A stretch of DNA of 64,000 nt, from contig DBFWPL010000025.1 of assembly GCA_048463395.1 (NCBI GenBank), positions 9,545-73,544 of the forward strand, given 5' to 3'. Position numbers and translations under genes: made by a program. How positions within the stretch are numbered: the stretch's first letter is position 1; every line of letters begins with the position of its first letter. Shown in pieces: positions 1 through 64,000 of this stretch. This DNA is from Alphaproteobacteria bacterium (GTDB taxonomy: Bacteria; Pseudomonadota; Alphaproteobacteria; RF32; CAG-239). The notes below the pieces were generated by a model. That model ran no database searches. It was not told where the DNA came from and worked only from the letters and a program-made list of their open reading frames with translations.

Positions 1-2
1 GG

Positions 3-3000
3 TTGGAGCTTTTAGCTAAAAAACTTTTTGAAAACGGTTTATGGCCAGATGAAAATCCTGAAGGAACCGATAAACTAAAAAGCAAATCTCCTTATAAAAT
101 TAGAACAGATGCTCTAAATGAACGATTAGCAAGCCCTTATTATATCGGACGAGCCATTTTGCATATCGCCAAACACCGTGGAGCAGGTTTTGTTTCAGCT
201 AGTGAAGAAACAGAAGAGGAAATTTTAGAAGAGGGCGAAAAGTCAAAGGCTAAAAAGTCTTCTTATGATATGATGCTGCATCACCTAAAAGAAACAAATT
301 CCAAAACTATCGGCGAATTTTTTTATAATAAAATAATCTCTGGCAAAGGAAATGATAAAACTGTTCGTCAGAAAAAATATGCGATTGAAAAAAATATTGT
401 AGATTACGCCATACCTCGTTACCTTGTTAAAGATGAGTTTAATCAAATTTGGGATAAACAGTCCGAATTTTATCCGCAAATGAAAAAAGAAAATTTGAAG
501 AAAGAAATTTACGATATTTTATTTTATGAACGTCCGGCAGCACCGTATGCCACAGGTAAATGCATTTATTTCAGGGAAGAAGACCGCCTGCTAAAAGCTC
601 ACCCGTTATCGGAAATGCGTCGTATTTATGAAGAAGTCAACAATATCCGCATTTTAAATGGTATGGGCAAAAGAAAATTAACCTTGGAAGAAAGAAATGC
701 TATTGTTAATGAACTTTTGCTAAAAGGCCAAAATGCGGGTAAACAGGCAATCAAAAAATTGCTCAACTTGTCGGCACAATACAAAATTTCTTTGGTTGAT
801 GACAGAGTAATTAAAGCCTATTTATATTCTCGTCCCGAATTTGCAAATAATGAACATCTGCAAAATATGAACGAAGATGAGCTTTCATCTTTTATTGAGT
901 TTTTGGCAGAACCAAAAATGACGAAGGATAAAAATGCCCGTTTATACAATGAAGATGCGTTAATCGAGTATCTTAAGCCAATTCTGAAAATTGATGACGA
1001 AAAAGAAATCGGCAACCTTCTAACCAAACTGCCCAAAGGGCGGGGAATGTTAGGTATAAGTGCCACAAAAATTATTCTCGGAAAATTAAAAGAAGATGTA
1101 GTAACACATCGTGAAATTACCGACAAATTAGCTGAAACAGATAAACGATTTATGGCAGAGGAAGAAATCGCCCGCCAAAATCAGGGAAAATGTTTTCAAC
1201 TTCCTTATTATGGGGAAATTTTACAAACAGATACGGCTCCGCTTCCGCCGTTAATGATAAATAACAACAAAAGCCTTAACCCTGATGAGATAAAATGGGG
1301 TAAAATCGCCAATCCTGCCGTGCATATGATTCTCAATCAAATTCGTTTAGTTGTTAATGAAATTATCAAAATTTATGGTAAGCCTTATGACATCAATATT
1401 GAGCTTGGTCGTGATGTCGGTATGTCAACAAAGAAGAAAAAAGAATTTGAAAACCGACAAAAACAAAATGAAAAACTTAATGAAGAGGCTAAAAACCATT
1501 TAAAAGAACATAAAATTGCCATAAACAGTAAAAATATTTTAAAATACAAATTAGCCAAAGAGCAAGGGTGGAAAGATGCCTACAACCCGACACAAAATAT
1601 TTCTTCTGTATTTACGGGTATGGAAATTGAACATATTATTCCCCAGGCTAAAGGCGGAACAGATACATATAACAACCTCTGTTTAGTTAATCGCAATGAC
1701 AACTTAAACAAAGGCGACCGATATGCTTATGAATATTTTGAAGAAACAAAAACCCCTGAAGAAATCAGAGAAATTTTAAAAAATGCCCGTTCTCGTACCC
1801 CAGATAAATCTTGGCGGTTTGAAGCTGATGCTCGTGAAAAATATGAAGAAAGTGGTGATAAAGAAGAAAGCACCCGTTATCTGACGGATACCCGCTATGT
1901 TGCAAAAATGGCACAGCGATATTTGCGGGCTGTTGTCGATTGCTCTGATTGTGACGAAGTTATGCAAAATCGCATTTTGGCGGTCAAAGGCGGACAAACG
2001 GCCAAATTACGTCAACGTTGGAATTTACTTGGTTTAGAATATGATTTAATGGGACTTGATATTCCAAGATACTTTAAACTAAGTGAAGAACGCGTAAACC
2101 CATATACCGGTGAAGTATTTGATAAGGTTAAAAATAAAGAATGGCAACCCAAACCACGTATTGATCATAGACATCATGCTATGGATGCTATAACGGTTGC
2201 TTGTGCAAACCGTGGATTGATTCAAAAAATGGCAGAAGAAAATGATATTAACAAAATTCATTATCCGTTGCCTTTAACTTCTGTCGAATCTGTCGGAGAG
2301 TTTCGTCGCAAAGTTATCGACGTTCTAAAAAACGTCAAAGTTTCGCACAAGCCTAATCATAGTAAAGCAGGACAATTCCACAAAGAAACAGGTAGAACCG
2401 TTTTGTGTCAAAACCCTGATGACCCGAATTCTTTAATCACTGTTTATTCTCGCAAAATTTTACAAGTGGTAAAATCGGCTAAAGATTTAACGAAATTGCT
2501 TATTCCCAAAACAATTAAAAATGAATGGCACGAGGATATTGCAGAACATAAAGCTAAACAGGCTAAGTTAGTACAAGATTTTGAACTTTATATGAATACA
2601 GCGGAACAAATTTTAATTGCCGAAAATGAGCAAGGCATGGCCGAGGGTAAAAAGGAAATCAAAATTACCGAGGGAAGAATTTTGTTAAAAGCATTCCGCA
2701 TTATCCAAGATAAAGGCTTATGGAAAGGCGATAAATTTAGATGTTATTCCAACAGCTCATCTATGATAAATATTCCTAAACATGGTGTCGCTTATGAGGC
2801 TCAAAACAACCACTGTGTAGATTTTTATAATAAAGATGGCAAAGTTGGCTGGGAAGTCATTAAGCGATTTGATGCAAACCAAGCAGACTTTGAACCCCAA
2901 TGGAAAAAAGAGGGCGGAAAAATTATTTGGTCTGTTCAACAAGGTGATATTTTAGAACTTGATACACCTGATGAATGGAAACAATATACTGACAAAGAAA

Positions 3001-3239
3001 GATGTTTGGCAAAAGTAAAGAAGTTTAGCGATGGTGCTGTTACTATTGATTTTGTTACCGATGCCCGTATGACTTCGCCCAAAGATAAAAATTTGCAATA
3101 TATGTTTGTTGATAGTCTTGTAAATAGAGGATTAAGTTATTTTACAAATAACAAAGCACGCAAAGTTGAATTGACGCCATTCGGTAAAATCAAAAAGAAA
3201 CATAAGGTTCTATGGAATGGCACGAAGACAACGGCTTGA
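3..3239 (+). CDS. cas9: CRISPR-associated endonuclease Cas9, type II-C-like; N-terminus lies off-window (1078 aa fragment)
   Basis: The ORF translation carries an arginine-rich/bridge-helix-like motif (LHIAKHRG). It has an HNH motif (IEHIIPQAKGG...NNLCLV...NLNKGDRYAYEYF) that closely resembles the Neisseria meningitidis Cas9 motif NKGNQTPYEYF. A RuvC-III motif (DHRHHAMDAITVACA) is present, and the basic C-terminal tail resembles that of NmeCas9. Aligning against NmeCas9 suggests roughly 95 or more N-terminal residues are missing upstream of position 1. Confidence 0.93.
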   Translation: MELLAKKLFENGLWPDENPEGTDKLKSKSPYKIRTDALNERLASPYYIGRAILHIAKHRGAGFVSASEETEEEILEEGEKSKAKKSSYDMMLHHLKETNSKTIGEFFYNKIISGKGNDKTVRQKKYAIEKNIVDYAIPRYLVKDEFNQIWDKQSEFYPQMKKENLKKEIYDILFYERPAAPYATGKCIYFREEDRLLKAHPLSEMRRIYEEVNNIRILNGMGKRKLTLEERNAIVNELLLKGQNAGKQAIKKLLNLSAQYKISLVDDRVIKAYLYSRPEFANNEHLQNMNEDELSSFIEFLAEPKMTKDKNARLYNEDALIEYLKPILKIDDEKEIGNLLTKLPKGRGMLGISATKIILGKLKEDVVTHREITDKLAETDKRFMAEEEIARQNQGKCFQLPYYGEILQTDTAPLPPLMINNNKSLNPDEIKWGKIANPAVHMILNQIRLVVNEIIKIYGKPYDINIELGRDVGMSTKKKKEFENRQKQNEKLNEEAKNHLKEHKIAINSKNILKYKLAKEQGWKDAYNPTQNISSVFTGMEIEHIIPQAKGGTDTYNNLCLVNRNDNLNKGDRYAYEYFEETKTPEEIREILKNARSRTPDKSWRFEADAREKYEESGDKEESTRYLTDTRYVAKMAQRYLRAVVDCSDCDEVMQNRILAVKGGQTAKLRQRWNLLGLEYDLMGLDIPRYFKLSEERVNPYTGEVFDKVKNKEWQPKPRIDHRHHAMDAITVACANRGLIQKMAEENDINKIHYPLPLTSVESVGEFRRKVIDVLKNVKVSHKPNHSKAGQFHKETGRTVLCQNPDDPNSLITVYSRKILQVVKSAKDLTKLLIPKTIKNEWHEDIAEHKAKQAKLVQDFELYMNTAEQILIAENEQGMAEGKKEIKITEGRILLKAFRIIQDKGLWKGDKFRCYSNSSSMINIPKHGVAYEAQNNHCVDFYNKDGKVGWEVIKRFDANQADFEPQWKKEGGKIIWSVQQGDILELDTPDEWKQYTDKERCLAKVKKFSDGAVTIDFVTDARMTSPKDKNLQYMFVDSLVNRGLSYFTNNKARKVELTPFGKIKKKHKVLWNGTKTTA

Positions 3240-3258
3240 AACCCTGACAGGATGGTCA

Positions 3259-3579
3259 ATGATGTGGATAATCTGTATGTTTGACATTCCAGTCAGAACC
3301 AGAACGGAAATGCGTAAAGCGACACGTTTTCGTAATTTGCTCTTAGATGAAGGTTTTATGATGAAGCAGTTTTCTGTTTATATAAAACCGGTGAAGAGTT
3401 TATCTGTAGGGCAAACGACAACCAAGAAGTTGTCAAAATTTATTCCGGATAATTCTTCGGTTTCTTTTCTTTATGTTACGGATAAACAATACCTAATGAC
3501 GGAGAATTATTTAGGGCAAAATTATGAAGAAAATGAGGAAGAGAATCGTGAAAAAAACGGTCAACTGCTGTTATTTTAA
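3259..3579 (+). CDS. cas2: CRISPR-associated endoribonuclease Cas2 (type II family)
   Basis: The tool ORF is 3217..3579. The translation (MMWIICMFDIPVRTRTEMRKATRFRNLLLDEGFMMKQFSVYIKPV...FLYVTDKQYLMTENYLG) aligns with type II Cas2 sequences of the form MRMILMFDMPTDT...[21 protein letters not shown]. I prefer the in-frame ATG at 3259 because it is preceded by AGGATGG. The upstream ATG at 3217 would overlap the end of cas9 by 23 nt. Confidence 0.85.
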   Translation: MMWIICMFDIPVRTRTEMRKATRFRNLLLDEGFMMKQFSVYIKPVKSLSVGQTTTKKLSKFIPDNSSVSFLYVTDKQYLMTENYLGQNYEENEEENREKNGQLLLF

Positions 3580-3606
3580 GAGATAATCTTGCTTGTTTTT
3601 TTATAG

Positions 3607-3647
3607 AAAAAGCCTTGAATTTGTTTTTATTTCAAGGCTTTATGCTA
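3607..3647. terminator. Bidirectional intrinsic terminator between cas2 and the CRISPR array
   Basis: An 11-bp perfect stem (AAAGCCTTGAA at 3609-3619 pairing with TTCAAGGCTTT at 3631-3641) encloses an 11-nt loop. It is flanked by an A-run on the left and T residues on the right. On the minus strand the stem is followed by UUUUUCU, so it is the stronger terminator for transcripts leaving the array leftwards. Confidence 0.55.
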
Positions 3648-3653
3648 ATACAT

Positions 3654-4547
3654 AGCATATCAGAGATTAATTAGACGGTCAATTATAACGAAGTCTTTTC
3701 GTATATCCATTGGAAGATTAGCATATCAGAGATTAATTAGACGGTCAATTATAACTCTTCACATGACAGATTAAAAACCAAAGCAAGCATATCAGAGATT
3801 AATTAGACGGTCAATTATAACCCATGTTGCGTACTAGGAAAAGACCTCTGCAGCATATCAGAGATTAATTAGACGGTCAATTATAACGATTCTTGTTTTT
3901 TAAGCTGAGATAATATAAGCATATCAGAGATTAATTAGACGGTCAATTATAACATACCTGATTATTATGTTGAAAAATACAAAAGCATATCAGAGATTAA
4001 TTAGACGGTCAATTATAACGCGGCTTTTCATCACCAGTTTATATCGATGAGCATATCAGAGATTAATTAGACGGTCAATTATAACGTTATGAGGGCATAA
4101 AAAAACATTCAGAATAGCATATCAGAGATTAATTAGACGGTCAATTATAACTATTAGTGGTATACGTCGTCGTTTAACTCCAGCATATCAGAGATTAATT
4201 AGACGGTCAATTATAACTGTTTTAACGAAGAACCATCAGTCATCATAAGCATATCAGAGATTAATTAGACGGTCAATTATAACACTTAAAGCGGATATTA
4301 CTTCTCAACTTCAAGCATATCAGAGATTAATTAGACGGTCAATTATAACATGAAGAGCCGTGTATTATTTTAGGTATTAAGCATATCAGAGATTAATTAG
4401 ACGGTCAATTATAACGTAAATGTAAATATTGGCCTTACGGTGACGAGCATATCAGAGATTAATTAGACGGTCAATTATAACCGGGAGAACAGGGTTCTTT
4501 GCCTGATGCTCAGCTTATCAGAGATTAATTAAGAAATTATATAATTT
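3654..4547. CRISPR. CRISPR array with 13 complete 36-bp repeats, 13 spacers of 30 bp, and one truncated or degenerate terminal repeat
   Basis: The repeat, written on the + strand, is AGCATATCAGAGATTAATTAGACGGTCAATTATAAC. It recurs with exact 66-bp periodicity starting at 3654, 3720, 3786 and so on up to 4446. The spacers are all unique 30-mers. A degenerate copy, AGCTTATCAGAGATTAATTAAG, sits at 4512-4533. The reverse complement of the repeat begins GTTATAATTGACC, which matches the usual GTT start of type II repeats in transcript orientation. That argues the crRNAs are read from the minus strand, right to left and co-directional with cas1. Confidence 0.95.
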
Positions 4548-5463
4548 CCGGATATTTTAAAGCAACCTTTTTTGTTTCGAAACTATCAACTAAGCTGCTT
4601 ATGAAGTTATAAATTCCATCATTTAATGAAACGCAGCCTTTAGTTGTTTTTACTGGATATGTTATAATTTTTGTCAGATTTCTTTTAAGTTCCGGTGTTA
4701 ATTCTATATGGTCAATATTTACCATTTTGTTTAATTCTTCAAAGACAATTTTATCTGCGATTGCTCGAAAAGGTTCAATCATATCATCGACAAGGGGTAA
4801 TGAGTTTGATTTTGTGCAATGTTTTAGTCCCAAATATGGTAATAATCCGTTTCCGGAAATTGCTCTGGCGACCATAGCTCGTAAGACAATATATGAGTAG
4901 TTTAGCATAATATTTATATCATCATTAAGGCGGTCTCTTATAAATTTTTTGCCAAAGAGTGATTTGAAGTATATGGCTGCGGCAACACCTTCATTATTTT
5001 GAGCGTCATTACTCAATGTTTCTTTTGCCAGATTTTTTAATCTTTCAATGTTTGTATTTTCAGGGAAAAAATGTTCTAATATTTTAGCTTGGTTTAAAAT
5101 TTTGTTTTGAACGATGCTTTTCCATAGATTTTTTTGTAGTGGTTTGGAGCAGTTTATTTGCTGCTTTATTCTGGGAGCCATGAGCCAATGTCCTGTATAG
5201 GGAAGAGCTATTGTTTCAGGAAGATAATTTTTGCCGCAAAAGATAATGTTTCCGCCTTGTCGGCTGACAGCATTGATGATGTTTTTGGAAACGGTGATGT
5301 TGTTGGCGGATAACACCAAGGCCAGGATGTTATCAAGAGGGATTTCTTGTTTGAGTTTGTTGTCTTTATTTTCGATGTTTAAAAAGCCTCTGTGTAAAGA
5401 TAGAGAAAACCCATCATTCATGACTTCAATTATTTGTTTATCCATATGAAAACTTTCTTTCAA
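4537..5463 (-). CDS. cas1: CRISPR-associated endonuclease Cas1 (type II)
   Basis: The 308-aa ORF carries the conserved Cas1 catalytic region (LGLKH ... DDMIEPFRAIAD) and a length typical of Cas1. Its stop codon lies 4 nt from the degenerate terminal repeat. Confidence 0.9.
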   Translation of the reverse strand: MKESFHMDKQIIEVMNDGFSLSLHRGFLNIENKDNKLKQEIPLDNILALVLSANNITVSKNIINAVSRQGGNIIFCGKNYLPETIALPYTGHWLMAPRIKQQINCSKPLQKNLWKSIVQNKILNQAKILEHFFPENTNIERLKNLAKETLSNDAQNNEGVAAAIYFKSLFGKKFIRDRLNDDINIMLNYSYIVLRAMVARAISGNGLLPYLGLKHCTKSNSLPLVDDMIEPFRAIADKIVFEELNKMVNIDHIELTPELKRNLTKIITYPVKTTKGCVSLNDGIYNFISSLVDSFETKKVALKYPEII

Positions 5464-5694
5464 GATTTTTAATTATTATATCTTATCAGGCAGATAAGTC
5501 AACAAGGGGAACCTTTCGGAAATCTTAGTTTTGGGGAAGGAAGAGTTTTTTATACAGGGAGAAAATGGCTGGGATTCTAGAAAAAGTAATGTTATTCTTT
5601 GGAGAGAGAGGAAATTGTTTTTTATTGAGTAATAAAAAAACAGATATTTTTCAATACCTGTTTTTTTATTGTTTTTGTTATTTAAAACGTCGGC

Positions 5695-6483
5695 TTATTT
5701 AATTTCTTCTTCCGGCATGATAATTTCATTTTCAACAATGGCCGGAGTGGTTCCAACCAGGTTAGCCGGCTGAGTAAGGACGGTTGTTGAAGCAGGAGTC
5801 GTGGTCGTTACGACAACCGGAGCAGCAGGTACTGTTGCTGTTGTTTCAATAACGTTGGCCGGTTGGGCAATAACTCTTGTGCTTACGATTTGAGCTCCTG
5901 TAACCGGTTGTTTTTCATAGCTGACAGCCTGATGTGTTTCCGGTTTGTAAACTGTTGTATAAGTTGTTTTCTTATAGGTAACTTCTACCGGTTCTTTAAC
6001 TTCTTTTACAGTTGACTGACAGCCGGAAGCTGTAGCATTGGCTGTTGTATAGTTTGCACAAGGAACAACATTAACAACTCTTTGTGCCGGAGCGGCTGTT
6101 TTGACGATAACCGGTTCAATAACAGGCTGAGGAGCTGCTTTTTCCTGAGAAGCATTACAAGGAGCAGAATCTAAAATTGAGCCATTGTAGTTGCTTCTGC
6201 AAGGAGAAGAAGCAAGGAGAGTTGTGTTTGTTTCAGGTTTTGGAGCCTGATAAGCGTTTTGAACGATAACCGGCCGGCGGGCTTTTACGACTCTGACCTG
6301 TTGACCGTTTTGAGTGTAATAAGTCTGTGAGGTGTATCTTCTGGATAAGCAGTTACCGTTTTCATCATAGTAATTGCATCCTTGGTCATCATAACCTCTG
6401 TAAACTTCTTGTGTGTGGGTAGTGCAAGCCGCTAATAAAGCGATTGCTGATAAAATGAGTGTTTTTTTCATCAAAGTTCTCAC
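5695..6483 (-). CDS. Putative lipoprotein, Thr/Val/Pro-rich, function unknown
   Basis: The protein has a signal peptide with an LLAAC lipobox. Its body is low-complexity and rich in T, V and P, with scattered cysteines. Confidence 0.6.
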   Translation of the reverse strand: MRTLMKKTLILSAIALLAACTTHTQEVYRGYDDQGCNYYDENGNCLSRRYTSQTYYTQNGQQVRVVKARRPVIVQNAYQAPKPETNTTLLASSPCRSNYNGSILDSAPCNASQEKAAPQPVIEPVIVKTAAPAQRVVNVVPCANYTTANATASGCQSTVKEVKEPVEVTYKKTTYTTVYKPETHQAVSYEKQPVTGAQIVSTRVIAQPANVIETTATVPAAPVVVTTTTPASTTVLTQPANLVGTTPAIVENEIIMPEEEIK

Positions 6484-6577
6484 CTTTAAAAATGGTTAAC
6501 AAAACATTAATTTTGTGTCCAATATAATGTTTTTTTTAAATTTGTCAATTTCTCATTAAAAAAATTTTTATTTTTTT

Positions 6578-7852
6578 TTACTTCTTTTGAGTCTTTTTCT
6601 TTAATTTTCTAATATTTTCTGCGAGTTTTTGAGCTTTTTGAATGATTTCTTTTTCACCCTTTACGGATTTGTTTCTCATTAATATTTGTCCATCACAGAT
6701 AACGTCGGTGATGCAAGAGCTGTCTGCGGCATAAACAATATTGGAAATAAGATTGTAATCCGGTGTTAGGAAAATATTGTCTAAATCGACCAATATGCAG
6801 TCGGCAAGTGCTTGTTTTTCAATGATTCCCGCATTTAATCCGAAAGCCTGAGCTCCGTTCCTGGTGGCCATGCGAAAAATATCTTGAGCTTTGCCAGCGG
6901 AAGCGTTCATCGATTCGATTTTTGCTGCCAGGGAGCAAAGTTTCATTTCCTCCAGCATACTGAGATTGTTATTGGAGGCTGAACCATCCGTTCCTAAAGT
7001 CAGGTTGCAGCCGGATTTAAGAAGTTTTTCAAATTTAAACAATCCGGAGCAGAGTTTCATGTTGGAGGCCGGATTGGTGGCAAGATTGACTTGGTGTTTG
7101 CTTAAGATTTCAATATCTTTTTCGCTTAAGTGGATTGCATGGGCTAAAATGGTTTTGGGACCGAGCAAATTCCATTCATCAAGTTTTTCAATCGGGGATT
7201 TTCCGTATTTGGCGAGACAATCCTCGACTTCTTTGGCGGTTTCGGAGGCGTGGATATGAATGAATAAGTTATTTTTATGAGCAAATTCTGCCGTCCATTT
7301 AAATAAGTTTTCCGAAACGGTATAAACCGCGTGGCAGGAAATGCTTTTGATAATTCTTTCCGGACAAGGGTTAGGTTGGTTATAAAATTCCAAAGCCATT
7401 TCCTTTTTTTGGTGGGCGGTTTCTTCGTCAAACAAGTCAAACTGCACAAGAGAAACTGCGGCTCGAACACCCATTTCACAAACGGCTTGGATGGAGCGTT
7501 CCATAAACCAATACATGTCTGAGAAAAATACGGTTCCGGTTTTTATCATCTCCAATATTGCCAGACGGGTTGCGTCATATATGTCGTCAGGGGAGAGAAG
7601 GGCTTCAATCGGCCAGATGTCTTCATTGAGCCAATCAAAGAGTGGTTTGTCGTCCCCTAAACCTTTCAAAACAGTCATGGCGGCATGAGTATGCGTATTG
7701 TAAAATGCCGGAAGGATGGCTTTGCGGCTGCCGTCAATGATGGTATCTGCCGGAGTATTTATATTGGGTTTTATTTGGGCAAATGTGTTTCCTTCAATGA
7801 GGATATCTGTAGTCTCATTGTTTAGCAGAATGTTTTTTATCAATATTGTCAT
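6578..7852 (-). CDS. mtaD: Amidohydrolase-family deaminase, 5-methylthioadenosine/S-adenosylhomocysteine deaminase (MtaD)-like
   Basis: The N-terminal metal-binding motif is FYNTHTHAAMTVLKG and an HxH signature is present. Length is 424 aa and the chlorohydrolase/MtaD pattern includes HIHASET and GTDG. Confidence 0.7.
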   Translation of the reverse strand: MTILIKNILLNNETTDILIEGNTFAQIKPNINTPADTIIDGSRKAILPAFYNTHTHAAMTVLKGLGDDKPLFDWLNEDIWPIEALLSPDDIYDATRLAILEMIKTGTVFFSDMYWFMERSIQAVCEMGVRAAVSLVQFDLFDEETAHQKKEMALEFYNQPNPCPERIIKSISCHAVYTVSENLFKWTAEFAHKNNLFIHIHASETAKEVEDCLAKYGKSPIEKLDEWNLLGPKTILAHAIHLSEKDIEILSKHQVNLATNPASNMKLCSGLFKFEKLLKSGCNLTLGTDGSASNNNLSMLEEMKLCSLAAKIESMNASAGKAQDIFRMATRNGAQAFGLNAGIIEKQALADCILVDLDNIFLTPDYNLISNIVYAADSSCITDVICDGQILMRNKSVKGEKEIIQKAQKLAENIRKLKKKTQKK

Positions 7853-7971
7853 GGCAAGCCCTCGTGTATTTATCAGTATTTTTATTATTAGAACGGATAG
7901 TATCTAAAAATTCAAGTTATATTAATTATATATAGATAAACTATGTTCTGTAAACGTTATCGGAGGCAATT

Positions 7972-8181
7972 ATGACAGAACAAGACTTGGAAGAGCGGCT
8001 TATTAGTATTGAAACGGCAATTGCCGATCAGGACAGAATCATTGAAGATTTGAATCAGGTGGTTATTGCCCAAGGTAAGATTATTGATAAGCTGGAAAAA
8101 CAAAATAAATATCTGTTGGATATGGTTAATCAGGAAACTGTGAAACCTTTGAGTGAGGAAACGCCTCCTCCTCATTATTGA
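7972..8181 (+). CDS. slyX: SlyX family protein
   Basis: This 69-aa coiled-coil protein ends in the ...ETPPPHY motif typical of SlyX. Confidence 0.8.
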
Positions 8182-8909
8182 CAACTACTAAGAAGGGACG
8201 GGAAATGACGATGGATTATGAGGCCTTATATAAATTAACACACGGTTTGTATGTATTGGGAGCCAGAGACGGAGATAAATTTGCCGGAAGTATTGTTGAT
8301 GCGGTTATGCAAGTTGCCAACAAGCCTTGGGTTATTGCCGTATCGTGTACTAACAGCAGTTATACAAAAGGGTGTGTGAACAAGGATAAAGAATTTTCAT
8401 TGTCGGTTTTAAGCAAGAAGGTTGCTCCTTTTGTTGTGGCTAACTTTGGTTTTCAATCCAGCAGAGATGTCAACAAATGGGAAAAGGTTGATTATTGCGT
8501 TATTGACCGGCTTCCGTATTTGAAAGACAATTTGGCAACTTTGCACTGTAAAGTGTTGCAGGAAGTTGTTTTTGAAAGCAACACCATGTTTATTGCCGAA
8601 GTTCTGAATTGTGCAGACAATCAGGATGGTGAGGCCCTGACTTATAATGACTATCGGACTTATTTTAAAAATGACGTTTTAAAAAGTTTTGAAAAAATGA
8701 AGAAAGGAAGGGAGACTGTTATGACTGATAATGATGTTAAAGAAAAGGATACCAAACCAGCTCAGGAAACGGATAAAAACAACGGTAAACATTGGGTTTG
8801 TACGGTTTGTGAGTATGTTTATGACGAAGCCGTGCCGTTTGAAGAGCTTCCGGATGACTGGACTTGTCCGGTTTGCGGTGTTGATAAGAGTTTGTTTGTT
8901 CTTAAATAA
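8178..8909 (+). CDS. Flavin reductase-like domain fused to a C-terminal rubredoxin (high-molecular-weight rubredoxin)
   Basis: The N-terminal domain is a flavin reductase-like FMN-binding split barrel. The C-terminus carries two CxxC pairs ([10 protein letters not shown]...DDWTCPVCG) typical of rubredoxin. Confidence 0.75.
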
Positions 8910-8911
8910 TT

Positions 8912-9661
8912 TTATTTTTTATTAAAACTGATACCGCGTGTGATGATACCAATCATGATACCGAACATCAGGTAACTGGTCAGGCATTCAAACGCGACAA
9001 TGATTCTGGCAATGACGGTGTGAGGGACAATATCTCCGTAACCGACTGTGGTCATGGTAATGATACTGAAATACAAAGCGTCAATGATTCCCGCAACGCC
9101 GTCACCAAAGTCAAAAGCCTGAGGAATTTTGAAATTGTTGTGAATAGTGTTGACCGAAAGGTTGATAACGGCAAAAGTGATTGTCAGGTTGATAAAAAAG
9201 TTAGCAAATTCTCCGATATCCTGCGGGGTGGCCAGGGTGTCAGGTGTCAGCATGGAGGACAGTTTTGCGGCAAAGTCCCTGACGCTGAGATAAGCGATAT
9301 AAATAATAATCAGACTTATCAAGTAGGTGCTGGCGGGTGCAAAAGTAATGTAAATGCTTAAAAAGCCGGCGATAAAGGCCACGATAGACAAGGCTTTTTT
9401 ATCAGAAACATAATATCTTCGGGTATAATTTTTTCCGGCAAAATAGCGGTTTAAAAAGAGGGAAATCAGAGCTGTGAACAAGCCGTTGTAAACCGGGAGG
9501 ACGACATAAATCAGTTCCGGATCCAAGTTTAGTTTTTTTGCAGGATCGGGATATAAAGATAAAATGCACAGGCTGACAAAAAAGCACAGATTAAAATCTC
9601 GTACGAAAATCTGTCGGATGTTTTGTAAGGATATTTGTATCATAATAAAAGCTCCGTTCAA
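8912..9661 (-). CDS. Potassium channel family protein
   Basis: A K+ selectivity filter (TTVGYGD) sits between transmembrane helices. Confidence 0.75.
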   Translation of the reverse strand: MNGAFIMIQISLQNIRQIFVRDFNLCFFVSLCILSLYPDPAKKLNLDPELIYVVLPVYNGLFTALISLFLNRYFAGKNYTRRYYVSDKKALSIVAFIAGFLSIYITFAPASTYLISLIIIYIAYLSVRDFAAKLSSMLTPDTLATPQDIGEFANFFINLTITFAVINLSVNTIHNNFKIPQAFDFGDGVAGIIDALYFSIITMTTVGYGDIVPHTVIARIIVAFECLTSYLMFGIMIGIITRGISFNKK

Positions 9662-9715
9662 TGTTTCAGATAAAGAATCTGGTCATTAAACGGAGCTTTT
9701 CAAGGTCTTAAGCGG

Positions 9716-10303
9716 TTATTCGACAAAGCCTAAGTATTTCCATTGGTCATTGTCATATTGTAAGTGAACAATGGAACCGTTCGGAATATCGTCGGTTTCA
9801 ACGTTTAGAGCCATTAAGGTCTGACTGAGTGTGATTCCGTGTCCGGAGACGGCAATGTTGGAATATTTGCTTTTACGGGCATATTCGTTAAGAGCCTTGA
9901 AGATTCGTTGTTGAACTTGGCGTTTGCTTTCACCTTGTTCAAAGCGAATGTCGGCGTATTTAGGATCGGCACTCCGCCATTTATCATAGAGTTCGCCAAA
10001 GGTTTCCATGGCTTTGGTATAGTGCATTCCCTCGGCTATGCCGACGTTTACTTCAGTAAAGCGGTCGTCGAAACGGAGGGGAACTTGTATGGATTTGGCG
10101 ACGATGGATCCCGTTTGTTTGGCTCGTCTTAACGGGCTGGATACGATTACTTCGATGTTTTTGTTCTTGAGAAGATTGGCGGCATTGTGAGCCTGATCAA
10201 TGCCCTGATTGGTTAAAACAGAATTGTTGGTGTGGCCTTGGATTTTGCCCTCAACATTATAAGAGCTTTGTCCGTGGCGAAAGATATAGAAGTTTTTGAC
10301 CAT
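9716..10303 (-). CDS. Histidine phosphatase family protein (phosphoglycerate mutase-like)
   Basis: An RHG motif (IFRHGQSSYN) is present and the length is 195 aa. Confidence 0.75.
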   Translation of the reverse strand: MVKNFYIFRHGQSSYNVEGKIQGHTNNSVLTNQGIDQAHNAANLLKNKNIEVIVSSPLRRAKQTGSIVAKSIQVPLRFDDRFTEVNVGIAEGMHYTKAMETFGELYDKWRSADPKYADIRFEQGESKRQVQQRIFKALNEYARKSKYSNIAVSGHGITLSQTLMALNVETDDIPNGSIVHLQYDNDQWKYLGFVE

Positions 10304-10393
10304 ATCTTTTTACTCCTCAAAGCAGTTGATGTTTGAATGAGTGCACTATAACACTTATTATGCTGATTTGCAAAAGTTTTTTAGAGAGGTTGT

Positions 10394-11578
10394 TTAGTCT
10401 TTTTTATCCAGTTTCAGCCATTTTGCCAGAGGGGCGAGCGTTTTTCCCTGAAATAGAACAGAAATGATAACCAAAAAGAAAATCAGGTTAAACAAAAATT
10501 GAGAGTTCGGAAACTGTATCATCATCGGATAGGTGGCCAAAATAATCGGAACGGCTCCTTTTAATCCGGCCCAGCTGATGAAAACTTTCTCTCTGGTGTC
10601 AAATTTACTGCGGGTCAGGCAGGCGAATACGGCCAGAGGGCGGGCTACAAACATCAAAAATACGGCACATCCCAATCCTATCCAGATGACTTCTCCGAGT
10701 TCATGAGGGTTTACCAACAATCCCAAAATCAAGAACATTCCGATTTGGGCTATCCAGGCCAGAGAATCGTGAAAACGTATCATTTGCCGGCGGTAGAGAA
10801 AAACGGTATTGCCAAGAAATATACCGCAGAGATAAACGGCAAGAAAGCCATTGCCACCCAGCAGTTCGGCTATGCCGAAAGTGGTTAAAACCAAGCCGAC
10901 GCCAAATACCGGATAAAGACCGGCATAGCTTAGGCACCAGCGTTTTAATATGTATCCGGCCACACGTCCCAGCAAGAAGCCGATTAAAAGGCCTAAAGAC
11001 ATTTGACGAAAGAATGAGGTTAAGATGTCCGGAAAGTTGAATTCTGGCTGAGAGAGATAAGTAATAGCCCCCATGGAGAGCAAAACGGCCATTGGGTCGT
11101 TGCTTCCGGATTCAAATTCAAGGATTGGTTTTATGCCGGGTTTTAATTCTGATTTGTGAGAACGCATAATGGCAAAAACGGCAGGAGCGTCAGTTGATGA
11201 AACAATAACGCTTAAGAGCAAAGATACCTCAAAGGACAAACCGAGAATATAATAGGTGCTGACATACATAAATAAAGCCGTCAGAAATACGCCCAATGTG
11301 GAGAGGACACTGCCTCGTCCGGCAACATTTTTTACTTCAGACCATAAGGTTTCCAGTCCGCCGGAAAACAAAATCATGCTTAAGGCAATGGTTCCGATAT
11401 AATTGGAAAGTTTGGCATCGTAAAATTGTATGCCTCCGGGGCCGTCGGTGCCGGCAAGCATTCCCAGAGCCAAAAACAGCAAAAGAGCGGGAATGCCGAA
11501 ATTATCTGAAATTCTGTTGGCAAAGACGCAGAGCAACAGCAAAATTCCGGAAATACCCATCAATATAGACAGTGTCAT
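10394..11578 (-). CDS. Na+/H+ antiporter, cation:proton antiporter family
   Basis: This is a 394-aa polytopic membrane protein whose Na+/H+ exchanger family pattern includes GSNDPMAV. Confidence 0.65.
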   Translation of the reverse strand: MTLSILMGISGILLLLCVFANRISDNFGIPALLLFLALGMLAGTDGPGGIQFYDAKLSNYIGTIALSMILFSGGLETLWSEVKNVAGRGSVLSTLGVFLTALFMYVSTYYILGLSFEVSLLLSVIVSSTDAPAVFAIMRSHKSELKPGIKPILEFESGSNDPMAVLLSMGAITYLSQPEFNFPDILTSFFRQMSLGLLIGFLLGRVAGYILKRWCLSYAGLYPVFGVGLVLTTFGIAELLGGNGFLAVYLCGIFLGNTVFLYRRQMIRFHDSLAWIAQIGMFLILGLLVNPHELGEVIWIGLGCAVFLMFVARPLAVFACLTRSKFDTREKVFISWAGLKGAVPIILATYPMMIQFPNSQFLFNLIFFLVIISVLFQGKTLAPLAKWLKLDKKD

Positions 11579-11701
11579 TTTTCGTGTTCCTTTTTTGTTT
11601 GGAATTATTCTGGAGAATAAATATTAATATTTCATAACTTGAATTTATATAATCTGAATTTACGTTTATTGAAGTTGGTTAGTAAAAAAAGGAGTATTGC
11701 G

Positions 11702-12415
11702 ATGGAAAATAAAGAAACGGTTTATACTTGCAGCGGAGATGATGATGCAATCAGCCAGATAAAATGCAATCCGATGCCGCTTATTGGGGATGAAGCTCCG
11801 GAATTTACGGCAGATTCGACACTGGGTAAAATCAGCTTTCCTCAAGATTTTGCCGGTAAATGGGTGATTTTGTTTTCTCATCCGGCAGATTTTACACCGG
11901 TTTGTACCTCGGAGATTGCCACGTTTGCGGCTTTGTCCGATGATTTTAAAGCAATGAACACTGAGTTGGTCGGAATTTCGGTTGATAGTATCAGCTCGCA
12001 TTTGGCATGGCTGAAAACCATTCAGGATAAGGTTCGTTTCGGAAAATATGACGGACAGAAGATTAAATTTCCGATTGTGGCTGATGTTAAAATGGATGTG
12101 GCAAAAAAATATGGCATGATTCAACCGGGAGCCAGTGATACCAAAGCAGTGCGGGCTGTGTTCTTTATTGATCCAAACAAGAAGATCCGGGCGATTTTAT
12201 ATTATCCGATGTCTGCAGGACGTAATTTTGCAGAAATCAAACGGCTTTTGCAGGCCTTGCAGATAACCGACAAATATGGGATTTCTACTCCGGCGGATTG
12301 GCAAGAGGGAGATGAAGTTTTGGTTCCTGCTCCGGCTAATATGGAAGAGCTTTCACTCGGATATGAAGATGACGAGGAAGGACCATGGTTCTTTCATCGT
12401 CGGAAATTGCACTGA
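11702..12415 (+). CDS. Peroxiredoxin (Prx6/1-Cys-like)
   Basis: The peroxidatic Cys motif FTPVCTSE is present. The tool ORF starts at 11639, but the ATG at 11702 is preceded by AAGGAG and is the likely start. Confidence 0.85.
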   Translation: MENKETVYTCSGDDDAISQIKCNPMPLIGDEAPEFTADSTLGKISFPQDFAGKWVILFSHPADFTPVCTSEIATFAALSDDFKAMNTELVGISVDSISSHLAWLKTIQDKVRFGKYDGQKIKFPIVADVKMDVAKKYGMIQPGASDTKAVRAVFFIDPNKKIRAILYYPMSAGRNFAEIKRLLQALQITDKYGISTPADWQEGDEVLVPAPANMEELSLGYEDDEEGPWFFHRRKLH

Positions 12416-12518
12416 TTACGGTAGAGGAGGGCAATGGCTTCTTATGATAAACTTGTTTTTTTATTGAGAAAAAAGAACGGGAAGAGTATAAGAATCTAAA
12501 CAAGTAAATTTTAAGGAG

Positions 12519-13496
12519 TTGAAAATGATACCTGCAAAATTAAAAAAAGGTGACGAAATCCGAGTTGTTGCACCTTCCAGAGGAATTAAAATTATTTCTC
12601 AGGAAGTTCGAAAAATCGCTATTGAACGTTTTAACGAATTGGGGCTGAGAGTTACTTTCGGAAAAAATACCGTTGATGAAAACTGGGATATGCTTGGAAC
12701 ATCCTCTGTTGAGAAACGTGTCGAAGATATTATGGATGCTTTCCGAGATAAAAATGTCAAAGCGATTTTTACGATTATCGGCGGTTTTAATTCCAATCAG
12801 CTTCTGCCGTATTTGGATTATGAAGTTATTAAGGCTAATCCAAAGATTTTTTGTGGGTTTTCCGATATTACAGCATTGTTGGACGGGATTTATGCCAAAA
12901 CAGGTTTAGTTACGTTTTCAGGTCCGCATCTCAGTTCAATCGGGATGTTGAAAGGGACGGAATATACTCTTGAAAATATGCGGAAAATGTTGATGGACAG
13001 CGGTAAAAACGAAATTATTCCGTCTTCCGAATGGAGTGATGATTTGTGGTTTTTAGATCAGGAAAATCGTGAGTTCATAAAAAGTGACGGTTATTGGAAC
13101 ATCCATGACGGGAAAGCTTCCGGAAAATTGTTAGGCGGTAATTTGGGAACATTTAATCTGTTGCTCGGTTCTGAATACCGTCCGGCTTTTACCCCTGATA
13201 CTATTTTATTTGTTGAAGATACGGAAGGGGCGGATATCTGCAGTTTTATGCGTAATTTGACAGCGTTGACATATCAACCTGATTTTAAAAATGTTAAGGG
13301 CTTGGTAATCGGTCGTTTTCAGAAAGGTTCAAAGGTTACAAGGGATATGTTGGAATATATGGTAAATTCAATTCCGGCTTTAAAGGAGCTCCCTGTTGTA
13401 GCTAATGTTGATTTCGGACATTCGACCCCGCTGCTGACGCTTCCGATAGGTGGCTATGCCGAAGTTTCCGGAACAGAAATTAAAATCAGTTGTTGA
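12519..13496 (+). CDS. ldcA: LD-carboxypeptidase (S66 family, LdcA/MccF-like)
   Basis: The catalytic Ser lies in the motif CGFSDITAL. Length is 325 aa. Confidence 0.75.
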   Translation: MKMIPAKLKKGDEIRVVAPSRGIKIISQEVRKIAIERFNELGLRVTFGKNTVDENWDMLGTSSVEKRVEDIMDAFRDKNVKAIFTIIGGFNSNQLLPYLDYEVIKANPKIFCGFSDITALLDGIYAKTGLVTFSGPHLSSIGMLKGTEYTLENMRKMLMDSGKNEIIPSSEWSDDLWFLDQENREFIKSDGYWNIHDGKASGKLLGGNLGTFNLLLGSEYRPAFTPDTILFVEDTEGADICSFMRNLTALTYQPDFKNVKGLVIGRFQKGSKVTRDMLEYMVNSIPALKELPVVANVDFGHSTPLLTLPIGGYAEVSGTEIKISC

Positions 13497-13510
13497 TTGG
13501 CAAGATATTA

Positions 13511-13540
13511 AAAAAGGCTCTCGTTTGAGAGCCTTTTTTG
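13511..13540. terminator. Bidirectional intrinsic terminator between the convergent ldcA-like and acrB-like genes
   Basis: The sequence is AAAAAGGCTCTCGTTTGAGAGCCTTTTTT. The stem GGCTCTC/GAGAGCC is flanked by an A-run and a T-run. Confidence 0.7.
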
Positions 13541-13544
13541 TTGG

Positions 13545-16500
13545 TTATTCCTGATGTTCTTCTTTCTTTTTCGAACTGTAGGTGTGTTCTCTCCAGGTTT
13601 GGAACAGAATATACAACAGAGGAATGATAATCAGACCGGCAGCCGTACCGAGAAGCATTCCGTAGAATACCGGGACGCCGATGGCAATACGGCTGGAAGC
13701 TCCGGCTCCGGTTGCCACAATCATCGGCAAAACACCCAAAATGAAGGTGAAAGCTGTCATCAATACCGCACGGAAACGTTCTTTTGTTCCGGTTGTGGCG
13801 GCTTTAATAATAGATGAACCTTTTTCTCGTTCTTCTTTGGAGAATTCCACAATCAAGATTGCGTTCTTTGCTGCCAGACCGACCAACAGAATCAGACCCA
13901 ATTGGGCGTAAATACTCAACGGCAGTCCGGTAATAAATAATCCGGCCAAAGCTCCGAGCATGGCGACAGAAACTGAAGTCAACACCGGAAGCGGAGTGGA
14001 CCAGCTTTCATATTGGGCAACCAAGAAGAGGTAAGCAAAAGTCATTGCCAACATAATCAGGTAGCCGATTTGACCGTTACTGTCTTTTTCTTGGAAGCTC
14101 ATTCCCGACCAGTCATAGCTGAAACCATTCGGAAGCTGTTTGGACAGTGTTTCCAACGCACCCATTGCTTGTCCGGTACTGGAAGCCGGACTTTGAACCG
14201 CGGTGACAGAAGCACTTGGATATTGGTTGTAACGAGTAACAACACGCGGGGCCAAAACTTTTTTCATGGAAATAACCGAATCAAGCGGAACCATTTCTCC
14301 TTTTTGGTTTTGAACATGCAGTTTTTTGACGCTTTCCAAATCTTTACGGAATTTCCAATCGGCCTGAATCATTACTTTGTTTACTTGCGTACCGAAGTTA
14401 ACGTCATTGACGTAGCTTGAGCCCAGATAGTTTTGCAGAATGCTGTAAATGCTGCCGATGGAAACTTTCATTGCTTCGGCTTTTTCGCGGTCAATGGTAA
14501 TATAATAGTTCGGGGTTTGAGCCGTATAGGTTGTGTAAGCATATAATACGTTCGGATCCATATTGATCTTTGTCAAGATACCATGCAGGGCGGCTTCCAG
14601 TTTACGCGGATCATCCGTGTTTAATGATTGCAAACGATAATCCATACCACCGCTCATGCCCAAGCCCATAATTGCAGGAGGTTCGAATAACTGGACTTCA
14701 GCTTCCGGCATACCAATAACCTTGGCTCTGATACGGTTCAGAATATTGGACGAGTAAAGTTCATCTCCTTTACGTTCATTCCATGGATGAAGCGTGATGA
14801 TGGTCATGGCAACGTTTTCTCCGCTTCCGCCGATCATACTGACACCAACCACACTCATCACGTTGTCTACACCGGCTTCTTCTTTGATGAGCGGGTAAAT
14901 CTTATCAACAAAAGCTTGAGTGCGGACTCGGGTGGCTCCTTCAGGAAGTTGGATGTTCATGAAGATAACGCCTTGGTCTTCGGAAGGGATGAATGATGTT
15001 GAACTGATGTGGAGCAGTCCGCCGACTCCCGCAAACAACAGAACCATAATCAAGAAAATAACACTGACTTTGCGTCCCAATAATCCGACGACTGAAGCAT
15101 ATTTGTCACGGGATTTGTTGATAACTTTGTTAAACCAGAAAAGAGGTCCGGATTGTGCCGGCTTTAACGGTTTAAGCAGGGTTGCACAGAGTGCCGGAGA
15201 CAGTGTTAACGCATTTAAGGAAGAAAAAGATACCGAGGTTGAAATCGCAATGGCAAATTGTTGGTAAATTTTTCCGGTAATGCCGCCCAAAAATCCGACC
15301 GGAACAAAAATCGCTAATAATACCAATGTTGTGGCAACAACGGCACTGGATACTTGTTCCATAGCTTTAATGGTGGCTTCTTTCGGGGAAAGATGTTCAT
15401 TTTCCATAAGATAAAGAACGCGTTCAACCACCACAATCGCATCGTCTACCACCAAACCGATAGCCAGAACCAAACCGAAAAGGGTCATCATGTTTAAGCT
15501 GTAGCCTAAAGCCATCATAACGGCAAAGGTAGCGAAAATAGAGACCGGGATGGTCAGGGTCGGAACCAGAGTGGATCGCCAATCTTGAAGGAATACATAA
15601 CAAACAAGAATTACGAGAATGAAAGTCAATACCAAAGTAAAGACAACTTCTTCAATAGAGGCTCGAATGTATTCGGTAGAATCGTAACCGATGATATAAT
15701 CAATTCCTTCAGGAAAGCGTTCAGCCAGACGCTGCAATTCTTTTTTGACGGCATCCATGGCATCCAGGGCGTTTGCTCCGGAAAGCTGATTGATGGCGAT
15801 GGCAACGTTTGGTACACCGTTAAATTTGGAAGTGGCACGATAACTCTCTTCTCCGATTTCAACATTAGCAATGTCTTTGAGGTATACCAAGCCACCTTGA
15901 TCAGCCGTACGGATGATAATGTTTTTGAAGTCTTCCACCTCATTGATACGTCCCTGAGTCTGTAATGTATAAACCATCTGTTGGCTGCCGTCGCCAGGCA
16001 TGGCTCCGATGCTTCCCAGGGAAGGTTGGTAGTTTTGCCCTTCAATAGCTGCTGTTATGGTGCTGACAGGTATATTCAATGCGGTGATTTTATCTGCATC
16101 TAACCAAACACGCATGCTTAAGCGTGAGGAGTAGACATTTACCTCACCAACACCATATACACGGCTTAGGCTGTCTTTTATGTTATTTTGTACGTAGTCG
16201 GACAGTTCAAGCTGAGTATAAGCATTGTTGGGAGAAATCAGACTGATAAATCCTAAAATGTTGGATGACCGGGTTTTAACAGTCAGTCCCTGACGAGTAA
16301 CTTCGGTCGGAAGTTTGGATTGTGCTTGTTGAATACGGTTTTGGACTTTTACCTGAGCCATATCTCGGTCAACCCCAACTCTGAAAGTTACAGTCAGGCT
16401 ATATTGAGAATTTTCTGAGGAAGAGCTCATATACAGCATGTCTTCAACACCGTTAATCTCCTCTTCAAGCGGAATACCGACGGTTTTGGCAATAACTTCG

Positions 16501-16664
16501 GCACTGGCTCCCGGATATGATGCGGATACGACGACTTCCGGAGGAGTGATTTCCGGATATAAAGCAATCGGCAATGAAAATACGGAAATGATACCTGCTA
16601 GTGTTAATACGATGGAGATAACCATCGCAAAACGAGGTCTTTCAATGAATATGCGGGAGAACAT
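13545..16664 (-). CDS. acrB: RND multidrug efflux transporter permease (AcrB/MexB family)
   Basis: This is a 1039-aa protein with the 12-TM RND architecture and large periplasmic loops. Confidence 0.9.
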
Positions 16665-16667
16665 TGT

Positions 16668-17846
16668 TTATTTTTCCTCCTTGGCAATATCTTGGGCTGA
16701 TTTTATTTCTCCGACTCTGACTTTTTGTCCGTTTTTAACTTTTTGAAGTCCCTGAATGATAATTCTGTCGTCGCTATTCAGCCCGTCGAGGACAATTTGT
16801 TTGTCTTCCAGCGTTTCACCCAAGACGACTCTTTTTTCTTCAACAACGTCATCTTTGTTAACGGTCATTACGAAGTTTCCGTTTTCATCCTGAGCAATGG
16901 CTGCTTGAGGAATTAACAGGGCAATTTGGGAGTCTTTCTTGCCGACATGGATATCAACATAGTTTCCCGGGATTAAAAGCCCTTTGTCGTTGCTGTATTC
17001 GGCATAAATAGCGATGGTTGCCGTATCGGAATTAATTTCGTTATCCGTGAAACGTGATTTCAGATGATTAATGAGAACCGTTCCGTTAGGGAGAACCAGT
17101 TCGGTTTTAATCGGGGAAGAATCTTTGCCGTTTTTGTACATTTGCCTCATGTTGAGGTAGTCTTTATCTGAAACGGAAAAGGATACGCGAATCGGATCAA
17201 CCTGAACAATACGGGCCAGATCCTGAAGCGTTGAGTTGACGTAGTTTCCTTCCGTAACCTGGGCTTTGCCGATAAAACCACTTATCGGGGCTTTGATTTC
17301 GGTGTAGTCCAAGTCGATTTTGGCCAGATCAAGATTGGCTTCAGCTTGGGCAACGGCGGCTTTGGCCTGCAGGTAATTGCTCTCGGAAGTATCAAGAGTG
17401 GCTATTGAGGCATAGTTTTGTTTGCTTAAAGATTTTTGGCGGTTGTAATCGCGTTCGGCCCGAACCAGACTGGCTTTGGCACTGTTGAGTTCGGCTTGAC
17501 GAAGTTCTACGGTGGCAAGATAGCGTTTTTGTTCAATGATAAACAGAATATCGCCTTCATTGACGAAACTGCCTTCTTGGAACAAGACTTTTTCAACATA
17601 TCCGGTTATCTGAGGTTTCAGGTTGACGCTTTTAATAGCTTCAACGTGTCCGATGTAACTCTTTTTAGGAGAAATATCCTGACTTTCAGGCAACTGAGTT
17701 AAAACATAAGCTTCTCCGGCGGCTCCGCCCATCATTGGCATTTGCGGGGTTAAACGACCTTTCAGAAACCAACCGACGGCTCCACATAAAAAGAGGATAA
17801 CCAGTTGTTTTATAACTGTTCTGTTTTTTACCTTACCTAAACGCAT
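16668..17846 (-). CDS. acrA: RND efflux periplasmic adaptor subunit (AcrA/MexA family)
   Basis: It has a signal-anchor, coiled-coil hairpin and beta-barrel regions and lies immediately upstream of the RND permease. Confidence 0.85.
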   Translation of the reverse strand: MRLGKVKNRTVIKQLVILFLCGAVGWFLKGRLTPQMPMMGGAAGEAYVLTQLPESQDISPKKSYIGHVEAIKSVNLKPQITGYVEKVLFQEGSFVNEGDILFIIEQKRYLATVELRQAELNSAKASLVRAERDYNRQKSLSKQNYASIATLDTSESNYLQAKAAVAQAEANLDLAKIDLDYTEIKAPISGFIGKAQVTEGNYVNSTLQDLARIVQVDPIRVSFSVSDKDYLNMRQMYKNGKDSSPIKTELVLPNGTVLINHLKSRFTDNEINSDTATIAIYAEYSNDKGLLIPGNYVDIHVGKKDSQIALLIPQAAIAQDENGNFVMTVNKDDVVEEKRVVLGETLEDKQIVLDGLNSDDRIIIQGLQKVKNGQKVRVGEIKSAQDIAKEEK

Positions 17847-17847
17847 T

Positions 17848-18477
17848 TTAAAGTACCTTTCTTTTAAGACCGTTTGTTATTAAATCAAAACTTTGTTCAA
17901 CCAAAGTCGGAAAATCAAGAGAACATTTGTCGGTAATGAAACCGCCAAGCAATCCGTGCCATAAGGAACACAAAATTTGTGCCGTAGCCTCAATATTGAT
18001 TTCGGGAGATATTTCTCCATTTTTTTGTGAAAAAGTCAATGCTTGTTTTATTTCTTGCAGAGGATATTCGTCAATATCTTTGATTGATTTGCAGATGGTA
18101 CCGAGAATGGCTTCGGACCACTCCATCTGGTAGAAAATAAAGAACAGAAATTTCCGATAATAAGGACGATCTCTGACTAAAGTGGCGTTGATGATAAAAC
18201 GCTGCTTTAAATTATCAACCGATTTGATTTCGGGAACTTCCTGCAGGATGAAACTGTTGGCACGGTTGAAAGCCTCTCTGATGAGAGCTGCAATTAAATC
18301 CGGCTTATTGCGAAAATGCCAGTAAACGGCACCTTTGGTCAGGTTAATCCGTTTGGCGATTTCATCAAAGGTTGTACGGGAGTATCCTTTTTCACAAAAA
18401 ATATCAAGTGCGGACCACAGAATTTTATTTCTGGTTTGTTCAGCTTCTTCTTTTGTTCTTCTAGCCATGGTTCTCAA
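17848..18477 (-). CDS. TetR/AcrR family transcriptional regulator
   Basis: The N-terminal TetR helix-turn-helix (TFDEIAKRINLTKGAVYWHFRNK) is present. Confidence 0.85.
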   Translation of the reverse strand: MRTMARRTKEEAEQTRNKILWSALDIFCEKGYSRTTFDEIAKRINLTKGAVYWHFRNKPDLIAALIREAFNRANSFILQEVPEIKSVDNLKQRFIINATLVRDRPYYRKFLFFIFYQMEWSEAILGTICKSIKDIDEYPLQEIKQALTFSQKNGEISPEINIEATAQILCSLWHGLLGGFITDKCSLDFPTLVEQSFDLITNGLKRKVL

Positions 18478-18541
18478 CTAACTCTATTATACATACTTGG
18501 AGGTATATATAGTAAATTTCAAAAATTGGCAAGTTAATTTT

Positions 18542-20113
18542 TTAGAGTTTTCCACTTTTTTTGCAGGGATAAAATATATCTGATTCAATGTTATAGTAGG
18601 ATGTTTCAACTCCGGAAAGTCCCAAAAGCGAATGGAAAATATTGTCGTGAGAATAAGAATTGCGAATTTTGTTTCTCAGGCAGTTTGTATCAATATTCAT
18701 GGCTTGGGCGGTTTCAGCAGATATCCAGATAAAGAACGGAATGTCTTTTTGGTAGACGGGAGCCGTATTGTATGGAGCCGCATGTAAGTATTTGCCGTCT
18801 TCTCCCAGAGATTCTCCGTGGTCTGAGACATAAATCAAGGCGGTGTTGTAATCTTTGGAAAGTTTTTTCAGTTTCTCAATAATCATTGCCAAAAATGCCG
18901 AGGTATAGTGAATGGAGTTATCATAAACATTGATGAGACTCTCCTGAGAACACTCTCCGAATGATTGATTAGTGCAGACAGGCGTATAAAGTTCCGAGGT
19001 TTTCGGATAGTGTTCATGGTAAGCCGGTCCGTGGCTTCCTCTTTGGTGAAGAACAACAAAGGTATTTTTATCGTTTTTTTGAATTTTTTCTTCAAATGAC
19101 TGTAACATAACCTCATCTAAACAATGTTTTGTCCGACAAGGGACTTCTACTTCTATGCGGTCGCAGACGTTATAGCATCCGGTGTTGTTTTCCCTCCATA
19201 AGACTTTATATCCGGCATGGTTGAGAATGTCCAATATGTTCTCCGTATATTCTTCGCTTCCGGTTTTGAAAGATTTTCTGTCCGCAAGGGAAAAAATGCA
19301 AGGAAGCGAAACGGCAGTTGATGTTCCGCAAGAGGTGAAATTGTGGAAATAAATCAGTTCTTTTCCGTATTTTTCCAGTGGTTGGTTGGTTGGACGGTGA
19401 TATCCGTTGAGAGAAAAATTGGCAGCTCGGGCTGTTTCACCCATAACAAAAATAATCAGGTTCTTCTTGTCATTCTTCCAATAGGGTTTAAGTTCTGCAT
19501 CTTCCGAGATTTTTATCAGAGGAGGTTTCGGTTTTAATTTTATTTTGGCTACGGAGATAACGGCTCCGATGTAGTTGACGGGAATAAGCGAGTATTTTAT
19601 GCTTTTGTGATTTTTTAAGAATGGTTTGACGGAAGAATAGCCTCCGAGGATGATGCCGGCAGCTGTCAGTACTGAGATTAATGCTGAAATGCCGTTGCTT
19701 TTATATGTTGTGAAAATAATATTTGTTTTATATATGATCAGAGAAGGGATAATACCCAGGAAAACGATAAATCCGGCAAGTTTTAAACTTAATAAGTCGC
19801 AGATTTCATAAACATCCGTTTTCAGGGTGTTAAGCAGCATGATTTTATCAATTTCAGTATTGTAGGTATACATAAAATAAAAAGTAAACGTGTTGAGTAT
19901 CAGAAGAAAAATACTCATAGGTTTGACTGTTTGGGGATGAAAAAGGAGTGTGCAGGCAATATTTAACAGAAGAAAAGTGCAAATTGCCGCTCCCAGAACA
20001 AACCAGCCGGATGCCGTTATTTCATAAATCTTTTTCAGAAAAATACCATTATAAACCGTAAGGGTAAACAGGGCATAAATTAAATTGAAAAATACAGATT
20101 TGATTTTAAGCAT
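18542..20113 (-). CDS. eptA: Phosphoethanolamine transferase (EptA-like, sulfatase domain)
   Basis: An N-terminal 5-TM region is followed by a sulfatase-family domain. The tool ORF extends to 20254. The ATG at 20113 (MLKIKSV...) avoids overlap with the gene upstream. Confidence 0.75.
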   Translation of the reverse strand: MLKIKSVFFNLIYALFTLTVYNGIFLKKIYEITASGWFVLGAAICTFLLLNIACTLLFHPQTVKPMSIFLLILNTFTFYFMYTYNTEIDKIMLLNTLKTDVYEICDLLSLKLAGFIVFLGIIPSLIIYKTNIIFTTYKSNGISALISVLTAAGIILGGYSSVKPFLKNHKSIKYSLIPVNYIGAVISVAKIKLKPKPPLIKISEDAELKPYWKNDKKNLIIFVMGETARAANFSLNGYHRPTNQPLEKYGKELIYFHNFTSCGTSTAVSLPCIFSLADRKSFKTGSEEYTENILDILNHAGYKVLWRENNTGCYNVCDRIEVEVPCRTKHCLDEVMLQSFEEKIQKNDKNTFVVLHQRGSHGPAYHEHYPKTSELYTPVCTNQSFGECSQESLINVYDNSIHYTSAFLAMIIEKLKKLSKDYNTALIYVSDHGESLGEDGKYLHAAPYNTAPVYQKDIPFFIWISAETAQAMNIDTNCLRNKIRNSYSHDNIFHSLLGLSGVETSYYNIESDIFYPCKKSGKL

Positions 20114-20124
20114 TTGAGTTCTTT

Positions 20125-20865
20125 CTAGAAAAGATTTCCCTGATGGTCGTCGGTCAAATAAGATATGGCTTCTTTGACAATGGGGATGGAAACGGCTCGT
20201 TTGCGGGCCAGGGAAATATGGTCGATTTCGGCGACAAGTTTGCGGGTATAGCAAAAAGAACGCTGCATATTGGCGAGAATGTAATTTACAATTTCAGGAG
20301 AAACGACAATTTGCCGGTCTGCAAACAGTTTGACTATCAGAGCGGAGAGAAGGTCGTCATCCGGTTCGCCGATTTCAATGGCGGGAACAATGTTTAATCG
20401 GGATTGCAAATCCGGCAGGTTGAGTTTAAGACGAGCAGGGGCGGTTTCCGCGGTAAAAAGGATGTATCCGCCTTCGTTGCGGTAGAGATTGTATAAATGG
20501 AACATGGCTTCCTGATTAATGTTCTCATCCAAATCTTCCACAATCAGGCATTGGTGTTTTTGAAACAGTTGGTGTATGTTTTCAAGTTTCAAGTCTTTAG
20601 CTTTGATATTCGGTATTTTATACGGATAATGTGTCAGTACGGAAACCTGATTGGAAAAAATGTTGGCCAGATGCGTTTTTCCGCAGCCGGAAGGACCATA
20701 AAGACAAATGGCAAAGAAAGGCCATTGCGGCCAGGCTTCCAGAGTTCGCACGGCTTCAATATTACAATGGGCTACCATGAAATCTTCCTTATCCAAATAA
20801 GGTTGATGTTCCAATTCCAAAGGAAGCTGCCGTATGTTATTATTTTTTGCCATATATTGTCTCAA
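20125..20865 (-). CDS. hda: DnaA regulatory inactivator Hda (HdaA)
   Basis: This is a short DnaA-domain-III paralog of 246 aa with a Walker A motif (LYGPSGCGKTHLANIF). Confidence 0.8.
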   Translation of the reverse strand: MRQYMAKNNNIRQLPLELEHQPYLDKEDFMVAHCNIEAVRTLEAWPQWPFFAICLYGPSGCGKTHLANIFSNQVSVLTHYPYKIPNIKAKDLKLENIHQLFQKHQCLIVEDLDENINQEAMFHLYNLYRNEGGYILFTAETAPARLKLNLPDLQSRLNIVPAIEIGEPDDDLLSALIVKLFADRQIVVSPEIVNYILANMQRSFCYTRKLVAEIDHISLARKRAVSIPIVKEAISYLTDDHQGNLF

Positions 20866-20867
20866 GT

Positions 20868-23531
20868 TTATTTTTTGCTATTTAAGACATCAAAAACTTT
20901 TTGAGTCAAGTCTCCAAGGCTAAACGGTTTGGCCATAAATTCAAAATTCTGACTGCCGGCGAGTTCTTTGCGGGCGATTTCTTCCGAGTAGCCGGATGCC
21001 AGAATAATTCGTATTCCCGGAATTTTTTCTTTAACAATTCCGGCCAGTTCGGCACCATTAATTCCCGGCATAACCATATCGGTAATCAGTAAGTCAAAGT
21101 CTGTCGTTTGCTCAAGTTGTTCAAGGGCGTTTTCAGCGGAGTTACAGGCAGTAACTTCATATCCTTTCTTTTTTAAGGCTCTGACGGCAAAAGTTCTGAC
21201 AGAATCCTCGTCTTCGACGAAAAGAATGTGAATGCTGGTGGTTTTGGATGAGTTGTTGTTTTCATGCGGTCGGTCGATTGCCGAAACATTTAAGCCGAAA
21301 ATAAGTTTTTGATTCATGGCGACCGGTGATGTGATTTTTTCCTGAACGGTCAGAACAGGTGTGCCGTCTTTGGCCGTAATTCGGCTTTGTTCTGCGGTGT
21401 CTTTCATGTTTTTCTCTTCGGCATCACTGTCAAAGCGAGGGAGGTGGATGGAAAAAGTGGTTCCTTTGCCGATGACGCTTTCTACTTTGATAAAACCTTC
21501 GGTTTGGCGAACAATGCCGTAAACCATGGACAAGCCTAAACCTGTTCCCGAGCCGACAACATTTTGTTTTGTGGAGAAAAACGGTTCAAAAATACGGGTG
21601 AGGTTTTCAATCGGGATGCCGCATCCGGTGTCTTTGACATCAATAACCACAAAATTTCCGGGTTTGATGATATCGGCCCCAAATTGGTATGGTTCGGTCA
21701 GTTCTTCCGTACGGGTGGTTATGTTTAAAGTGCCGCTTCCGTTCATGGCGTCTTTGGCGTTAACGGCTAAGTTGATGATAACCTGAGAAAACTGAACGGG
21801 ATCAACGCGGATGTAGCCCAAGTCATTGCCGTGGTGGAATTTTAACACAATTTGTTCGCCGAGAATACGTTTGAGCATGTGGCTTAATTCCACAAAGTTT
21901 TCGGTAACGTTAATCAGTTTGGGTTTTAAAGGTTGTTTACGTGAGAAAGCCAAAAGCTGCCGAACCAATCCGGCAGCCCGGTTAGCATTCTGTTTAATTT
22001 GGATTAAATCGGCAAAGGACGGATCGCCGACACCGTGTCTTTGCAGCAGAAGGTCGCAGAAGCCTATCATGGCGGTCAGCAGGTTATTGAAATCGTGAGC
22101 TACACCGCCGGCCAATTGTCCCATTGCCTGCATTTTTTGAGCTTGGGCAAACTGCATTTCCAGAGTTTTCTGCTGAGTGGCGTCTATCATATATAATACT
22201 AAGCCTTCCGCTTCTTCATTCGGGGAAGCGTGGAATTTTCGCATCGGATTAACGTAAAGCATGGCTATTTTATTGTCGTTGCTTTTCTTTATGCGGACAT
22301 CGGTGGAGTATGACGGTGTTTCTCCGTCAAAAACATTATAAAATTCTTTGCGGAGTTTAATATCGTCGTCCGTACCAATGTAAGAGAAGATGTTTTGATT
22401 AAGAAGCTGTGTTTTTTCAATATTAAAAAATTGTAAGAGGCTGTCATTGCATTCTTTGATTGTACCGTCCGGAGCGGTAAAAACAATTCCGACCGGAGAG
22501 TTGTTGAACAGCCAGCTTATTTTATCGGCAGCGGAGCTTAAATTTCTTTTTAAATCGGCTTCGGACGGAAGGTTTCCGACAACAACGCCGCGGTATTTAA
22601 TTTCTTTATTAGTTCTGAAACTTTCTTGAGCGGCATAGCATTCTGCAACGATGTTTTTGGCGGAAACAAGATAAATTTTGCCTTGCCAGAAAGAATTTTG
22701 TTCCGGAAGCGGGGAATTGCTGCTCAGAAATTCTTTTAAATTATGTTCGCCCAATTCTTCGCGGCTTTTGCTTAGCAATTTGGCAAAACCGTGGTTGCAA
22801 TATTCAATGTTGTATTCTTTGTCGCAGGTATAGACCCCGACCGGAAGATAATCCAGAAAGTCATGAAGGGATTTTCTTTCATCCTGAAAGATTTGCTCCA
22901 TGTTTTTAGCGGCGGTAATATCTTCAATGCTCCAGAACAGATAGGTTGATTTTTTTATTTTTTTTATTGAAAACGGCCCTTCAAATATTCCGGTCTTTTT
23001 CAGGAAAATCGGACGGACGGAAATTTCAAACCACTCTTCTTGTTTGAAGACTTTATCATCATCCGGGCTGAGCGACAGAGCCAAGGTAACTTTTTCGGGA
23101 ACTAGGTTGGCACAAGCGGTCTTGAGGCGGTAAAAAGCTGCTTTGTTGGAACGGTTTTCCGACAACAATTTTTCCAAAAAAGGCAATATCGGTTCGTTTT
23201 TGAAAAACTCTCTGGCATAATCGTTTTGGATGACAGGTTCCTGAAGAGCGTTGTCTATCCGTCGGCCTTTAAAGTCATTTTTTAAGATTTCGTTGGCAAA
23301 ACCGCCGTAGCTGATAGCTTCTTCTCCGGCGGAGATGGTTTTAATGGTCAGCGTCAGGCAAAAGACGGTCATTAATACCATTGAGATAAGCAGATAGAGA
23401 AAATACTGCGGATACAGCAAAAAAGAGATGAGCAAAACGGTCAGGCCTATTAAGGAATAAGCCAGAAAAACCAGTCTTTTTTGCAAAAGTCTGTCAGGCC
23501 TGTGGGTTTTTAAGCTGCATAACATATCCAA
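20868..23531 (-). CDS. cckA: Hybrid sensor histidine kinase/response regulator with PAS domains, CckA-like
   Basis: The protein has N-terminal TM helices, PAS repeats, a HisKA H-box (VAHDFNNLL), a HATPase_c domain and a C-terminal receiver. Its position immediately downstream of flhB matches the alphaproteobacterial fliQ-fliR-flhB-cckA synteny. It overlaps flhB by 38 nt, so the true start is probably an internal Met. Confidence 0.7.
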   Translation of the reverse strand: MDMLCSLKTHRPDRLLQKRLVFLAYSLIGLTVLLISFLLYPQYFLYLLISMVLMTVFCLTLTIKTISAGEEAISYGGFANEILKNDFKGRRIDNALQEPVIQNDYAREFFKNEPILPFLEKLLSENRSNKAAFYRLKTACANLVPEKVTLALSLSPDDDKVFKQEEWFEISVRPIFLKKTGIFEGPFSIKKIKKSTYLFWSIEDITAAKNMEQIFQDERKSLHDFLDYLPVGVYTCDKEYNIEYCNHGFAKLLSKSREELGEHNLKEFLSSNSPLPEQNSFWQGKIYLVSAKNIVAECYAAQESFRTNKEIKYRGVVVGNLPSEADLKRNLSSAADKISWLFNNSPVGIVFTAPDGTIKECNDSLLQFFNIEKTQLLNQNIFSYIGTDDDIKLRKEFYNVFDGETPSYSTDVRIKKSNDNKIAMLYVNPMRKFHASPNEEAEGLVLYMIDATQQKTLEMQFAQAQKMQAMGQLAGGVAHDFNNLLTAMIGFCDLLLQRHGVGDPSFADLIQIKQNANRAAGLVRQLLAFSRKQPLKPKLINVTENFVELSHMLKRILGEQIVLKFHHGNDLGYIRVDPVQFSQVIINLAVNAKDAMNGSGTLNITTRTEELTEPYQFGADIIKPGNFVVIDVKDTGCGIPIENLTRIFEPFFSTKQNVVGSGTGLGLSMVYGIVRQTEGFIKVESVIGKGTTFSIHLPRFDSDAEEKNMKDTAEQSRITAKDGTPVLTVQEKITSPVAMNQKLIFGLNVSAIDRPHENNNSSKTTSIHILFVEDEDSVRTFAVRALKKKGYEVTACNSAENALEQLEQTTDFDLLITDMVMPGINGAELAGIVKEKIPGIRIILASGYSEEIARKELAGSQNFEFMAKPFSLGDLTQKVFDVLNSKK

Positions 23532-24570
23532 TTACCTCGGCAACGGCTTTAAAGTGTTCTTGCGGAATGGCCTGATCCAAATCCACCGAAGCGAATAAGG
23601 CACGAGCCAATGGCGGGTTTTCAACAATAGGGACATTATTTTCTTCCGCCAATTCTCTAATGCGAAGAGCCAAATGGTCAAGACCTTTGGCAACAACGAC
23701 CGGAGCATCCATTGTTTCCATTTTATATTCCAAAGCAACGGCGTAATGGGTCGGGTTGACGATAACCACGTCGGCTTTCGGAACATTGTCCATCATGCGG
23801 TGGCGGGCTCTTTCCATACGAACCTGTCGTATTCTGGATTTAACCAGAGGGTCGCCTTCCATTTGTTTGTATTCGTCTTTGACCTCTTGTTTGGTCATGC
23901 GTAATTTCTTCAAATGGCTGTATTTCTGCCAGGCGTAGTCGGCAAGAGCTATAATCAGCACGGCAATCAGAACCGTAAATATCAATAATACGACAACTTT
24001 ATGAATAAAAGATAAAATTGCCATGGTATCCATGGTCGGCATTAAATTTATTTTCTCAAGGTAGGGGCGGATAACCAGAATACTAATGAACGTGATTACG
24101 GTAATCTTTATAATGCCTTTTAAGCTTTCCACGACTTTTTTCATATTAATAAATTTGGGAAGAGCGGCAAAAATGTTTAATTTGTTCCAATCGGGAAGGA
24201 GTTTTTTGGGAGCGTAAACAAAACCGGTTTGGGCAATACTGGCCGTTAGTCCCAGAATCATAAAAATCAGGAACGGAATGCTGAGAATTTTCAACATTCC
24301 CATAACCGTTTGTCCGAAAAGAAACTGCAAATGTTTGGGGTCGGTCGGAATGCTTTCGGGATTTTCGATGAATTTAAGCGAAAGAGTATAAAACCATTTG
24401 AACATAAGCGGTAATAACAGCCAGACGACAAACAGCATTCCCAGTAACATCAGGAAGCTTTTGGCATCCTGAGAAATCGCCACATCGCCTTCTTCTTTGG
24501 CTTTGCTGATTTTTCGTTCCGACGGTTCTTCCGTTTTGGAGGCGTCATCGTCATCTTCCGCGGCTATCAT
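23494..24570 (-). CDS. flhB: Flagellar biosynthesis protein FlhB
   Basis: The NPTH autocleavage motif (VNPTHYAVAL) is present. Length is 358 aa. Confidence 0.9.
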   Translation of the reverse strand: MIAAEDDDDASKTEEPSERKISKAKEEGDVAISQDAKSFLMLLGMLFVVWLLLPLMFKWFYTLSLKFIENPESIPTDPKHLQFLFGQTVMGMLKILSIPFLIFMILGLTASIAQTGFVYAPKKLLPDWNKLNIFAALPKFINMKKVVESLKGIIKITVITFISILVIRPYLEKINLMPTMDTMAILSFIHKVVVLLIFTVLIAVLIIALADYAWQKYSHLKKLRMTKQEVKDEYKQMEGDPLVKSRIRQVRMERARHRMMDNVPKADVVIVNPTHYAVALEYKMETMDAPVVVAKGLDHLALRIRELAEENNVPIVENPPLARALFASVDLDQAIPQEHFKAVAEVIGYVMQLKNPQA

Positions 24571-24579
24571 CCGGCACCT

Positions 24580-25335
24580 CTATTTGGCAAACTGTTCCAA
24601 GCCTTCTTCATAATACTTCATAAACCAAAGTATCATCATCGGCATGGTGATTAAAAACACGCCCAGTCCCAGATAAATTTGCAAGGGCAGGGATAAGAAG
24701 AAGATGTTTAGCTGCGGCATTAATCTGGAAACCAGTCCCATGCCGACATAAAACACTATCGTAAAAGCGATGAACGGGGATCCGATTTTAAATCCCATGA
24801 CGAAAGATTTGTTCATCGTATCGCTCAGAAAATTTGAGAAATCTTCGACCGGAAGCGGTGCACCGACACTGAAAATACGATAACTGTCGACAACGGCTTC
24901 CAACATGAGGTGGTGCAGATCCGTGATGAAAATAACGACAATAGCCAATAAACTTAAGAATGTTTCAATCACAACGGATTGGTTCATGCTGGTCGGGTCA
25001 AAAATCTGGGCATTGGAAAAACCGATGGCTTGTCCGGCGAAGTTTCCGGCCAGATTGAGTGCGGAAAAGAGTATTTGCATCAGGACACCGAAGAAAATTC
25101 CGATGGTTATTTCAAACAGGCAGATTTCTGCAAAATCCAAGAAATGCTTGGGTTGAACAGGGAGATATTCATTCAGAAAAGGCACTAAAACAAAAGTCAG
25201 AGCCAAAGCTACGGAAAGACGGTATCTCATGTTGACGTAATTTGTCATAAAGCCCGGCATTATCATAACGGCCGAGCCTATTCTTAAAAATACGAGAACA
25301 TAGCGATAAAGTTCCAGATTTAAAAGTTCTGTCAT
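24580..25335 (-). CDS. fliR: Flagellar biosynthesis protein FliR
   Basis: This is a 251-aa polytopic membrane protein of the FliR family, located between fliQ and flhB. Confidence 0.85.
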   Translation of the reverse strand: MTELLNLELYRYVLVFLRIGSAVMIMPGFMTNYVNMRYRLSVALALTFVLVPFLNEYLPVQPKHFLDFAEICLFEITIGIFFGVLMQILFSALNLAGNFAGQAIGFSNAQIFDPTSMNQSVVIETFLSLLAIVVIFITDLHHLMLEAVVDSYRIFSVGAPLPVEDFSNFLSDTMNKSFVMGFKIGSPFIAFTIVFYVGMGLVSRLMPQLNIFFLSLPLQIYLGLGVFLITMPMMILWFMKYYEEGLEQFAK

Positions 25336-25338
25336 TTG

Positions 25339-25605
25339 TTATCCGCCGCTTACGATTTTATCAAATAAAGTATCCGTAAGTATTTTCATTTGTGAAAGCA
25401 TGAACGGAAACAGCAAAATTAGAGTTACAAATACAGCCAGAATTTTAGGAACAAAGGCCAGAGTCATTTCCTGAATTTGGGTCAGAGCCTGAAAGATACC
25501 TACAATCAGACCAATAAACAAGGCTACCAGCAAAATCGGGCTGACAATCTTGATTAAGGTAAAAATCGCGTCTCGGGATATGTCTAATACTTCAACTTCA
25601 TTCAT
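25339..25605 (-). CDS. fliQ: Flagellar biosynthesis protein FliQ
   Basis: An 88-aa two-TM protein of the FliQ family. Confidence 0.85.
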   Translation of the reverse strand: MNEVEVLDISRDAIFTLIKIVSPILLVALFIGLIVGIFQALTQIQEMTLAFVPKILAVFVTLILLFPFMLSQMKILTDTLFDKIVSGG

Positions 25606-25619
25606 CTGTCTGTCTCATT

Positions 25620-26762
25620 TTATTCCAGCGGGGTTTGTTTTTCAAAATAGCGGTGGTTTTCAATTCCGGTCAAAAATGCTCCGTCGTATCCGTTGTCTAT
25701 AATTTTTTCAAAATTGCGACCCATGATTTTTTTCCATGCGTCATTCCAATATTCGGTAATTATGCTGTCATTGCTGACAAATGATATTCTCTTGAGCCAT
25801 GCCGGATTTCCGATTTTCCAGCCGAGTTTGCGAAGATATGGGTTGTTTCTGATTTCGCTGACGTTAAATAAGGCAATAATTTGTCTGCGGGTACCGTTTT
25901 TTTTGAATTTCAACCGATCAACATCTTCCTGAGTGAGAACTTCCCGGTTATGAAACAACGGATTGATAACGACAACATCGTAATTTGAATGACGGATGTC
26001 ATCAATGAAACCTTCTTTATTTTTATATTCTTTATCGTTTATCAAAAAAGAGATGTTTTGAGCGTCTTGCAGGTTATAAATATTTTTGGCGTTTTCATTA
26101 ATAACCGGTTGTCCGACAATGTGTTTGAAGGCTTCATCTTTGTTAATGAACGGATAGGTTAAACTACCCGTTGCCACGGCGTTTTCAATCGCTTTGTCAA
26201 AAGCTTTTCCGTTTCGGCAATGATCTATTGAAATAAGTTTGATTTTTTCATTGTGAATAATCGGACTTATTTTTTGCGGTTGGCAAAATTGGTTATTTAA
26301 GACAATGGCATCTATATTTTGGACATAGGGTTGTACACCGTAACCTGAGGCGGCATCTATTTCCGAAGCCGGTTGTTTTAATTTTGTCAGGAAGCTAGGA
26401 TCTTTGGCGTTTATTTCTTTTTCTCGGGCAGCATTATAGCCTTCCAAATGATGTTCCCAGAGGCTTTTGCTTAAGAGTTCTTGTCCGTCGTGGACGATGA
26501 TTTGAAAATCCTTATTTTTATTTTTTGCATAGCGGCTGAGTAAAATTAAATTATCCCGCATTTTTTCACGATAATTGATAATATGCCGCGGCGGTACTTC
26601 TATATCAAGGATGTCTTCCGCATAAGTATAAGGATTTTCCTGATTAAAACCGTATAACCCGGTATCCGCACCTGCCGGAAAGGCAAGTGCGGTTAAAATA
26701 CCGGAAATTATTAGGTTTCTATGTAATGACATCGGCTTTTTGTTTTCCTGTACGTTGAGCAA
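25620..26762 (-). CDS. Hypothetical periplasmic protein, possibly a GH114-like glycoside hydrolase domain protein
   Basis: A signal peptide begins at the internal Met (MSLHRNLIISGILTALA). No diagnostic motif was recognised. The tool ORF start overlaps the pgm 3' end. Confidence 0.45.
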   Translation of the reverse strand: MLNVQENKKPMSLHRNLIISGILTALAFPAGADTGLYGFNQENPYTYAEDILDIEVPPRHIINYREKMRDNLILLSRYAKNKNKDFQIIVHDGQELLSKSLWEHHLEGYNAAREKEINAKDPSFLTKLKQPASEIDAASGYGVQPYVQNIDAIVLNNQFCQPQKISPIIHNEKIKLISIDHCRNGKAFDKAIENAVATGSLTYPFINKDEAFKHIVGQPVINENAKNIYNLQDAQNISFLINDKEYKNKEGFIDDIRHSNYDVVVINPLFHNREVLTQEDVDRLKFKKNGTRRQIIALFNVSEIRNNPYLRKLGWKIGNPAWLKRISFVSNDSIITEYWNDAWKKIMGRNFEKIIDNGYDGAFLTGIENHRYFEKQTPLE

Positions 26763-28338
26763 TTTCAGCCGTGTTCATGGCAATTTCCAAAATACCTTTC
26801 AGCATTTGCCGAGGGTCTTCCAGAAGAGCTTGTGTTTCATACTTTTCAAGGTAAACACGCAGGGTAGCACCGCTTGATCCGGTTCCGGACAGGCGGTAAA
26901 CGATACGTGAGCCATCCTCAAAGGTAATGACCAGTCCGTTTTTGGTTGAGGAGTGATCAACCGGGTCGTTGTAAATAAACGGAGCGGCTTTGGCAACTTT
27001 ATATGTTCCGAAAATTTGTCCGTTTAAAGACGGCAGTTTTTCTTCCAAGTCAGCCATTAGTTTATCGGCGACTTCGGTGGAAATGCCTTCGAAGTCGAAA
27101 CGCATATAATAACTGCGGCCGTATTTTTTCCAGTGTTCAAGCGTAATTTCCTCAACGGATTTTCCGGTGGCGGCAATGATGTTGAGCCAGAACAGAACTG
27201 CCCAAATACCGTCTTTTTCGCGGATGTGGCTGGAACCTGTTCCGAAGCTTTCTTCTCCGCAGAAGGTAATTCTGTTGGAATCCATCAGGTTTACGAAATA
27301 TTTCCACCCGGTTGGAACTTCGTAATAGCCGATGTTGTGGGCTTTGGCCACTCTGGAAACGGCTGAAGAAGTTGCGGCTGATTTGGCAACGCCGAAGATA
27401 CCCTTTTTGTAAGCCGGAATGAGTTGATAGTTATCCGTTAAAATTGCCAAGCTGTCGCTCGGGGTAACGAAGAACTTTTTGCCCAGAATCATGTTGCGGT
27501 CGCCGTCGCCGTCATTGGCGGCTCCGAAATCCGGAGCTTTATCCGAGAACATTAGGTCAACCAATTCTTTGGCGTAAATCAGGTTCGGATCCGGATGTAA
27601 GCCGCCAAAATCAGGCAGCGGACGGAAGTTAACGACAGAACCTTTCGGTGCTCCGAGAATTTCTTCAAAAATTCTTTGGGCGTAAGGTCCGGTAACGGCG
27701 TTCATTGCATCGAATCTCATTGTAAAGCCGGATTGGAAAAGTTTTTTGATTGCCTCAAAATCAAAAATTTCCTGCATCATATTTACATAATCAACAACAG
27801 GGTCGATGATTTCAATCGTCATATCGCCGAGTTTTTGAGTGCCGATTTCAGACAGGTCAATGTCCGGAGCGTCAAAAATCTTATATTCTTTAATTTCCTT
27901 GGTATTTTGATAAATTTTATCGGTTACGCTGCTTGGAGCCTGTCCGCCGCTTTCATTGGCATATTTAATGCCGAAGTCGCCGTTTTCTCCGCCCGGATTA
28001 TGTGAAGCAGAGAGGACAAAACCGCCGTCAGCTTTGTTCTTTAAGATAATGTGAGAACCGGCCGGCGTGGAAATAAAGCCGTCTTTGCCGATAATCAGTT
28101 TAGCAACGCCGTTGGCTGCAGCCATTTTTATGATTTTTTGGATGGCAACGTCATTGTAAAAACGTCCGTCGCCGCCGACAAGGTAAACTTTTCCGCTTAA
28201 GTCTCCGATAGTGTTGAAAATACTTTGCATAAAGTTTTCGACATAATTAGGCTGCATGACGACTTTGGATTTTTTTCTTAAGCCGGCAGTACCCATTTTT
28301 TGGTCGGTATACGGGGTTGTCGCGATTGTTTTTATCAT
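26719..28338 (-). CDS. pgm: Phosphoglucomutase (alpha-D-glucose phosphate-specific)
   Basis: The N-terminus MIKTIATTPYTDQKMGTAGLRKK matches the PGM N-terminal pattern. The active-site Ser region SASHNPGG and the metal-binding motif DGDGDRN are present. The tool ORF starts at 28371, and the Met at 28338 is the preferred start. Confidence 0.9.
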   Translation of the reverse strand: MIKTIATTPYTDQKMGTAGLRKKSKVVMQPNYVENFMQSIFNTIGDLSGKVYLVGGDGRFYNDVAIQKIIKMAAANGVAKLIIGKDGFISTPAGSHIILKNKADGGFVLSASHNPGGENGDFGIKYANESGGQAPSSVTDKIYQNTKEIKEYKIFDAPDIDLSEIGTQKLGDMTIEIIDPVVDYVNMMQEIFDFEAIKKLFQSGFTMRFDAMNAVTGPYAQRIFEEILGAPKGSVVNFRPLPDFGGLHPDPNLIYAKELVDLMFSDKAPDFGAANDGDGDRNMILGKKFFVTPSDSLAILTDNYQLIPAYKKGIFGVAKSAATSSAVSRVAKAHNIGYYEVPTGWKYFVNLMDSNRITFCGEESFGTGSSHIREKDGIWAVLFWLNIIAATGKSVEEITLEHWKKYGRSYYMRFDFEGISTEVADKLMADLEEKLPSLNGQIFGTYKVAKAAPFIYNDPVDHSSTKNGLVITFEDGSRIVYRLSGTGSSGATLRVYLEKYETQALLEDPRQMLKGILEIAMNTAEIAQRTGKQKADVIT

Positions 28339-28439
28339 CAGATTTCCTTTATCTTTAATAGTGAAACGCATTGATTAATAATCTGGAGTTTATCACTTTG
28401 GTTTCTAAACTCAAGGATAAAGGTAGTTATTAATAACCA

Positions 28440-28967
28440 TTATTTTTTCAAGAGGGTTTGGCAGGCCTTATTTATCATTTTCGCAAAATAGGGATGGGTG
28501 AGATTTTGCTTAAGAGCCGTGTCCAAAAGCTGTTTTTGGCGTTTTGGCAAAGTCTCAGGGTTTTGCAGGGCGGATAAGTGTAAACCTAGGATTTTTAATG
28601 CTTGCTGCGGTGAATAGCTTGAATACAATTTGTCAAAGTTTTGTTGTTTGTTTATTTTTTTGTTGATGTGTGAAAGTGTAATTAAACTTTTTTGACCTGA
28701 GAAAAAGCGGCGAATCTGATACAGATATACAAGGTAACAGACCAAGCCAAGGCAAAGGCATCCGAACAGCCCCCGAGAGAGTGAGGTTGTGGAGATAGTC
28801 AGGCCATAGCCTGCGTAGAAAAGCATTCCCCAAGCAATGTTTAACATTGTGGTTTCGGGAATATAGAAAAAATTGCGATGAGGGTTCTGGTGAAAGATAT
28901 TTTTAAGTAAAGCCGCGGTCAGAATAACCACTGCAGCGACAAACATTAAGAAACTCAGTTCTTTCAT
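28440..28967 (-). CDS. Hypothetical membrane protein
   Basis: A 175-aa protein with 3-4 predicted TM helices and no recognisable motif. Confidence 0.5.
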   Translation of the reverse strand: MKELSFLMFVAAVVILTAALLKNIFHQNPHRNFFYIPETTMLNIAWGMLFYAGYGLTISTTSLSRGLFGCLCLGLVCYLVYLYQIRRFFSGQKSLITLSHINKKINKQQNFDKLYSSYSPQQALKILGLHLSALQNPETLPKRQKQLLDTALKQNLTHPYFAKMINKACQTLLKK

Positions 28968-28968
28968 T

Positions 28969-29778
28969 CTATTCTTTCGGGCAAATAAACTCGGCTAACG
29001 CTTGGATTTCTCTTTTGGCGGCAACGTGGGAAACGCTCATGCGGCGTTTTAAAGCTTCGTCTCTCATATCCAAAACCGTCAATCCTTCCAAGAACATTTC
29101 TTTATAGATTACCCTGTCTTTCAGACCGGTTGAGAATCTAAAACCGTAAAGTTTAGAGAGTTTTTCCAGATATTCAAATACCAAGTGTTTATTTTTTGAT
29201 TGTAATGCAGAAATTTTGTTGCCGACAACAATCCAGTTAAGGTAAGCGTGTCCCTGAGAGGCCAAATATTTTTTTACATCCCAGATATAGTTGGCGTAAT
29301 GTCCCGGTTTGCCGATTTTTTGTTCCGTAAAGTCAATCTCTGCCAAAGCGTTTAAATCAATCAAACTGTCTGAAATCGGAGTGATAAGCGTATCTGCAAA
29401 TTTGTGAGCTTCTTCAAAAAGGTAGTTCTTGTTGCCCGGTGTATCAATGATGATGGCATCATAGGATGGGATGAGTTTTTGAATCTGCAGACGCACATTG
29501 CTGCGATCCGCCGGGATTAATTCATAACTTTCCTGCGGGTAAAAACGATAATGTATCGGCATAGGCAGAGAGATTTTGTTTTTTTTGCAAAAGTTTTGGC
29601 GGTTTTCGATGTATTTGGATAATGTTCCCTGCCGACCGTCCATGTCAATCGTGGCAACGCTAAATCCTTCTTTGAGCAGTTTAACGGCCAAGTGCATGGA
29701 GATTGTAGATTTTCCCGTTCCGCCTTTTTCGTTGCTGACAACGATGATATGGGCTTTCTTGCTAATATCGTCTATCAT
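28969..29778 (-). CDS. mipZ: ParA/MinD-family ATPase, MipZ-like
   Basis: The deviant Walker A is NEKGGTGKST. The stretches IDMDGRQGT...ENR and GLKDRVIYKEMFLEGLTVLDM match Caulobacter MipZ (IDLDLRQRT...ENR; GLRDRVIYRELFPFGLTIADL). Confidence 0.75.
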   Translation of the reverse strand: MIDDISKKAHIIVVSNEKGGTGKSTISMHLAVKLLKEGFSVATIDMDGRQGTLSKYIENRQNFCKKNKISLPMPIHYRFYPQESYELIPADRSNVRLQIQKLIPSYDAIIIDTPGNKNYLFEEAHKFADTLITPISDSLIDLNALAEIDFTEQKIGKPGHYANYIWDVKKYLASQGHAYLNWIVVGNKISALQSKNKHLVFEYLEKLSKLYGFRFSTGLKDRVIYKEMFLEGLTVLDMRDEALKRRMSVSHVAAKREIQALAEFICPKE

Positions 29779-30992
29779 TAGTACTTACTATGTGCCAATA
29801 AAAGTTGTTTGTTGGTGTTTACTGCGACTACTATACATGACTTGTTTGATTTTTTCAAACCTTTACACGCTTCATCCGCATCATTTTTTTCAAACCCGAT
29901 GATTTTTGAACGATAAACAATGGCGGCACCACTTTCAACGGGTTCTACGGCAATGTGTTTGTTTGAGAATCTGCGGGAAACTTCCTGTTCAATTTTTAAA
30001 GCATAGTTTCTGGCCTTGGTATAGTTGGAAAAGGCTCCTACCTGAATCCCGTAACTTCCTTCAGTCGGATTTTGTTCTTCGCCGGCGGAAATTTGCCGTG
30101 TTTTGTTGGCAGATTTAATGTTTTTTTCTTCCAATCGGGCATAAATGCTTGATTTATTCAGGTTATCGTTCATTGCCAGTTTGGTTAAAGCTTTATCCAT
30201 TAACTGAGAAACTTTTTGATCCCTGTTTTGGGCGGTTTTGTGCCCCATGGTAACGGCAATGACTCTTTGTCCGTCTCTTTGTGCTGAAGTGATGATATTG
30301 AAACCGGCGGCGGCGGTATATCCGGTTTTCATGCCGTCAGCCCCTTCAAATGATTTGAGAAGGTGGTTGTGGGTGTAAATGGTTTGACCTTTGTAGGTAA
30401 ATTTTTTGCAGGAAAACCAAGAGTAATATTGTGGAAAATGGTGGTACATAGCCGCCCCGAGAAGAGCCATGTCCCGAGCCGTGGTTTTTTGAGCTTTGTT
30501 CGGCAAGCCGGAGGCGTTTTTGAATGTGGTGTTTTTCATGCCGAGCTCTTTGGCGACTTTAGTCATGGTTCTAGCAAAATTTTCTTCCGTATACCCTAAG
30601 CCTTCTGCTAAAACGGTGGCACAGTCGTTGGCTGATTTGACAATAAGTGCCATAATGGCGTCTTTGACTTTGATGGTTTCTCCGGCTTTCAGCCCGAGTT
30701 TTGACGGCGAACGGTTAGCCGCATTACGGGAAACGGGCAATTTATCTTCCAGTTTAATCAGTCCCTTTTCAAGAGCGTCAAAGGTAATGTAAAGAGTCAT
30801 TACTTTAGTCAATGAAGCCGGATAACGCAATGTATCTGCTGCAGATGAGGAAAGGACTTCTCCGTTTTCGGCGTTGATGATAATAGAAGAGGTGGAGGCT
30901 GCGGCTTTTGATATATTGGATGTGCACAAAAATAAAGTGCAGATTGTGCACATTCCCAAATGCAACAGACTATTTCTTATTGTTTCTTTCAT
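29778..30992 (-). CDS. dacC: D-alanyl-D-alanine carboxypeptidase (S11, PBP5/6-like) with a C-terminal SPOR domain
   Basis: A signal peptide is followed by the SxxK motif (ASLTK), SxN and KTG motifs. The C-terminal SPOR-like domain reads GIQVGAFSNYTKARNYA. Confidence 0.8.
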   Translation of the reverse strand: MKETIRNSLLHLGMCTICTLFLCTSNISKAAASTSSIIINAENGEVLSSSAADTLRYPASLTKVMTLYITFDALEKGLIKLEDKLPVSRNAANRSPSKLGLKAGETIKVKDAIMALIVKSANDCATVLAEGLGYTEENFARTMTKVAKELGMKNTTFKNASGLPNKAQKTTARDMALLGAAMYHHFPQYYSWFSCKKFTYKGQTIYTHNHLLKSFEGADGMKTGYTAAAGFNIITSAQRDGQRVIAVTMGHKTAQNRDQKVSQLMDKALTKLAMNDNLNKSSIYARLEEKNIKSANKTRQISAGEEQNPTEGSYGIQVGAFSNYTKARNYALKIEQEVSRRFSNKHIAVEPVESGAAIVYRSKIIGFEKNDADEACKGLKKSNKSCIVVAVNTNKQLLLAHSKY

Positions 30993-31167
30993 TTCCAGCT
31001 CTTCTGCCTTGAATTTTCTTTAAGTTAATTCTATGGCAAAATAGCAAATAAATTGTTAATTTTTGAATTATAAAAGATTTTTTTGAATACTTCTTTAGTC
31101 TATAAGAGATGTATAAAATTTTTGCTTGACTTTATTGCATATTCTCTGTAAAACCCAATAGTCAACG

Positions 31168-31243
31168 GCGAACGTAGCTCAGTTGGTAGAGCCCCGGTTT
31201 GTGGTACCGGTTGTCGTGGGTTCGAGCCCCATCGTTCGCCCCA
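31168..31243 (+). tRNA. tRNA-His (anticodon GTG)
   Basis: A cloverleaf can be drawn with an extra 5' G at -1, the acceptor stem GCGAACG/CGTTCGC, a D arm GCTC-AGTTGGTA-GAGC, an anticodon stem CCGGT/ACCGG with loop TTGTGGT, and a T arm GTGGG-TTCGAGC-CCCAT. A 3' CCA is encoded. It is followed by a hairpin terminator. Confidence 0.9.
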
Positions 31244-31513
31244 GTTTGAGAAAAAGCATCGTTTAATACGGTGCTTTTTTGTTTATGGTTATCAGGGGCT
31301 CGAACCAAGGTTCGTCTGGCTCATAAGCTCACTTTCAGTTCGCTAACTCGCTGCGGTCACTCCATTTGTAACATTTGTTTCGCAGCACTGTCGTTTGCTC
31401 ACAAACTAACAAATTGTCGTCTGTCGTCAAAAAACAATCCGCCGGATTGTTTTTTATTCTCCAGCCCCATCGTTCGCCCCAGTTTGAGAAAAAGCACCGT
31501 TTAATACGGTGCT
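31225..31513 (+). repeat. 61-bp direct repeat of the tRNA-His 3' end plus its downstream terminator (copies at 31225-31285 and 31453-31513), likely an att-like integration scar
   Basis: Both copies read AGCCCCATCGTTCGCCCCAGTTTGAGAAAAAGCA[T/C]CGTTTAATACGGTGCTTTTTTGTTT, with one mismatch. The intervening 167 bp contains an inverted copy of the tRNA T-arm (GGGGCTCGAACC) and a hairpin plus T6 terminator (CAATCCGCCGGATTGTTTTTT). Confidence 0.7.
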
Positions 31514-31524
31514 TTTTTGTTTTT

Positions 31525-31986
31525 TTAAGTAATGTCATCTTTTTCCATGTATATTTTCATAATATCGGAGAATGTCGGATATTCGGCTCGGGAAAGAAGA
31601 TTTATTCTATCCGCAACGGCATAAGAATCTGTCTGTTTGTCATAGAAAATAATACTTTCGGAGATTCTACCTAAGACGGTTTTATTCCTGAAAAAGTCAT
31701 AATCGGCATAAGTTTTGGCGATGCTTGCCAGGTCAGGAAAAACATATTCTTTTTCTTTCCGGTTGTGAGAAACGGTTCCATAAAGTTCGAGCCCGTTATA
31801 GATAAAACCGTCGGAGAGTTTTAGAAAGACTTTGTATTCGTCCGGAAGTTCCGAGAAGCCGTTATCGGTAAGGACGGTATTAATCATGTTAATCTTTTTA
31901 TCATCGGCCGGAGAAAATGTTACGCAGCCGTTTTTTTGTTTAAAAACGTTTAAGCAGCGGCTAATCATTGTATATTTTCCCTTCAA
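31525..31986 (-). CDS. SUKH-family (SMI1/KNR4-like) immunity protein
   Basis: The SUKH signature LPDEYKVFLKLSDGFIYNGLELYG is present, followed by IIFYDKQTDSYAVAD (the G/D-rich second motif). Confidence 0.65.
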   Translation of the reverse strand: MKGKYTMISRCLNVFKQKNGCVTFSPADDKKINMINTVLTDNGFSELPDEYKVFLKLSDGFIYNGLELYGTVSHNRKEKEYVFPDLASIAKTYADYDFFRNKTVLGRISESIIFYDKQTDSYAVADRINLLSRAEYPTFSDIMKIYMEKDDIT

Positions 31987-32566
31987 AATAAGGTATAAAT
32001 ATTTTTTTGTGCAATCGCAGGAAGTTGTTGGTTATCTGCATATCAAAAATCTGGTGCAAATTATTGTGGGTCGGATGCGTTTTTATGAGCATAAGATTGT
32101 TAAAGCCGGTGTTGCCGTCGAAGTCAAGCGGAATCTTGAGATGGGTGTTTAAATTCTCTGGGGCAATGCCTTGTTTTAAGAAATTTATATCTTCCTCAGA
32201 AAGTCCGGCCTCCCGACATTCAGAAGTACAGGAGTAGGCGAGAAGTTTAAAAAACATGATTCTGGAACGTTGATATTCTCCCAAGATTTTTTGCATATCC
32301 TGCCAAGACTGCGGATGATAACTTTTTTCAATCAATTCAAACTTAGAGAGTTTTAACTCATTGATTTTCTTCTCAACCAGAGTTTTCATCTCTTGTTCGG
32401 AAATGGTTGAGATTTGTTTGGGAGATTGGGGTTCGTTTATTTCTTTATGAGGAGGAATGTAGATTTCCAGTGTTTCTCCAACCAAATCCCCGTAAGCCGC
32501 AACCAAAGATGTTTTGGGTTTCTCTTCGGTTTTTGGCTGGTTGATTTGGTTGGACCATTCCCACAT
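31961..32566 (-). CDS. Hypothetical protein with a C-terminal HNH-like nuclease motif, candidate toxin
   Basis: The C-terminal region NTHLKIPLDFDGNTGFNNLMLIKTHPTHNNLH fits the HNH pattern His-(Gly-rich)-Asn-Leu-...-His-x3-His. The gene overlaps the downstream SUKH gene by 26 nt. Confidence 0.45.
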   Translation of the reverse strand: MWEWSNQINQPKTEEKPKTSLVAAYGDLVGETLEIYIPPHKEINEPQSPKQISTISEQEMKTLVEKKINELKLSKFELIEKSYHPQSWQDMQKILGEYQRSRIMFFKLLAYSCTSECREAGLSEEDINFLKQGIAPENLNTHLKIPLDFDGNTGFNNLMLIKTHPTHNNLHQIFDMQITNNFLRLHKKIFIPYFEGKIYND

Positions 32567-32588
32567 TATAAAATCCCGTGATTATTTG

Positions 32589-34811
32589 TTATTCCTGATT
32601 GTCATCGTCGAATTCGTCATCTTCAAATTCATCGTCTAAATCTTCGTCCGGATTATAATCGAGGCCAAGTTTGGAGAGCATGTCTTCGTTAATATCCTCG
32701 CGTTGAGCGACAATCCAATCCGGAACCCATGGAGCCGGAGGAAGTTTGGATAAGGCCAGCATTTGTTTATCCAGATAAAAACGCGGTGCATCGGCGATGA
32801 TCGGGCGGTCGATGGAGCCTTGCATCAGGACAACTTGTTTTAACATCGGCAAGCTCAGCAATTGCGTGGTGCTGATAACCGAAGTTCCCTGTAATTGATA
32901 ACTGACGTTTTTGGCAAACGGATTGGAGCCTTTGCCCAGACCGCCTTCGTTTTTGGAGAAAGACGTGGTTTGAACGGTTTTGTTACCAATCATTTTAGAG
33001 AAACGTTGGGCTGTCTGTTCGTTGTTCTGAGACAAGATGACTTTGCATGCGGTGGTGGAAATCACGGTTTCCAAATCGTCTTTTCCGTATTTACCGGAGA
33101 TTTGTCCCAGGTCTTGTCCGATAAGCAGATATGACACTTTCTGTCCACGACCGACCGCCGGTCCGTCGATAATGGCTTTTAATTTAGGCATTTGCGGAAA
33201 CTCGTCGAGTACGAACAGGCAAGGGTAAGGCCCCATTTTGCCTTCGGTTTTGTTGACGAAGTTAGGCGGATTTGCAATCAGATATGAAGACATAAGCTCA
33301 ATAAACGTACCGCTGATGATGTTCAAGGCTCGTGCGTCAACCTGGTTAACGGAAAGATAAACGGAGATAGGTTTCCATTCTCCCGTAATCGGGTCTTTCA
33401 TACCGCGGAGGTCTCTAAATTGCAAATCAGAGAAACTGGTGCGGGATACCACGGCCGAGTTTTTAAAGATGCCGATGCCCGAGAAACCGGTAGAAAGCAC
33501 GGAACCTCTTTCTTTATCCGGCATGGAGCTTAATTGGCTCAATTCAACGATACAGCGTTGAGAGTAACCGAATTTGCGGGCTTCGGCAATGGCTTCTTCA
33601 AGCAAATCTCTCATCGGGTCAGCCATGGCGGCCATTTGGTCGCCTTCTTCCAGACGGCGTTTGATTTCCTGAGACTGCTTAATCTGGGCTTCGGTAATCC
33701 ATTCCAAAATCATGGCCAGGCAAGATTCATGCCCGATCCATTTTTCCGGCAGCAAAGCCCAAGTTCCGATAGGCAGGTAATTGTCTATGGTAATATTGTT
33801 GTTTTTGAGGTTTTGGATAGCCTGAGCCGACATCGGGTCGTGCATTTCCATATAATAACCTTCAAGTACGCGTTTGTCTTCTTCATCCAGTTTGCCTTCA
33901 TAGACACGGCCGATGAAGTAGTCGTTAGCCCGGGCCCTTTCGCATTTTGAGGCAATGAAGTGAATGAAACCGGTCAGGGCTGAACGTCCGGTCTTGGACC
34001 AGTGTGGGTCGGCACCGCCTTTAGGGTCTTCAACCAAAATGTTACACATGGAGTCAACATACATATCGCGGTCAGGTCCCGGCATTGGCAATGCTTGCGG
34101 GGAAAGCGGATTCCAGCTTGGATAATAAACACCTTCTGCCGGATTATCTTCGGCACCCCAGTTAATTACGAAAACAGGTCCGTCTTTGGCTCGGGCTCCG
34201 GTTGTGCTGTAACACAGTTCCGGTTTAGGGTCGTTTACGATAATGCTCATGCCGTGAGAGTTGAAAATGGTCGGAATAACCACTCCGGCTGTTTTACCGG
34301 TACCCGGAGGAGCACAACACAGGGTGGCCAGTGTTTCTTTGAGCATAAGCATTTTGCCGTTGAATTTTCCGACAACCTGACAAAAACCGTCAAAGCCGAG
34401 CAACGGCATTTTTTTGATGTCTTTTTCCGTGGCAATGCGGGCAGAACCGTGGATGTTTGATTGGAAACGGTATGGGTTGGTTATCACGCCGATAATAATT
34501 CCGGTCGGTAGGGACAGAATCGGAAGAATCGGAAGCCAGAGACTTACCGAGAACGGGCCGTGATATCCGGATAATTGTTTGAACCAGTTCCAATATCTTG
34601 AGAATAGGAAGTTTGGATTGTTGATAATGGCACTGATAAATTTACCGACATCGTTCAGCGTGTCTTTGGAAATACCGCTGCCGATAAGGTACCCTAAAGG
34701 CATGGATATGATTGCGAGAACAATTGTAACGGCCAATGAAATGACGATGGTTAAAACCATCCATTTCACCGCGTTATCATACTCTTCCCATTCTTCTCCT
34801 CTTTTTTGCAT
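32589..34811 (-). CDS. Type IV secretion/conjugation coupling protein (VirD4/TraG/DotL superfamily ATPase)
   Basis: Two N-terminal TM helices are followed by a Walker A motif (APPGTGKTAGVVIP) and a Walker B motif (LFVLDEFPQ). Length is 740 aa, with an acidic C-terminal tail. Confidence 0.85.
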   Translation of the reverse strand: MQKRGEEWEEYDNAVKWMVLTIVISLAVTIVLAIISMPLGYLIGSGISKDTLNDVGKFISAIINNPNFLFSRYWNWFKQLSGYHGPFSVSLWLPILPILSLPTGIIIGVITNPYRFQSNIHGSARIATEKDIKKMPLLGFDGFCQVVGKFNGKMLMLKETLATLCCAPPGTGKTAGVVIPTIFNSHGMSIIVNDPKPELCYSTTGARAKDGPVFVINWGAEDNPAEGVYYPSWNPLSPQALPMPGPDRDMYVDSMCNILVEDPKGGADPHWSKTGRSALTGFIHFIASKCERARANDYFIGRVYEGKLDEEDKRVLEGYYMEMHDPMSAQAIQNLKNNNITIDNYLPIGTWALLPEKWIGHESCLAMILEWITEAQIKQSQEIKRRLEEGDQMAAMADPMRDLLEEAIAEARKFGYSQRCIVELSQLSSMPDKERGSVLSTGFSGIGIFKNSAVVSRTSFSDLQFRDLRGMKDPITGEWKPISVYLSVNQVDARALNIISGTFIELMSSYLIANPPNFVNKTEGKMGPYPCLFVLDEFPQMPKLKAIIDGPAVGRGQKVSYLLIGQDLGQISGKYGKDDLETVISTTACKVILSQNNEQTAQRFSKMIGNKTVQTTSFSKNEGGLGKGSNPFAKNVSYQLQGTSVISTTQLLSLPMLKQVVLMQGSIDRPIIADAPRFYLDKQMLALSKLPPAPWVPDWIVAQREDINEDMLSKLGLDYNPDEDLDDEFEDDEFDDDNQE

Positions 34812-34825
34812 TTTTACTCTACACC

Positions 34826-36106
34826 TTACGCAATGTTTCTAATTAGTTTTTTTACTTTTTCAAATTTGTCTTTATCGATTTTATCGTTTGCTTCTTCCAA
34901 TGTTTTGGAGAACAGTTTCAGTTCTTTCGGGGTTCCCCGGTCAATGCGGGTAACGTTGATGTCCATGTCGTCCCAGACTTCAAACATATCTTCAGCATTG
35001 ATGATATTGCCGATTTGTTCCACAACATAAGCCTTAATTTCAAATTTCAAATCCTGTTCTTCTAATTTGTCGGCTAAAATCCGGCGGGACAAATCAACCT
35101 TGCGTACAGGGGAAATCCGGTGGGAACTCTCAGAAAACCACAGCGGTTCTTCGTCATTGAAACGTTCTTCATCAGCGAGCCAGTCGCCCGGTTCTTTATC
35201 CAATAAACAAAGACAGATTTGTTTGTCGGCAACGCCGATAAAGTCTATCAGGTTATTTTTGATGGTTGTTCCGGAAATGACCTCATATCCCTTTTGTTTG
35301 ATGACTTCCAGACTGGAGTTGCCGCTTCCCCGAGAGGAAGGTTGTTTGGCGGCAGGAGTTGTTGTCGCAGGGGCTTTTTTCTCTTTAGGGGTTTTGGTGT
35401 TTTTGTTTTTTGTTGTTTTATCTTCTTGTCGCAGAGAAGGAGTTTCATTTACAGGTTCTTCTTTTCTGTCATTATCCTGTTTATCAAAAGCGTCAAAATT
35501 AAAGTCAAAATCGTCTTCTTCACTATCGTCAAATCGGAAAAGGGAGTGGTCGAATACTTTTTCCGGTGTAGGAGCCGGTTTGACTTCCGGAGCGGGAGCT
35601 TTTGGTTTGATGCGGTTCGGAGCGGAACGAGAGGTTGCCGGCCGAGGTGATAAATCAAATTTCTCGTCAATCGGGTTGCGAATACTGCGAGGACGGACTT
35701 CTTTGTAGGATTTTTTCTTTTTAACAGCTCGGGTGCTGGCTGCCGTATTGGCAATCATTTTAACCGGTTTGAAGAAAATGCTGTTGAAGAGTTTTAATGG
35801 AGACAAGGCAATTTTTAAAAAGATTTTTTCCCAGGCAATCATGCTTAAAGCCGCCCAGCCGGTCAGCCAGAGCGGAATAAACGTCAGGATGATTAACACA
35901 AAAGCCCATTCTTTGGGATCATCAATGACCCAGCCGGACATCCACAAATCCCATGCGTGTTGCCAGTGGCCGGTGCGGAAGATGTCAAAACGCCAGTTTC
36001 GGAGCATAATAACCCTAATGCCTTCAATGAAGAACACGCTCCAAAAAAGGCCGACACATATGATTCTTATTAATATCAATAAGGGTTTCAAGCTTCTCTC
36101 CAACAA
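34826..36106 (-). CDS. Hypothetical membrane protein upstream of the T4CP (DotM/IcmP-TrbA-like position; function unknown)
   Basis: N-terminal TM helices are followed by a Lys/Pro-rich linker, an acidic DDSEEDDFDFNFD patch and a C-terminal globular region. The DotM-like assignment is inferred only from position and architecture. Confidence 0.5.
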   Translation of the reverse strand: MLERSLKPLLILIRIICVGLFWSVFFIEGIRVIMLRNWRFDIFRTGHWQHAWDLWMSGWVIDDPKEWAFVLIILTFIPLWLTGWAALSMIAWEKIFLKIALSPLKLFNSIFFKPVKMIANTAASTRAVKKKKSYKEVRPRSIRNPIDEKFDLSPRPATSRSAPNRIKPKAPAPEVKPAPTPEKVFDHSLFRFDDSEEDDFDFNFDAFDKQDNDRKEEPVNETPSLRQEDKTTKNKNTKTPKEKKAPATTTPAAKQPSSRGSGNSSLEVIKQKGYEVISGTTIKNNLIDFIGVADKQICLCLLDKEPGDWLADEERFNDEEPLWFSESSHRISPVRKVDLSRRILADKLEEQDLKFEIKAYVVEQIGNIINAEDMFEVWDDMDINVTRIDRGTPKELKLFSKTLEEANDKIDKDKFEKVKKLIRNIA

Positions 36107-36147
36107 TTATGCCATAGTATAACAGCATTAGAATTGTTAACAACTGT

Positions 36148-36642
36148 TTATTTTTCGCTGTTCATTTTTTCCTGAATGCTTTCTCTTATTTGAGAAGAGG
36201 TGTTTTCCGGAGATCTGTTTTTGTCAAAGAGTTTCATTCTGTCTTCAATCAGCTCATCCAGTTTCTGAGATTTTTTGCTGCCGCCCATGTTTTTTAAGAC
36301 AATACGGGAAGAAGCTTCGCCATATTTTTTGATTTTACGTTTGTTATACCAGATAATCGGTGTCAATAACAATTGCACGAAGTCTTTTCGGTAAAAATAT
36401 CTCCAGCCGAGTATCCAGACTGGTATAATCAGCAGCAGACAAGTAACAAAAAGATAGTCTTTTCCGCTTTTGATGCGGCCGCCGTTTTCCCAAAAGGTAT
36501 TGATTGTCTGCCAGTCTCCGGCGGAAAGGTAGTTAAAATTCCAAATAAGATAAATAAGAAGGCCGGTGCAATAGACATAGGCATAGGTCCAAATTGTTCC
36601 GACCAAACAAAATTTGATGAATTTGGCTAGTTTTTTAAGCAT
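36148..36642 (-). CDS. Hypothetical membrane protein
   Basis: A 164-aa protein with 3-4 TM helices and a charged C-terminus. Confidence 0.5.
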   Translation of the reverse strand: MLKKLAKFIKFCLVGTIWTYAYVYCTGLLIYLIWNFNYLSAGDWQTINTFWENGGRIKSGKDYLFVTCLLLIIPVWILGWRYFYRKDFVQLLLTPIIWYNKRKIKKYGEASSRIVLKNMGGSKKSQKLDELIEDRMKLFDKNRSPENTSSQIRESIQEKMNSEK

Positions 36643-36664
36643 TTTTCTTGATTTCCTTATTTCT

Positions 36665-38341
36665 TTATCTACCGCCTATGCCACCAAGCATTTGAGCCAT
36701 TTGACGGTCTTTTAAGGCTTGTTGTTGTTTTTGTTGATTATTTTTGTTGATGGTTTGCTGAGCTTTTTTGTCGGCTTCAACGGTTCCTGATACAGGTCCT
36801 GTCGCATTGTAATATTCTAATTTACTTTGCCATTTAATATATTCTTGTTGTTCTTTTTCGCTTAGATTTCCTTTGTGATCAAGGGTTTCCAGTTTCTTTT
36901 GGCAAATATCAACCAGTTTTTGTCTCCGGTCAATGTTATTGACTCGTCTTTGGGTTGCTTGCACCAATTCCTGATCTTTCTCGGCCATTTTCCCCATCAT
37001 CATCTGTTCAATATTTTTTCCTTCAACGGCTTCCTGATAAAGGCCTTTAGGTTGATTATCCCGCTGATTGTCATTGGCGGGAGCGTTATCCCAGCCTAAA
37101 GATTCTTTTATTTTATCAAGTGCCGGATTTTCTTTCGGCTCTTTGCCTTTTTCAACATAATGCCCTTTTTTATGGTTTTTGTCAGCTTTTTCTCTGGCTT
37201 TTACGGCCGTTTTTAAGGTTTCATTCAAAAATGCGGTCGGATCTCGGCCCTCTTTTCTCTCCTGATCACATTTCTTGGCAATTAACAGTTTGGCTTTCTT
37301 TTGATAAGCATCAAACAGTTTTTCGGGATTCGCATTTTTGAAGGCATTAGGGTCGGCATGCAATTCCGCGGTCATTTGAGCCTGGGCGATTAATGCGGAA
37401 CTTTGTTCTACGTTTATTAAGTTGTCACGCAGATCTTTCATATTTTTCCCCAGGTCTTTGAGGAAATCTTTTTTTGTTCTTTTAGGATTATTCTTATCTG
37501 GATGCTCAGGCATATTTTGCAGAAAACGTTTTGTCTCCGGACTGAAAGATGTTTCATCGTAGTTTCCTGCCATGGCGGCTTTGATGTCTTTTTGGAATGA
37601 TTTGTCTTGTTCTTCCAACTCTTCCGTTTTCTTTAAACTTTTTTTGTCGGCATAATTATCTACTTTGTTTTTTTGTGTAGAGGTTTTATCCGGCGTGTTG
37701 CCTGATATTATTTTGTCTTTTTGTCGACCTTGCCGTGCTCTGAAATAAGCTCCGCTAAGTTTTTCACTTCCTTTTTTCCATAACCAGTTCGCTCCGCCGA
37801 TAAGCCAGTCAGTATACATATATTGGATAATATCACCTTCTTTGAACGGACCGTCTTCTTCTTTTCCTTTAGGTTGTTCACCGTCTTTGTTTTCAATTTC
37901 CGGAGCATCTTGTTCTTCCAGATTCTTTTTTTGTTCTTCAAGGGCGGCTCTTTCCGGTGCATCCAGACCCTCGACAAGAAGTTTATGATTGATTTCGTCA
38001 ATTGTCAGGCCTTTGGCACTTTCTGCCGTGATTCTTTCTTTCGGTTGAGACTGTTCCGGTGCAGTACCTTCCACGGTTAAGTTCTTATTTTCTTCGGAGA
38101 CGCCCAAGGTTTCCGGTTGTTTTGTTTCTGAATTGGTTGTTGCAGGAGTTTCTCTTGAGACTTCCTCAGAAATTCCCATCGTCGTTCTTTTCGGCTCCTG
38201 TTGCTGTGTTGCTGCCGGAGAAGCCTGAGACGGTTGCTGAGAAGCTGCAGTGTTTGTGGCGGTCGGCTTTGTTTGCGGCGTTTGGGTATTTGTTGCAGCC
38301 GGTTTAGGAGAAGTTGGGTTTGTCTGTTTTGTATCAGCCAT
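36665..38341 (-). CDS. Hypothetical low-complexity charged protein (Gln/Lys/Glu/Thr-rich)
   Basis: A 558-aa protein with a disordered N-terminus (TNTQTPQTKPTATNT...) and no recognisable catalytic motif. Confidence 0.5.
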   Translation of the reverse strand: MADTKQTNPTSPKPAATNTQTPQTKPTATNTAASQQPSQASPAATQQQEPKRTTMGISEEVSRETPATTNSETKQPETLGVSEENKNLTVEGTAPEQSQPKERITAESAKGLTIDEINHKLLVEGLDAPERAALEEQKKNLEEQDAPEIENKDGEQPKGKEEDGPFKEGDIIQYMYTDWLIGGANWLWKKGSEKLSGAYFRARQGRQKDKIISGNTPDKTSTQKNKVDNYADKKSLKKTEELEEQDKSFQKDIKAAMAGNYDETSFSPETKRFLQNMPEHPDKNNPKRTKKDFLKDLGKNMKDLRDNLINVEQSSALIAQAQMTAELHADPNAFKNANPEKLFDAYQKKAKLLIAKKCDQERKEGRDPTAFLNETLKTAVKAREKADKNHKKGHYVEKGKEPKENPALDKIKESLGWDNAPANDNQRDNQPKGLYQEAVEGKNIEQMMMGKMAEKDQELVQATQRRVNNIDRRQKLVDICQKKLETLDHKGNLSEKEQQEYIKWQSKLEYYNATGPVSGTVEADKKAQQTINKNNQQKQQQALKDRQMAQMLGGIGGR

Positions 38342-38422
38342 GGTTTTTATCCTGCTTAAATTTGATTTTATTTAATTTTATCACACTAAAATGTTTTTGT
38401 CCATATTTTTGCCAATTTTATT

Positions 38423-39451
38423 TTAAATCTTGAGTTTTCGGATAAATTCACCGATTTCGATGTTAACCCTTATGCCGTCTTGAGGGGTTGGTTTTATCAT
38501 TCCGAAGAAACGAGGACGGATTTTACTGACGTCGATCGGAGCGAATACGGCCGGATTTTTTGTCAAAACCTGATAAGCTCCGTCAGGATCTTTTTGTGCT
38601 GTTTTGAAGTAATTGTTTATTAAACGTTCGGCGTTAATCGGAAATTTCTTTTCTTCAATAGCTTTGATGTATTTGTTTATCCGATTAATGCGTTCCTGAT
38701 GTTCCTGATAAATTTCCCGTTCGATTTTTTTTCGCTGAGCTTTTAGACGTCTTTCATCATAAGAAATTTCACAGCCTTCCATTTCAATCAAAATCTCAAC
38801 ATAGGAAATGATTGCCAGCTGCAAAGTATCATCGGTTGTTTTTTCGGCAAAATCCAGTAAATCTTCGTCGCTTGCGTTAGGGTTGATACCTAATGTGTGT
38901 AACGGATGGACTTTTAGAATTATGTCCCAACCGGTTAAGGTATCTTCGGCTATTTTTTTGCCGATAGACGGGCGATAACGGGGAGCCAACATAGAGGTTG
39001 TTACTTTGAAATCCGGTATGTCCAAGTTATTTTCTTCAGCAATTAAAGCAATGGCATCGGCGAAATTGGTGTAAGCCTGATAAAGAGCATTTTCTTCTTC
39101 TTCCAGATTTTCAGCAGATATGGAAGGGAGTTGGACAGTGGGTTTTTCTTCTTCTTCGGAAGGTGTTTTTCCTGATTTGAGCTGTTCGATTTCATCGTCA
39201 ACGGTTTCAAGCTCTGAACTGATGAAATCATTCAATAAGCGTTCAAACTCGTCATCATCGTTGCTTTCTCTGATTGTGAGAGTAGGGGTTTCTTCCGTAT
39301 CTGTTGATGTTTCAGGCAAATCAAAGTTGTCTTCAATCAAATTTGAGATTTCTTCATGAATTGGAATGTCCGGTGCCGGAGAGGCCGGTTGCTGCACGGC
39401 TTTTTTTACTTTTATTTTTTTGAAAACCTTAACGTTTTGTTGTTCGCTCAT
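38423..39451 (-). CDS. Hypothetical acidic protein
   Basis: A 342-aa protein with Glu/Asp-rich N-terminal and middle regions and no recognisable motif. Confidence 0.5.
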   Translation of the reverse strand: MSEQQNVKVFKKIKVKKAVQQPASPAPDIPIHEEISNLIEDNFDLPETSTDTEETPTLTIRESNDDDEFERLLNDFISSELETVDDEIEQLKSGKTPSEEEEKPTVQLPSISAENLEEEENALYQAYTNFADAIALIAEENNLDIPDFKVTTSMLAPRYRPSIGKKIAEDTLTGWDIILKVHPLHTLGINPNASDEDLLDFAEKTTDDTLQLAIISYVEILIEMEGCEISYDERRLKAQRKKIEREIYQEHQERINRINKYIKAIEEKKFPINAERLINNYFKTAQKDPDGAYQVLTKNPAVFAPIDVSKIRPRFFGMIKPTPQDGIRVNIEIGEFIRKLKI

Positions 39452-39461
39452 CTTACTTTTC

Positions 39462-39752
39462 CTAATTGATTTTTAATGTAGAGAGTTTTTGTCCGGATAT
39501 GGTGTCAAAAATTATGATACGGTCGGATTCTCCGCCGCCTTCTATATGAATATATAAATGTCCGTTTTGTTCAACCATATTTTTAACGAAACTGCCTTGA
39601 GGTTCCTGCAGGTTGATTTGCCGGGGGAGAGGTTCCGTTTTCTTTTGATTTTTCCGGTACAGAGAACCTAAAAGCATAAGACTTCCGAAAATCAGTGCAA
39701 AAGTCAAAACAAAAACGGTTGTTTTCACTAATCTCAGTTTGTCCATCATCAA
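39462..39752 (-). CDS. Small membrane-anchored protein
   Basis: A 96-aa protein with an N-terminal signal-anchor. Confidence 0.4.
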   Translation of the reverse strand: MMMDKLRLVKTTVFVLTFALIFGSLMLLGSLYRKNQKKTEPLPRQINLQEPQGSFVKNMVEQNGHLYIHIEGGGESDRIIIFDTISGQKLSTLKIN

Positions 39753-39833
39753 TTCCTTGCAAATTATGTGATTATCTGTATTTTAATATTGATTTGGTAA
39801 CTATATGGTAAATTTTTTGATTTTAAATTAAAG

Positions 39834-40811
39834 ATGGAAGAAACGGAACAGAACATATTTTTTACAGAACCGGTATCTGCGGAAGAAAAAGGGAGCCGTT
39901 TGGATAAATATCTGGCTTCGGTTGTTCCGGGAATGTCTCGTTCCCGGATTCAAAATTTGATAGAAAACGGTTATGTTTCCCGTGATGATGACATTATCTC
40001 CGATAATTCCTTTAAGGTAAAACTTGAAGATGTTTACCAAATTTTTATTCCGGCGGCTGAGGAAGCAGAGCCTGAGCCTGAAGACATTCCGTTAGATGTC
40101 GTTTATGAAGACAATGACTTGATTGTTGTAAACAAGCCTGCCGGTATGACGGTTCATCCGGCACCGGGAGCTTACCACGGGACATTGGTAAACGCATTGT
40201 TGTATCATTGCCGGGACAATTTGTCTGGAATCGGCGGGGTAAAACGTCCGGGGATTGTTCATCGTATTGATAAAGATACCAGCGGTTTGTTGGTTGTGGC
40301 TAAAAATGACGCGGCACATCATGGTTTAAGCGAGCAATTTTTTGAGCATTCTATCGAAAGAACCTATTTTGCCGTTGTTTACGGTGTTCCGAATCCGATG
40401 TCCGGACGGATAGAGGCCAATATCGGTCGAAGTCTGTATGACCGCAAAAAAATGGCTGTTCTTCAGGGAAAAGGAAAGCCCGCAGTTACGCATTACAAGA
40501 CTATAAAGAGTTTTGGAGGAGCGGCTTCTTTAATCCAATGTAATCTGGAAACCGGCCGGACTCATCAGATTCGCGTCCATATGTCCAGTATTGGGTGTAA
40601 TTTGATTGGAGATCAGGTGTATTCCAAGGCTAAAAAGTCATCTTTGAAGTTTGGCAATGATGATGTGAAAAACTATGTTAACAATTTTCCCCGTCAGGCT
40701 CTTCATGCTGCGTCTTTAGGGTTTGTTCATCCCGTAACCGCTGAAAAACTTCAGTTTTCATCTGATTTTCCTGCGGATATTCAAGAACTTTTAGATAAGC
40801 TGGTGTTCTAA
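39834..40811 (+). CDS. rluD: 23S rRNA pseudouridine synthase, RluA/RluD family
   Basis: An S4-like N-terminal domain is followed by the catalytic motif (HRIDKDTSGLLVVAK) and a C-terminal HQIRVH motif. Confidence 0.85.
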   Translation: MEETEQNIFFTEPVSAEEKGSRLDKYLASVVPGMSRSRIQNLIENGYVSRDDDIISDNSFKVKLEDVYQIFIPAAEEAEPEPEDIPLDVVYEDNDLIVVNKPAGMTVHPAPGAYHGTLVNALLYHCRDNLSGIGGVKRPGIVHRIDKDTSGLLVVAKNDAAHHGLSEQFFEHSIERTYFAVVYGVPNPMSGRIEANIGRSLYDRKKMAVLQGKGKPAVTHYKTIKSFGGAASLIQCNLETGRTHQIRVHMSSIGCNLIGDQVYSKAKKSSLKFGNDDVKNYVNNFPRQALHAASLGFVHPVTAEKLQFSSDFPADIQELLDKLVF

Positions 40812-40939
40812 TTTTCCGATACCTGAAAACTAAAAAAACTGCACCAATTTGTAAATATTTGTGGTAAGTTACAACCAATAGATGGGTGCGAACCCTCAAT
40901 TTATTTTTGCAGTCAAATTGTATTTTAGGAGAATTTAAA

Positions 40940-41815
40940 ATGGACAATGTATCTTCTCTAAATGGACTTGACTTTTCGCCGGAAATTAATTTGGTGAGAT
41001 ATTTACAAAGTATCAGAAAATATCCGATACTTTCTTCTGAAGAAGAATATGAATTGGCAATGGCTTATAAACAGTCAAAGGATGCAGACATTGCTTCCAA
41101 ACTGGTAACTTCCCATTTGCGTCTTGTAGTTAAAGTGGTTTCTAAATATAAAGGATACGGACTTCCTGTCAGTGAAATGATCAGCGAGGGAAACATTGGT
41201 CTTCTGTATGCGGTTGATAAGTTTGATCCGGAAAAAGGTTTTCGTTTTTCAACTTATGCTCTGTGGTGGATTAAGGCTTCTATCCAGAAATATATTCTCA
41301 ATTCCTGGTCTCTGGTTAAAATCGGAACAACAGCTGCTCAGAAAAAGCTCTTTTTTAATCTGAGAAAAATTAAGAACAAACTTAACCTGACGGATGATCG
41401 TGATTTGTCAAATGCGGTGCTGAATGATATTGCTCAGTTTTTGGATGTCAGTGTTCAGGAGGTGACGGATATGAATATGCGTTTGCAGTCTCATGACGGT
41501 TCATTGAACTCGGTTATTGACGCTTCTTCCGAGAGCGGTTCTGAGTGGATTGATTTTATTTCTGACAACAAACCTAATCAGGAAGATGTACTGGCTTATT
41601 CCGAAACGATGGTACGCCGCCGCCGGATGTTTAATCAGGCTCTGGGATGTCTGAATCCGAGAGAAAAGGATATTTTGTTTAAGAGACGTCTTGGCGACAA
41701 AGCCGTTACGCTTGATGATTTGAGCAAAACTTATGCCATCTCCAAAGAAAGAGTGCGTCAGATTGAATTGAACTCAATCAAAAAAATCAGGAAGGCTGTT
41801 GAGGTTATGCAATAA
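40940..41815 (+). CDS. rpoH: RNA polymerase sigma-32 factor RpoH
   Basis: The translation contains the RpoH box-like stretch (QRKLFFNLRK) and sigma-70 regions 2 and 4. The tool ORF starts at 40886. The ATG at 40940 is preceded by AGGAG. Confidence 0.85.
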   Translation: MDNVSSLNGLDFSPEINLVRYLQSIRKYPILSSEEEYELAMAYKQSKDADIASKLVTSHLRLVVKVVSKYKGYGLPVSEMISEGNIGLLYAVDKFDPEKGFRFSTYALWWIKASIQKYILNSWSLVKIGTTAAQKKLFFNLRKIKNKLNLTDDRDLSNAVLNDIAQFLDVSVQEVTDMNMRLQSHDGSLNSVIDASSESGSEWIDFISDNKPNQEDVLAYSETMVRRRRMFNQALGCLNPREKDILFKRRLGDKAVTLDDLSKTYAISKERVRQIELNSIKKIRKAVEVMQ

Positions 41816-41818
41816 ATC

Positions 41819-41850
41819 AAAAAAAATCCCCGAATTTCGGGGATTTTTTT
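41819..41850. terminator. Bidirectional intrinsic terminator after rpoH
   Basis: The sequence is AAAAAATCCCCGAATTTCGGGGATTTTTTT. The stem ATCCCCG/CGGGGAT is flanked by an A-run and a T-run. Confidence 0.7.
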
Positions 41851-42355
41851 AGTTCTCTTTTTCAGAGTGTTTGTTGACTATTTCCGTTCCCCATTCTTCA
41901 GCAAGTTTTTCCAACTTGGCATCAATGGTTTTGAGCCTTTTCTGAGCGGAAATTTTGGAAATGAATACAAAGAAATTCGGTAATTCGCAATAAATAATCA
42001 ACCCGATGGCGGCAGAACCAAACATGATAATCAGATTAAATATATTGCTGATTAAGAACAGAGCGTGGTCAACCGTGAAATTGTTGATAATATTTAAGAT
42101 ATACATAAACACGCCGGAGAGGTTAAAACCTCCGATAATAATAAGCTTGTTGGTGTTTTTGACATCGGTAATCGATACGGTCAGTGTCGGCAGCATACCG
42201 ATAAAGATAACGATAATGGCCGGCAGCATGCTTATTGTTGCGATGATTAATCCGAAAAGCAGCAGTATTTTTTGAGGAAAAGACAGCACGCTGTAAGCGG
42301 ATTTATTCTTTTTAGTTTGTTTTCTTCCGGGTATTCTGCTCATTGTCCGGCCCAC
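41849..42355 (-). CDS. Hypothetical membrane protein
   Basis: A 168-aa protein with about 4 TM helices. It overlaps the kinase-like gene upstream by 16 nt, so the two are probably an operon. Confidence 0.5.
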   Translation of the reverse strand: MGRTMSRIPGRKQTKKNKSAYSVLSFPQKILLLFGLIIATISMLPAIIVIFIGMLPTLTVSITDVKNTNKLIIIGGFNLSGVFMYILNIINNFTVDHALFLISNIFNLIIMFGSAAIGLIIYCELPNFFVFISKISAQKRLKTIDAKLEKLAEEWGTEIVNKHSEKEN

Positions 42356-44391
42356 CAGATTATTATGTTAAATACAAAAGAAGCGGTCATTGCAAAAACG
42401 GCCAGAACGGAAGCAAAACGTAAAGCCGTATTGTGAGCCTCTTCATCAAATTTGTGGCTGCTGTTTAAAATTTTGTTTTTTTCGTTGAGCAGATGGTTTG
42501 CATCGTTTATGGCTTTGGCGTAGTCAATACGGTCTTTCTGCCGGGCGTCTTCATCCTCAAGAATTTCGCAAATTTCAAAAAGTTTGCCGTTTTTGTTGAT
42601 TTTAAGTAATTTTCTTTCCAATGTTTTTTGGAATTTCAAGTTATGGTAGCTTTTAATGATTTTCATTGAACTGTTTATCAGCCATTTGGCCAGATTAGGC
42701 AGTTTTGCCGGTCCGAACTTGTTCTGCATGTTCGTATAAAGACGCAGAATGGCACCGGCTTGGAGTTCCTCTCTGTTGGTATTTAAATCGGTTATGATTC
42801 CGTCGATTTTTTTACCCATCTTGCATCTGAGATAAGCGATGATTGTCTTGTCAAAAGGCGGGGATGTTACCTGTTTGGAGGCGTAAGTATGATCCAGAGC
42901 CCTGAGAACCCGTGCGGCACTATTTACGAACTCGTCTCCGAGGAGAGGGCTGATGCAAGGCAGATCTTCGTCAAAATCGTACATAATACGATCAATGCCG
43001 TAGCCTAAATCTTTTCGGTTAATATAGGCTTTAAATTCGGCGGCATTAGCCGGTGATCTCATGTTTTCCTGTTCCTGATACCATAGTTTGATTAAATCGG
43101 AGGAAAACAGATCGTAAAACGGTTTTATGTCGTTTCCGCTTTTGAGGGTATAAAAAATCGCTTTCGGTGTTCCGTCGGGAAACAAGGTTATGTCTTTGAG
43201 TTTTATCGGAAGCTGAGGAGCAATAAGGATGCAGATTTTTGAAACAATGGTTTCTTCATTGGCTGTGTTTTCGATATTTCCACTGAGAAGTTTTTCGGTT
43301 TTTGCGGCCAGATTTTCATTTTCGAGGCCGTTTTTTATCCAGTCAAGCACTTTGCCGTTTCTGATTAATTCAAAAGCTTCATTGGGGTGATTTTGCATAG
43401 CAACGGCAACGTCGCGAGCCGTGTATACTTTTTCTCCGTTGATTGTCAGCGATTTTTTCGGACGGTCGGAGAATGGGGTTGAACTTGCTGCGGAGCCTAG
43501 TTTTCCTTCAAGAAGATTGTAGGCCTGAATATATCCCAGCCGTTGTTCTTGATTGTCATTTAACAATCCTTTGAAAATCGGGTGCAATTGGTTGGAAACT
43601 TTTTCTTCGCCCAAAAGTGCCAGAAAACTGCCTTTTTTCATTTTAAGCCTTAAGATTTCCGGGGTACTTAACTCGCTGAGAGGGGTGTGTCCGAGGTAGA
43701 GACTCAGAGCAACGACGCCAATAGCATAGATGTCGTTTTTTTCAGAACCGTTTCCTCTGCCTTCTTTTAAAGACAACAGGCTTTCAATTGTTTCAAATAC
43801 GGGAGGCTGATTAAATGCGGGGAATGTTGCCAGACAGTCTCCAAGCACAATTTCTTTTTTATCTATGGAACGATAATATATGTTGTCCGTACGAATGGCT
43901 CGATGGGTAATGTTATAGCCTTTCAGAACTTCGGAAGCGGATAGAAGGTTAAGTATAATGGTTTTCAGCTGATCCGGATGGTTTTTAAATTCGGCGGCAG
44001 AGATTTCGTTTTCAAAAACTTTTCCTCCTAACGGCGTTTTGTAGATAAGGGCCATATTTCTGGAGTTTTTTGGCGGCGTTGTAACCGTTCCGTATTCAAC
44101 CAGTTTCATTATATAAGGGTTGTCTATGGATTTGATGTATGGAAGGAAAGAGCTTCGCGGAGCGGTGATATTGTTGCAGATTAAGGCAAAGAGTTCTTTT
44201 TTCTCGTCAATTTTGTCTTGTACCTTATAGGCTTTGGCTCCGTTATTGTCCAGCCATGCCAAAGGTGTTGAAAAATCGATTTCGTATCTTTCTTTCAACA
44301 CATATTTATTATCTTTAACAGCGGTAAGGGCTTCTGTCGGGGCGGTTTCAGGAGTTGCTTCCTGCGGTGTATTTTCTTCATCGTCAGCCAT
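42340..44391 (-). CDS. Protein kinase-like domain protein with a C-terminal TM anchor; catalytic motifs degenerate, possible pseudokinase
   Basis: The catalytic-loop-like stretch ITHRAIRTDNIYY has HRA where HRD is expected. The activation segment is DCL rather than DFG. The motif DIYAIGVVALSLYLG resembles kinase subdomain IX, and a C-terminal hydrophobic helix is present. Confidence 0.5.
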   Translation of the reverse strand: MADDEENTPQEATPETAPTEALTAVKDNKYVLKERYEIDFSTPLAWLDNNGAKAYKVQDKIDEKKELFALICNNITAPRSSFLPYIKSIDNPYIMKLVEYGTVTTPPKNSRNMALIYKTPLGGKVFENEISAAEFKNHPDQLKTIILNLLSASEVLKGYNITHRAIRTDNIYYRSIDKKEIVLGDCLATFPAFNQPPVFETIESLLSLKEGRGNGSEKNDIYAIGVVALSLYLGHTPLSELSTPEILRLKMKKGSFLALLGEEKVSNQLHPIFKGLLNDNQEQRLGYIQAYNLLEGKLGSAASSTPFSDRPKKSLTINGEKVYTARDVAVAMQNHPNEAFELIRNGKVLDWIKNGLENENLAAKTEKLLSGNIENTANEETIVSKICILIAPQLPIKLKDITLFPDGTPKAIFYTLKSGNDIKPFYDLFSSDLIKLWYQEQENMRSPANAAEFKAYINRKDLGYGIDRIMYDFDEDLPCISPLLGDEFVNSAARVLRALDHTYASKQVTSPPFDKTIIAYLRCKMGKKIDGIITDLNTNREELQAGAILRLYTNMQNKFGPAKLPNLAKWLINSSMKIIKSYHNLKFQKTLERKLLKINKNGKLFEICEILEDEDARQKDRIDYAKAINDANHLLNEKNKILNSSHKFDEEAHNTALRFASVLAVFAMTASFVFNIIIWWAGQ

Positions 44392-44504
44392 AGTGAGTTC
44401 TTTCTTCGTAACTTATTATTTTAGTGTATTTTATGTAATAAGGGTTAACAAAGAGCAAATATTTTATTAATAGTTTTTTAAAATAAAGAGTTTTATGATT
44501 CTTT

Positions 44505-45647
44505 ATGAAAAATCAAGGAAGTTTAAATATGGAAGATAAGATGACAGCGGATGGCAGAGGAGAGGGATTACGGCGATTTTTGGAAGGACGACCTCAAGCA
44601 GGGGAGGGGTATGTAATCGGAACGGGTATTTTAAAAAAGGCTCCGGAATTTAACATTGATCTCTCGGCCTTGGAAATTCCGGAACAGGAACAGACAAAAC
44701 TGACGGTTTTGGAGCAAAGTGTGAGAAAAGAGGATTCTCCTCTGGAAGATATTCCGGTGCAGACGTTTCTTTCTAATATTGATGTCAGCCTGAAAGATAT
44801 TATCGACAAGGTGTTTCGTGATTCGACGCGACCGATTGTCATTATTCGTGACGATAGGGTCGAATATGCCAATAAGACTTTTTTGCAGTTGTTGGGATTA
44901 AACGGCGAAAGCGATGTTCTCAATGAGAGATTTTTGAAGTTTGTTTTCAAAGAAGATTGGAATCTTTTGGCCGAAAATATCGGAGAAATGCTTACAAACG
45001 GCAAGAATTTATCTATTCGTTTGAGAACATCGGAAAATAAAATTACAAAAGTTGGGTTTTCTGCTGTTTATGTACAAGACAACCAGCATTTCAGCTTTAT
45101 TTTGGTCGGAGAGCAGCTTTTGCAGAAAAAAGTGTCTGCGGTTTCCGGATTTTATGACAGTGTAACGGGATTGCCGAATTTTTATTTGTTGGAAGACAGG
45201 ATACAAGTGGCGGTTAATAATGAAAATTATAAGGATGTCCGCCAAAAAAGAAATATGATAGCCTTGTTGGGTATTGCGATAGACAATTATGCGGCTTTGA
45301 AAACGATCGGAATGCATGAACTGGTGTTGAAGAAACTGGCGGAAAAACTGGCTCTCAGCCTGAAAAAAACTTATACGGTGGCCAGTGGTTTGAAGTATCA
45401 GTTCTGGGTCTTGATTCCCGAAGTTCAGTCCAGTGCGGATATGAATGTGGAAATTCAAAAGATTAAAGCAATTTTTGATGAGCCGGTGGCCGACAATTTT
45501 ACGGAACATCAAGTTGTGGCAAGTATTGGCGTGAGTGTTTTTCCGGATCCGGCTACTTCAGCCAAAAAGTTGATTGAACAAGCGATTATGGCCGTTAGAA
45601 AAGCCCAGAAAGACGGCGGCAACAGAGTAATCCTGTTTGGAGTTTAA
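44505..45647 (+). CDS. PAS domain protein with a degenerate GGDEF domain
   Basis: An N-terminal PAS fold is followed by a GGDEF-family domain in which the signature is replaced by SGLKY. Confidence 0.65.
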   Translation: MKNQGSLNMEDKMTADGRGEGLRRFLEGRPQAGEGYVIGTGILKKAPEFNIDLSALEIPEQEQTKLTVLEQSVRKEDSPLEDIPVQTFLSNIDVSLKDIIDKVFRDSTRPIVIIRDDRVEYANKTFLQLLGLNGESDVLNERFLKFVFKEDWNLLAENIGEMLTNGKNLSIRLRTSENKITKVGFSAVYVQDNQHFSFILVGEQLLQKKVSAVSGFYDSVTGLPNFYLLEDRIQVAVNNENYKDVRQKRNMIALLGIAIDNYAALKTIGMHELVLKKLAEKLALSLKKTYTVASGLKYQFWVLIPEVQSSADMNVEIQKIKAIFDEPVADNFTEHQVVASIGVSVFPDPATSAKKLIEQAIMAVRKAQKDGGNRVILFGV

Positions 45648-46387
45648 GCGAGTTCAAACAGGCTTTTCCCTTCGCGAAGAATGGCGTAAGCCGTGTCAGT
45701 ATAGCCGCCGTCGGCAGTATGTACGGTTAACCCCGGAAGTATCTGTGTCGGGGCTTTTGAATCTTTTTGGGCGATAATCATCACTCTTTTAGCGTTTTGT
45801 CCGACTTTGGAATAGAGCGGAATAACATGGATGTTTCCTGCTTTTCCGCGGATTTCTCCGAGAATGTAATCAAGGGCTTCAGCTCGGTTAATCATGTAGA
45901 GTTTGCCCTGCGGACGGAGCATTTTAATACAAAATTTTATCCATTCACTTAAGGTTTGTCCGTTGTGGTTGTGTGCCAACGCTTTCCCTTGGTTGGGAGA
46001 CGGCATGTCGTGCTCTGTGTAAGGCGGATTGCTTATCACCTTGTGAAAACTGCAGTTTTCAAGCGGAATTTTGTTTTTTATATCGGCATTTATATAGTTA
46101 AGAAAAGTGTTGAAACCGTTTTCTTTGGCACTGAGATTGGAAAGTTCGGCCAGTTCCGGCTGAAGTTCAAGACCGGTAATTTGCGGTTCTAATTCTTTCA
46201 GGCGTTCGGCCAGACAGAGAGAAATCGCACCGGTTCCGGAGCCGACATCCAAGATTTTTTCCCCTTTTTTTATTCCGGCGACAAGAGCCGAGAGAATAAC
46301 AGCATCTGTTGATGCCCGATAACCGTTTACGGGTTGAAAAATTTTAATGCGTTTGTTGAGCAGATAGTCTTGGGTATAGTTTTGCAT
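45644..46387 (-). CDS. SAM-dependent N6-adenine methyltransferase, tRNA1(Val) m6A37 methyltransferase (YfiC/TrmN6)-like
   Basis: A SAM-binding motif (DVGSGTGAISL) and the NPPY motif (ISNPPYTEHD) are present. Confidence 0.7.
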   Translation of the reverse strand: MQNYTQDYLLNKRIKIFQPVNGYRASTDAVILSALVAGIKKGEKILDVGSGTGAISLCLAERLKELEPQITGLELQPELAELSNLSAKENGFNTFLNYINADIKNKIPLENCSFHKVISNPPYTEHDMPSPNQGKALAHNHNGQTLSEWIKFCIKMLRPQGKLYMINRAEALDYILGEIRGKAGNIHVIPLYSKVGQNAKRVMIIAQKDSKAPTQILPGLTVHTADGGYTDTAYAILREGKSLFELA

Positions 46388-46465
46388 AAAGCTTATTTTC
46401 CAATTGTTTCTTTGCTGAATTTGCTTTAAGATAACTTAAATTTTTTAGGAAAGGAAGAGAAAATT

Positions 46466-47281
46466 ATGAAAACATTGATTGGTATTCCGGCTCGTTACGG
46501 TTCAACGCGTTTTCCGGGAAAACCTCTGGCTAAAATCGCCGGAAAGGAAATGTTGCTCCGGGTTTGGGAGAATGCTTTGCAGGCTGCTTCCAAATTTGAA
46601 AGCTGCGAAGCCGTTGTGGCTACGGATGATAATCGGATTATGGATTTTTGTAAGACCAACGGTATTCGGGCGGTGATGACTTCTCCCGATTGCCCGACCG
46701 GTACCGATCGTATTGTTGAGGCTGCCGACAGTTTTGCCGACAAACCTGAGTTTGTCGTTAATCTTCAAGGCGATAACCCGATTTGTCCGGCTTGGTTTGT
46801 CGAGGCTGTTATTGGCGAATATTATAAAGACAATAACGTAGAGACAGTTACTCCGGTTGTGAATTTGAAATGGGCGGAGCTGGATAATTTGAGAGAACAT
46901 AAAAAAGTTACGCCGTTCAGCGGTACGACAGCTGTTTTTGACAATAACGGAGACGCCTTCTACTTTTCCAAAAACATTATTCCGGCTATCCGCAAAGAAG
47001 ACAAAGTTCGGGAGAAAGGTGAATTTTCTCCGGTTTACAGACAAGTCGGGCTTTATGGTTATCGCTATGATATTTTGAAGAAAATTGCCAAACTTCCGGA
47101 AGGTGTTTATGAAAAACTGGAAGGTTTGGAGCAATTGCGTTGGATTGAAAATCACATTAAAGTCAGATGTGTTAAGGTTGATTATCGCAATTTTGACAAG
47201 ATGGCCGCTTTGTCAGGTGTTGATTCACCGGAAGATGTGGCAAGGGTTGAGGCTGTTCTCAAAGAATATAACTTACTTTGA
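46466..47281 (+). CDS. kdsB: 3-deoxy-manno-octulosonate cytidylyltransferase (CMP-KDO synthetase)
   Basis: The N-terminus is IPARYGSTRFPGKPL and the fold is the nucleotidyltransferase type. Length is 271 aa. Confidence 0.85.
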   Translation: MKTLIGIPARYGSTRFPGKPLAKIAGKEMLLRVWENALQAASKFESCEAVVATDDNRIMDFCKTNGIRAVMTSPDCPTGTDRIVEAADSFADKPEFVVNLQGDNPICPAWFVEAVIGEYYKDNNVETVTPVVNLKWAELDNLREHKKVTPFSGTTAVFDNNGDAFYFSKNIIPAIRKEDKVREKGEFSPVYRQVGLYGYRYDILKKIAKLPEGVYEKLEGLEQLRWIENHIKVRCVKVDYRNFDKMAALSGVDSPEDVARVEAVLKEYNLL

Positions 47282-47410
47282 TTTTCTATGGAAAGCTAAA
47301 GCAATATATAAAATCAAAGTTGCGAGAGGAATGGGAAACTGAAGCAATTTTACGAAAATCACTATAACTGTTGAGAAACAGCCCAAATTTAAGGAAAAGG
47401 AAGTTTTGAC

Positions 47411-48061
47411 ATGACAACCAGAATTATCATAGCTAGACACGGCAATACGTTTACCAAAGACCAGACACCGACCCGGGTGGGCGGACGGACGGATCTTCCT
47501 CTGGTGGAAACAGAACGCGGCACGAATGTCGGCCTGTATTTAAAAATGAAAGGGCTGGTTCCCGATATGGTTTATGCGGCACCGCTGAAAAGAACCATGG
47601 AAACGGCTAAACTGGCTATTGCGGCAATGCAAAAGAATATTCCTTTGGAAGCAGACGCTTCTTTTGTGGAGATTGATTATGGTCCGGATGAAAACAAGCC
47701 GGAAGAAGAGGTTATTGCCCGTATCGGTCAGGATGCGATGGATCGTTGGAATAAGGATGCTGTTGTTCCGGATGGTTGGAAGGTTTCCGTGGATGGGATT
47801 ATTAACGCTTGGAAAGCTTTGGGTGAAAAAGTTGAGAAACAATTTAAAGACAAGACGGTTATGGTGGTTTCCAGTAACGGAATTATCCGTTTTGCTCCGC
47901 ATTTGACCGGAGATTTTGACGGCTTTTGTCGGGATAATGACATCAAAGTCGGTACCGGCGGTGTTTGTATTCTGGAAAAAGAAACCGGAGAGAAATATTG
48001 GAAATGCACCGCTTGGGGCGTTAAACCTAAAAAGGAATTGGAAGCCGCAGGTTTGCTTTAA
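47411..48061 (+). CDS. Histidine phosphatase family protein
   Basis: An RHG motif (IIARHGNT) is present. Length is 216 aa. Confidence 0.7.
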   Translation: MTTRIIIARHGNTFTKDQTPTRVGGRTDLPLVETERGTNVGLYLKMKGLVPDMVYAAPLKRTMETAKLAIAAMQKNIPLEADASFVEIDYGPDENKPEEEVIARIGQDAMDRWNKDAVVPDGWKVSVDGIINAWKALGEKVEKQFKDKTVMVVSSNGIIRFAPHLTGDFDGFCRDNDIKVGTGGVCILEKETGEKYWKCTAWGVKPKKELEAAGLL

Positions 48062-48062
48062 T

Positions 48063-48096
48063 AAAAAAATCCCTCTCAACCGAGAGGGATTTTTTT
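48063..48096. terminator. Bidirectional intrinsic terminator
   Basis: The sequence is AAAAAAATCCCTCTCAACCGAGAGGGATTTTTTT. Confidence 0.7.
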
Positions 48097-48116
48097 AGGA
48101 TGTCATATTTTGAAGA

Positions 48117-48947
48117 TTATTGGTATGTACCGTCTTGGTTACTAAATGAGGAACCTACGGGGGCCTGACTACAGTCAATGGTGGTAACTGACTTAAGTTT
48201 TCCGCTGTCTAACACCAACATAATACCGGCATTGTATCCTAAACTTTTGCTGTCTGCATGTGCGACGTTATCAGCGGAACCTTGTAAGTTTATTCCCATA
48301 AAAGTGTCTTTGAAGGTGGTATTTGATGTCGGGCAGTCAGTGCTATCCGGACTAATGACAACAACAGCATATCCCACATTCAGCATAGCGGTATAAAAAT
48401 CAACGGCGGAGTTGGGATCGGATGGTTTTAAATTTTGTTGACAATATTTACCGCCAATAATAAGAACGCTCTTGTTCTCGTTTAAATTCCAAGTTCCGGA
48501 GCCAAGGAGACCTTGGTCTCGGGCGGCATAGCTGAAGATGTCCTGAAGGCCAAAACCGTTGTCTTTCTTTTCACATTTGTTTTGGGCTTCAAGAAAAGCG
48601 GTTGGAATCATTCCGCTGTTGGCACATTTTCTACACCAGGTAGGAGACATGGCGGCACAAGCCTCAAGAGTTACGGACCAAGGGATTTTGTCTGGACGAA
48701 GAGTTCCTGTCGGGCAGGTTTCCGGTTGTGGGTCAATAGGATCAGGACACCAATAAGCACCGGAGTCAAACGGACAAATCAAACTTTTTCCAGGAGTGGT
48801 TGGGCATAGTTTGGCGTTATAAATAAAACCAAGACTTTCACAAGTCGGTTGAGAACCGCAAGTTTGAGCTGATGCGGTTGAGTTTGGCAAGGAGAAAACA
48901 AGTGCTAAAAGGCCCAGCTTTGCATATTTTTTAAAGTTCTCATTCAT
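48117..48947 (-). CDS. Secreted cysteine-rich protein, function unknown
   Basis: A signal peptide is followed by many Cys residues arranged as C..C/CP motifs. The gene is adjacent to, and co-oriented with, two other Cys-rich secreted proteins. Confidence 0.55.
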   Translation of the reverse strand: MNENFKKYAKLGLLALVFSLPNSTASAQTCGSQPTCESLGFIYNAKLCPTTPGKSLICPFDSGAYWCPDPIDPQPETCPTGTLRPDKIPWSVTLEACAAMSPTWCRKCANSGMIPTAFLEAQNKCEKKDNGFGLQDIFSYAARDQGLLGSGTWNLNENKSVLIIGGKYCQQNLKPSDPNSAVDFYTAMLNVGYAVVVISPDSTDCPTSNTTFKDTFMGINLQGSADNVAHADSKSLGYNAGIMLVLDSGKLKSVTTIDCSQAPVGSSFSNQDGTYQ

Positions 48948-48966
48948 TGTTTTTTCTCCTTAAAAG

Positions 48967-49767
48967 TTATTTAGGCATAATTGGGATAAGTTTACATTTC
49001 CAAGAACAATTATCCAGATTAACATATCCGGAGGCACATCCGGTGATGTAATATTTGGCAGAACAGTTCTCGAAAGAACAGGTATATCCGTTCGGACAAA
49101 TTGAGTAAATTCCGCGGTTTGGGCAGGATTTGCATTTGTTGTATTTTGTAACCCCGTTTTCAGTGCAGCTTTCGGCACCGGCTTCGTGTCCCAAGTCGCA
49201 AACGATGAATTCCGACGCACAAGAGCATCCGCTTTGGGCGGCATTTATGGTATACGGCGAGGAGCAAGTTTGGCAAATTGATTTAGGGTAATAGTAAGTT
49301 TCTAAGTTTCGGTTGTCTCTGCAAAAATTATTAGAGGCTCGGTTTTCAGGCGTGATGTATTCGTCGTTTCCGGAACATTCGGTTAATGTGTTTGTGGCAT
49401 CGGAACAACGGCAAGAATAGTGGGTGCCGTTTTTGTCGGAACAGCTTTCCGTTGTGGCTAATTTGCCGCAAACGGAAAGTTGGTTTCCTTCTTCAACGCT
49501 GTAATAGTCGGAGTTGCACTTGCAGGATTTAAAATATCCGGTGTCATAAGGACAAATTTCATCCGGAAGCATATTTGCTTCACAAGTGGTTAAGGTATAT
49601 CCTGCGTCAGTACATAGAGCTTTATTGTTTAGTTTGAATGAAACGTCTGAATCTCCCACACTAAAGTAACCAAATGAATTGACATCGGTAATACAGCGGA
49701 CTGCCGCATTGCTTGAGGAGAAACCAAGCAGGATAGCGAAACTAAAAAAGAATAAAAATTTAGTCAT
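48967..49767 (-). CDS. Secreted cysteine-rich protein, function unknown
   Basis: A signal peptide begins at the internal Met (MTKFLFFFSFAILLGFSSSNA). The tool ORF extends to 49833. The sequence carries more than 30 Cys residues with CxC, CxxC and GY motifs. Confidence 0.55.
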   Translation of the reverse strand: MTKFLFFFSFAILLGFSSSNAAVRCITDVNSFGYFSVGDSDVSFKLNNKALCTDAGYTLTTCEANMLPDEICPYDTGYFKSCKCNSDYYSVEEGNQLSVCGKLATTESCSDKNGTHYSCRCSDATNTLTECSGNDEYITPENRASNNFCRDNRNLETYYYPKSICQTCSSPYTINAAQSGCSCASEFIVCDLGHEAGAESCTENGVTKYNKCKSCPNRGIYSICPNGYTCSFENCSAKYYITGCASGYVNLDNCSWKCKLIPIMPK

Positions 49768-49802
49768 GTTTCTTCTCCTTATGTTTTCCCGTGTACAAAA
49801 TC

Positions 49803-52754
49803 TTAATGGAAAGACAGCTTGCACAGAACGCACTTGCCGCCATTAGCGTCGTAAGAATGAAGAGGTGTGATAGTTTTTGGATTTGTGCCATCCTGGTTTA
49901 ACCATTTGTCCCTTACTCTTTCACACGCATCTTCCGCACTTTCATTTGGCTGAGCCAAAACACATTGAGCGGCTGGCCAGAGCGACGGAGGTGTGCTTTT
50001 GTCATCTTGAAATTCGGAGTCGTAGTCTGCAACAATTTTATCTTGCATTCCGTAAGAACATTCAGCGTTATTTTCTCCTAAGTCTTCGTTCCAATACGGA
50101 TCTATACAGTTATTTATGACGCAAGTGTAACAGTCAAGTTTTCCGCCACTTTGTTGATAAAGAGCATCGTCTTTTTCACAAACAACAGAGATATCATTTT
50201 TACAATACTCTTCGTAGTCCGGAGTAGGATTTGCACAGAGAGACAAATAGTCATTTACGTTTGGATCGCTTTTGTCCAGTTTACCGAATAATTTACAAGT
50301 GGCATTGTCGTAGTCTGTACTATTGCAAGTGACCATATGTTCGGCATTTTGTAATGTACAAGACGGTATTCCGCTTAAAGGTGTTAAATAGGCATTTTCT
50401 TTCATTTGTTTACAAAGCTGTTGTTGACCTTCATAGATTAAGTATCCGTTGTAAAAGGCATCCGTACTTTTGTTGTGGTCTAAAGTTTGAAGACGATAAA
50501 ACAGGTTACTTTTACCTTTGCCTAACATGTCACTGATAGTTACTGAAAAAGTTGGTATAGTAGTTGATGTCATATAATAAGACCCATTGTTAAAATGCAG
50601 TTCAGAGAATAAAGGGGACGATTCAACATTATAGCCATAAATTTTTACATTTTCATGGTTACTACTTCCATTGGCAATAGCTCCGTATTCAAATTCTTCT
50701 TTATTGGCATTAGGATCAAAGTGGAACGCAACAGCTCTTTCAGGGCTACCGATAAATGATGTGTCTGCAAGATCATTTATGCTAGATGTGCATTGATAAC
50801 TTTTGGTTATAATGCCGTTATGCATAGACCAATAAGCAGTGATTTTTTGATTGGAAATACCGAATACAATACTGGTTCCTGATGCAATATATATATCATC
50901 AGCGATGAGTTTGCTAGACTTTAAGCCAAGTGTTCCTGCCAGATATATTTTCGGAGCAATGACTGTGGAATTACTCAAAGCAACGTCTCTGAGAACAGCT
51001 TTGTCGGTCGCGGTTAATTCAATGTTGCTAAAACTGGCTCCGCGTGAATCTTCAGCTCCCGAGCTTGTGACGTATGGAGATGAAAAAGATTTGACCTTGA
51101 GCTTATAAACTTGATTGCTTTCTTTCAATGTCTCTCCAGGTTCCAGACTGACGTTGCTTGGGGTACTTCCGGAATGATAAGCGGGAAGAAAGATACTGAC
51201 ATGATCAACAGAGTTGGTATAATCGAGATCCATGGAGGAGCAATCAAGGTCTTTTTCTATTGATACAAATGTTCCTCCGTTCATGAAGTATTTCTCTCGG
51301 TCTAGCTGTAAGGCTTCAAATTTTAATTCATCACATGTACCCACACTGTATCTTTGTGTGGAGTATGTTCCTGTAAATGAAGAACAAGGAGGTGTAATGC
51401 AATAGTTTGCACATATGGCAGTATCAGGGTTTGTGTAACATCTTTCGAATTTGTCTGTTGTTTTATCATAACGTCCGGACAATGAATTTCCATTGTTGCA
51501 GCATGTCTGGTAGGTGTCATCTGCACAATAGCTGCCTGCTTCGTCGGAGGCTAGCCTATATCCGTCATCACAAATTTTACAATCGGTTGTTGAACCGCTG
51601 ACACATTCTTTGCAGTTAGAGACTGTGCATTGGGTATTGGAACAATTTGAATAGCAGGTTTGTCCGTAGTAAGCGGTCTTGGTGCAGGTTTGTCCGTCCG
51701 GTTGAGCGTCGACATATCCACCATCACTGCAAGTCGGCTGCTTGCAATCTTTTTGGCAGGTTCTTCCATAGTAAGAAACAGCCGTACATTTGTTGTTTGT
51801 CGGTACGGTATCGACGTAACCACCTTTACTGCAAGTTGGCTGATAGCAATCTTTGTAACAAGTGCGTCCGGAGTAAGAGACTGAAGAACACACTTGATTG
51901 GTTGGTACGCCGGATTTGTATCCGGCATCTTCACAGGTTGGTTGTCCCTCGTCTTTGTAACAAGTTCTGCCATAAGTATTAGTTGTTACGGTATCGCAAG
52001 TATGGTTACTTGGGCAAGCAGTTAGGAAACCGCTTTCTTCACAAGTCGGTTGTTTGCAGTTGGTGTAGCAGGTTTTGTTGCAGTAAGGTGCAGAATCGCA
52101 TTTATTGTTTGCCGGAACGGAAGAAATGTATCCACCGTCTTCGCAGCTTTTGGTGGAAATGTCCTGATAACAGGTCTGGTTGGCAAAAGAGATTGACGTG
52201 CCGGTTTGGCAAGCCGTTAAGGAGTCAGCGTATCCGCCTTCGGTACAAGTTTTGTCCCGACACTTATAGCAAGTGGTTCCGGACTCGTTTTGGTAAGAAT
52301 CTACCAGAGTTTGAGAAGTGTTTTGGCAAGTGGTTGTGGAATATCCTTCATCACAAGAGTTATCTGCTTCTCGACATTTAAAATAGGATTTGTTGTACGG
52401 GCAAAGATCGCTTTCGTCCTTTACGTACCCGTCCGGACAGGTATTAACGTACCCTTCGTCTTTGCATTGAGCATTGCTATCCAAATCCATGGAGTTGAAG
52501 TTTAAGATACCGCAACTTCCGCCGCCGTTGACGGAACAAACAGAGGCAAGTTTTACGGCATTTTTTGCGTTAAAAAGGGGTATAGGCTTTAGCGTGCTGG
52601 GTGTGTGTATGTGTGTGTGTACTAAACTGTCCGGTAATGCCAAAGATAAATTGTAAGTCAGGTTGATTTCTGTTGCCTGTATATCGTTTGAAAGTAGCAG
52701 ACACGTCGAAATACATAACAAATACTTAGTATTAATCATAGGGCACTCCCACAC
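49803..52754 (-). CDS. Large secreted cysteine-rich tandem-repeat protein (983 aa)
   Basis: A signal peptide is followed by tandem modules of about 33 aa of the form C..GGY(V/I)D..P.....C......Y.G(R/Q)TC(Y/Q)..C.QPTC, repeated five or more times. Periodic repeats of about 100 nt are visible at the DNA level between roughly 51700 and 52250. The tool start is a GTG at 52754, and an in-frame ATG (MINTKY) lies at 52739. Confidence 0.6.
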   Translation of the reverse strand: MWECPMINTKYLLCISTCLLLSNDIQATEINLTYNLSLALPDSLVHTHIHTPSTLKPIPLFNAKNAVKLASVCSVNGGGSCGILNFNSMDLDSNAQCKDEGYVNTCPDGYVKDESDLCPYNKSYFKCREADNSCDEGYSTTTCQNTSQTLVDSYQNESGTTCYKCRDKTCTEGGYADSLTACQTGTSISFANQTCYQDISTKSCEDGGYISSVPANNKCDSAPYCNKTCYTNCKQPTCEESGFLTACPSNHTCDTVTTNTYGRTCYKDEGQPTCEDAGYKSGVPTNQVCSSVSYSGRTCYKDCYQPTCSKGGYVDTVPTNNKCTAVSYYGRTCQKDCKQPTCSDGGYVDAQPDGQTCTKTAYYGQTCYSNCSNTQCTVSNCKECVSGSTTDCKICDDGYRLASDEAGSYCADDTYQTCCNNGNSLSGRYDKTTDKFERCYTNPDTAICANYCITPPCSSFTGTYSTQRYSVGTCDELKFEALQLDREKYFMNGGTFVSIEKDLDCSSMDLDYTNSVDHVSIFLPAYHSGSTPSNVSLEPGETLKESNQVYKLKVKSFSSPYVTSSGAEDSRGASFSNIELTATDKAVLRDVALSNSTVIAPKIYLAGTLGLKSSKLIADDIYIASGTSIVFGISNQKITAYWSMHNGIITKSYQCTSSINDLADTSFIGSPERAVAFHFDPNANKEEFEYGAIANGSSNHENVKIYGYNVESSPLFSELHFNNGSYYMTSTTIPTFSVTISDMLGKGKSNLFYRLQTLDHNKSTDAFYNGYLIYEGQQQLCKQMKENAYLTPLSGIPSCTLQNAEHMVTCNSTDYDNATCKLFGKLDKSDPNVNDYLSLCANPTPDYEEYCKNDISVVCEKDDALYQQSGGKLDCYTCVINNCIDPYWNEDLGENNAECSYGMQDKIVADYDSEFQDDKSTPPSLWPAAQCVLAQPNESAEDACERVRDKWLNQDGTNPKTITPLHSYDANGGKCVLCKLSFH
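52601..52620. repeat. In-frame (GT)4-AT-(GT)5 dinucleotide repeat inside the N-terminal coding region of the 983-aa protein
   Basis: The sequence gtgtgtgtatgtgtgtgtgt is ten dinucleotide units. On the coding strand it encodes VHTHIHT. Confidence 0.8.
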
Positions 52755-52793
52755 AGTTATAAAAACTAAAGCCTATACTCTTCATACTAATCG

Positions 52794-52806
52794 TTTTTTT
52801 TTTTTT
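52794..52806. repeat. Homopolymeric T13 (A13 on the coding strand) tract in the promoter region of the 983-aa Cys-rich protein gene
   Basis: Thirteen consecutive T residues lie about 40 nt upstream of the start codon of the minus-strand gene. Confidence 0.8.
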
Positions 52807-52924
52807 GCAACAAAAAAGTGCATCTGGCCGCAGATTTAAAGGTGTTTTTGCAGGTCGGAGGTGTCCGGGTTTATAAAAAAACTTCTCAAAAGAGAAGGTT
52901 AAAGGAGAAAAGTGATGATAAAAA

Positions 52925-53872
52925 TTATTTATAAGAGGCTCGTTTGATACGGTCGTTGATGGCTAGTCCCAAGCCGTGTTCCGGAATAGGGGATATGGCA
53001 ATGCTTTGGCAGTTTTCTTGTTTGTCAGCCAAACGCAGAAAAGCAAAGAGGTTTCCGGCAGCTTCGCAAAGGTCTCCTTTGGGACTAAGGTTTAAGTCAG
53101 CATCCTTTACATTACCGAATCCGATAAAAAACTCACCCGGTTGGCGGGTTACGGCATTTATTCGCAGCGGTCGTCCCGGAGCATAGTGTTTGAGAAGCTG
53201 CCCGGGGGCACTTGGTTTGTCCGGTGTACCGTCGGAAAGTAAAACTTCTTCATTGAGAAAACGGCTTAAATCTTCTTTGGAAGTTCCTCCGGCTCGCAAA
53301 ATGATCACCTGTTTTCCGGTAACGTCGATAATTGTTGATTCGACACCGACTTTACAAGCTCCGCCGTCTAAAATCATGTTTACTTTTTCGCCGAGGCTCT
53401 CAAATACGTGTTCAGCCGTGGTCGGGCTGATGGATTTGAACTTGTTGGCTGATGGGGCGACGATCGGAACACCGCTTTGGCGAATGAGTTCCAAAGCAAC
53501 CGGATGTGCCGGCATTCGGACGGCAATGTTCGGTAAGCCGGAACAGGCCAAATCAATAGCGGCATTGTTGTCTTTACGTTTGAGAATCATTGTGAGAGGT
53601 CCCGGCCAGAATTTTTTTGCCAAAGCCATGACCCTTTCATCCGTTTGGGCATAAGTTGCTAAAAAGTCCGTTTCGGCAATGTGGGAAATCAGCGGGTCAA
53701 AAAAAGGGCGTTGTTTAGCCTCAAAAATTGAGGCAACCGCCTGTGCGTCATAAACATTGGCTCCGAGGCCGTAAACCGTTTCCGTCGGCATGGCGACAAG
53801 GCCGCCGTTTTTTATCGTTTCAGCCGCTTTGTTCAGATTTTCGGGGGTCGGTTGGTAAATGTTACTCATCAA
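52925..53872 (-). CDS. tsaC: L-threonylcarbamoyladenylate synthase (Sua5/TsaC family, long form)
   Basis: A YrdC-like N-terminal domain (GGLVAMPTETVYGLG) is followed by a Sua5 C-terminal domain. Length is 315 aa. Confidence 0.85.
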   Translation of the reverse strand: MMSNIYQPTPENLNKAAETIKNGGLVAMPTETVYGLGANVYDAQAVASIFEAKQRPFFDPLISHIAETDFLATYAQTDERVMALAKKFWPGPLTMILKRKDNNAAIDLACSGLPNIAVRMPAHPVALELIRQSGVPIVAPSANKFKSISPTTAEHVFESLGEKVNMILDGGACKVGVESTIIDVTGKQVIILRAGGTSKEDLSRFLNEEVLLSDGTPDKPSAPGQLLKHYAPGRPLRINAVTRQPGEFFIGFGNVKDADLNLSPKGDLCEAAGNLFAFLRLADKQENCQSIAISPIPEHGLGLAINDRIKRASYK

Positions 53873-54281
53873 TTATCTTCAAAATGTAAGTCAATGCCAA
53901 ATTTAGTTCTCTTTCCTGATATTCTTCTAGCACTTCGGCATCTTCTTTGTCAATAATTTGATAAGATTTTGAAAGTTGGTTATAGCCAAGGTAGTCAAAT
54001 TCATCACAGCCTAAAAGCAAGATGTTCGGGTTGCAGTTATGCGACATGTTTTCTCGGAAAATGTCGGAAAGGTATTGATTTTGAGGAGAAATTCCGTAAA
54101 TGTGAGAGCCATTGCAGGAGGCGGCGTTAAAAGTATGAAGAATTTCCAAAAAGCTGTCCGGAATGGTCGGAAAACGATTGGAAAGCAGCTGTTTTTGACA
54201 AAGGATGATGTCTTTGGGTTTAACCGGAGAACCGAGTTCTATGAGTTGTTGTTTGGTCATTATATCAAGTAAGTTGTTCAT
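53862..54281 (-). CDS. SUKH-family (SMI1/KNR4-like) protein, candidate immunity protein
   Basis: The stretches IPDSFLEILHTFNAASCNGSHIYGI and LLLGCDEFDYLGYN match the two SUKH signature regions. Confidence 0.5.
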   Translation of the reverse strand: MNNLLDIMTKQQLIELGSPVKPKDIILCQKQLLSNRFPTIPDSFLEILHTFNAASCNGSHIYGISPQNQYLSDIFRENMSHNCNPNILLLGCDEFDYLGYNQLSKSYQIIDKEDAEVLEEYQERELNLALTYILKIIDE

Positions 54282-55873
54282 AGTTTATCTCTGGAATTTA
54301 AGAGTTTTTGGATTAAAGAAGCTGAGATTTGGGTTTGTCTTGCGATTTTTTTTATCTTTTGCTGTTTTTGTTTTTCAGATGAGGTTTGAGCAAGATATTC
54401 TTCCCGATAAGACATGATTTCCTGAAGAGTTTCGTAATTGATGTTTGTGGCTTCTGTTGATGGGGAACTGAAGCCGATGTGTTCCCATTCGTCTTCCGGT
54501 TCATCGATATTTTTTCTTCTTAAGGTGCGAGGATCCTGAGTATAGTCGTAATATATCTGGTCTTGAGGATCCAAGCCGCCAAAAAATACGGTATCTTCCC
54601 GTTTTAGATAAATGCGGGCGGAATAAGCTTCGCGATTGCTAAAAGGAGACGTCTCGTCCAAACCGTGAAAAATGTCGCGGTGATAAGGGACATCAACAAC
54701 AAGGCAGAGGTTTTGAAAGTAGTTTACTTGTGCCAGGTTTGGCTGTTCGCTGCTGTCTTGAACGGCGATTTTGTGGTGGACGGAGAATTGCGGTCCGGTA
54801 ATTATTTTTCCGTTTTGGTCGGTGGCAATCAATAAGTTGTCAAGGTTGTGTTCTTGCAAAAACTGTTTGTGTTGTTCGCTGATTTTTTGAGATGTGTCGA
54901 TTCTGGAGACCTTTAGCCCATGTTTTTTCAGTGCGGTAATGATTTCAGGGGTGTAGTTCTCATTCAAAGGTTTGATGTTGGCGGTAATTCCCTTGGTTTC
55001 CATGGATTGAATCAGTGCTTTAACATAGCGTTCATCGACATTATGCCGTTTTAGATACTCAATAAACGAGCGTTTGTTTTTACGGATGAAATCTTTTACA
55101 AAACGTTGTCTGGCTCCGAGAAAAAGTGTGGCGTTTCCTTTGTTTTGAGCACGATTTTTTTTCTTGTTGAAAGCTTCAAACAGGACATCGGAGAAGTCGT
55201 AGGCGTTCATATAAAAAAGAGTTTCCGGCGGTATTTTCATCCGTTGTAGTTGTGTAATGACTCTTTCTTCAATTAAGCGAAAGCTTTTGGCGTGTCGGAA
55301 CAGTTTCCACACCGGAGATTTTCGAATCAAGCGATAGTCTTCGCGAGGAAATTCCTCGTTGTTTTTTAAGGCTTGAGTGTATTGAGGAGAAAGTTGATCT
55401 GTTCTCGGTTTGTTAACAGTGCCATAGTAGTCAACTCGGATAATGTGTTTTTCCTGACGGTGAAGCGGGTAGTGCATTTTGTGTACCCAGGTCATGCCGC
55501 AGTATTCCAAAGCGTCAATCAGTTTGTTTTTGTCGCTTTCTCTTTTGTCGAATTTATTTTTGAGGTCAACGGTTTTATCTCCAAAGTGATAGCGGTCAAA
55601 CAACTTGAGCAGAATACGTTCTTTCCATATATAGTCTAAACGTTGAAACTGCTGTATAAACTCGTGAGGATCCGTAATGGAAAGAATTTTGTTTTCCGCC
55701 TCAAGTTCCTGCTCTTCGGGAGTTTTTTCATACTCAATGTTGTTTTCCGGTTCGGGGAGATTATTTTCTTCGTGGAGGGCGTCAAGGATTTTTCTTAGGG
55801 CGATGACTTCTTCGTCAGTTTCGTCCAGTATTTTAAGATATGTCTTTTTATTGTTTCTTCTTGAAGCCATCAA
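54278..55873 (-). CDS. Hypothetical protein with an internal HNH-like motif, candidate toxin/effector
   Basis: The 531-aa protein contains SVHHKIAV...NLAQVNYFQNLCLVVDVPYHRDIFHG, which fits an HH...N(L)...H...H nuclease-like pattern. Its 3' end overlaps the SUKH-like gene by 4 nt. Confidence 0.45.
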   Translation of the reverse strand: MMASRRNNKKTYLKILDETDEEVIALRKILDALHEENNLPEPENNIEYEKTPEEQELEAENKILSITDPHEFIQQFQRLDYIWKERILLKLFDRYHFGDKTVDLKNKFDKRESDKNKLIDALEYCGMTWVHKMHYPLHRQEKHIIRVDYYGTVNKPRTDQLSPQYTQALKNNEEFPREDYRLIRKSPVWKLFRHAKSFRLIEERVITQLQRMKIPPETLFYMNAYDFSDVLFEAFNKKKNRAQNKGNATLFLGARQRFVKDFIRKNKRSFIEYLKRHNVDERYVKALIQSMETKGITANIKPLNENYTPEIITALKKHGLKVSRIDTSQKISEQHKQFLQEHNLDNLLIATDQNGKIITGPQFSVHHKIAVQDSSEQPNLAQVNYFQNLCLVVDVPYHRDIFHGLDETSPFSNREAYSARIYLKREDTVFFGGLDPQDQIYYDYTQDPRTLRRKNIDEPEDEWEHIGFSSPSTEATNINYETLQEIMSYREEYLAQTSSEKQKQQKIKKIARQTQISASLIQKLLNSRDKL

Positions 55874-56016
55874 AAATCCTTTGAGGTCTTTCTTAAATTT
55901 TGTCTAAAATAGCATATTTGTTTTTTTATGTCCATAGCAAATTAGGATTTTGTTATTTATTTTTGGATATAATCATGTGTCATGAGATTTATTGACTATT
56001 TTTAAGGGAGCTGCAG

Positions 56017-57471
56017 ATGTTGGAAATTATCTTTAATGGTAAAAATATCGGCAAAAATGCTGTTCGAATTCTGGGACTCGCGGAGAATTTTAAAATAAAG
56101 CGGGAAAATCTGAAAAATTTTTTTGATAAAGATGAGTTTGATGTTCTTGCGGCAGCAATGAAAAGAAGTGATTTTAACGGAAAATCCGGTGATTTTTTGG
56201 AACTGGAAAGTTGTCGTTCCAGAATATTGTTAATGGGATTGGGAAAAAACGTATCGACGTTGTCTTTAAGAGAATGTGGAAAAAAACTGGCCAAGAAATT
56301 GTTCCGTAATACGGAAGCCGTGATTTTAGTTTCTGAAGTAAAAGGGTGCAAACTGAGTGAAAGTGAAATTGCCCGTCATTTGGCTTTCGGATTGGAATTG
56401 GGGGTATATAGTTTTGACAAGTATTTTACTAAAAAGAAGGCAGAGGAATATTCTTCTTTGGAAAAAGTCAGTTTTGTATCCGAAAAGATTATTGAGTCAG
56501 GAGATTTTGCCGATTATGCCGCTTTGGCAAATGCCGTCCGTTATGCCAAAGATTTGGGAAACGAACCTTCCAATTATTTGACGCCGGAAGCTTTTGCTGC
56601 GGATTTGAAGCGTTTGGAATATTTAGGGCTGGAAGTGGAAGTCTTGGATAAAAAAGCAATGGAGGAAGAAGAGTTCAAATTAGCTCTTGCCGTTGCCAAA
56701 GGTTCGTCCAATCCGCCTTATACCGTTATTCTTAAATGGATTGGAAATAAGGAAAAAGATAAGTTCGACATTGCATTGGTTGGTAAGGGGATTACTTATG
56801 ACAGCGGGGGAATTTCCCTGAAAACAGATGCACAGCAATTGAATATGAAATTTGATATGTGCGGAGCGGCAGCGGTGGCCGGGGCCATGAAAGCGATTGC
56901 TTTGCAAAAACAGCCGGTGAATGCGGTGGCTGTTTTGTGTTTGGTTGAGAATATGCCTAACGGAAATGCTTACAAACCGGATGACGTGTTTGCCTCCATG
57001 TCCGGGCAAACGGTTGAAATTGTCGATACGGACGGAGAAGGGCGTTTGGTGTTGGCGGACAGTCTCTGGTTTGTTCAAAAGAAATTTGACGTCGAACGGA
57101 TTATTGATATGGCGACGCTGACCGGAACAGTTGCGGCGGCTTTGGCAGGGCAGTTTGCCGGATTGTTTTGCGATGACGAAAAGATGAGCCGGGAATTGAT
57201 TGAAACGGGGAAACGTTGCGGTGAACAGTTATGGCCTTTGCCGATGACGGAAGAATTTGACGAGTGGCTTAATTCTCGTGTTGCGGATATGAAAAATGTC
57301 GGAAAACGAGTAGGAGACAGTAGTCAGGCGGCTTGTTTTTTGAGACGTTTTGTGAAAAAAGGGGCCAAATGGGCTCATATTGATATTGCCGAGTGTGAAC
57401 TTGACAAAGACTTTATGGCAACGGGTTTTGGTGTTTGTTTGTTAAATGCTTATATGAGAGGATTGAATTAA
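56017..57471 (+). CDS. pepA: Leucyl aminopeptidase (M17)
   Basis: The M17 signature NTDAEGRL appears here as VDTDGEGRLVLADSL. The motifs DIALVGKGITYDSGG and the bicarbonate/metal ligands are present. Confidence 0.9.
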   Translation: MLEIIFNGKNIGKNAVRILGLAENFKIKRENLKNFFDKDEFDVLAAAMKRSDFNGKSGDFLELESCRSRILLMGLGKNVSTLSLRECGKKLAKKLFRNTEAVILVSEVKGCKLSESEIARHLAFGLELGVYSFDKYFTKKKAEEYSSLEKVSFVSEKIIESGDFADYAALANAVRYAKDLGNEPSNYLTPEAFAADLKRLEYLGLEVEVLDKKAMEEEEFKLALAVAKGSSNPPYTVILKWIGNKEKDKFDIALVGKGITYDSGGISLKTDAQQLNMKFDMCGAAAVAGAMKAIALQKQPVNAVAVLCLVENMPNGNAYKPDDVFASMSGQTVEIVDTDGEGRLVLADSLWFVQKKFDVERIIDMATLTGTVAAALAGQFAGLFCDDEKMSRELIETGKRCGEQLWPLPMTEEFDEWLNSRVADMKNVGKRVGDSSQAACFLRRFVKKGAKWAHIDIAECELDKDFMATGFGVCLLNAYMRGLN

Positions 57472-58599
57472 ATGGTAAAAGATGCAAGATTACGCCAATT
57501 TGCGGAAAATGTTTTGAAAAATTCCCTTAAATTAAAGAAAGGCGAAAAGATTTATATTGAAGCTTTTGGAGATTCTACAAAAGAGCTTTTGGGAGAGTTT
57601 ATTGCCGTTGCAGCCAAACTCGGCGGAGTGCCTTTTTATTTTCATAATGACAATTTGTTTGTGAAAAAACTGATTGAAAATTCAGATGCCAAGCAAATGG
57701 AGACTTTTGCCGAATTTCATGCCAATTTGATGCGACAGGCTGATTGTTATATCGGCTTGAGGGGATTTGACGATGTTTTTGCTCTTGCGGATGTTCCTGA
57801 TAAGAAAATGGCTCTTTATCAGGAATATATTCAAAATGAGATACATCGTAAAATCAGAGTGCCGCATACCCGTTGGTGCGTGATGCGTTATCCGAACCAG
57901 TCTATGGCCGTAATGTCGAGAATGTCTTTGCAGGCATTTGAGGATTTTTATTTCGGAGCGTGCTTGTTGGATTATTCCAAAATGAAAAAGGCGATGCAGC
58001 CTTTGAAAAAATTGATGGATAAGACTAAAAATGTGAGGATTAAGGCACCGGGAACAGACTTGAGTTTTTCAATTGAGGGGATTAAGTCGGTTATGTGCTT
58101 TGGCGAAGTTAATATTCCGGATGGTGAGGTTTATACCGCTCCGGTTAAAAATTCCATTAACGGTGTTATTCAGTTTAATACGGACACGGTTTATGACGGA
58201 GAATATTTCTCCAATATTCGTTTGGAGTTTAAAGACGGTAAAATTGTTAAAGGAACGTCGGCCGCTAATAACAACAAGTTTCAAAAAATGCTGAATTTTG
58301 ATGCAGGAAGCAGGTATATGGGCGAATTTGCCCTCGGGGTAAATCCGTTTGTAACCAAGCCGATTATGGATATTCTGTTTGATGAGAAAATCTGTGGTTC
58401 CTTGCATATGGCTATCGGCAATTCTTATGAAGACGAGACCAATAACGGCAACGTATCGGCCATTCATTGGGATTTGGTTTTAATACAGCGTCCGGAATGG
58501 GGCGGGGGAGAAATCTGGTTTGATGATGTTCTTATTCGCAAAGACGGAAAGTTTGTTTTGAAAGAATTGCAAGGATTAAATCCAGAAAATTTAAAATGA
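57472..58599 (+). CDS. Aminopeptidase, M29 family (AmpS/PepS-like)
   Basis: A 375-aa protein with the thermophilic-metalloprotease M29 pattern (GEFALGVNP...HMAIGNSY). Confidence 0.75.
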   Translation: MVKDARLRQFAENVLKNSLKLKKGEKIYIEAFGDSTKELLGEFIAVAAKLGGVPFYFHNDNLFVKKLIENSDAKQMETFAEFHANLMRQADCYIGLRGFDDVFALADVPDKKMALYQEYIQNEIHRKIRVPHTRWCVMRYPNQSMAVMSRMSLQAFEDFYFGACLLDYSKMKKAMQPLKKLMDKTKNVRIKAPGTDLSFSIEGIKSVMCFGEVNIPDGEVYTAPVKNSINGVIQFNTDTVYDGEYFSNIRLEFKDGKIVKGTSAANNNKFQKMLNFDAGSRYMGEFALGVNPFVTKPIMDILFDEKICGSLHMAIGNSYEDETNNGNVSAIHWDLVLIQRPEWGGGEIWFDDVLIRKDGKFVLKELQGLNPENLK

Positions 58600-58626
58600 A
58601 AAAGAGGGGTTAATCCCCTCTTTGGT
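58599..58626. terminator. Intrinsic terminator downstream of the aminopeptidase gene
   Basis: The sequence AAAGAGGGGTTAATCCCCTCTTT has a 9-bp stem followed by a TTGGTTGTT tail. Confidence 0.65.
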
Positions 58627-59305
58627 TGTTAATAATCAGTTTGAATTTGGAAATTCTGTTGATGAACAGTCCGTTTTCTTCATTTTCATAAAGACGCCAT
58701 AGTTCTTTGTTTTTGAGGAACGTATCTCCCGGTTTCATGAATTCCCAGTTCAATTCATTGGTATTGATCGGGGAGTAGGAGAATATGTCCTTGGTAAACA
58801 TTGGGAAGAATGACGCGGAAAATTTAGCTCCTTCCGGCATTTGGATATACCAGGCGGGAAACAAATAGTCATTGGTTTTGCCGATTTTGTATATCTTGAC
58901 GGCGTAAATCTCGACATCTCCGTAACCCTGGGTTTGTGCGTATCCGTAAACATCTGCTTCCGTTGGGAAAATGTTTATTTCTTTAATGAGCAGTTCCAAA
59001 CAGTCGTCAGCCACGAGTTGGAAATAGTGTCCTCTCCAAACAAAATATGAGTTTACGGAGAGTTCTGTGAAACTTGTTATCGGGGAGAAGTTATTATCAT
59101 TGAAGGCTTTGAGTGGCTGCAGCTTTCCTTTTTGGGGGATGAGCAGCCAGCATAAACTGTCGCCTTCGTCGTTATGTGCTACTCCGAATTTTATCTTTCC
59201 ATATAGTTTTTTTTGAGCAAAAACCATGAAGGCTTCAATAAGAGACGGAACGCTACATTCGTTTCCGACCGGAATCAAGTACTCTTGTTGTGGTAACGGT
59301 TTCAT
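58610..59305 (-). CDS. Hypothetical protein
   Basis: A 231-aa protein with no recognisable motif. Confidence 0.5.
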   Translation of the reverse strand: MKPLPQQEYLIPVGNECSVPSLIEAFMVFAQKKLYGKIKFGVAHNDEGDSLCWLLIPQKGKLQPLKAFNDNNFSPITSFTELSVNSYFVWRGHYFQLVADDCLELLIKEINIFPTEADVYGYAQTQGYGDVEIYAVKIYKIGKTNDYLFPAWYIQMPEGAKFSASFFPMFTKDIFSYSPINTNELNWEFMKPGDTFLKNKELWRLYENEENGLFINRISKFKLIINNQRGD

Positions 59306-59391
59306 AATTATAAGAATTTAGTTTAACATATACGTAGCAATATTTTTAAGATTTTGTCCAAAATATTATCATATCCTTTTTATAAATCAAT

Positions 59392-59431
59392 AAAAAAAGC
59401 ACTCTGCTTTTCAACAGAGTGCTTTGTTTTT
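59392..59431 (-). terminator. Intrinsic terminator downstream of the PFOR gene
   Basis: The stem AGCACTCTG/CAGAGTGCT encloses the loop CTTTTCAA. On the minus strand the stem is followed by a U-run, which is the A7 run at 59392-59398 on the plus strand. Confidence 0.65.
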
Positions 59432-59446
59432 GCGTGTCAGAACAGA

Positions 59447-62400
59447 TTATTCAGCTGTTTTGAATTCAGCCATATGTTCTAACAGGGAACGTTTGTCTTT
59501 AACGTTTTCCTGAGCCTTGTTCAACAAGGTTTCATAGCGTTCAGGGTTTGCTTTGTTAACAACCTGGAAACGTGTTTCGTTAGCCATATAATCAGCCAAC
59601 GGTTTGGAAGGTGCTTTTGAGTCAAGCATCAATGGAGCTTTACCTTCCGCAATGTTTTCAGGGTTGTAACGATACAACGGCCAAGAACCGGATTCAACAG
59701 CATCTTTTTGGTGGCTCAAACCGTCGGCAAGGTTGAAACCTTGAGCGATACAGTGTGAGTAAGCGATGATGATTGACGGTCCGTTATAAGCTTCAGCTTC
59801 GTTCATGGCTTTGATTACCTGAGCGTCATTGGCACCGAAAGCAACCTGAGCAACATAAACATTGCCGTAAGACATTGCAATCATACCCAAGTCTTTCTTA
59901 GGCAGTGCTTTACCGGCTGTAGCAAATTTAGCGGAAGCACCCATCGGGGTAGCTTTGGACTGTTGACCGCCGGTATTGGAGTAAACACCTGTATCCATAA
60001 CAAGAATATTGATGTTCTTACCGGAAGCAATGGCGTGATCCAAACCGCCGAAGCCAATATCATAAGCCCAACCGTCACCGCCGAGAATCCATACAGATTT
60101 CTTAATCAGGTAGTCAGCCAGCTTGTCGAGATGTTTGGCTTCAGGAGTATTGATGGAAGCCAGTTTATCACGCAAAGCTTTTACATTGGCACGCTGATTA
60201 TCAACTTCAATATCTGTAGCTTGCGGGTTAGAGAGAATTTTTTCGACCAAATCGGCACCGATTTTATCTTTCAAGCCATCCATAAGGGTTTTGGCGAAGT
60301 TGGTTTGCTGATCGATAGAGAATCTCATACCCAAACCGAATTCGGCGTTGTCTTCAAACAGAGAGTTAGCCCAAGCCGGACCATGACCTTTTTCGTCTTT
60401 CGCATAAGGAGTGGTCGGCAGGTTGCCGGAGTAAATTGAAGAACAGCCTGTTGCGTTGGCAACAACCATACGATCACCAAACAACTGTGTCAGCAATTTA
60501 ACGTAAGGTGTTTCACCGCAGCCGGCACAAGCACCGGAGAATTCGAACAACGGCTGAATCAGCTGAGTTGTTTTAGGAAGAGTTTTGGAAACTTCGGTAC
60601 GTTTAACGTAAGGAAGAGTTTCAAAGAACTTCCAGTTAGCTTTTTCAGCATCAAGATGGTTTTCGATGTGATCCATGTTGATGGCCTTTTTAGCCGGATC
60701 AGCTTTGTTTTTAGCCGGGCAGGCAGATGTACAAATGCCGCAGCCGGTACAATCTTCCGGAGAAATTTGGAGAATGAATTTCTTGCCGGCAAATTCTTTG
60801 CCTTTGTAATCGGCAGATTTCAAAGTGGCCGGAGCGTTTTTCAATTCTTCTTCAGAAGCAATCTTCATACGGATAACGCCGTGAGGGCATACCAGAGAAC
60901 ATTTGCCGCATTGGATACATGTTTCAGGATCCCAAACCGGAATTTCGGTTGCGATACAGCGTTTTTCATACTGGGTTGTGCCTGTCGGCCAAGTACCGTC
61001 AACAACCGGAGCAAAAGCAGATACAGGGAGTTCGTTACCACGGTCGGCAATGATTTCACCCGTAAGCTTTTTAACAAATTCCGGAGCGTCGGCAGGAACC
61101 GGCAGAGAGCGATGGAATTTGGAAGTTACGCTTGAAGGATATTTAACTTCATGCAAGTGTTCCAAAGAGGCGTCAACGGCAACAAAGTTCTTTTGAACAA
61201 TGGCGTCGCCTTTCTTGCTGTAAGTTTTTTTAATTGCATTTTTAATTTGTGCAATAGCTTCATCTTTCGGCAGGATGTTGGAAATTGCAAAGAAGCATGT
61301 TTGCATAACGGTGTTAATGCGTTGACCCATACCTGTTTCACGGGCAACTTCAACAGCGTTAATGGTGTAGAATTTCAGTTTTTTGGAAATGATTTCTTCC
61401 TGAACTTCAATCGGGAGATGATCCCAAACTTCTTCAGCTTTGTAAGGAGCGTTCAATAAGAATGTTGCCCCCGGTTTAGCAATTTTCAAAATGTCAACCT
61501 TAGACATGAACGGGAACTGGTGGCAGGCAACAAAGTCTGCTTTGTTTACCAGATAAGCTGCTTTAATCGGGTTATCGGAGAAACGCAGGTGAGAAGTGGT
61601 CATGGAACCGGATTTGCGAGAGTCGTAAACAAAGTAGCCCTGACCGTATTTACCGGCGTCTTCAGCAATAATCTTAATGGAGTTTTTGTTAGCACCAACG
61701 GTACCGTCAGCACCCAAACCGTAGAATACGGCACGAACCACGTCTTTAGGTTCGGTGTCAATAGAATCGTCAAACGGCAAGGATGTTTTGTTAACATCAT
61801 CGTTGATACCTACGGAGAAACCGTTAATCGGTTTAGCGGCGGCACCATTGTCATAAACGGCTTTAACCATACCCGGAGTGAATTCTTTTGAAGACAAACC
61901 GTAACGTCCGCCGTAAATGCGTGGCATAGATGCGATTTCGCCTTTAGCGAAAGCCTGTGTCAAGGTAGCGACAACATCTAAGTACAAAGGTTCACCCGTT
62001 GAGCCAGATTCTTTGGTTCTGTCGAGAACAGAAACGACTTTGGCTGTTTTCGGCAAAGCTTTTAAGAATGATTTTTCAGGGAACGGACGATACAGACGAA
62101 CTTTTACCAAGCCGACTTTGTAGCCGTTGTTGTTGAGGTAATTGATGGTTTCTTCAACGGTTTCGGCACCGGAACCCATAATAACGATAACCTGTTCAGC
62201 GTCAGGAGCACCGGCATAATCAACAACATTGTACTGACGACCGCTGATTTTGGCGAATTTGTTCATTTCTTCCTGAACGATGCCTTCAACTTTGGCATAG
62301 AACGGGTTAGAAGCTTCACGACCCTGGAAGAATACGTCAGGGTTTTGAGCGGTACCGCGGATAACCGGAGCTTCCGGACGCAAAGCGTTTTTAGCGTTGA

Positions 62401-63007
62401 ATGTATAGTCAACACCTTCCAACATGGCTCTCAAATCGTCATCAGACAGCAATTTGATTTTTTTGATTTCATGAGATGTACGGAAACCGTCAAAGAAGTG
62501 CATGAACGGAACGCGGCTTCTCAAGGTAGAAGTCTGGGCGATAGCCGCAAAGTCATGAGCTTCCTGAACAGAGTTTGAGCAAAGCATTGCAAAACCGGTC
62601 TGGCGGCAGGACATAACGTCAGTGTGGTCTCCGAAAATAGACAACGCATGGTAAGCCAAAGAACGGGCTGCAACGTGCATTACAAACGGAGACAGTTCGC
62701 CGGCGATTTTATACATATTAGGAATCATCAACAACAAACCTTGAGATGCGGTGAAGGTTGTTGTCAAAGCACCGGCCTGTACAGAACCGTGGCAGGCACC
62801 GGCAGCACCGGCTTCGGACTGCATTTCCTGAACTTCAGGAACAACACCCCAAAGGTTCTTTTGTTTGGCGGCAGACCACGCATCGGCCCATTCACCCATC
62901 GGAGAAGACGGGGTAATCGGGTAAATGACGCAGACTTCGTTCATGCGGTGAGCAACAGAAGCGGCTGCTTCGTTACCGTCCATCATTTTCATCTTTACAT
63001 CTGACAT
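59447..63007 (-). CDS. nifJ: Pyruvate:ferredoxin (flavodoxin) oxidoreductase (NifJ/YdbK type)
   Basis: The 1186-aa protein has the single-chain PFOR domain order. It carries a TPP-binding motif (GGDGWAYDIGFGGLDH) and two ferredoxin-type 4Fe-4S motifs (CIQCGKCSLVCP; CTGCGICTSACP). Confidence 0.92.
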   Translation of the reverse strand: MSDVKMKMMDGNEAAASVAHRMNEVCVIYPITPSSPMGEWADAWSAAKQKNLWGVVPEVQEMQSEAGAAGACHGSVQAGALTTTFTASQGLLLMIPNMYKIAGELSPFVMHVAARSLAYHALSIFGDHTDVMSCRQTGFAMLCSNSVQEAHDFAAIAQTSTLRSRVPFMHFFDGFRTSHEIKKIKLLSDDDLRAMLEGVDYTFNAKNALRPEAPVIRGTAQNPDVFFQGREASNPFYAKVEGIVQEEMNKFAKISGRQYNVVDYAGAPDAEQVIVIMGSGAETVEETINYLNNNGYKVGLVKVRLYRPFPEKSFLKALPKTAKVVSVLDRTKESGSTGEPLYLDVVATLTQAFAKGEIASMPRIYGGRYGLSSKEFTPGMVKAVYDNGAAAKPINGFSVGINDDVNKTSLPFDDSIDTEPKDVVRAVFYGLGADGTVGANKNSIKIIAEDAGKYGQGYFVYDSRKSGSMTTSHLRFSDNPIKAAYLVNKADFVACHQFPFMSKVDILKIAKPGATFLLNAPYKAEEVWDHLPIEVQEEIISKKLKFYTINAVEVARETGMGQRINTVMQTCFFAISNILPKDEAIAQIKNAIKKTYSKKGDAIVQKNFVAVDASLEHLHEVKYPSSVTSKFHRSLPVPADAPEFVKKLTGEIIADRGNELPVSAFAPVVDGTWPTGTTQYEKRCIATEIPVWDPETCIQCGKCSLVCPHGVIRMKIASEEELKNAPATLKSADYKGKEFAGKKFILQISPEDCTGCGICTSACPAKNKADPAKKAINMDHIENHLDAEKANWKFFETLPYVKRTEVSKTLPKTTQLIQPLFEFSGACAGCGETPYVKLLTQLFGDRMVVANATGCSSIYSGNLPTTPYAKDEKGHGPAWANSLFEDNAEFGLGMRFSIDQQTNFAKTLMDGLKDKIGADLVEKILSNPQATDIEVDNQRANVKALRDKLASINTPEAKHLDKLADYLIKKSVWILGGDGWAYDIGFGGLDHAIASGKNINILVMDTGVYSNTGGQQSKATPMGASAKFATAGKALPKKDLGMIAMSYGNVYVAQVAFGANDAQVIKAMNEAEAYNGPSIIIAYSHCIAQGFNLADGLSHQKDAVESGSWPLYRYNPENIAEGKAPLMLDSKAPSKPLADYMANETRFQVVNKANPERYETLLNKAQENVKDKRSLLEHMAEFKTAE

Positions 63008-63424
63008 TTACATATCCTTGTTAAAGTTAATAAAAAAAGCCTCAGATTAGACTGTTTTATGCCTGATCTGCCGGCTTTCGGTTTTTAAATAGAATCTTTC
63101 TGGCCGTTTTATAGCATGTTCTTTTTTTAAAGACCAGCGAAAAATCATTTCAATTAACCGTTAAACCGAATCATTTGAAGACGTGTCGGTATGTTCCTTG
63201 GGTGTTCTTTTGTGTTTGTTTCGGAATAGTGGTGTTTCTGCATAAATGAGTACTCTGGTGAAGCTAAAACGAATGGTGTCGGTTCTTAATTGAATCCTTA
63301 TCATTTTTTGAACAGATTTCAGAGAAAAGTGTTTTTTACTGTGTAAATTTGGCGGTTTAAAGTTGTCGGGCAGGGGATTTTTGTTATATTGAAAATGATG
63401 TATTTTTTATAAAAGGAGAGAATT

Positions 63425-63727
63425 ATGAAAAAATTGTTATCTTTATTCGTTGCTGCCGGTGTTTTAAGTGCCGCTAACGTTATGGCCGCCGATATTGATT
63501 TGGTTTCTGCTGCTCAAAAAGCTCAGAATGCTATTGATACAAATGCTAAAAAAGTTGAAGACGCTAAATCTGACGCAACAAAGAAATGGGAAGCTAAAAA
63601 GGCTGAACAGGAAAAGGCAAAAGCAGAGAAAAAAGCTGCTCGGGATGCTAAAAGAGCCGAACAGAAAAAAGCTTTGGAAGAAACCAAAGACAGTTTGAAT
63701 AATTTGAAAAACACTTTGGCTAAATAA
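63425..63727 (+). CDS. Small secreted Lys/Ala/Glu-rich repeat protein
   Basis: The 100-aa protein has a signal peptide (MKKLLSLFVAAGVLSAANVMA) followed by KAEK/KKA helical repeats. The RBS is AAAGGAGAG. Confidence 0.55.
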   Translation: MKKLLSLFVAAGVLSAANVMAADIDLVSAAQKAQNAIDTNAKKVEDAKSDATKKWEAKKAEQEKAKAEKKAARDAKRAEQKKALEETKDSLNNLKNTLAK

Positions 63728-63747
63728 TCAAATAAAGGATTAGGAAA

Positions 63748-64000
63748 ATGAAACTTATCTATGGATATGCCGTTCTTGCAGCTATAGTTGTTTCCGGTTG
63801 CAGTGATCTTTCTACGCTGATGTCAAGCGGTGATAAAACGCCGGCAACAACGCAAGGACGTCTTAATTCCTGTATGTTGACTGAAGCTAATGATCGTTTG
63901 GCTGCCGGAACATTGTTTGTTTCAGGTGTCCGTGAAACAGCCAGAGATATTGCTTCAACTTGTGTGAAAAAATTGGCTTTGGAATCTGCCGGTTTGGATA
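63748..64000 (+). CDS. Putative lipoprotein (C-terminus off-window)
   Basis: The N-terminus MKLIYGYAVLAAIVVSGCSDLS has a lipobox (VSGC). The ORF runs to the window edge. Confidence 0.5.
   Translation, partial: MKLIYGYAVLAAIVVSGCSDLSTLMSSGDKTPATTQGRLNSCMLTEANDRLAAGTLFVSGVRETARDIASTCVKKLALESAGLD

Follow-up and report, generated by a model that had tools for sequence, protein, structure and literature searches.

The CRISPR-Cas locus at the left end of the window, a stretch of 64,000 nucleotides from an alphaproteobacterial metagenome scaffold, is very probably a complete type II-C cassette with the layout typical of its clade: tracrRNA(<) cas9(>) cas2(>) leader array(<) cas1(<) (Table 1). The system itself looks like an ordinary, functional II-C system, and its gene order is typical of its lineage and apparently undescribed. 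No published account of the order cas9-cas2/array/inverted cas1 was found in the literature searched, although an earlier description may exist.

Table 1 Features of the type II-C locus. Positions refer to the window, except for the tracrRNA, which is placed on the source contig (L001).
Feature	Position	Strand	Remarks
cas9	3-3239	+	C-terminal 1078 of 1141 codons; cut by the window edge
cas2	3217-3579	+	matches TIGR01573 and PF09827; 23-nt overlap with the end of cas9
Leader	3580-3653		74 nt, from the cas2 stop codon to the first repeat
Leader hairpin	3609-3641		11-bp stem, 11-nt loop (fold prediction)
CRISPR array	3654-4511	-	13 perfect 36-nt repeats and 13 30-nt spacers
Degenerate 14th ("extra") repeat	4512-4547	-	recognized by identity to the consensus repeat
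cas1	4537-5445	-	302 aa; open frame reaches TTG at 5463; TIGR03639
cas1 promoter-like site	5475-5502	-	TTGACT-16-TATAAT, 11 of 12 consensus matches
tracrRNA	L001 6492-6395	-	left of the window, about 290-390 nt from position 1

The assignment to type II-C made in the initial annotation is borne out by the Cas9 domains, by a type II Cas1 and by the absence of csn2 (II-A) and cas4 (II-B). The adaptation genes are cas1 and cas2 only, as in other II-C systems, and no additional open reading frames occur from the tracrRNA to cas1. The flanking genes comprise a GIY-YIG-like gene, an unclassified lipoprotein-like open reading frame and an amidohydrolase. The full-length cas9 (L001:6598-10023) encodes 1141 aa. 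In profile searches, its product matches TIGR01865 (408 bits), PF13395 (HNH_4), PF01844 (HNH) and PF18541 (RuvC_III), and its catalytic D8, H607, N630 and H787/D791 motif is invariant among 20 orthologues. The nearest solved structures are Cas9 chains of 1082-1092 aa, for example 6jdq, 6kc8 (E = 4.5e-45) and 8ja0, which we take to be entries for N. meningitidis Cas9; the match is weak overall, extending over only about 250 residues around HNH/RuvC plus the N-terminus. cas2 scores 60 bits against TIGR01573, has a dN/dS of 0.015-0.035 and forms with cas9 a single overlapping plus-strand unit in silico. cas1 scores 245 bits against the type II Cas1 profile, with a dN/dS of 0.06-0.12 among close relatives, and residues E158, H215 and D226/D227/E230 of its product are conserved across 55 Cas1 sequences. 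Its start codon is most likely the ATG at 5445 and not the upstream TTG: this ATG follows a purine-rich ribosome-binding site, the public contig uses it as the start, and alignments to relatives begin there.

The order of the genes is not that of the cas9-cas1-cas2 operon by which II-C was first defined (PMC3737331). The coordinates confirm that cas2 directly follows cas9 and that cas1 lies inverted past the array and convergent with cas2, so that the array is 3' of cas1 on cas1's own strand, all as first described. In later classifications, the cas9-cas1-cas2 order is not a formal criterion of II-C. The arrangement had been judged an unusual rearrangement, with misplacement of cas1 by an assembly error as a further possibility. 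Besides the departure from the founding operon, the origin of the sequence from a metagenome scaffold would favor a recent event or an artefact peculiar to this genome. Our census of 78 related species-level loci, in 70 of which cas2 was seen and in 71 of which the region after cas9 was readable, leaves such an explanation with almost no probability. The window's order (layout A) is found in 37 of the 78 loci, each an independent species-level assembly. In layout B (12 loci), cas2 and cas1 converge and abut, with the array past cas1, and in layout C (7 loci), cas1 is on the plus strand, upstream of the tracrRNA and cas9. cas2 is directly 3' of cas9 wherever it was detected (70/70); cas1 lies between cas9 and cas2 in none of these 70 loci (71 readable), and the canonical order occurs in none of the 78. 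In relatives, too, the terminal repeat overlaps the cas1 stop codon, and a common artefact is implausible since projects and assemblers differ. No flanking synteny that would reveal an insertion or rearrangement scar was found at the nucleotide or protein level. The layout recurs in a large group of gut bacteria and is therefore a lineage trait.

Sequence comparison within the clade shows that cas1 has been exchanged independently of cas9-cas2. In relatives whose cas9 is 95-97% identical to that of the window at the nucleotide level, identity drops to about 70-76% for cas2, leader and cas1. Between a layout A locus (L015) and a layout C locus (L020), Cas9 is 96%, Cas2 100% and Cas1 73% identical. 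The layout C Cas1 proteins of L005, L020, L022 and L058 form a sequence group of their own (82-99% identity to one another, at most 79% to others), with that of the layout C locus L059 as an outlier at 49-51%. cas1 behaves as an exchangeable satellite that occupies three positions around a tracr-cas9-cas2-leader-array core common to the clade.

The predicted tracrRNA is encoded on the minus strand, about 100 nt upstream of cas9, and contains the only strong anti-repeat outside the array (L001 6466-6489). It pairs with nt 7-30 of the repeat over a perfect 24 bp and with nt 1-6 through a 6-bp lower stem that begins with a G:U pair. Past these stems follow an AA-GGC...GCC nexus hairpin and a terminator hairpin (GGGGGCAA..UUGCCCCC). 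The RNA is conserved in about 45 relatives, in which nexus and terminator covary, with 8 of 14 predicted pairs changed on both sides. As regularities of II-C tracrRNAs, Faure et al. 2018 (PMC6546382) report pairing that opens with G:U, an AA junction and a nexus with GGC; the predicted RNA shows all three. The degenerate repeat, the sole strong anti-repeat inside the window, was dropped as a tracrRNA candidate in favor of this upstream one with its nexus, terminator and conservation.

The anti-repeat of the tracrRNA assigns the array to the minus strand, which implies minus-strand crRNAs; arrays are likewise antisense in N. meningitidis and C. jejuni (PMC3737331). The array consists of identical repeats (3654-4481, period 66) whose crRNA-sense sequence is GTTATAATTGACCGTCTAATTAATCTCTGATATGCT. 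A promoter consensus scan detects TTGACC-17-TGaTATGCT on the minus strand in 13/13 of them, and the array is predicted to be read toward cas2 from a sigma-70-type promoter within every perfect repeat. The opposite polarity, in which the array would continue the cas9-cas2 unit on the plus strand in the manner of II-A, with the leader as promoter and cas1 antisense, is extremely improbable. It would place the degenerate repeat, which is distal to cas2, at the leader-distal end expected by II-A logic, and the plus-strand repeat does end in TATAAC. However, a tracrRNA with this nexus and terminator has the right polarity solely for minus-strand crRNA, and the six spacer-adjacent nucleotides of a plus-strand repeat would stay unpaired. 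Full predicted promoters are moreover present on the minus strand of every perfect repeat, and the leader carries a terminator-like hairpin and no promoter-like site in the consensus scan.

The array does not end 4 nt from the cas1 stop codon, as initially reported, because the degenerate 14th repeat overlaps cas1 by 11 nt at its stop codon (4537-4539). This repeat is identical to the consensus at 19 of its first 20 nt and at only 4 of its last 16, where the 3' end of cas1 replaces the 16 nt that are 5' in the crRNA sense. The same pattern is seen in many relatives. In II-C arrays, the "extra" repeat is the first transcribed and the oldest, and is preferentially mutated in its first ~15 nt (PMC12080349). 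The mutation pattern in the window fits this description, and the cas1-proximal degenerate repeat is probably such a mutated extra repeat. Its -35 element is missing, which may leave the oldest spacer partly dependent on read-through from cas1.

cas1 is predicted to be a free-standing gene that precedes the array on the same strand and has a promoter-like site of its own. This site is the best-scoring one between positions 3000 and 6000 and lies ~30 nt ahead of the start codon (ATG, 5445). Cas1 and Cas2 would be translated from different transcripts and form their complex in trans. With a promoter-like site at cas1 and predicted minus-strand promoters in each perfect repeat, as in Neisseria and Campylobacter, crRNA production should need no cas1 read-through, contrary to the possibility raised earlier that read-through supplies pre-crRNA. 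Were it the main source, the split would couple Cas1 expression to crRNA production. The common direction of cas1 and array, the lack of room for a terminator between the cas1 stop codon and the array, and a first-transcribed repeat devoid of a -35 element all point that way. We nevertheless regard this reading as unlikely: all other repeats have their own predicted promoter, and layouts B and C, where cas1 is not upstream of the array, retain the same repeat promoters with near-identical cas9-cas2 and repeats. Any read-through from cas1 would yield only a crippled "extraneous" crRNA and some transcript of the oldest spacers.

That a free-standing cas1 in this clade runs straight into an extra repeat of which half is overwritten could also be a regulatory device instead of a neutral layout, although we consider this doubtful. 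The repeat remnant would keep 15-20 nt of pairing with the upper stem of the tracrRNA and lose the lower stem bound by Cas9. tracrRNA and RNase III might then define where the cas1 mRNA ends and couple Cas1 dosage to the tracrRNA level, no functional extraneous crRNA would be made, and the conserved 74-nt leader with its hairpin at a fixed distance would double as the II-C integration signal.

Because II-C arrays, including that of C. jejuni, gain spacers at the last transcribed repeat (PMC12080349), we infer that the leader is the spacer-integration end in the window as well, where new spacers would enter the cas2-proximal repeat. Most layout A and C relatives have a leader of 72-75 nt. The hairpin in the window has z scores of -2.2 (plus strand) and -2.9 (minus strand), and the stem (CCTTGAAAT..ATTTCAAGG) is conserved in relatives, with 5 of 6 predicted pairs changed on both sides. 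In these predictions, the hairpin likely serves as a terminator for both converging transcription units. The proposed bidirectional terminator between two units holds in that the hairpin is present and conserved; its two directions are unequal, as the minus-strand U-tract (UUUUUCU) is better than the plus-strand one (UUUAUGC). The determinants of II-C leaders are poorly defined; one candidate signal is this strongly conserved 74-nt leader, whose covarying hairpin keeps a fixed spacing to the first repeat.

The targets of the window's 13 spacers did not emerge from our searches. Matches to a phage collection were at chance level, two spacer cores had no match among viral contigs, and no spacer matched the window or the fetched loci. 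The oldest spacer was absent from the metagenome contigs searched, and exact-protein look-ups found identical cas1 and cas2 proteins only in the source contig. The lack of protospacer matches would be expected if the adaptation module were decaying, with cas1 uncoupled from cas2 and spacer acquisition lost. We consider this highly improbable, as both adaptation proteins are intact, retain conserved catalytic residues and have a dN/dS of 0.02-0.12. Also against decay, the arrays of relatives range from 3 to 115 repeats, no spacer is shared among the 78 species-level loci, and one of 89 spacers of close relatives matches a gut Microviridae sequence perfectly. A single match is too few to define a PAM.

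The locus resembles the Nme1Cas9 locus of Neisseria meningitidis and N. lactamica in its minimal set of cas9, cas1 and cas2, its 36-nt repeats and 30-nt spacers, the AA-GGC nexus of its tracrRNA, and an array antisense to cas9 with a predicted promoter per repeat whose extended -10 element lies at the repeat 3' end. In contrast to the cas9-cas1-cas2 operon of Neisseria, cas1 stands apart from cas9-cas2 with its own predicted promoter, and the window repeat adds a recognizable -35 element (TTGACC) to the extended -10. With the II-C system of Campylobacter jejuni, it shares repeat-embedded promoters, predicted in the window, and an extra first repeat prone to mutation in its first 15 nt (PMC12080349). 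Insulation of the array from upstream transcription is an issue in C. jejuni, where the extra repeat is preceded by a Rho-independent terminator (PMC12080349); in the window, cas1 takes that place, and the end of its coding sequence replaces the half of the extra repeat to which Cas9 binds. Sister layouts within the same Cas9 clade occur in Desulfovibrionaceae/Mailhella, Planctomycetota and other gut Alphaproteobacteria MAGs. Like the window, they combine overlapping or abutting cas9-cas2 and a stand-alone cas1 with the same repeat orientation and repeat promoter architecture.

Taken alone, the window locus matters little, as one more functional-looking II-C system whose odd gene order is inherited. 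Among the loci examined, however, the cas9-cas1-cas2 operon is absent from a large Cas9 lineage that is mostly gut-associated. Automated locus typing and predictors of leader and orientation that assume this operon will mis-read these loci. The pairing of a separately transcribed and exchanged cas1 with a Cas2 kept with Cas9 provides a natural experiment on how far Cas1 and Cas2 need to be co-expressed and to co-evolve.

The left end of the window carries a complete, functional-looking and apparently active CRISPR-Cas system of type II-C. The gene calls of the initial annotation were borne out by ORF listing and profile searches. Cas9 is cut by the window edge; its full length (1141 aa) is found in the source metagenome scaffold L001 (145 kb; window position 1 corresponds to L001 6785, with zero mismatches over the 13.6 kb compared).

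Features of the CRISPR-Cas locus (window coordinates unless stated otherwise)
Feature	Position	Strand	Description
cas9	window edge to 3239	+	TIGR01865, 408 bits; HNH and RuvC_III domains
cas2	3217-3579	+	23-nt overlap with cas9
Leader hairpin	3609-3641		11-bp; within 74-nt cas2-array spacer; more stable than shuffled sequence, on either strand
Array	3654-4481		13 identical 36-nt repeats, period 66, 30-nt spacers; between cas2 and cas1
Degenerate 14th repeat	4512-4547		preceded by one more spacer; 11-nt overlap with the cas1 stop codon
cas1, type II	4537-5463	-	TIGR03639, 245 bits
cas1 promoter-like site	5502-5475	-	TTGACT-16-TATAAT, just 5' of cas1; best-scoring in region
tracrRNA candidate	L001, ~100 nt upstream of cas9, outside window	-	anti-repeat, nexus, terminator

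A Cas9 search returned hundreds of close homologues, mainly from gut Alphaproteobacteria MAGs. Pattern scanning of one-genome-per-species contigs gave 78 related loci (Cas9 33-94% identical), in which cas1 and cas2 were located by tblastn and arrays by k-mer periodicity; in 17 of these the contig ends too early for the layout to be read. The order of the window, cas9> cas2> array <cas1 (layout A), recurs in 37 loci. Layout B (cas9> cas2> <cas1, then array; 12 loci and one with cas2 undetected) is carried by Desulfovibrionaceae/Mailhella, D. cuneatus and Planctomycetota, and layout C (cas1> tracr< cas9> cas2> array) by seven loci. In all 70 loci with a detected cas2, this gene comes immediately after cas9, and none of the related loci has cas1 between the two. 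In four loci (L031, L044, L056, L076) cas9-cas2 is present, in three of them with a detected array, but cas1 is missing from the 4-7 kb on the side of the array; these cassettes may lack cas1 or carry it at another site. The array of a distant relative, L067 (OZ254962.1, 12154-19717; Cas9 39% identical) has at least 115 repeats and runs past the fetched stretch, before the end of which no cas1 occurs.

The split, convergent adaptation module described initially, with cas2 and cas1 on either side of the array, is real. Its order is unusual against the textbook order but not within its own lineage, and the suspected rearrangement is contradicted by related genomes, which routinely show the same order. 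Mis-assembly of cas1 is excluded by the recurrence across relatives of both the order and a cas1 stop codon that overlaps a decayed terminal repeat, the latter found repeatedly in layout-A loci. On these sequence comparisons the layout is a lineage-wide architecture, and the locus is an organisation variant of established II-C. The literature searched yielded no account of such a gene order, which may nonetheless have been described before.

The tracrRNA candidate comprises a 24-nt anti-repeat that is the exact complement of repeat positions 7-30, followed by a 5-nt bulge and by UAUAAU, which pairs with repeat positions 1-6, the first pair being G:U. AA, a GGC...GCC hairpin and a terminator hairpin (GGGGGCAA/UUGCCCCC) follow. 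The element occupies the same place in ~45 related loci, and in an alignment of 26 sequences both partners vary in 8 of 14 predicted pairs. It shares the G:U start, AA junction and GGC nexus with other II-C tracrRNAs (PMC6546382). Because of this tracrRNA, the crRNA strand is assigned to the minus strand, that of cas1 and antisense to cas9-cas2. Outside the array, nothing in the window resembles an anti-repeat except the degenerate repeat, and this was rejected as anti-repeat in favour of the much better candidate in L001.

The degenerate repeat retains 19/20 of its first 20 nt and only 4/16 of its last 16. The 4-nt distance between the cas1 stop and the array in the initial annotation overlooks this decayed half. 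In the crRNA sense the mutated part is exactly the first 16 nt. According to Feussner et al. 2025 (PMC12080349), II-C arrays gain spacers at the repeat transcribed last, the repeat transcribed first is the oldest or "extra" one, and mutations of this repeat are concentrated in the first ~15 nt. From this pattern and the II-C rules, we infer that the leader is the 74-nt stretch beside cas2 and that the old end of the array is the one nearest cas1.

On the minus strand, all 13 repeats contain TTGACC, a 17-nt spacer and TG-TATGCT, which make up a complete predicted sigma-70-type promoter whose extended -10 lies at the repeat 3' end. Relatives' repeats differ in the last 3-4 nt and retain TGATAnnnT; distant Desulfovibrionaceae repeats, read directly, have TTGCCT-17-TGcTAAACT. 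The array would be read on the minus strand from the promoter in each repeat, the same processing-independent crRNA arrangement as in N. meningitidis and C. jejuni, whose arrays are antisense to the cas operon (PMC3737331). With its promoter-like site and an ATG at 5445 with a purine-rich ribosome-binding site, cas1 would be its own transcription unit, transcribed from its own predicted promoter. Apart from gene order, the locus keeps to established II-C logic.

No protospacers emerged for the window's spacers: all 13 had chance-level hits at most in the phage collection, two spacer cores had none in viral contigs, and the window itself and the fetched loci contained no match. Spacer 10 of 11 in a close relative, L006 (Candidatus Scatocola faecigallinarum; Cas9 ~92-93% identical) perfectly matches gut Microviridae from lemur, dog and chicken: 30/30 in L081 ("Dulem virus 95", PP511438.1 2283-2312) and 27/27 in the dog and chicken microviruses. 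This match shows that systems of the clade take up phage DNA. The protospacer's 3' flank in the crRNA sense is CAAGAGAA, a single case and too little for a PAM.

Left of the window, L001:4505-6392 holds genes for a tyrosine integrase, an HTH_17 protein and a Cap4-nuclease-domain protein, and a 3' tRNA-like fragment (GGTTCAAATCCTGCCCCCGCAACCA) at which ARAGORN found no full tRNA; it appears to be an integrative element at the cassette border. Next to these genes, a small GIY-YIG-like ORF abuts the tracrRNA terminator. On the other side, a 262-aa ORF (5695-6483, minus strand) combines a lipoprotein-type signal (…LLAAC) with a body rich in Thr, Pro and Val; Pfam, NCBIfam and PADLOC gave no match for it, and none of the related cassettes has a counterpart alongside. 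Between it and the cas1 promoter, an inverted repeat read directly (A7CAG..CTGT7, 5634-5667) might insulate cas1 from upstream transcription; it is weak (three G-C pairs, 14-nt loop) and unflagged by the terminator scan. The sole Rfam gathering-threshold match in the 64-kb window is a single tRNA gene (31168-31240, plus strand).

Most species of layouts A and C have 72-75 nt between the cas2 stop and the first repeat, and in both layouts this stretch holds one common hairpin (CCTTGAAAT..ATTTCAAGG), which lies ~12-13 nt away from the repeat. Its stem base covaries (CG/AU/GC/UA), with both-side changes in 5/6 predicted pairs. Since it persists in layout C, without cas1 beyond the array, the hairpin is a feature of the junction between cas2 and the array rather than of cas1. 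The simplest reading is a terminator of both converging units, in the window with a stronger U-tract on the minus than on the plus strand; given its fixed spacing, it may have a leader role as well.

Homology of L001 to every relative ends at the tracrRNA terminator and the cas1 start, and no flanking genes are common to both, which marks the cassette as horizontally mobile. Against L002 and L003, cas9 is 95-97% identical (nt) over the first ~1.85 kb, with a 72-76% patch at 1856-2110; from ~3160 on, the values fall to ~70-76% for cas2, the leader and, in separate comparisons, cas1, whereas L002, L003 and L039 share ~87-91% through cas2 and leader. Synonymous sites between the window and these relatives are saturated in both cas2 and cas1. 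The edges at 1856-2110 and ~3160 look like recombination breakpoints inside a mosaic cassette. L015, of layout A, and L020, of layout C, are 94% identical (nt) from tracrRNA through array, with Cas9 at 96%, Cas2 at 100% and Cas1 at only 73%. The upstream-type Cas1s of L005, L020, L022 and L058 group separately (82-99% mutually, <=79% to others), with that of L059 an outlier (49-51%). By these contrasts between modules, cas1 behaves as a satellite, exchanged on its own, of a tracr-cas9-cas2-leader-array core. Despite this exchange, the window's Cas1 is functional-looking: E158, H215 and D226/D227/E230 are kept across 55 sequences, and cas1 dN/dS is 0.06-0.12. The interest of the locus lies mainly at the level of the clade, in a free-standing, relocating cas1 and a conserved leader.

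Follow-up and report, generated by a model that had tools for sequence, protein, structure and literature searches.

A type II-C CRISPR-Cas9 locus with promoter-like repeats and a degenerate extra repeat in an uncultured gut alphaproteobacterium

In CRISPR-Cas systems of type II the tracrRNA is complementary to the repeat, and its anti-repeat is followed by a nexus stem and a terminator at the 3' end. The genes csn2 and cas4 mark subtypes II-A and II-B, respectively, while the II-C adaptation module comprises cas1 and cas2 only. In II-A arrays the promoter lies in the leader, and transcription begins at the same end as acquisition. The Neisseria repeat is not known to carry promoter elements other than an extended -10.

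In the type II-C system of N. meningitidis, where repeat-embedded promoters are experimentally established, the crRNAs are antisense to cas9, every repeat has an extended -10 element at its 3' end, transcripts start a few nucleotides into the spacer and the acquisition leader lies at the transcriptionally downstream end (Zhang et al. 2013; PMC5965381, PMC12477760). The start falls on the sixth spacer nucleotide according to PMC5965381 and the legend to Extended Data Fig. 4 of PMC12477760. Acquisition at the transcriptionally last repeat, opposite to the transcription start, is standard for type II-C (PMC12080349, PMC12477760). Feussner et al. 2025 (PMC12080349) surveyed 357 non-redundant type II-C arrays (more than 650 in all) and found the extra (first) repeat mutated in 60% of the 357, mostly in its first 15 nt, with weaker tracrRNA pairing as a result, which was explained as blocking extraneous, spacer-less crRNA. 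C. jejuni and the surveyed arrays have a promoter per repeat, acquisition at the last repeat and a mutated first repeat, and the C. jejuni array is insulated by an upstream terminator (Dugar 2013; PMC12080349).

The locus described here is an ordinary Neisseria-type (type II-C) system whose host is an uncultured gut alphaproteobacterium. It shares with N. meningitidis the 36-nt repeats, the 30-nt spacers and the closest solved Cas9 structures and, on the evidence below, probably also the transcriptional arrangement just outlined, but its tracrRNA is found upstream of cas9, its cas1 reads directly into the array and its repeat has a -35-like TTGACC. The features common to C. jejuni and the survey are probably present too, although no insulating terminator is present and cas1 overlaps the extra repeat; among the published extra-repeat strategies, mutation is the one evident in this locus (PMC12080349). 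With the II-A system of S. pyogenes it has in common a tracrRNA-dependent Cas9 and a degenerate oldest repeat, but there a leader promoter puts transcription and acquisition at the same end, whereas here they appear to lie at opposite ends. The departures from textbook II-C are thus the -35-like element and the displaced, inverted cas1 overlapping the extra repeat, and the current understanding of type II-C systems is unchanged by the locus.

Layout and gene content of the locus

The window, by which we mean the whole 64,000-nt stretch of DNA analysed, holds the locus at positions 1-5463 in the order tracrRNA(-), cas9(+), cas2(+), array, cas1(-), with the tracrRNA preceding the window start (Table 1). 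The start of cas9 also lies before the window, by 186 nt, and the complete gene (1141 aa) was found at 6598-10023 of L001, an identical contig (0 mismatches in 13,579 overlapping bases) that reaches 6.8 kb further upstream. When solved structures were searched with the window Cas9, N. meningitidis entries (for example 6JDQ and 6KC8) were the closest (E 4.5e-45) and other II-C Cas9s, including that of C. jejuni (5X2G), ranked after them. These matches and TIGR01865 place the protein in the II-C (Nme/Cje-like) lineage.

Table 1. Features of the locus, in window coordinates unless L001 is named.
Feature	Position	Strand	Remarks
tracrRNA	L001 ~6400-6511, ~280-390 nt before window start	- (opposite cas9)	anti-repeat, nexus, terminator
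cas9	1-3239 (ORF 3-3239)	+	TIGR01865 Cas9, E 9e-122; ~62 N-terminal codons absent
cas2	3217-3579	+	120 aa; TIGR01573, E 1.8e-16; overlaps cas9 end
Leader-like segment	3580-3653		cas2-array gap; downstream of array by the predicted crRNA transcription
Leader hairpin	3609-3641	-	AAAGCCTTGAA / TTCAAGGCTTT, then TTTTTCTAT on minus strand only
CRISPR array	3654-4481	- (crRNA sense)	13 identical 36-nt repeats, 12 internal 30-nt spacers, period 66
Repeat-embedded promoter-like element (example)	4446-4474	-	recurs every 66 nt down to 3654-3682
Spacer, most likely the oldest	4482-4511	-	between last intact repeat and degenerate extra repeat
Degenerate extra repeat	4512-4547	-	first in predicted transcription direction; 4512-4531 kept (repeat positions 17-36)
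cas1	4537-5463	-	308 aa; TIGR03639 type II Cas1, E 8e-73; inverted relative to cas9-cas2
Promoter-like site upstream of cas1	5475-5502	-	TTGACT-16-TATAAT, 11/12, consensus match only

The adaptation genes found in the window and L001 were cas1 and cas2, and none of the other called genes with Pfam matches in the 20-kb L001 locus matched Csn2 or Cas4. In place of the canonical cas9-cas1-cas2-array order, as seen in N. meningitidis, we found cas9-cas2-array-cas1(inverted), an architectural variant that does not decide the subtype. The gene cas1 is co-directional with the minus-strand reading of the array and is transcribed toward it without an intervening terminator; it ends, at the stop codon 4539-4537, within the stretch that the degenerate repeat would occupy if complete.

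A scan of species-representative genomes based on Cas9 alignment yielded 80 loci, about 55 of which form one clade of uncultured gut Alphaproteobacteria with 54-94% Cas9 identity. The placement of cas1 beyond the array is common to about 40 related loci. In six others (L005, L020, L022, L049, L050 and L052) cas1 lies upstream of the tracrRNA on the cas9 strand, and the extra repeat is intact in several of these; the two layouts would be linked by one inversion, that of the tracrRNA-cas9-cas2-array block with respect to cas1.

Compared with its relatives L002, L003, L006 and L058, the window has a Cas1 far more diverged than its neighbours: against L002, Cas9 and Cas2 are each 94% identical and Cas1 only 72%. 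The most similar Cas1 proteins (L008, 78%; L009, 77%) accompany less similar Cas9s (80% and 71%). Since Cas1 identity is out of step with that of Cas9 and Cas2, the sequences suggest that the cas1 and cas9-cas2 modules have recombined, perhaps across the array.

Before the window start, L001 1-6392 carries genes for a tyrosine integrase, an HTH_17 protein, a Cap4-type nuclease and a GIY-YIG protein, so that the CRISPR locus adjoins what looks like an integrated element. Around L001 5800-5850 the sequence is like the 3' half of a tRNA, and ARAGORN called no complete tRNA there. On the other side, cas1 is adjoined by a minus-strand ORF (5695-6483, 262 aa) with a signal-peptide/lipoprotein-like N-terminus, Thr/Val/Pro-rich repeats and no NCBIfam match.

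The tracrRNA and the strand of the crRNAs

The 13 identical repeats read AGCATATCAGAGATTAATTAGACGGTCAATTATAAC on the plus strand. Their reverse complement, as had been described before, begins with GTTATAATTGACC and ends with CTCTGATATGCT, and each minus-strand repeat reads GTTATAATTGACCGTCTAATTAATCTCTGATATGCT; in crRNA sense the repeat is 5'-GUUAUAAUUGACCGUCUAAUUAAUCUCUGAUAUGCU-3'. No anti-repeat was detected within the window. The sole anti-repeat in the 20 kb of L001 is an exact 24-nt match at 6464-6487 (window -320 to -297), 111 nt upstream of the cas9 start. On the strand opposite cas9 it forms part of the series UCAGAGAUUAAUUAGACGGUCAAU-ACAUA-UAUAAU-AAGGCUGCAAAUGCCGU...GGGGGCAAUAAAUUGCCCCC-AUUAUUCU, which provides the 24-nt anti-repeat, a 5-nt bulge, an AAGG nexus stem and a terminator hairpin, the parts expected of a II-C tracrRNA. 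A promoter-like site (TTGACA-18-CATAAT) upstream and a terminator-like site downstream of the anti-repeat are both on this strand; in the cas9 sense no such structure follows before the cas9 start is reached. UAUAAU pairs with bases 1-6 of the repeat and the 24-mer with bases 7-30, the 5-nt bulge lying between, and the predicted duplex (-39.5 kcal/mol) is far more stable than those of shuffled repeats (-8.8 +/- 2.7 kcal/mol). Rfam held no family matching the tracrRNA or anything in the array.

A tracrRNA with the same place and orientation was present in nearly all loci of the clade. In an alignment of 34 tracrRNAs, compensatory double changes were seen at 9 of the 14 predicted pairs, and all nine belong to the nexus and terminator stems, which account for 10 of the pairs. 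Across 25 distinct combinations of repeat and anti-repeat we counted 38 double compensated changes, 18 wobble changes and 8 breaks, and repeats formed 23.7 of 24 pairs with their own anti-repeat versus 22.0 of 24 with swapped partners.

From the orientation of the tracrRNA, the covariation of its stems and the covariation of repeat and anti-repeat we infer that the crRNAs are made from the minus strand. The array would accordingly be transcribed opposite to cas9, as in other II-C systems, and co-directionally with cas1, which is the direction that the preliminary description had favoured. Its caveat that the sequence cannot settle the orientation holds only inside the window, as the tracrRNA that settles it lies outside. 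Sequence is enough to orient a type II array once its tracrRNA has been located, which is of use chiefly for annotation.

The degenerate copy at 4512 was itself considered as a tracrRNA anti-repeat and rejected: neither strand continues into a nexus or terminator, and a proper tracrRNA lies upstream of cas9.

Promoter-like elements and the degenerate extra repeat

A consensus scan found TTGACC-17-TATGCT, with a TG extension, in 13 of 13 minus-strand repeats (9/12 consensus matches). In the example of Table 1 the -35-like TTGACC occupies 4474-4469 and is separated by 17 nt from the extended -10 element TGaTATGCT (4454-4446). The extended -10-like repeat end had been noticed before and recurs in all 13 copies; the TTGACC had been missed, and with it the element is a fuller promoter match. 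The hexamer itself agrees with TATAAT at only 4/6 positions, or 3/6 in the TAAGCT of the extra repeat.

To judge the element by its conservation we compared 27 distinct repeats of the clade. Their final hexamer follows the pattern TAnnnT (100, 100, 59, 59, 52 and 93%): T31 and A32 are invariant, positions 33-35 vary with T-A-A in the majority and T36 is kept in 93%, while the TG two bases upstream is present in 96%. These last six bases are outside the tracrRNA pairing and face a run of U. TAnnnT with an upstream TG is, as a conservation pattern, the profile of a -10 box with its extension, which pairing cannot explain; TGnTAnnnT at the repeat end matches what is expected of repeat-embedded promoters of the Nme/Cje type, an extended -10 element conserved independently of tracrRNA pairing. 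The TTGAC is located in the tracrRNA-paired region, where the repeats never depart from it whereas its partner drifts 11 times uncompensated. The DNA or the crRNA strand may accordingly be under some further constraint, which could equally come from Cas9 or the Cas1-Cas2 integrase and not from RNA polymerase. Distant type II-C loci of Treponema (~30% Cas9 identity), read in the same orientation, carry TTGAC(C/A/T) 16 nt ahead of a terminal TATAAT. Judged by these patterns, a promoter inside every repeat probably makes the crRNAs, and by analogy with N. meningitidis (PMC12477760) the start is predicted at about nucleotides 6-8 of the downstream spacer.

The window repeat start GTTATAAT also creates a perfect TATAAT at the spacer-repeat junction, which with two particular spacers reaches a promoter score of 10/12 (sites 3682-3709 and 3946-3973, minus strand). 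We rejected this junction as a second promoter: most relatives have GTTATAGT instead, and the match is probably incidental.

The extra repeat at 4512 matches the array repeat at 19 of 20 positions in its 3' part and 4 of 16 in its 5' part, where the 3' end of cas1 and a short gap now stand in for positions 1-16. The promoter-bearing end is therefore kept, although not exactly as had been stated, since 4515 is T instead of A and turns the minus-strand hexamer TATGCT into TAAGCT. Weaker tracrRNA pairing accompanies the 5' loss: the duplex is predicted at -19.6 kcal/mol versus -39.5 for the intact repeat, and over the first 24 nt, the part expected in a mature crRNA, at -6.0 versus -25.6 kcal/mol. 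Both traits place the locus in the mutated-extra-repeat class of II-C systems (Feussner 2025), and the degenerate end, previously called unusual, repeats a pattern published for most type II-C arrays (PMC12080349).

TAAGCT is the full-repeat consensus hexamer of the sister lineages L003, L009 and L013, and for this reason it resembles an older allele more than decay. In L003 and L037 the extra repeats similarly carry TACGCT, the consensus of L004 and L058, so that terminal repeats seem, from these comparisons, to preserve older repeat alleles.

In related loci 19-20 of the last 20 nt of the extra repeat are preserved, compared with a mean of only 9.9 of the first 16 where cas1 abuts, and its 3' end is nearly intact in about 30 lineages. 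The breakpoints differ: copies are truncated after 3, 6, 7, 13 or 16 nt, or bear point changes confined to positions 1-7. The half-repeat might be a neutral accident in which a deletion or a recombination event joined cas1, by its 3' end, to the terminal repeat without selection either way, the rest staying intact only through slow point mutation. The lost part of the window copy was indeed replaced wholesale, not peppered with substitutions, and is now partly cas1 coding sequence; moreover, positive selection for such mutations cannot be shown (PMC12080349). A neutral origin would, however, have to produce the same asymmetry at different breakpoints in many species-level lineages and to leave 19-20 of 20 kept positions matching even where the array consensus has drifted, and we consider it unlikely.

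On the preferred reading the retained end would still serve as a promoter. The TGaTAAGCT of the extra repeat is the only plausible crRNA source for the spacer at 4482-4511. That selection keeps this half, as had been proposed, is reasonable; it is not the sole force, as loss of the 5' half was probably favoured too, or at least tolerated. The blocking of extraneous crRNA stands alongside promoter retention.

An alternative for the repeats themselves is that minus-strand crRNAs come mainly from one precursor started at the cas1 promoter and processed with tracrRNA and RNase III, the repeat motifs being by-products of other constraints, namely tracrRNA pairing, Cas9 binding and integrase recognition. 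It accounts for the strong promoter-like site upstream of cas1 (11/12), for the lack of a terminator between cas1 and the array, for the stop codon inside the extra repeat and for the position of TTGAC in the paired region. Against it, the last six repeat bases keep TA...T and the upstream TG yet do not pair with the tracrRNA, the extra repeat keeps its promoter end in those ~30 lineages although it is part of no crRNA, and L005, L020, L050 and L052 have the same repeat motifs without an upstream cas1. We regard a precursor as the main source as improbable, and favour promoters in the repeats.

Read-through from cas1 alone might nevertheless supply crRNAs, given the strong promoter-like site and the absence of a terminator before the array. 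A more speculative proposal, to which we give little credence, is that in this clade cas1 mRNA and pre-crRNA form a single transcript whose 3' end is set by tracrRNA and RNase III at the first intact repeat, coupling Cas1 expression to tracrRNA and crRNA levels. If true, spacer uptake would be coupled to those levels, and the -35/-10 promoters of each repeat would keep the crRNA supply independent of the cas1 transcript.

Leader, hairpin and the direction of acquisition

The segment at 3580-3653, described earlier as an AT-rich 74-nt stretch, is the exact gap between the cas2 stop and the array. Its repeat-adjacent bases and its hairpin are conserved in 50 distinct related leaders. The hairpin, also noted before, stood up as a structure when folded against 200 shuffles: it has 11 bp and -13.5 kcal/mol (z = -3.5), and 0 of the 200 folded as well. 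All 50 leaders form a hairpin in this place (mean -21 kcal/mol), with compensatory changes in the stem (for example GCCTTGAAAT, CACCTTGAAAT and CCCCTGAAAT). Leaders were folded individually, as the RNAalifold consensus was weak, loop indels having misaligned the stems. A simple terminator scan had omitted the window hairpin, whose loop is 11 nt.

The hairpin is a probable terminator of array transcripts. Since A-rich and T-rich runs flank many of the stems on either side, it could plausibly work in both directions and terminate the cas9-cas2 operon as well. In about 50 loci the core CCTTGAAAT is conserved, the sequence GCCTTGAAAT...ATTTCAAGGC being kept as well as the structure. This conservation exceeds what a plain terminator needs, and the hairpin may therefore be a protein-binding, leader-recognition or integration signal.

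The polarity of acquisition was assessed in five contigs (L088-L092) that encode exactly the same Cas9 (P0034) and represent a sister lineage with 73% Cas9 identity, not the strain of the window. L088 and L091 have 19 spacers in common in the same order, and their 7 and 4 unique spacers lie beside cas2 only. L089 and L090 have in common only the spacer adjoining the mutated terminal repeat. In related arrays, mutated repeats cluster at the cas1-proximal end. The relatives thus display the II-C polarity, with variable spacers downstream and a mutated repeat and conserved spacers upstream. Because strains with identical Cas9 vary at the cas2 side and agree at the cas1 side, new spacers most likely enter beside cas2, in which case 3580-3653 would be the acquisition leader and the repeat at 4512 the oldest.

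Other comparisons bore less on this question. L082-L087 were compatible with either polarity, and spacers shared between species representatives gave no information on it. Searches for a strain-level relative of the window array found none: an exact look-up of Cas2 returned one place, and a single metagenome scan with Cas1 returned three loci of 68-74% identity. A search with 861 spacers from all related arrays gave no protospacer match outside arrays in the related loci or the window. The phage collection likewise gave no match to the window array (distant mode) or to the 127-spacer array of L056 (near mode), and an exact-match search of IMG/VR with three window spacers also came back empty. 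With no protospacer found, the PAM side gives no independent check of orientation.

The remaining alternative, a II-A-like array transcribed on the plus strand from a leader at 3580-3653 with 4512 as its ordinary 3'-degenerate last repeat, rightly identifies the leader and the leader-distal, oldest repeat and explains why the half needed by a plus-strand crRNA of the last spacer is the one left in the degenerate copy, but it is hardly credible given that the nexus, terminator and promoter belonging to the sole anti-repeat are on the strand pairing with minus-strand crRNA while a plus-strand crRNA would need a tracrRNA of opposite sense, that the consensus scan found no plus-strand promoter-like site in 3580-3653, that the plus-strand repeat starts with AGCATATC and not with the GTT typical of type II repeats, and that the hairpin stands between the supposed leader promoter and the array. 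The preliminary description had offered plus- and minus-strand transcription as alternatives. Its plus-strand version stands as to the leader and the leader-distal repeat and fails as to the transcribed strand, and the two readings are halves of one known arrangement.

We hold the type II-C model as a whole, with minus-strand crRNAs, promoters in the repeats, acquisition at the cas2 side and 4512 as the oldest repeat, to be likely. Each spacer would probably be its own transcription unit, driven by the -35 and extended -10 elements of the repeat upstream, with a transcript that starts some 6-8 nt into the spacer and runs into the next repeat. The first 30 nt of that repeat would pair with the tracrRNA (6 bp, 5-nt bulge, 24 bp). 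A long precursor may come in addition from cas1 read-through, and array transcripts would stop at the conserved hairpin. New spacers would enter at the cas2-proximal repeat (3654), beside the 74-nt leader and at the transcriptionally downstream end. The extra repeat would still supply the promoter for the oldest spacer while being without the 16 nt for tracrRNA pairing and Cas9 loading, so that read-through from cas1 could not give a spacer-less crRNA.

In type II-C the acquisition leader is located opposite the transcriptionally upstream end, and a degenerate repeat consequently does not mark the 3' end of the transcript. A clade of about 50 species-level gut genomes probably joins the systems with repeat-embedded promoters, to which it adds a recognizable -35 element and a displaced, inverted cas1.

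Further observations concern single loci of the set. L007 has a solitary, perfect 24-nt repeat core at 9034-9057, in array-repeat sense and about 950 nt upstream of cas9, which stands apart from both array and tracrRNA. The 26 repeats of L090 (8985-11525) span 2.5 kb instead of the expected 1.7 kb, with genes called inside the array, which suggests an insertion. In L092 the array has collapsed to a single mutated terminal repeat (4344-4379) between cas2 and cas1, with no spacers.

Follow-up and report, generated by a model that had tools for sequence, protein, structure and literature searches.

Duplication of the tRNA-His 3' end and terminator

Downstream of a tRNA-His gene, the end of the gene and its terminator occur a second time, and the locus raises the question of what this duplication borders. 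An insert flanked by direct copies of a tRNA 3' segment is classically the mark of an integrase-mobilized element, and the initial annotation had read the locus as an integrase scar at the boundary of an island to the right. The following features were identified in the window, that is, the whole 64-kb stretch of DNA that was analyzed.

31168..31243, + strand: tRNA-His(GTG) (ARAGORN; Rfam tRNA, 63.1 bits)
31222..31284, + strand: direct-repeat copy 1 (repeat search; 63 nt, 97% identical to copy 2)
31250..31280, + strand: intrinsic terminator of tRNA-His (terminator scan; 13-pair stem with one G-T pair, then T-run)
31295..31306, + strand: inverted copy of the tRNA-His T-loop and T-stem, GGGGCTCGAACC (GGGGCT CGAACC) (inverted-repeat search)
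31301..31314, + strand: foldback hairpin CGAACC-AA-GGTTCG (sequence; alignment A1 pairs 9-14 with 19-24)
31315..31464, + strand: structured core element (covariance model R1, 153.9 bits, E 1e-33)
31429..31455, + strand: hairpin 2 near the core 3' end, AAAAAACAATCCG / CGGATTGTTTTTT (inverted-repeat search; 10 of 11 pairs covary across species)
31460..31522, + strand: direct-repeat copy 2 (repeat search; 63 nt, 2 mismatches to copy 1)
31463..31481, + strand: second copy of tRNA-His nt 58-76, AGCCCCATCGTTCGCCCCA, 19 nt with CCA (exact match to 31225-31243)
31488..31518, + strand: second tRNA-type terminator, perfect stem (terminator scan)
31525..31986, - strand: SUKH_5-like gene, first conserved right-hand neighbor (Pfam SUKH_5, weak)

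The tRNA-His(GTG) gene is intact, with G-1 (31167) and CCA encoded in the DNA and a T-arm of GTGGG TTCGAGC CCCAT, and the duplication of its 3' end and terminator was confirmed by repeat search, ARAGORN and Rfam. Direct-repeat copy 1 comprises tRNA-His nt 58-76 (the last 19 nt, 31225-31243), the tRNA terminator and a few further bases. The repeat proposed in the initial annotation exists, but its dimensions had to be corrected: the copies start 238 nt apart, not 228, and the DNA between them (31285-31459) measures 175 nt, not 167. Within the 64-kb window, the 19-mer AGCCCCATCGTTCGCCCCA was found at exactly two places at up to three mismatches, with a chance expectation of 0.01, and a third copy of this tRNA 3' repeat was not found. 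The convergent minus-strand gene (31525-31986) likewise ends at the second tRNA-type terminator. A Logan contig, assembled independently from the same organism, ends at 31254, which agrees with the branching expected of a k=31 assembler on the direct repeat.

The inverted T-arm copy was verified as the exact 12-nt reverse complement of 31219-31230, and its GGGGCT is able to pair with AGCCCC at 31463-31468. By itself, a 12-nt match is compatible with chance (BLAST E 0.5), but this one is not a chance match because it recurs in other species, matching each species' own tRNA sequence. The 3' arm of the adjoining foldback, GGTTCG, equals tRNA-His nt 52-57. The structured core that follows is the only match of model R1 in the window; it begins with TCTGGCTCATAAGC, contains the motifs CTAACTCGCTGCGGTCAC and CTGTCGTC and then a hairpin, and ends in ATTCTCC followed by AG. 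Its folding z-score was -4 on both strands. The hairpin that had been taken for a second terminator, with a T6 run, is real (31429-31455), but the terminator scan called only 31250-31280 and 31488-31518. BLAST and model R1 detected no second core or 19-mer elsewhere in the window beyond the known copies, and a promoter scan of 30950-31650 detected no consensus sigma-70 promoter. The ORF list contains two small ORFs that overlap the unit, 31271-31504 (+) and 31335-31538 (-).

At permissive thresholds, tRNA was the sole Rfam match in the window and three relatives. The plasmid collection contained no match to the unit, and the phage collection contained one, an unannotated 7.8-kb faecal record. 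A full-text literature search found no description of an RF32 tRNA-linked repeat family.

The gene block to the right is conserved core synteny

The genes to the right had been regarded as accessory. Their order, consisting of the SUKH_5-like gene, a 201-aa gene, a VirD4/TraG-like gene, four hypothetical genes and DUF6476, followed by rluD and rpoH, is kept next to tRNA-His (31.5-41.8 kb) in about 25-30 of the 80 related species, including species without the repeat unit. Across these species the VirD4-like protein is 77-100% identical and is better conserved than the housekeeping PBP (D-Ala-D-Ala carboxypeptidase) across the tRNA, and syntenic homologues of the SUKH_5-like gene were found in more than 20 species. 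The 31.5-41.8-kb block containing the coupling protein is conserved core synteny, the SUKH_5-like gene is context and not cargo of the repeat, and the variable part of the site is the 175-bp insert only.

Pfam searches of ten ORFs at 31525-41815 and ten ORFs at 18542-30992 detected no integrase or recombinase domain. GC content ran through 31.5 kb and 39.8 kb without a step, and no further repeat copy that could serve as a second island end was found in the 64 kb. In some relatives, 3-6 kb of variable DNA lies between tRNA-His and the SUKH gene; in two of them (L003 and L007) it encodes a P-type ATPase, an ArsR regulator and a Band-7 protein, and no integrase was found there. Around the copies examined, searches for transposase, integrase and reverse transcriptase genes were negative. 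The island-scar reading did not survive this comparison. The initial annotation had also named a duplication shared by relatives as evidence against a scar, and this is largely the outcome: as described below, homologous units, in many cases arrayed, are present in relatives, and the core occurs at other tRNAs besides. The duplicated tRNA-His end is most likely the border of a small folded non-coding repeat and not the scar of a lost island.

Units behind tRNA-His in related species

A unit was present in 22-24 of the 66 related species with a readable region downstream of tRNA-His. Other related species have empty sites, with tRNA-His, a single terminator and no insert, which bears out the view that the repeats flank inserted, repeat-like DNA. 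Arrays were found behind tRNA-His in L015 (at least four units), L017 and L053 (two full units and one partial unit each), and also in L010, L032 and L036. Decayed or truncated copies were found in L011, L022, L045 and L087, and many lineages have decayed copies or none. In L012, L042 and L043 the terminators differ on the two sides of the unit, and by eye the right-hand terminator of L012 resembles the single terminator of the unit-less L044 and L048. All of these data are metagenome assemblies, in which repeats may be misassembled; the L015 sequence is interrupted by an N gap, and the tRNA-His site is where many contigs stop.

The similarity of the tRNA-His-linked cores correlated with the similarity of their hosts (Pearson 0.64), and the 3' module was partly incongruent with the host phylogeny. 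Judged from these sequence comparisons, inheritance at tRNA-His looks mostly vertical, and a demonstrably recent jump was not seen at this gene.

Unit architecture and conserved fold

All parts of the unit occur in a fixed order: a tRNA-type terminator, the inverted copy of the tRNA T-arm, the tight foldback, the core of ~150 nt, tRNA nt 58-76 and again the terminator. The core is placed exactly between T-loop nt 57 and 58 of the partial tRNA copy, and every unit closes with the terminator of its own tRNA. In some species the inverted segment also copies the acceptor 3' strand, and in the variants of L010, L018, L032 and L065 the 5' acceptor strand is present too, some with G-1; the variant in the window is without this strand. 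The 5' end of the core reads TCTGGCTC (also given as TCTGGCTCRTAAG), starting with TC, and the 3' end reads YTYCCTCC, preceded by a subterminal hairpin 7-8 nt before the end. The core has no terminal inverted repeats, its ends not being inverted repeats of each other, and no classical target-site duplication was found, the flanks being tRNA fragments.

In the alignment of the core, 34 base pairs are conserved and 28 show compensatory (double) changes, with conservation and covariation extending across at least 30 species. In this alignment, 90% of the cells at paired positions were paired, compared with 70.8% after shuffling (a value of 90% was reached in 0 of 500 shuffles) and at most 54% when partners were slid. 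The outer helix, formed by the inverted segment and the 3' tRNA copy, covaries with the tRNA T-stem, with GC changed to AU in four of nine sequences. The segment and its tRNA partner change together by species (GGGGCT/AGCCCC, GAGGCT/AGCCTC, CGGGCT/AGCCCG), with acceptor variants GCGAACT or GCGGAT. The earlier remark that the insert could encode a small RNA fits this strongly conserved secondary structure. Among the core pairs, G-U was found 23 times and A-C 14 times (p = 0.19), or 10 and 9 times when hairpin 2 was excluded; G-U is not clearly above A-C, as would suit an element able to function in either orientation. The tRNA-Pro loci contain perfect palindromes without a loop, and L018 has one that is nearly perfect. 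In most species, visual inspection placed -10-like hexamers 0-7 nt before the inverted segment.

The core at other tRNA genes

Using model R1, we found that the core adjoins tRNA-Pro, tRNA-Gly, tRNA-Lys, tRNA-Ala and tRNA-Gln as well as tRNA-His. Its orientation is the same as that of the tRNA at His, Gly and one Lys locus and opposite at Pro, Ala and another Lys locus, where the antisense core has no sense-strand CCA end. Cores also occur as head-to-tail arrays of one to three or more copies, and near-identical contigs contain one, two or three copies joined directly core to core (CTCT|TCTGG). Left junctions read GGTTCG| at His, CATCTTG| at Pro and GGAGTTCA| at Lys, and elsewhere CCCTG|, GCTAGC| and CGCT|. 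The insertion points map to the T-, anticodon- and D-loops, and acceptor-stem positions were noted as well. The core adjoins an antisense copy of exactly the last 19 tRNA nt at the Gln locus and at one of the Lys loci. One copy (L047, 14342-14472) has no tRNA nearby; inspection showed the ~44 nt at its 3' end to be identical to those of the tRNA-His-linked copy in that genome. About half of 49 metagenome pattern matches were chance matches in GC-rich soil contigs, none of which scored with model R1.

The core is a discrete repeated element with fixed ends. It occupies partial tRNA copies that represent six or more species of tRNA, faces either way and is single or arrayed. The family lives next to tRNA genes of gut RF32-like Alphaproteobacteria.

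Architecture shared with the E. coli RtT repeats

The 178-bp repeats of E. coli tyrT-tyrV (RtT RNA/RttR, RF00391) have been unexplained since 1978. They too end in tRNA nt 58-76 including CCA (AATCCTTCCCCCACCACCA in E. coli; the counterpart in the window is 31463-31481) and open with the T-stem 3' strand copied in antisense, a segment that forms an outer helix with the 3' copy in the Rfam consensus as well. A foldback TCGA(A)CC-AA-GGTTCG(A) comes next, corresponding to 31301-31314 in the window, then a foreign core at T-loop position 57/58. Like the RF32 units, they form tandem arrays, with strain-variable copy number, from 0 to 9 matching places per E. coli genome. The architecture is common to the RF32 units and E. 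coli RtT/RttR, and homology was not detected: RF00391 gave no match at E values up to 10 in the window, L018, L032 or L015, and model R1 gave none in E. coli. The cores differ in length (~150 nt here, ~67 nt in E. coli), every RF32 unit has an intrinsic terminator after the tRNA copy, the RF32 family occupies six or more tRNA species, facing either way, and the small tpr ORF belongs to RtT. Type B units at tRNA-His (L012 and L015) were suspected of homology to RtT from a shared CCCGAAGGGCG string, and Rfam gave no support for it. One preprint mentions that "mobilome" coverage of the tyrT-rttR region in E. coli was raised under stress.

A tRNA-linked repeat element as the best explanation

We consider the second tRNA-His 3' end to be best explained as the right border of one unit of a non-coding, strongly folded, tRNA-linked family, and we assign this explanation, mobility included, a probability of about one half. 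The unit is most likely a non-autonomous repeat element of tRNA genes that possibly produces an RNA; its mode of movement is inferred. The core would be, or have been until recently, a mobile element that is non-autonomous and inserts into tRNA gene loops. Such an insertion would survive only where an intact tRNA copy stays beside the core, which would explain why the core always lies in a partial tRNA duplicate joined via the foldback. Recombination between the direct repeats of 19-63 nt may add and remove units, which may also be transcribed into an RtT-like RNA ending in the CCA of the tRNA. Besides the negative searches for a mobilizing enzyme near the copies examined, the lack of terminal inverted repeats and of a target duplication and the tracking of host similarity by the cores at tRNA-His, two further observations act as counterweights to a mobile element: the multi-helix fold with its invariant single-stranded motifs resembles a functional RNA, and the pairing of the inverted copy with the 3' tRNA copy is kept as the tRNA changes, which could reflect selection on an RNA helix.

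If this explanation is true, textbook tRNA 3'-end direct repeats can mislead island finders, since here they belong to a 238-bp repeat unit, and an undescribed, widespread family of folded non-coding repeats exists in poorly known Alphaproteobacteria of human and animal guts, where the units probably also break metagenome assemblies at tRNA genes. It would also provide a comparative handle on RtT/RttR, a 45-year-old oddity, and would suggest either a common insertion route into tRNA genes or a common making of tRNA-ended RNAs by the RF32 units and RtT.

A broader idea, which we hold only tentatively and regard as doubtful, is that the unit belongs to a general unrecognized class that enters exposed tRNA loops, with E. 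coli RtT as footprints of the same process. Such a class would prefer T-loop position 57/58, leaving exactly the last 19 tRNA nt on one side, and each insertion would carry a stereotyped frame of inverted tRNA copy, foldback and direct 19-nt copy. It might use a single-stranded DNA or an RNA/cDNA intermediate, e.g., through rolling-hairpin or template-switching synthesis on the tRNA; such an intermediate is suggested by the insertion points in tRNA loops, the loop-free palindromes and the antisense 19-nt copies at Gln and one Lys locus.

Alternative explanations

A possible, though on the whole unlikely, alternative is that the unit is not mobile DNA but a gene for an RtT-like small RNA, stably inherited, with the copies at other tRNAs being old paralogues. 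It would be expressed by read-through of the tRNA-His terminator or from a weak promoter of its own, and its 5' inverted segment and 3' tRNA copy would mimic a T-stem or acceptor, so that, by analogy with RttR, tRNA enzymes would cut it at CCA. The strong covariation, the outer helix that changes together with the tRNA, the tRNA's own terminator at the end of every unit and the agreement of core identity with host identity are all consistent with such a gene, as are the -10-like hexamers seen by eye in most species. E. coli RttR, moreover, is annotated from just past the tRNA CCA to the next CCA, and the acceptor strand of the L010, L018, L032 and L065 variants would complete a minihelix-His mimic with CCCA; the variant in the window, however, is without the acceptor 5' strand. 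An RNA gene is also difficult to reconcile with the antisense cores at Pro, Ala and one Lys locus, which have no sense-strand CCA, with palindromes that are not RNA-like and with the lack of a clear G-U over A-C asymmetry. A strong terminator stands between the tRNA and the unit, no consensus promoter was found in the scanned region of the window, and many lineages have only decayed copies or none.

We regard it as improbable that the unit is a remnant or miniature of an integrase-mobilized element (CIME-like), in which the 19-63-nt repeats would be attL and attR, the core would be the former attP arms and a tyrosine integrase would reside elsewhere. As in tRNA islands and CIMEs, tRNA 3' direct repeats surround the insert and an intact tRNA is kept. 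The crossover would fall in the T-loop or anticodon loop, both of which are known integrase sublocations, but the D-loop and acceptor-stem positions are not normal ones. The variable 3-6 kb behind tRNA-His in some relatives and the prophage beside the tRNA-Pro unit in L084 would also suit such an element; however, no integrase was found in the window flanks or in the L003 and L007 inserts, and the L084 prophage encodes a serine recombinase and sits outside the repeat pair. The supposed island is conserved core synteny, and attachment-site arms normally lack multi-helix covariation. Unlike tRNA islands and CIMEs, the unit has no integrase, cargo or distant second repeat, and it contains an inverted tRNA copy with a foldback and a folded 150-nt module that takes either orientation within the frame and forms core-to-core arrays whose junctions are without att sequence.

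Of low probability, too, is a rolling-circle or single-stranded DNA element, namely, a non-autonomous IS91, Helitron-like or hairpin-recognizing HUH relative entering folded single-stranded tRNA genes. The core would resemble IS91 and Helitron elements in its 5' TC, its subterminal 3' hairpin, its lack of inverted repeats and target duplication and its head-to-tail copies. Several left junctions at His, Pro and Lys follow GTTC or CTTG, which are IS91 target tetranucleotides, but this rule is broken at CCCTG|, GCTAGC| and CGCT|. Insertion into the T-, anticodon- and D-loops and a structure that seems equally conserved on both strands would fit such an element, whereas no Rep, Y2 or other HUH transposase was found and a conserved interior with covarying long-range helices is unexpected.

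That the locus is a neutral local tandem duplication, which replication slippage or template switching would have made at the terminator palindrome and which would involve neither an element nor a function, is highly improbable, and as a complete explanation it is refuted: the direct-inverted-direct layout is the pattern of fold-back template switching at a palindrome, unequal crossing-over could grow arrays, and the tRNA-derived frame may have originated by such duplication, but the ~150-nt core does not come from local sequence, covaries across at least 30 species and recurs at five other tRNA genes.

Several more specific identities were considered and dropped. ARAGORN found no permuted tmRNA, and the acceptor is His-type. 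Neither intron class had an Rfam match; a group I intron would need U as the last exon nucleotide at the 5' junction, which is G here, and for a group II intron, the end motifs are absent. The would-be guide flank of an OMEGA-type or bridge guide RNA mismatches the empty site, and the position and polarity of the antisense segment fit a retroviral-style primer-binding site at some loci only.

Other repeat families

The unit shares with MITEs, Rickettsia palindromic elements and REP/BIME sequences that it is small, non-coding, multi-copy, strongly folding and patchily distributed, with decayed copies. It differs from them in lacking terminal inverted repeats and target duplications, in being tied to tRNAs with partial tRNA duplicates and in having a several-branched fold instead of one long hairpin. 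Dada DNA transposons, according to one account (PMC8869645), are eukaryotic, protein-coding and flanked by target duplications, unlike the unit, and insert into multicopy tRNA and snRNA genes; the only likeness is a mobile-element lifestyle specialized on small-RNA genes.

Anatomy of the repeat unit behind tRNA-His

The tRNA-His gene, whose G-1 and CCA end are, by the sequence, both encoded in the DNA, is accompanied by the following features of the window.

31168-31243, + strand: tRNA-His(GTG), ARAGORN and Rfam in agreement
31222-31284 and 31460-31522: 63-nt direct repeat with 2 mismatches (repeat search)
31250-31280 and 31488-31518: tRNA-type terminators (terminator scan)
31295-31306: inverted T-arm, GGGGCTCGAACC, the exact reverse complement of 31219-31230
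31315-31462: core

The direct repeat comprises the last 19 nt of tRNA-His, the terminator hairpin and a few further bases, and the 19-mer from the tRNA end occurs only twice in the window (chance expectation, 0.01). The initial annotation had recognized this duplication, which is present, but its spacing is 238 nt from start to start rather than 228 nt and its gap 175 nt rather than 167 nt. The inverted T-arm was found as described there, and the internal hairpin taken for the insert's own terminator (31429-31455) was not called as a terminator by the scan. In another assembly of this organism, the contig breaks precisely at the branch point predicted for a k=31 assembler on this repeat. The tRNA-proximal terminator copy carries a C-to-T change (31258 versus 31496) that replaces a G-C stem pair with G-T, and the stem of the distal copy is perfect. 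The same pattern, in a terminator of different sequence, was seen in a related locus (L004); judged from these sequences, the change could make termination behind the tRNA less efficient, or it may be coincidental.

With A denoting tRNA nt 52-57 (GGTTCG), B tRNA nt 58-76 (AGCCCCATCGTTCGCCCCA), and A' and B' their reverse complements, the layout reads tRNA (ending in A and B), terminator, partial B' (GGGGCT), A' (CGAACC), AA, A, core, B (from AG) and terminator. The order A-core-B places the core exactly inside a T-loop (GGTTCG-core-AGCCCC).

Relatives were found by scanning species-representative genomes for the D-Ala-D-Ala carboxypeptidase (PBP) protein encoded left of tRNA-His, which yielded 80 orthologous loci, all from uncultured Alphaproteobacteria of the gut (named, for instance, 'Candidatus Scatocola', 'Azospirillum sp.' or 'CAG:495'); tRNA-His adjoins the PBP gene in at least 66 of them. 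The unit plan is repeated in relatives, with an inverted copy of varying extent. It covers the T-stem only in the window's type, continues through the acceptor 3' strand (GCGAACGATAAGGCTCGAAC) in L018, L047, L053, L057 and L063, and consists of the acceptor 5' strand, an inserted hairpin and then the T-stem complement in L008, L010, L024, L032, L065 and L067. The inverted copy tracks each species' own tRNA (GCGAACT/AGTTCGC in L006-L010; GCGGAT/ATCCGC in L024, L032 and L065), and inverted GGGGCT, GAGGCT and CGGGCT face the T-stems CCCC, CCTC and CCCG, respectively. Among the 66 tRNA-His loci, 24 have an inverted copy that is exact over 9 nt or more and lies no more than 160 nt downstream, and 22 have a direct copy of 11 nt or longer at 195-270 nt downstream. 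All relatives are metagenome assemblies, in which repeats assemble poorly, and were covered in the regions around tRNA genes.

Arrays of units stand behind tRNA-His in L015, L017, L053, L010, L032 and L036, the last unit usually being truncated. Many relatives' contigs end 40-200 nt past tRNA-His, which is what assembly breaks at unresolved repeats would give. The left and right terminators of the unit differ from each other in L012, L042 and L043. Empty tRNA-His sites exist: L044 and L048 lack the unit and have a single terminator that by eye resembles the right-hand one of L012.

Conserved fold of the core

Twenty cores, taken from different species and tRNA contexts, were aligned and gave a consensus of 34 base pairs, 28 of which showed compensatory changes. 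Of the cells, 90% were paired, compared with 70.8% after shuffling (0 of 500 shuffles as high) and at most 54% with the partners slid. Nearly invariant single-stranded motifs (TCTGGCTCGTAAG, CTAACTCGCTGCGGTCAC, CTAACAAA and CGCCTGTCGTC) lie between the helices. The window core folds with z = -4 on both strands; G-U pairs outnumber A-C pairs by 23 to 14, or by 10 to 9 without the last hairpin, and the excess is not clear. Rfam searches of the window and three relatives returned no family matching the core or the unit. These results establish the anatomy of the unit and a family with a conserved fold.

The same core at other tRNA genes

Viral and metagenome contigs were scanned by pattern and then with a covariance model, which located the core at several other tRNA genes and in both orientations.

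Pro(TGG): core in anticodon loop, opposite orientation to the tRNA
Gly(GCC): core at T-stem/acceptor junction, same orientation
Lys(CTT), L124: core in T-loop, same orientation
Lys(CTT), L088: ~80-nt module between core and antisense copy of the tRNA's last ~19 nt, opposite orientation
Ala(CGC): core in D-loop, opposite orientation
Gln(CTG): core, then antisense copy of the tRNA's last 19 nt, opposite orientation
L047 copy: away from any tRNA, orientation not applicable

The core-containing partial copy has an intact tRNA gene beside it at most loci, the exceptions being L047 and L121. In L121 (~78-310) the core sits at the anticodon loop of a full-length but degenerate tRNA-Pro copy with a disrupted D-arm, and no intact tRNA-Pro was found in this 4.3-kb contig. 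A foldback joins the partial copy on the tRNA side at most loci, and some foldbacks are perfect loopless palindromes, such as CCAAAGCAAG abutting CTTGCTTTGG at the Pro locus. AG, then usually CCC, follows the core at most loci. Near-identical Pro contigs contain 1, 2 or 3 cores with direct joints (CTCT/TCTGG), and decayed copies are present among relatives. The two copies of L047, 4.6 kb apart, are identical by inspection in their 3' ~44 nt and differ in their 5' parts.

A second conserved module of ~80 nt (...GCGCTCATCGGC..GCCGACCGGC.TACT..CGT..GCCTTTCGCT.GTAGTC) was observed in L051 (~1170-1290) and L088 (~6720-6805), in each case after the final 19 nt of tRNA-Gln or tRNA-Lys in antisense copy. 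The module follows the core in L051 and precedes it in L088, as if the two sequences were circularly permuted parts of a larger unit. In L084 (1-12310), a prophage with a gpA-type terminase, a DNA methylase, a SAM synthetase-like gene, a large serine recombinase and DUF2924 ends ~600 bp from a tRNA-Pro-linked unit, outside the repeat pair.

Mobile element or RNA gene

We infer that the core is a present or former non-autonomous mobile element targeting the loops of tRNA genes. It would persist only next to an intact tRNA copy, and such survival would give rise to the tRNA-derived frame; units would come and go through recombination between the 19-63-nt repeats. The 3' module of the core is partly incongruent with the host phylogeny. 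The identity of entire cores at tRNA-His correlates with that of their hosts (r = 0.64), which counts against recent mobility. The core was compared with IS91/Helitron ends, which it may resemble in part, and with retroviral primer-binding sites, which the antisense segments fit at only some loci.

The main rival is a vertically inherited RNA gene with a tRNA-like end, resembling RtT. At tyrT-tyrV of E. coli K-12, 178-bp repeats are annotated RttR/RtT, and 4700 of 5426 E. coli genomes carry RtT units, each genome at 1-9 places. The unit runs GGGGAAGGAT (antisense to tRNA-Tyr nt 59-68), GAGAAGC, TTCGACC-AA-GGTTCGA, a ~67-nt core and AATCCTTCCCCCACCACCA (tRNA-Tyr nt 58-76), and thus shares with the tRNA-His unit the frame, the T-loop position and the 19-nt tRNA copy. 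The outer helix of the Rfam RtT consensus is the antisense segment paired with the tRNA copy. The RtT covariance model did not match the window family, nor did that of the core match E. coli RtT, and the two families resemble each other in architecture, with no demonstrable homology. Covariation of the outer helix and complete acceptor mimics in some species speak for an RNA gene. Against it stand the loci with an antisense core, the palindromes without a loop, the absence of a clear strand asymmetry and the frequency of decayed copies. The mobile-element and RNA-gene readings are not mutually exclusive.

The heptamer GCGAAGC, an unusually stable DNA mini-hairpin, is shared by the RtT core of E. 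coli and the short GC-rich type D cores that L019 and L033 have behind tRNA-His; the window's core lacks it. Stress is reported to raise exonuclease-resistant 'mobilome' coverage of the E. coli RtT region, the mode of action being stated as unknown (preprint 10.1101/2024.07.17.603846).

Conserved synteny right of tRNA-His

An integrase scar at an island border, as initially proposed, was rejected: the right-hand block is conserved synteny, a domain search of its ORFs found no recombinase domain, and GC content along the flank has no step. The block, once regarded as accessory up to ~39.8 kb, runs SUKH_5-like gene, 201-aa gene, VirD4/TraG-like gene, four hypothetical genes, DUF6476, then rluD and rpoH. 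This order is kept in about 25-30 of the 80 related species, including species without the repeat unit behind tRNA-His. VirD4-like identity is 77-100% across block-bearing species, and PBP identity 55-88% over all 80 loci. Window positions 30001-33000 (3 kb compared) are identical to part of a 145-kb metagenome scaffold.

The lone VirD4/TraG-like coupling protein (32589-34811, - strand) and the four hypothetical proteins (34826-39451) make up a block of conserved order, in which the coupling protein is better conserved than the neighboring PBP, and no other type IV secretion genes were found beside the coupling protein gene; by sequence, the block looks like a conserved chromosomal module rather than an island. 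At 31525-32566 (- strand), the SUKH_5-like gene (weak Pfam match) overlaps the 201-aa gene, which has no Pfam match. The two may form an immunity/toxin pair and are the first conserved neighbor of tRNA-His in more than 20 species.

Left of tRNA-His lie core genes (PBP, mipZ, phosphoglucomutase and fliQ/fliR/flhB). The stretch at 18542-28371 (- strand), immediately left of tRNA-His, contains these three fli/flh genes, which belong to flagellar export, along with genes for a PAS-domain hybrid histidine kinase, an Hda-like protein and an EptA-like phosphoethanolamine transferase. Across the entire window the + strand has a positive GC skew, yet most genes of this region are on the minus strand.

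The tRNA-His/SUKH interval is a true hotspot of variable DNA among relatives: in several, 3-6 kb of it separates tRNA-His (or its units) from the SUKH gene; no integrase was found in that of L003 and L007.

L007, ~3900-9700: P-type ATPase and ArsR regulator
L003, ~7000-9500: Band-7 protein
L010, ~6350-9200: ORF matching the L007 P-type ATPase by size only
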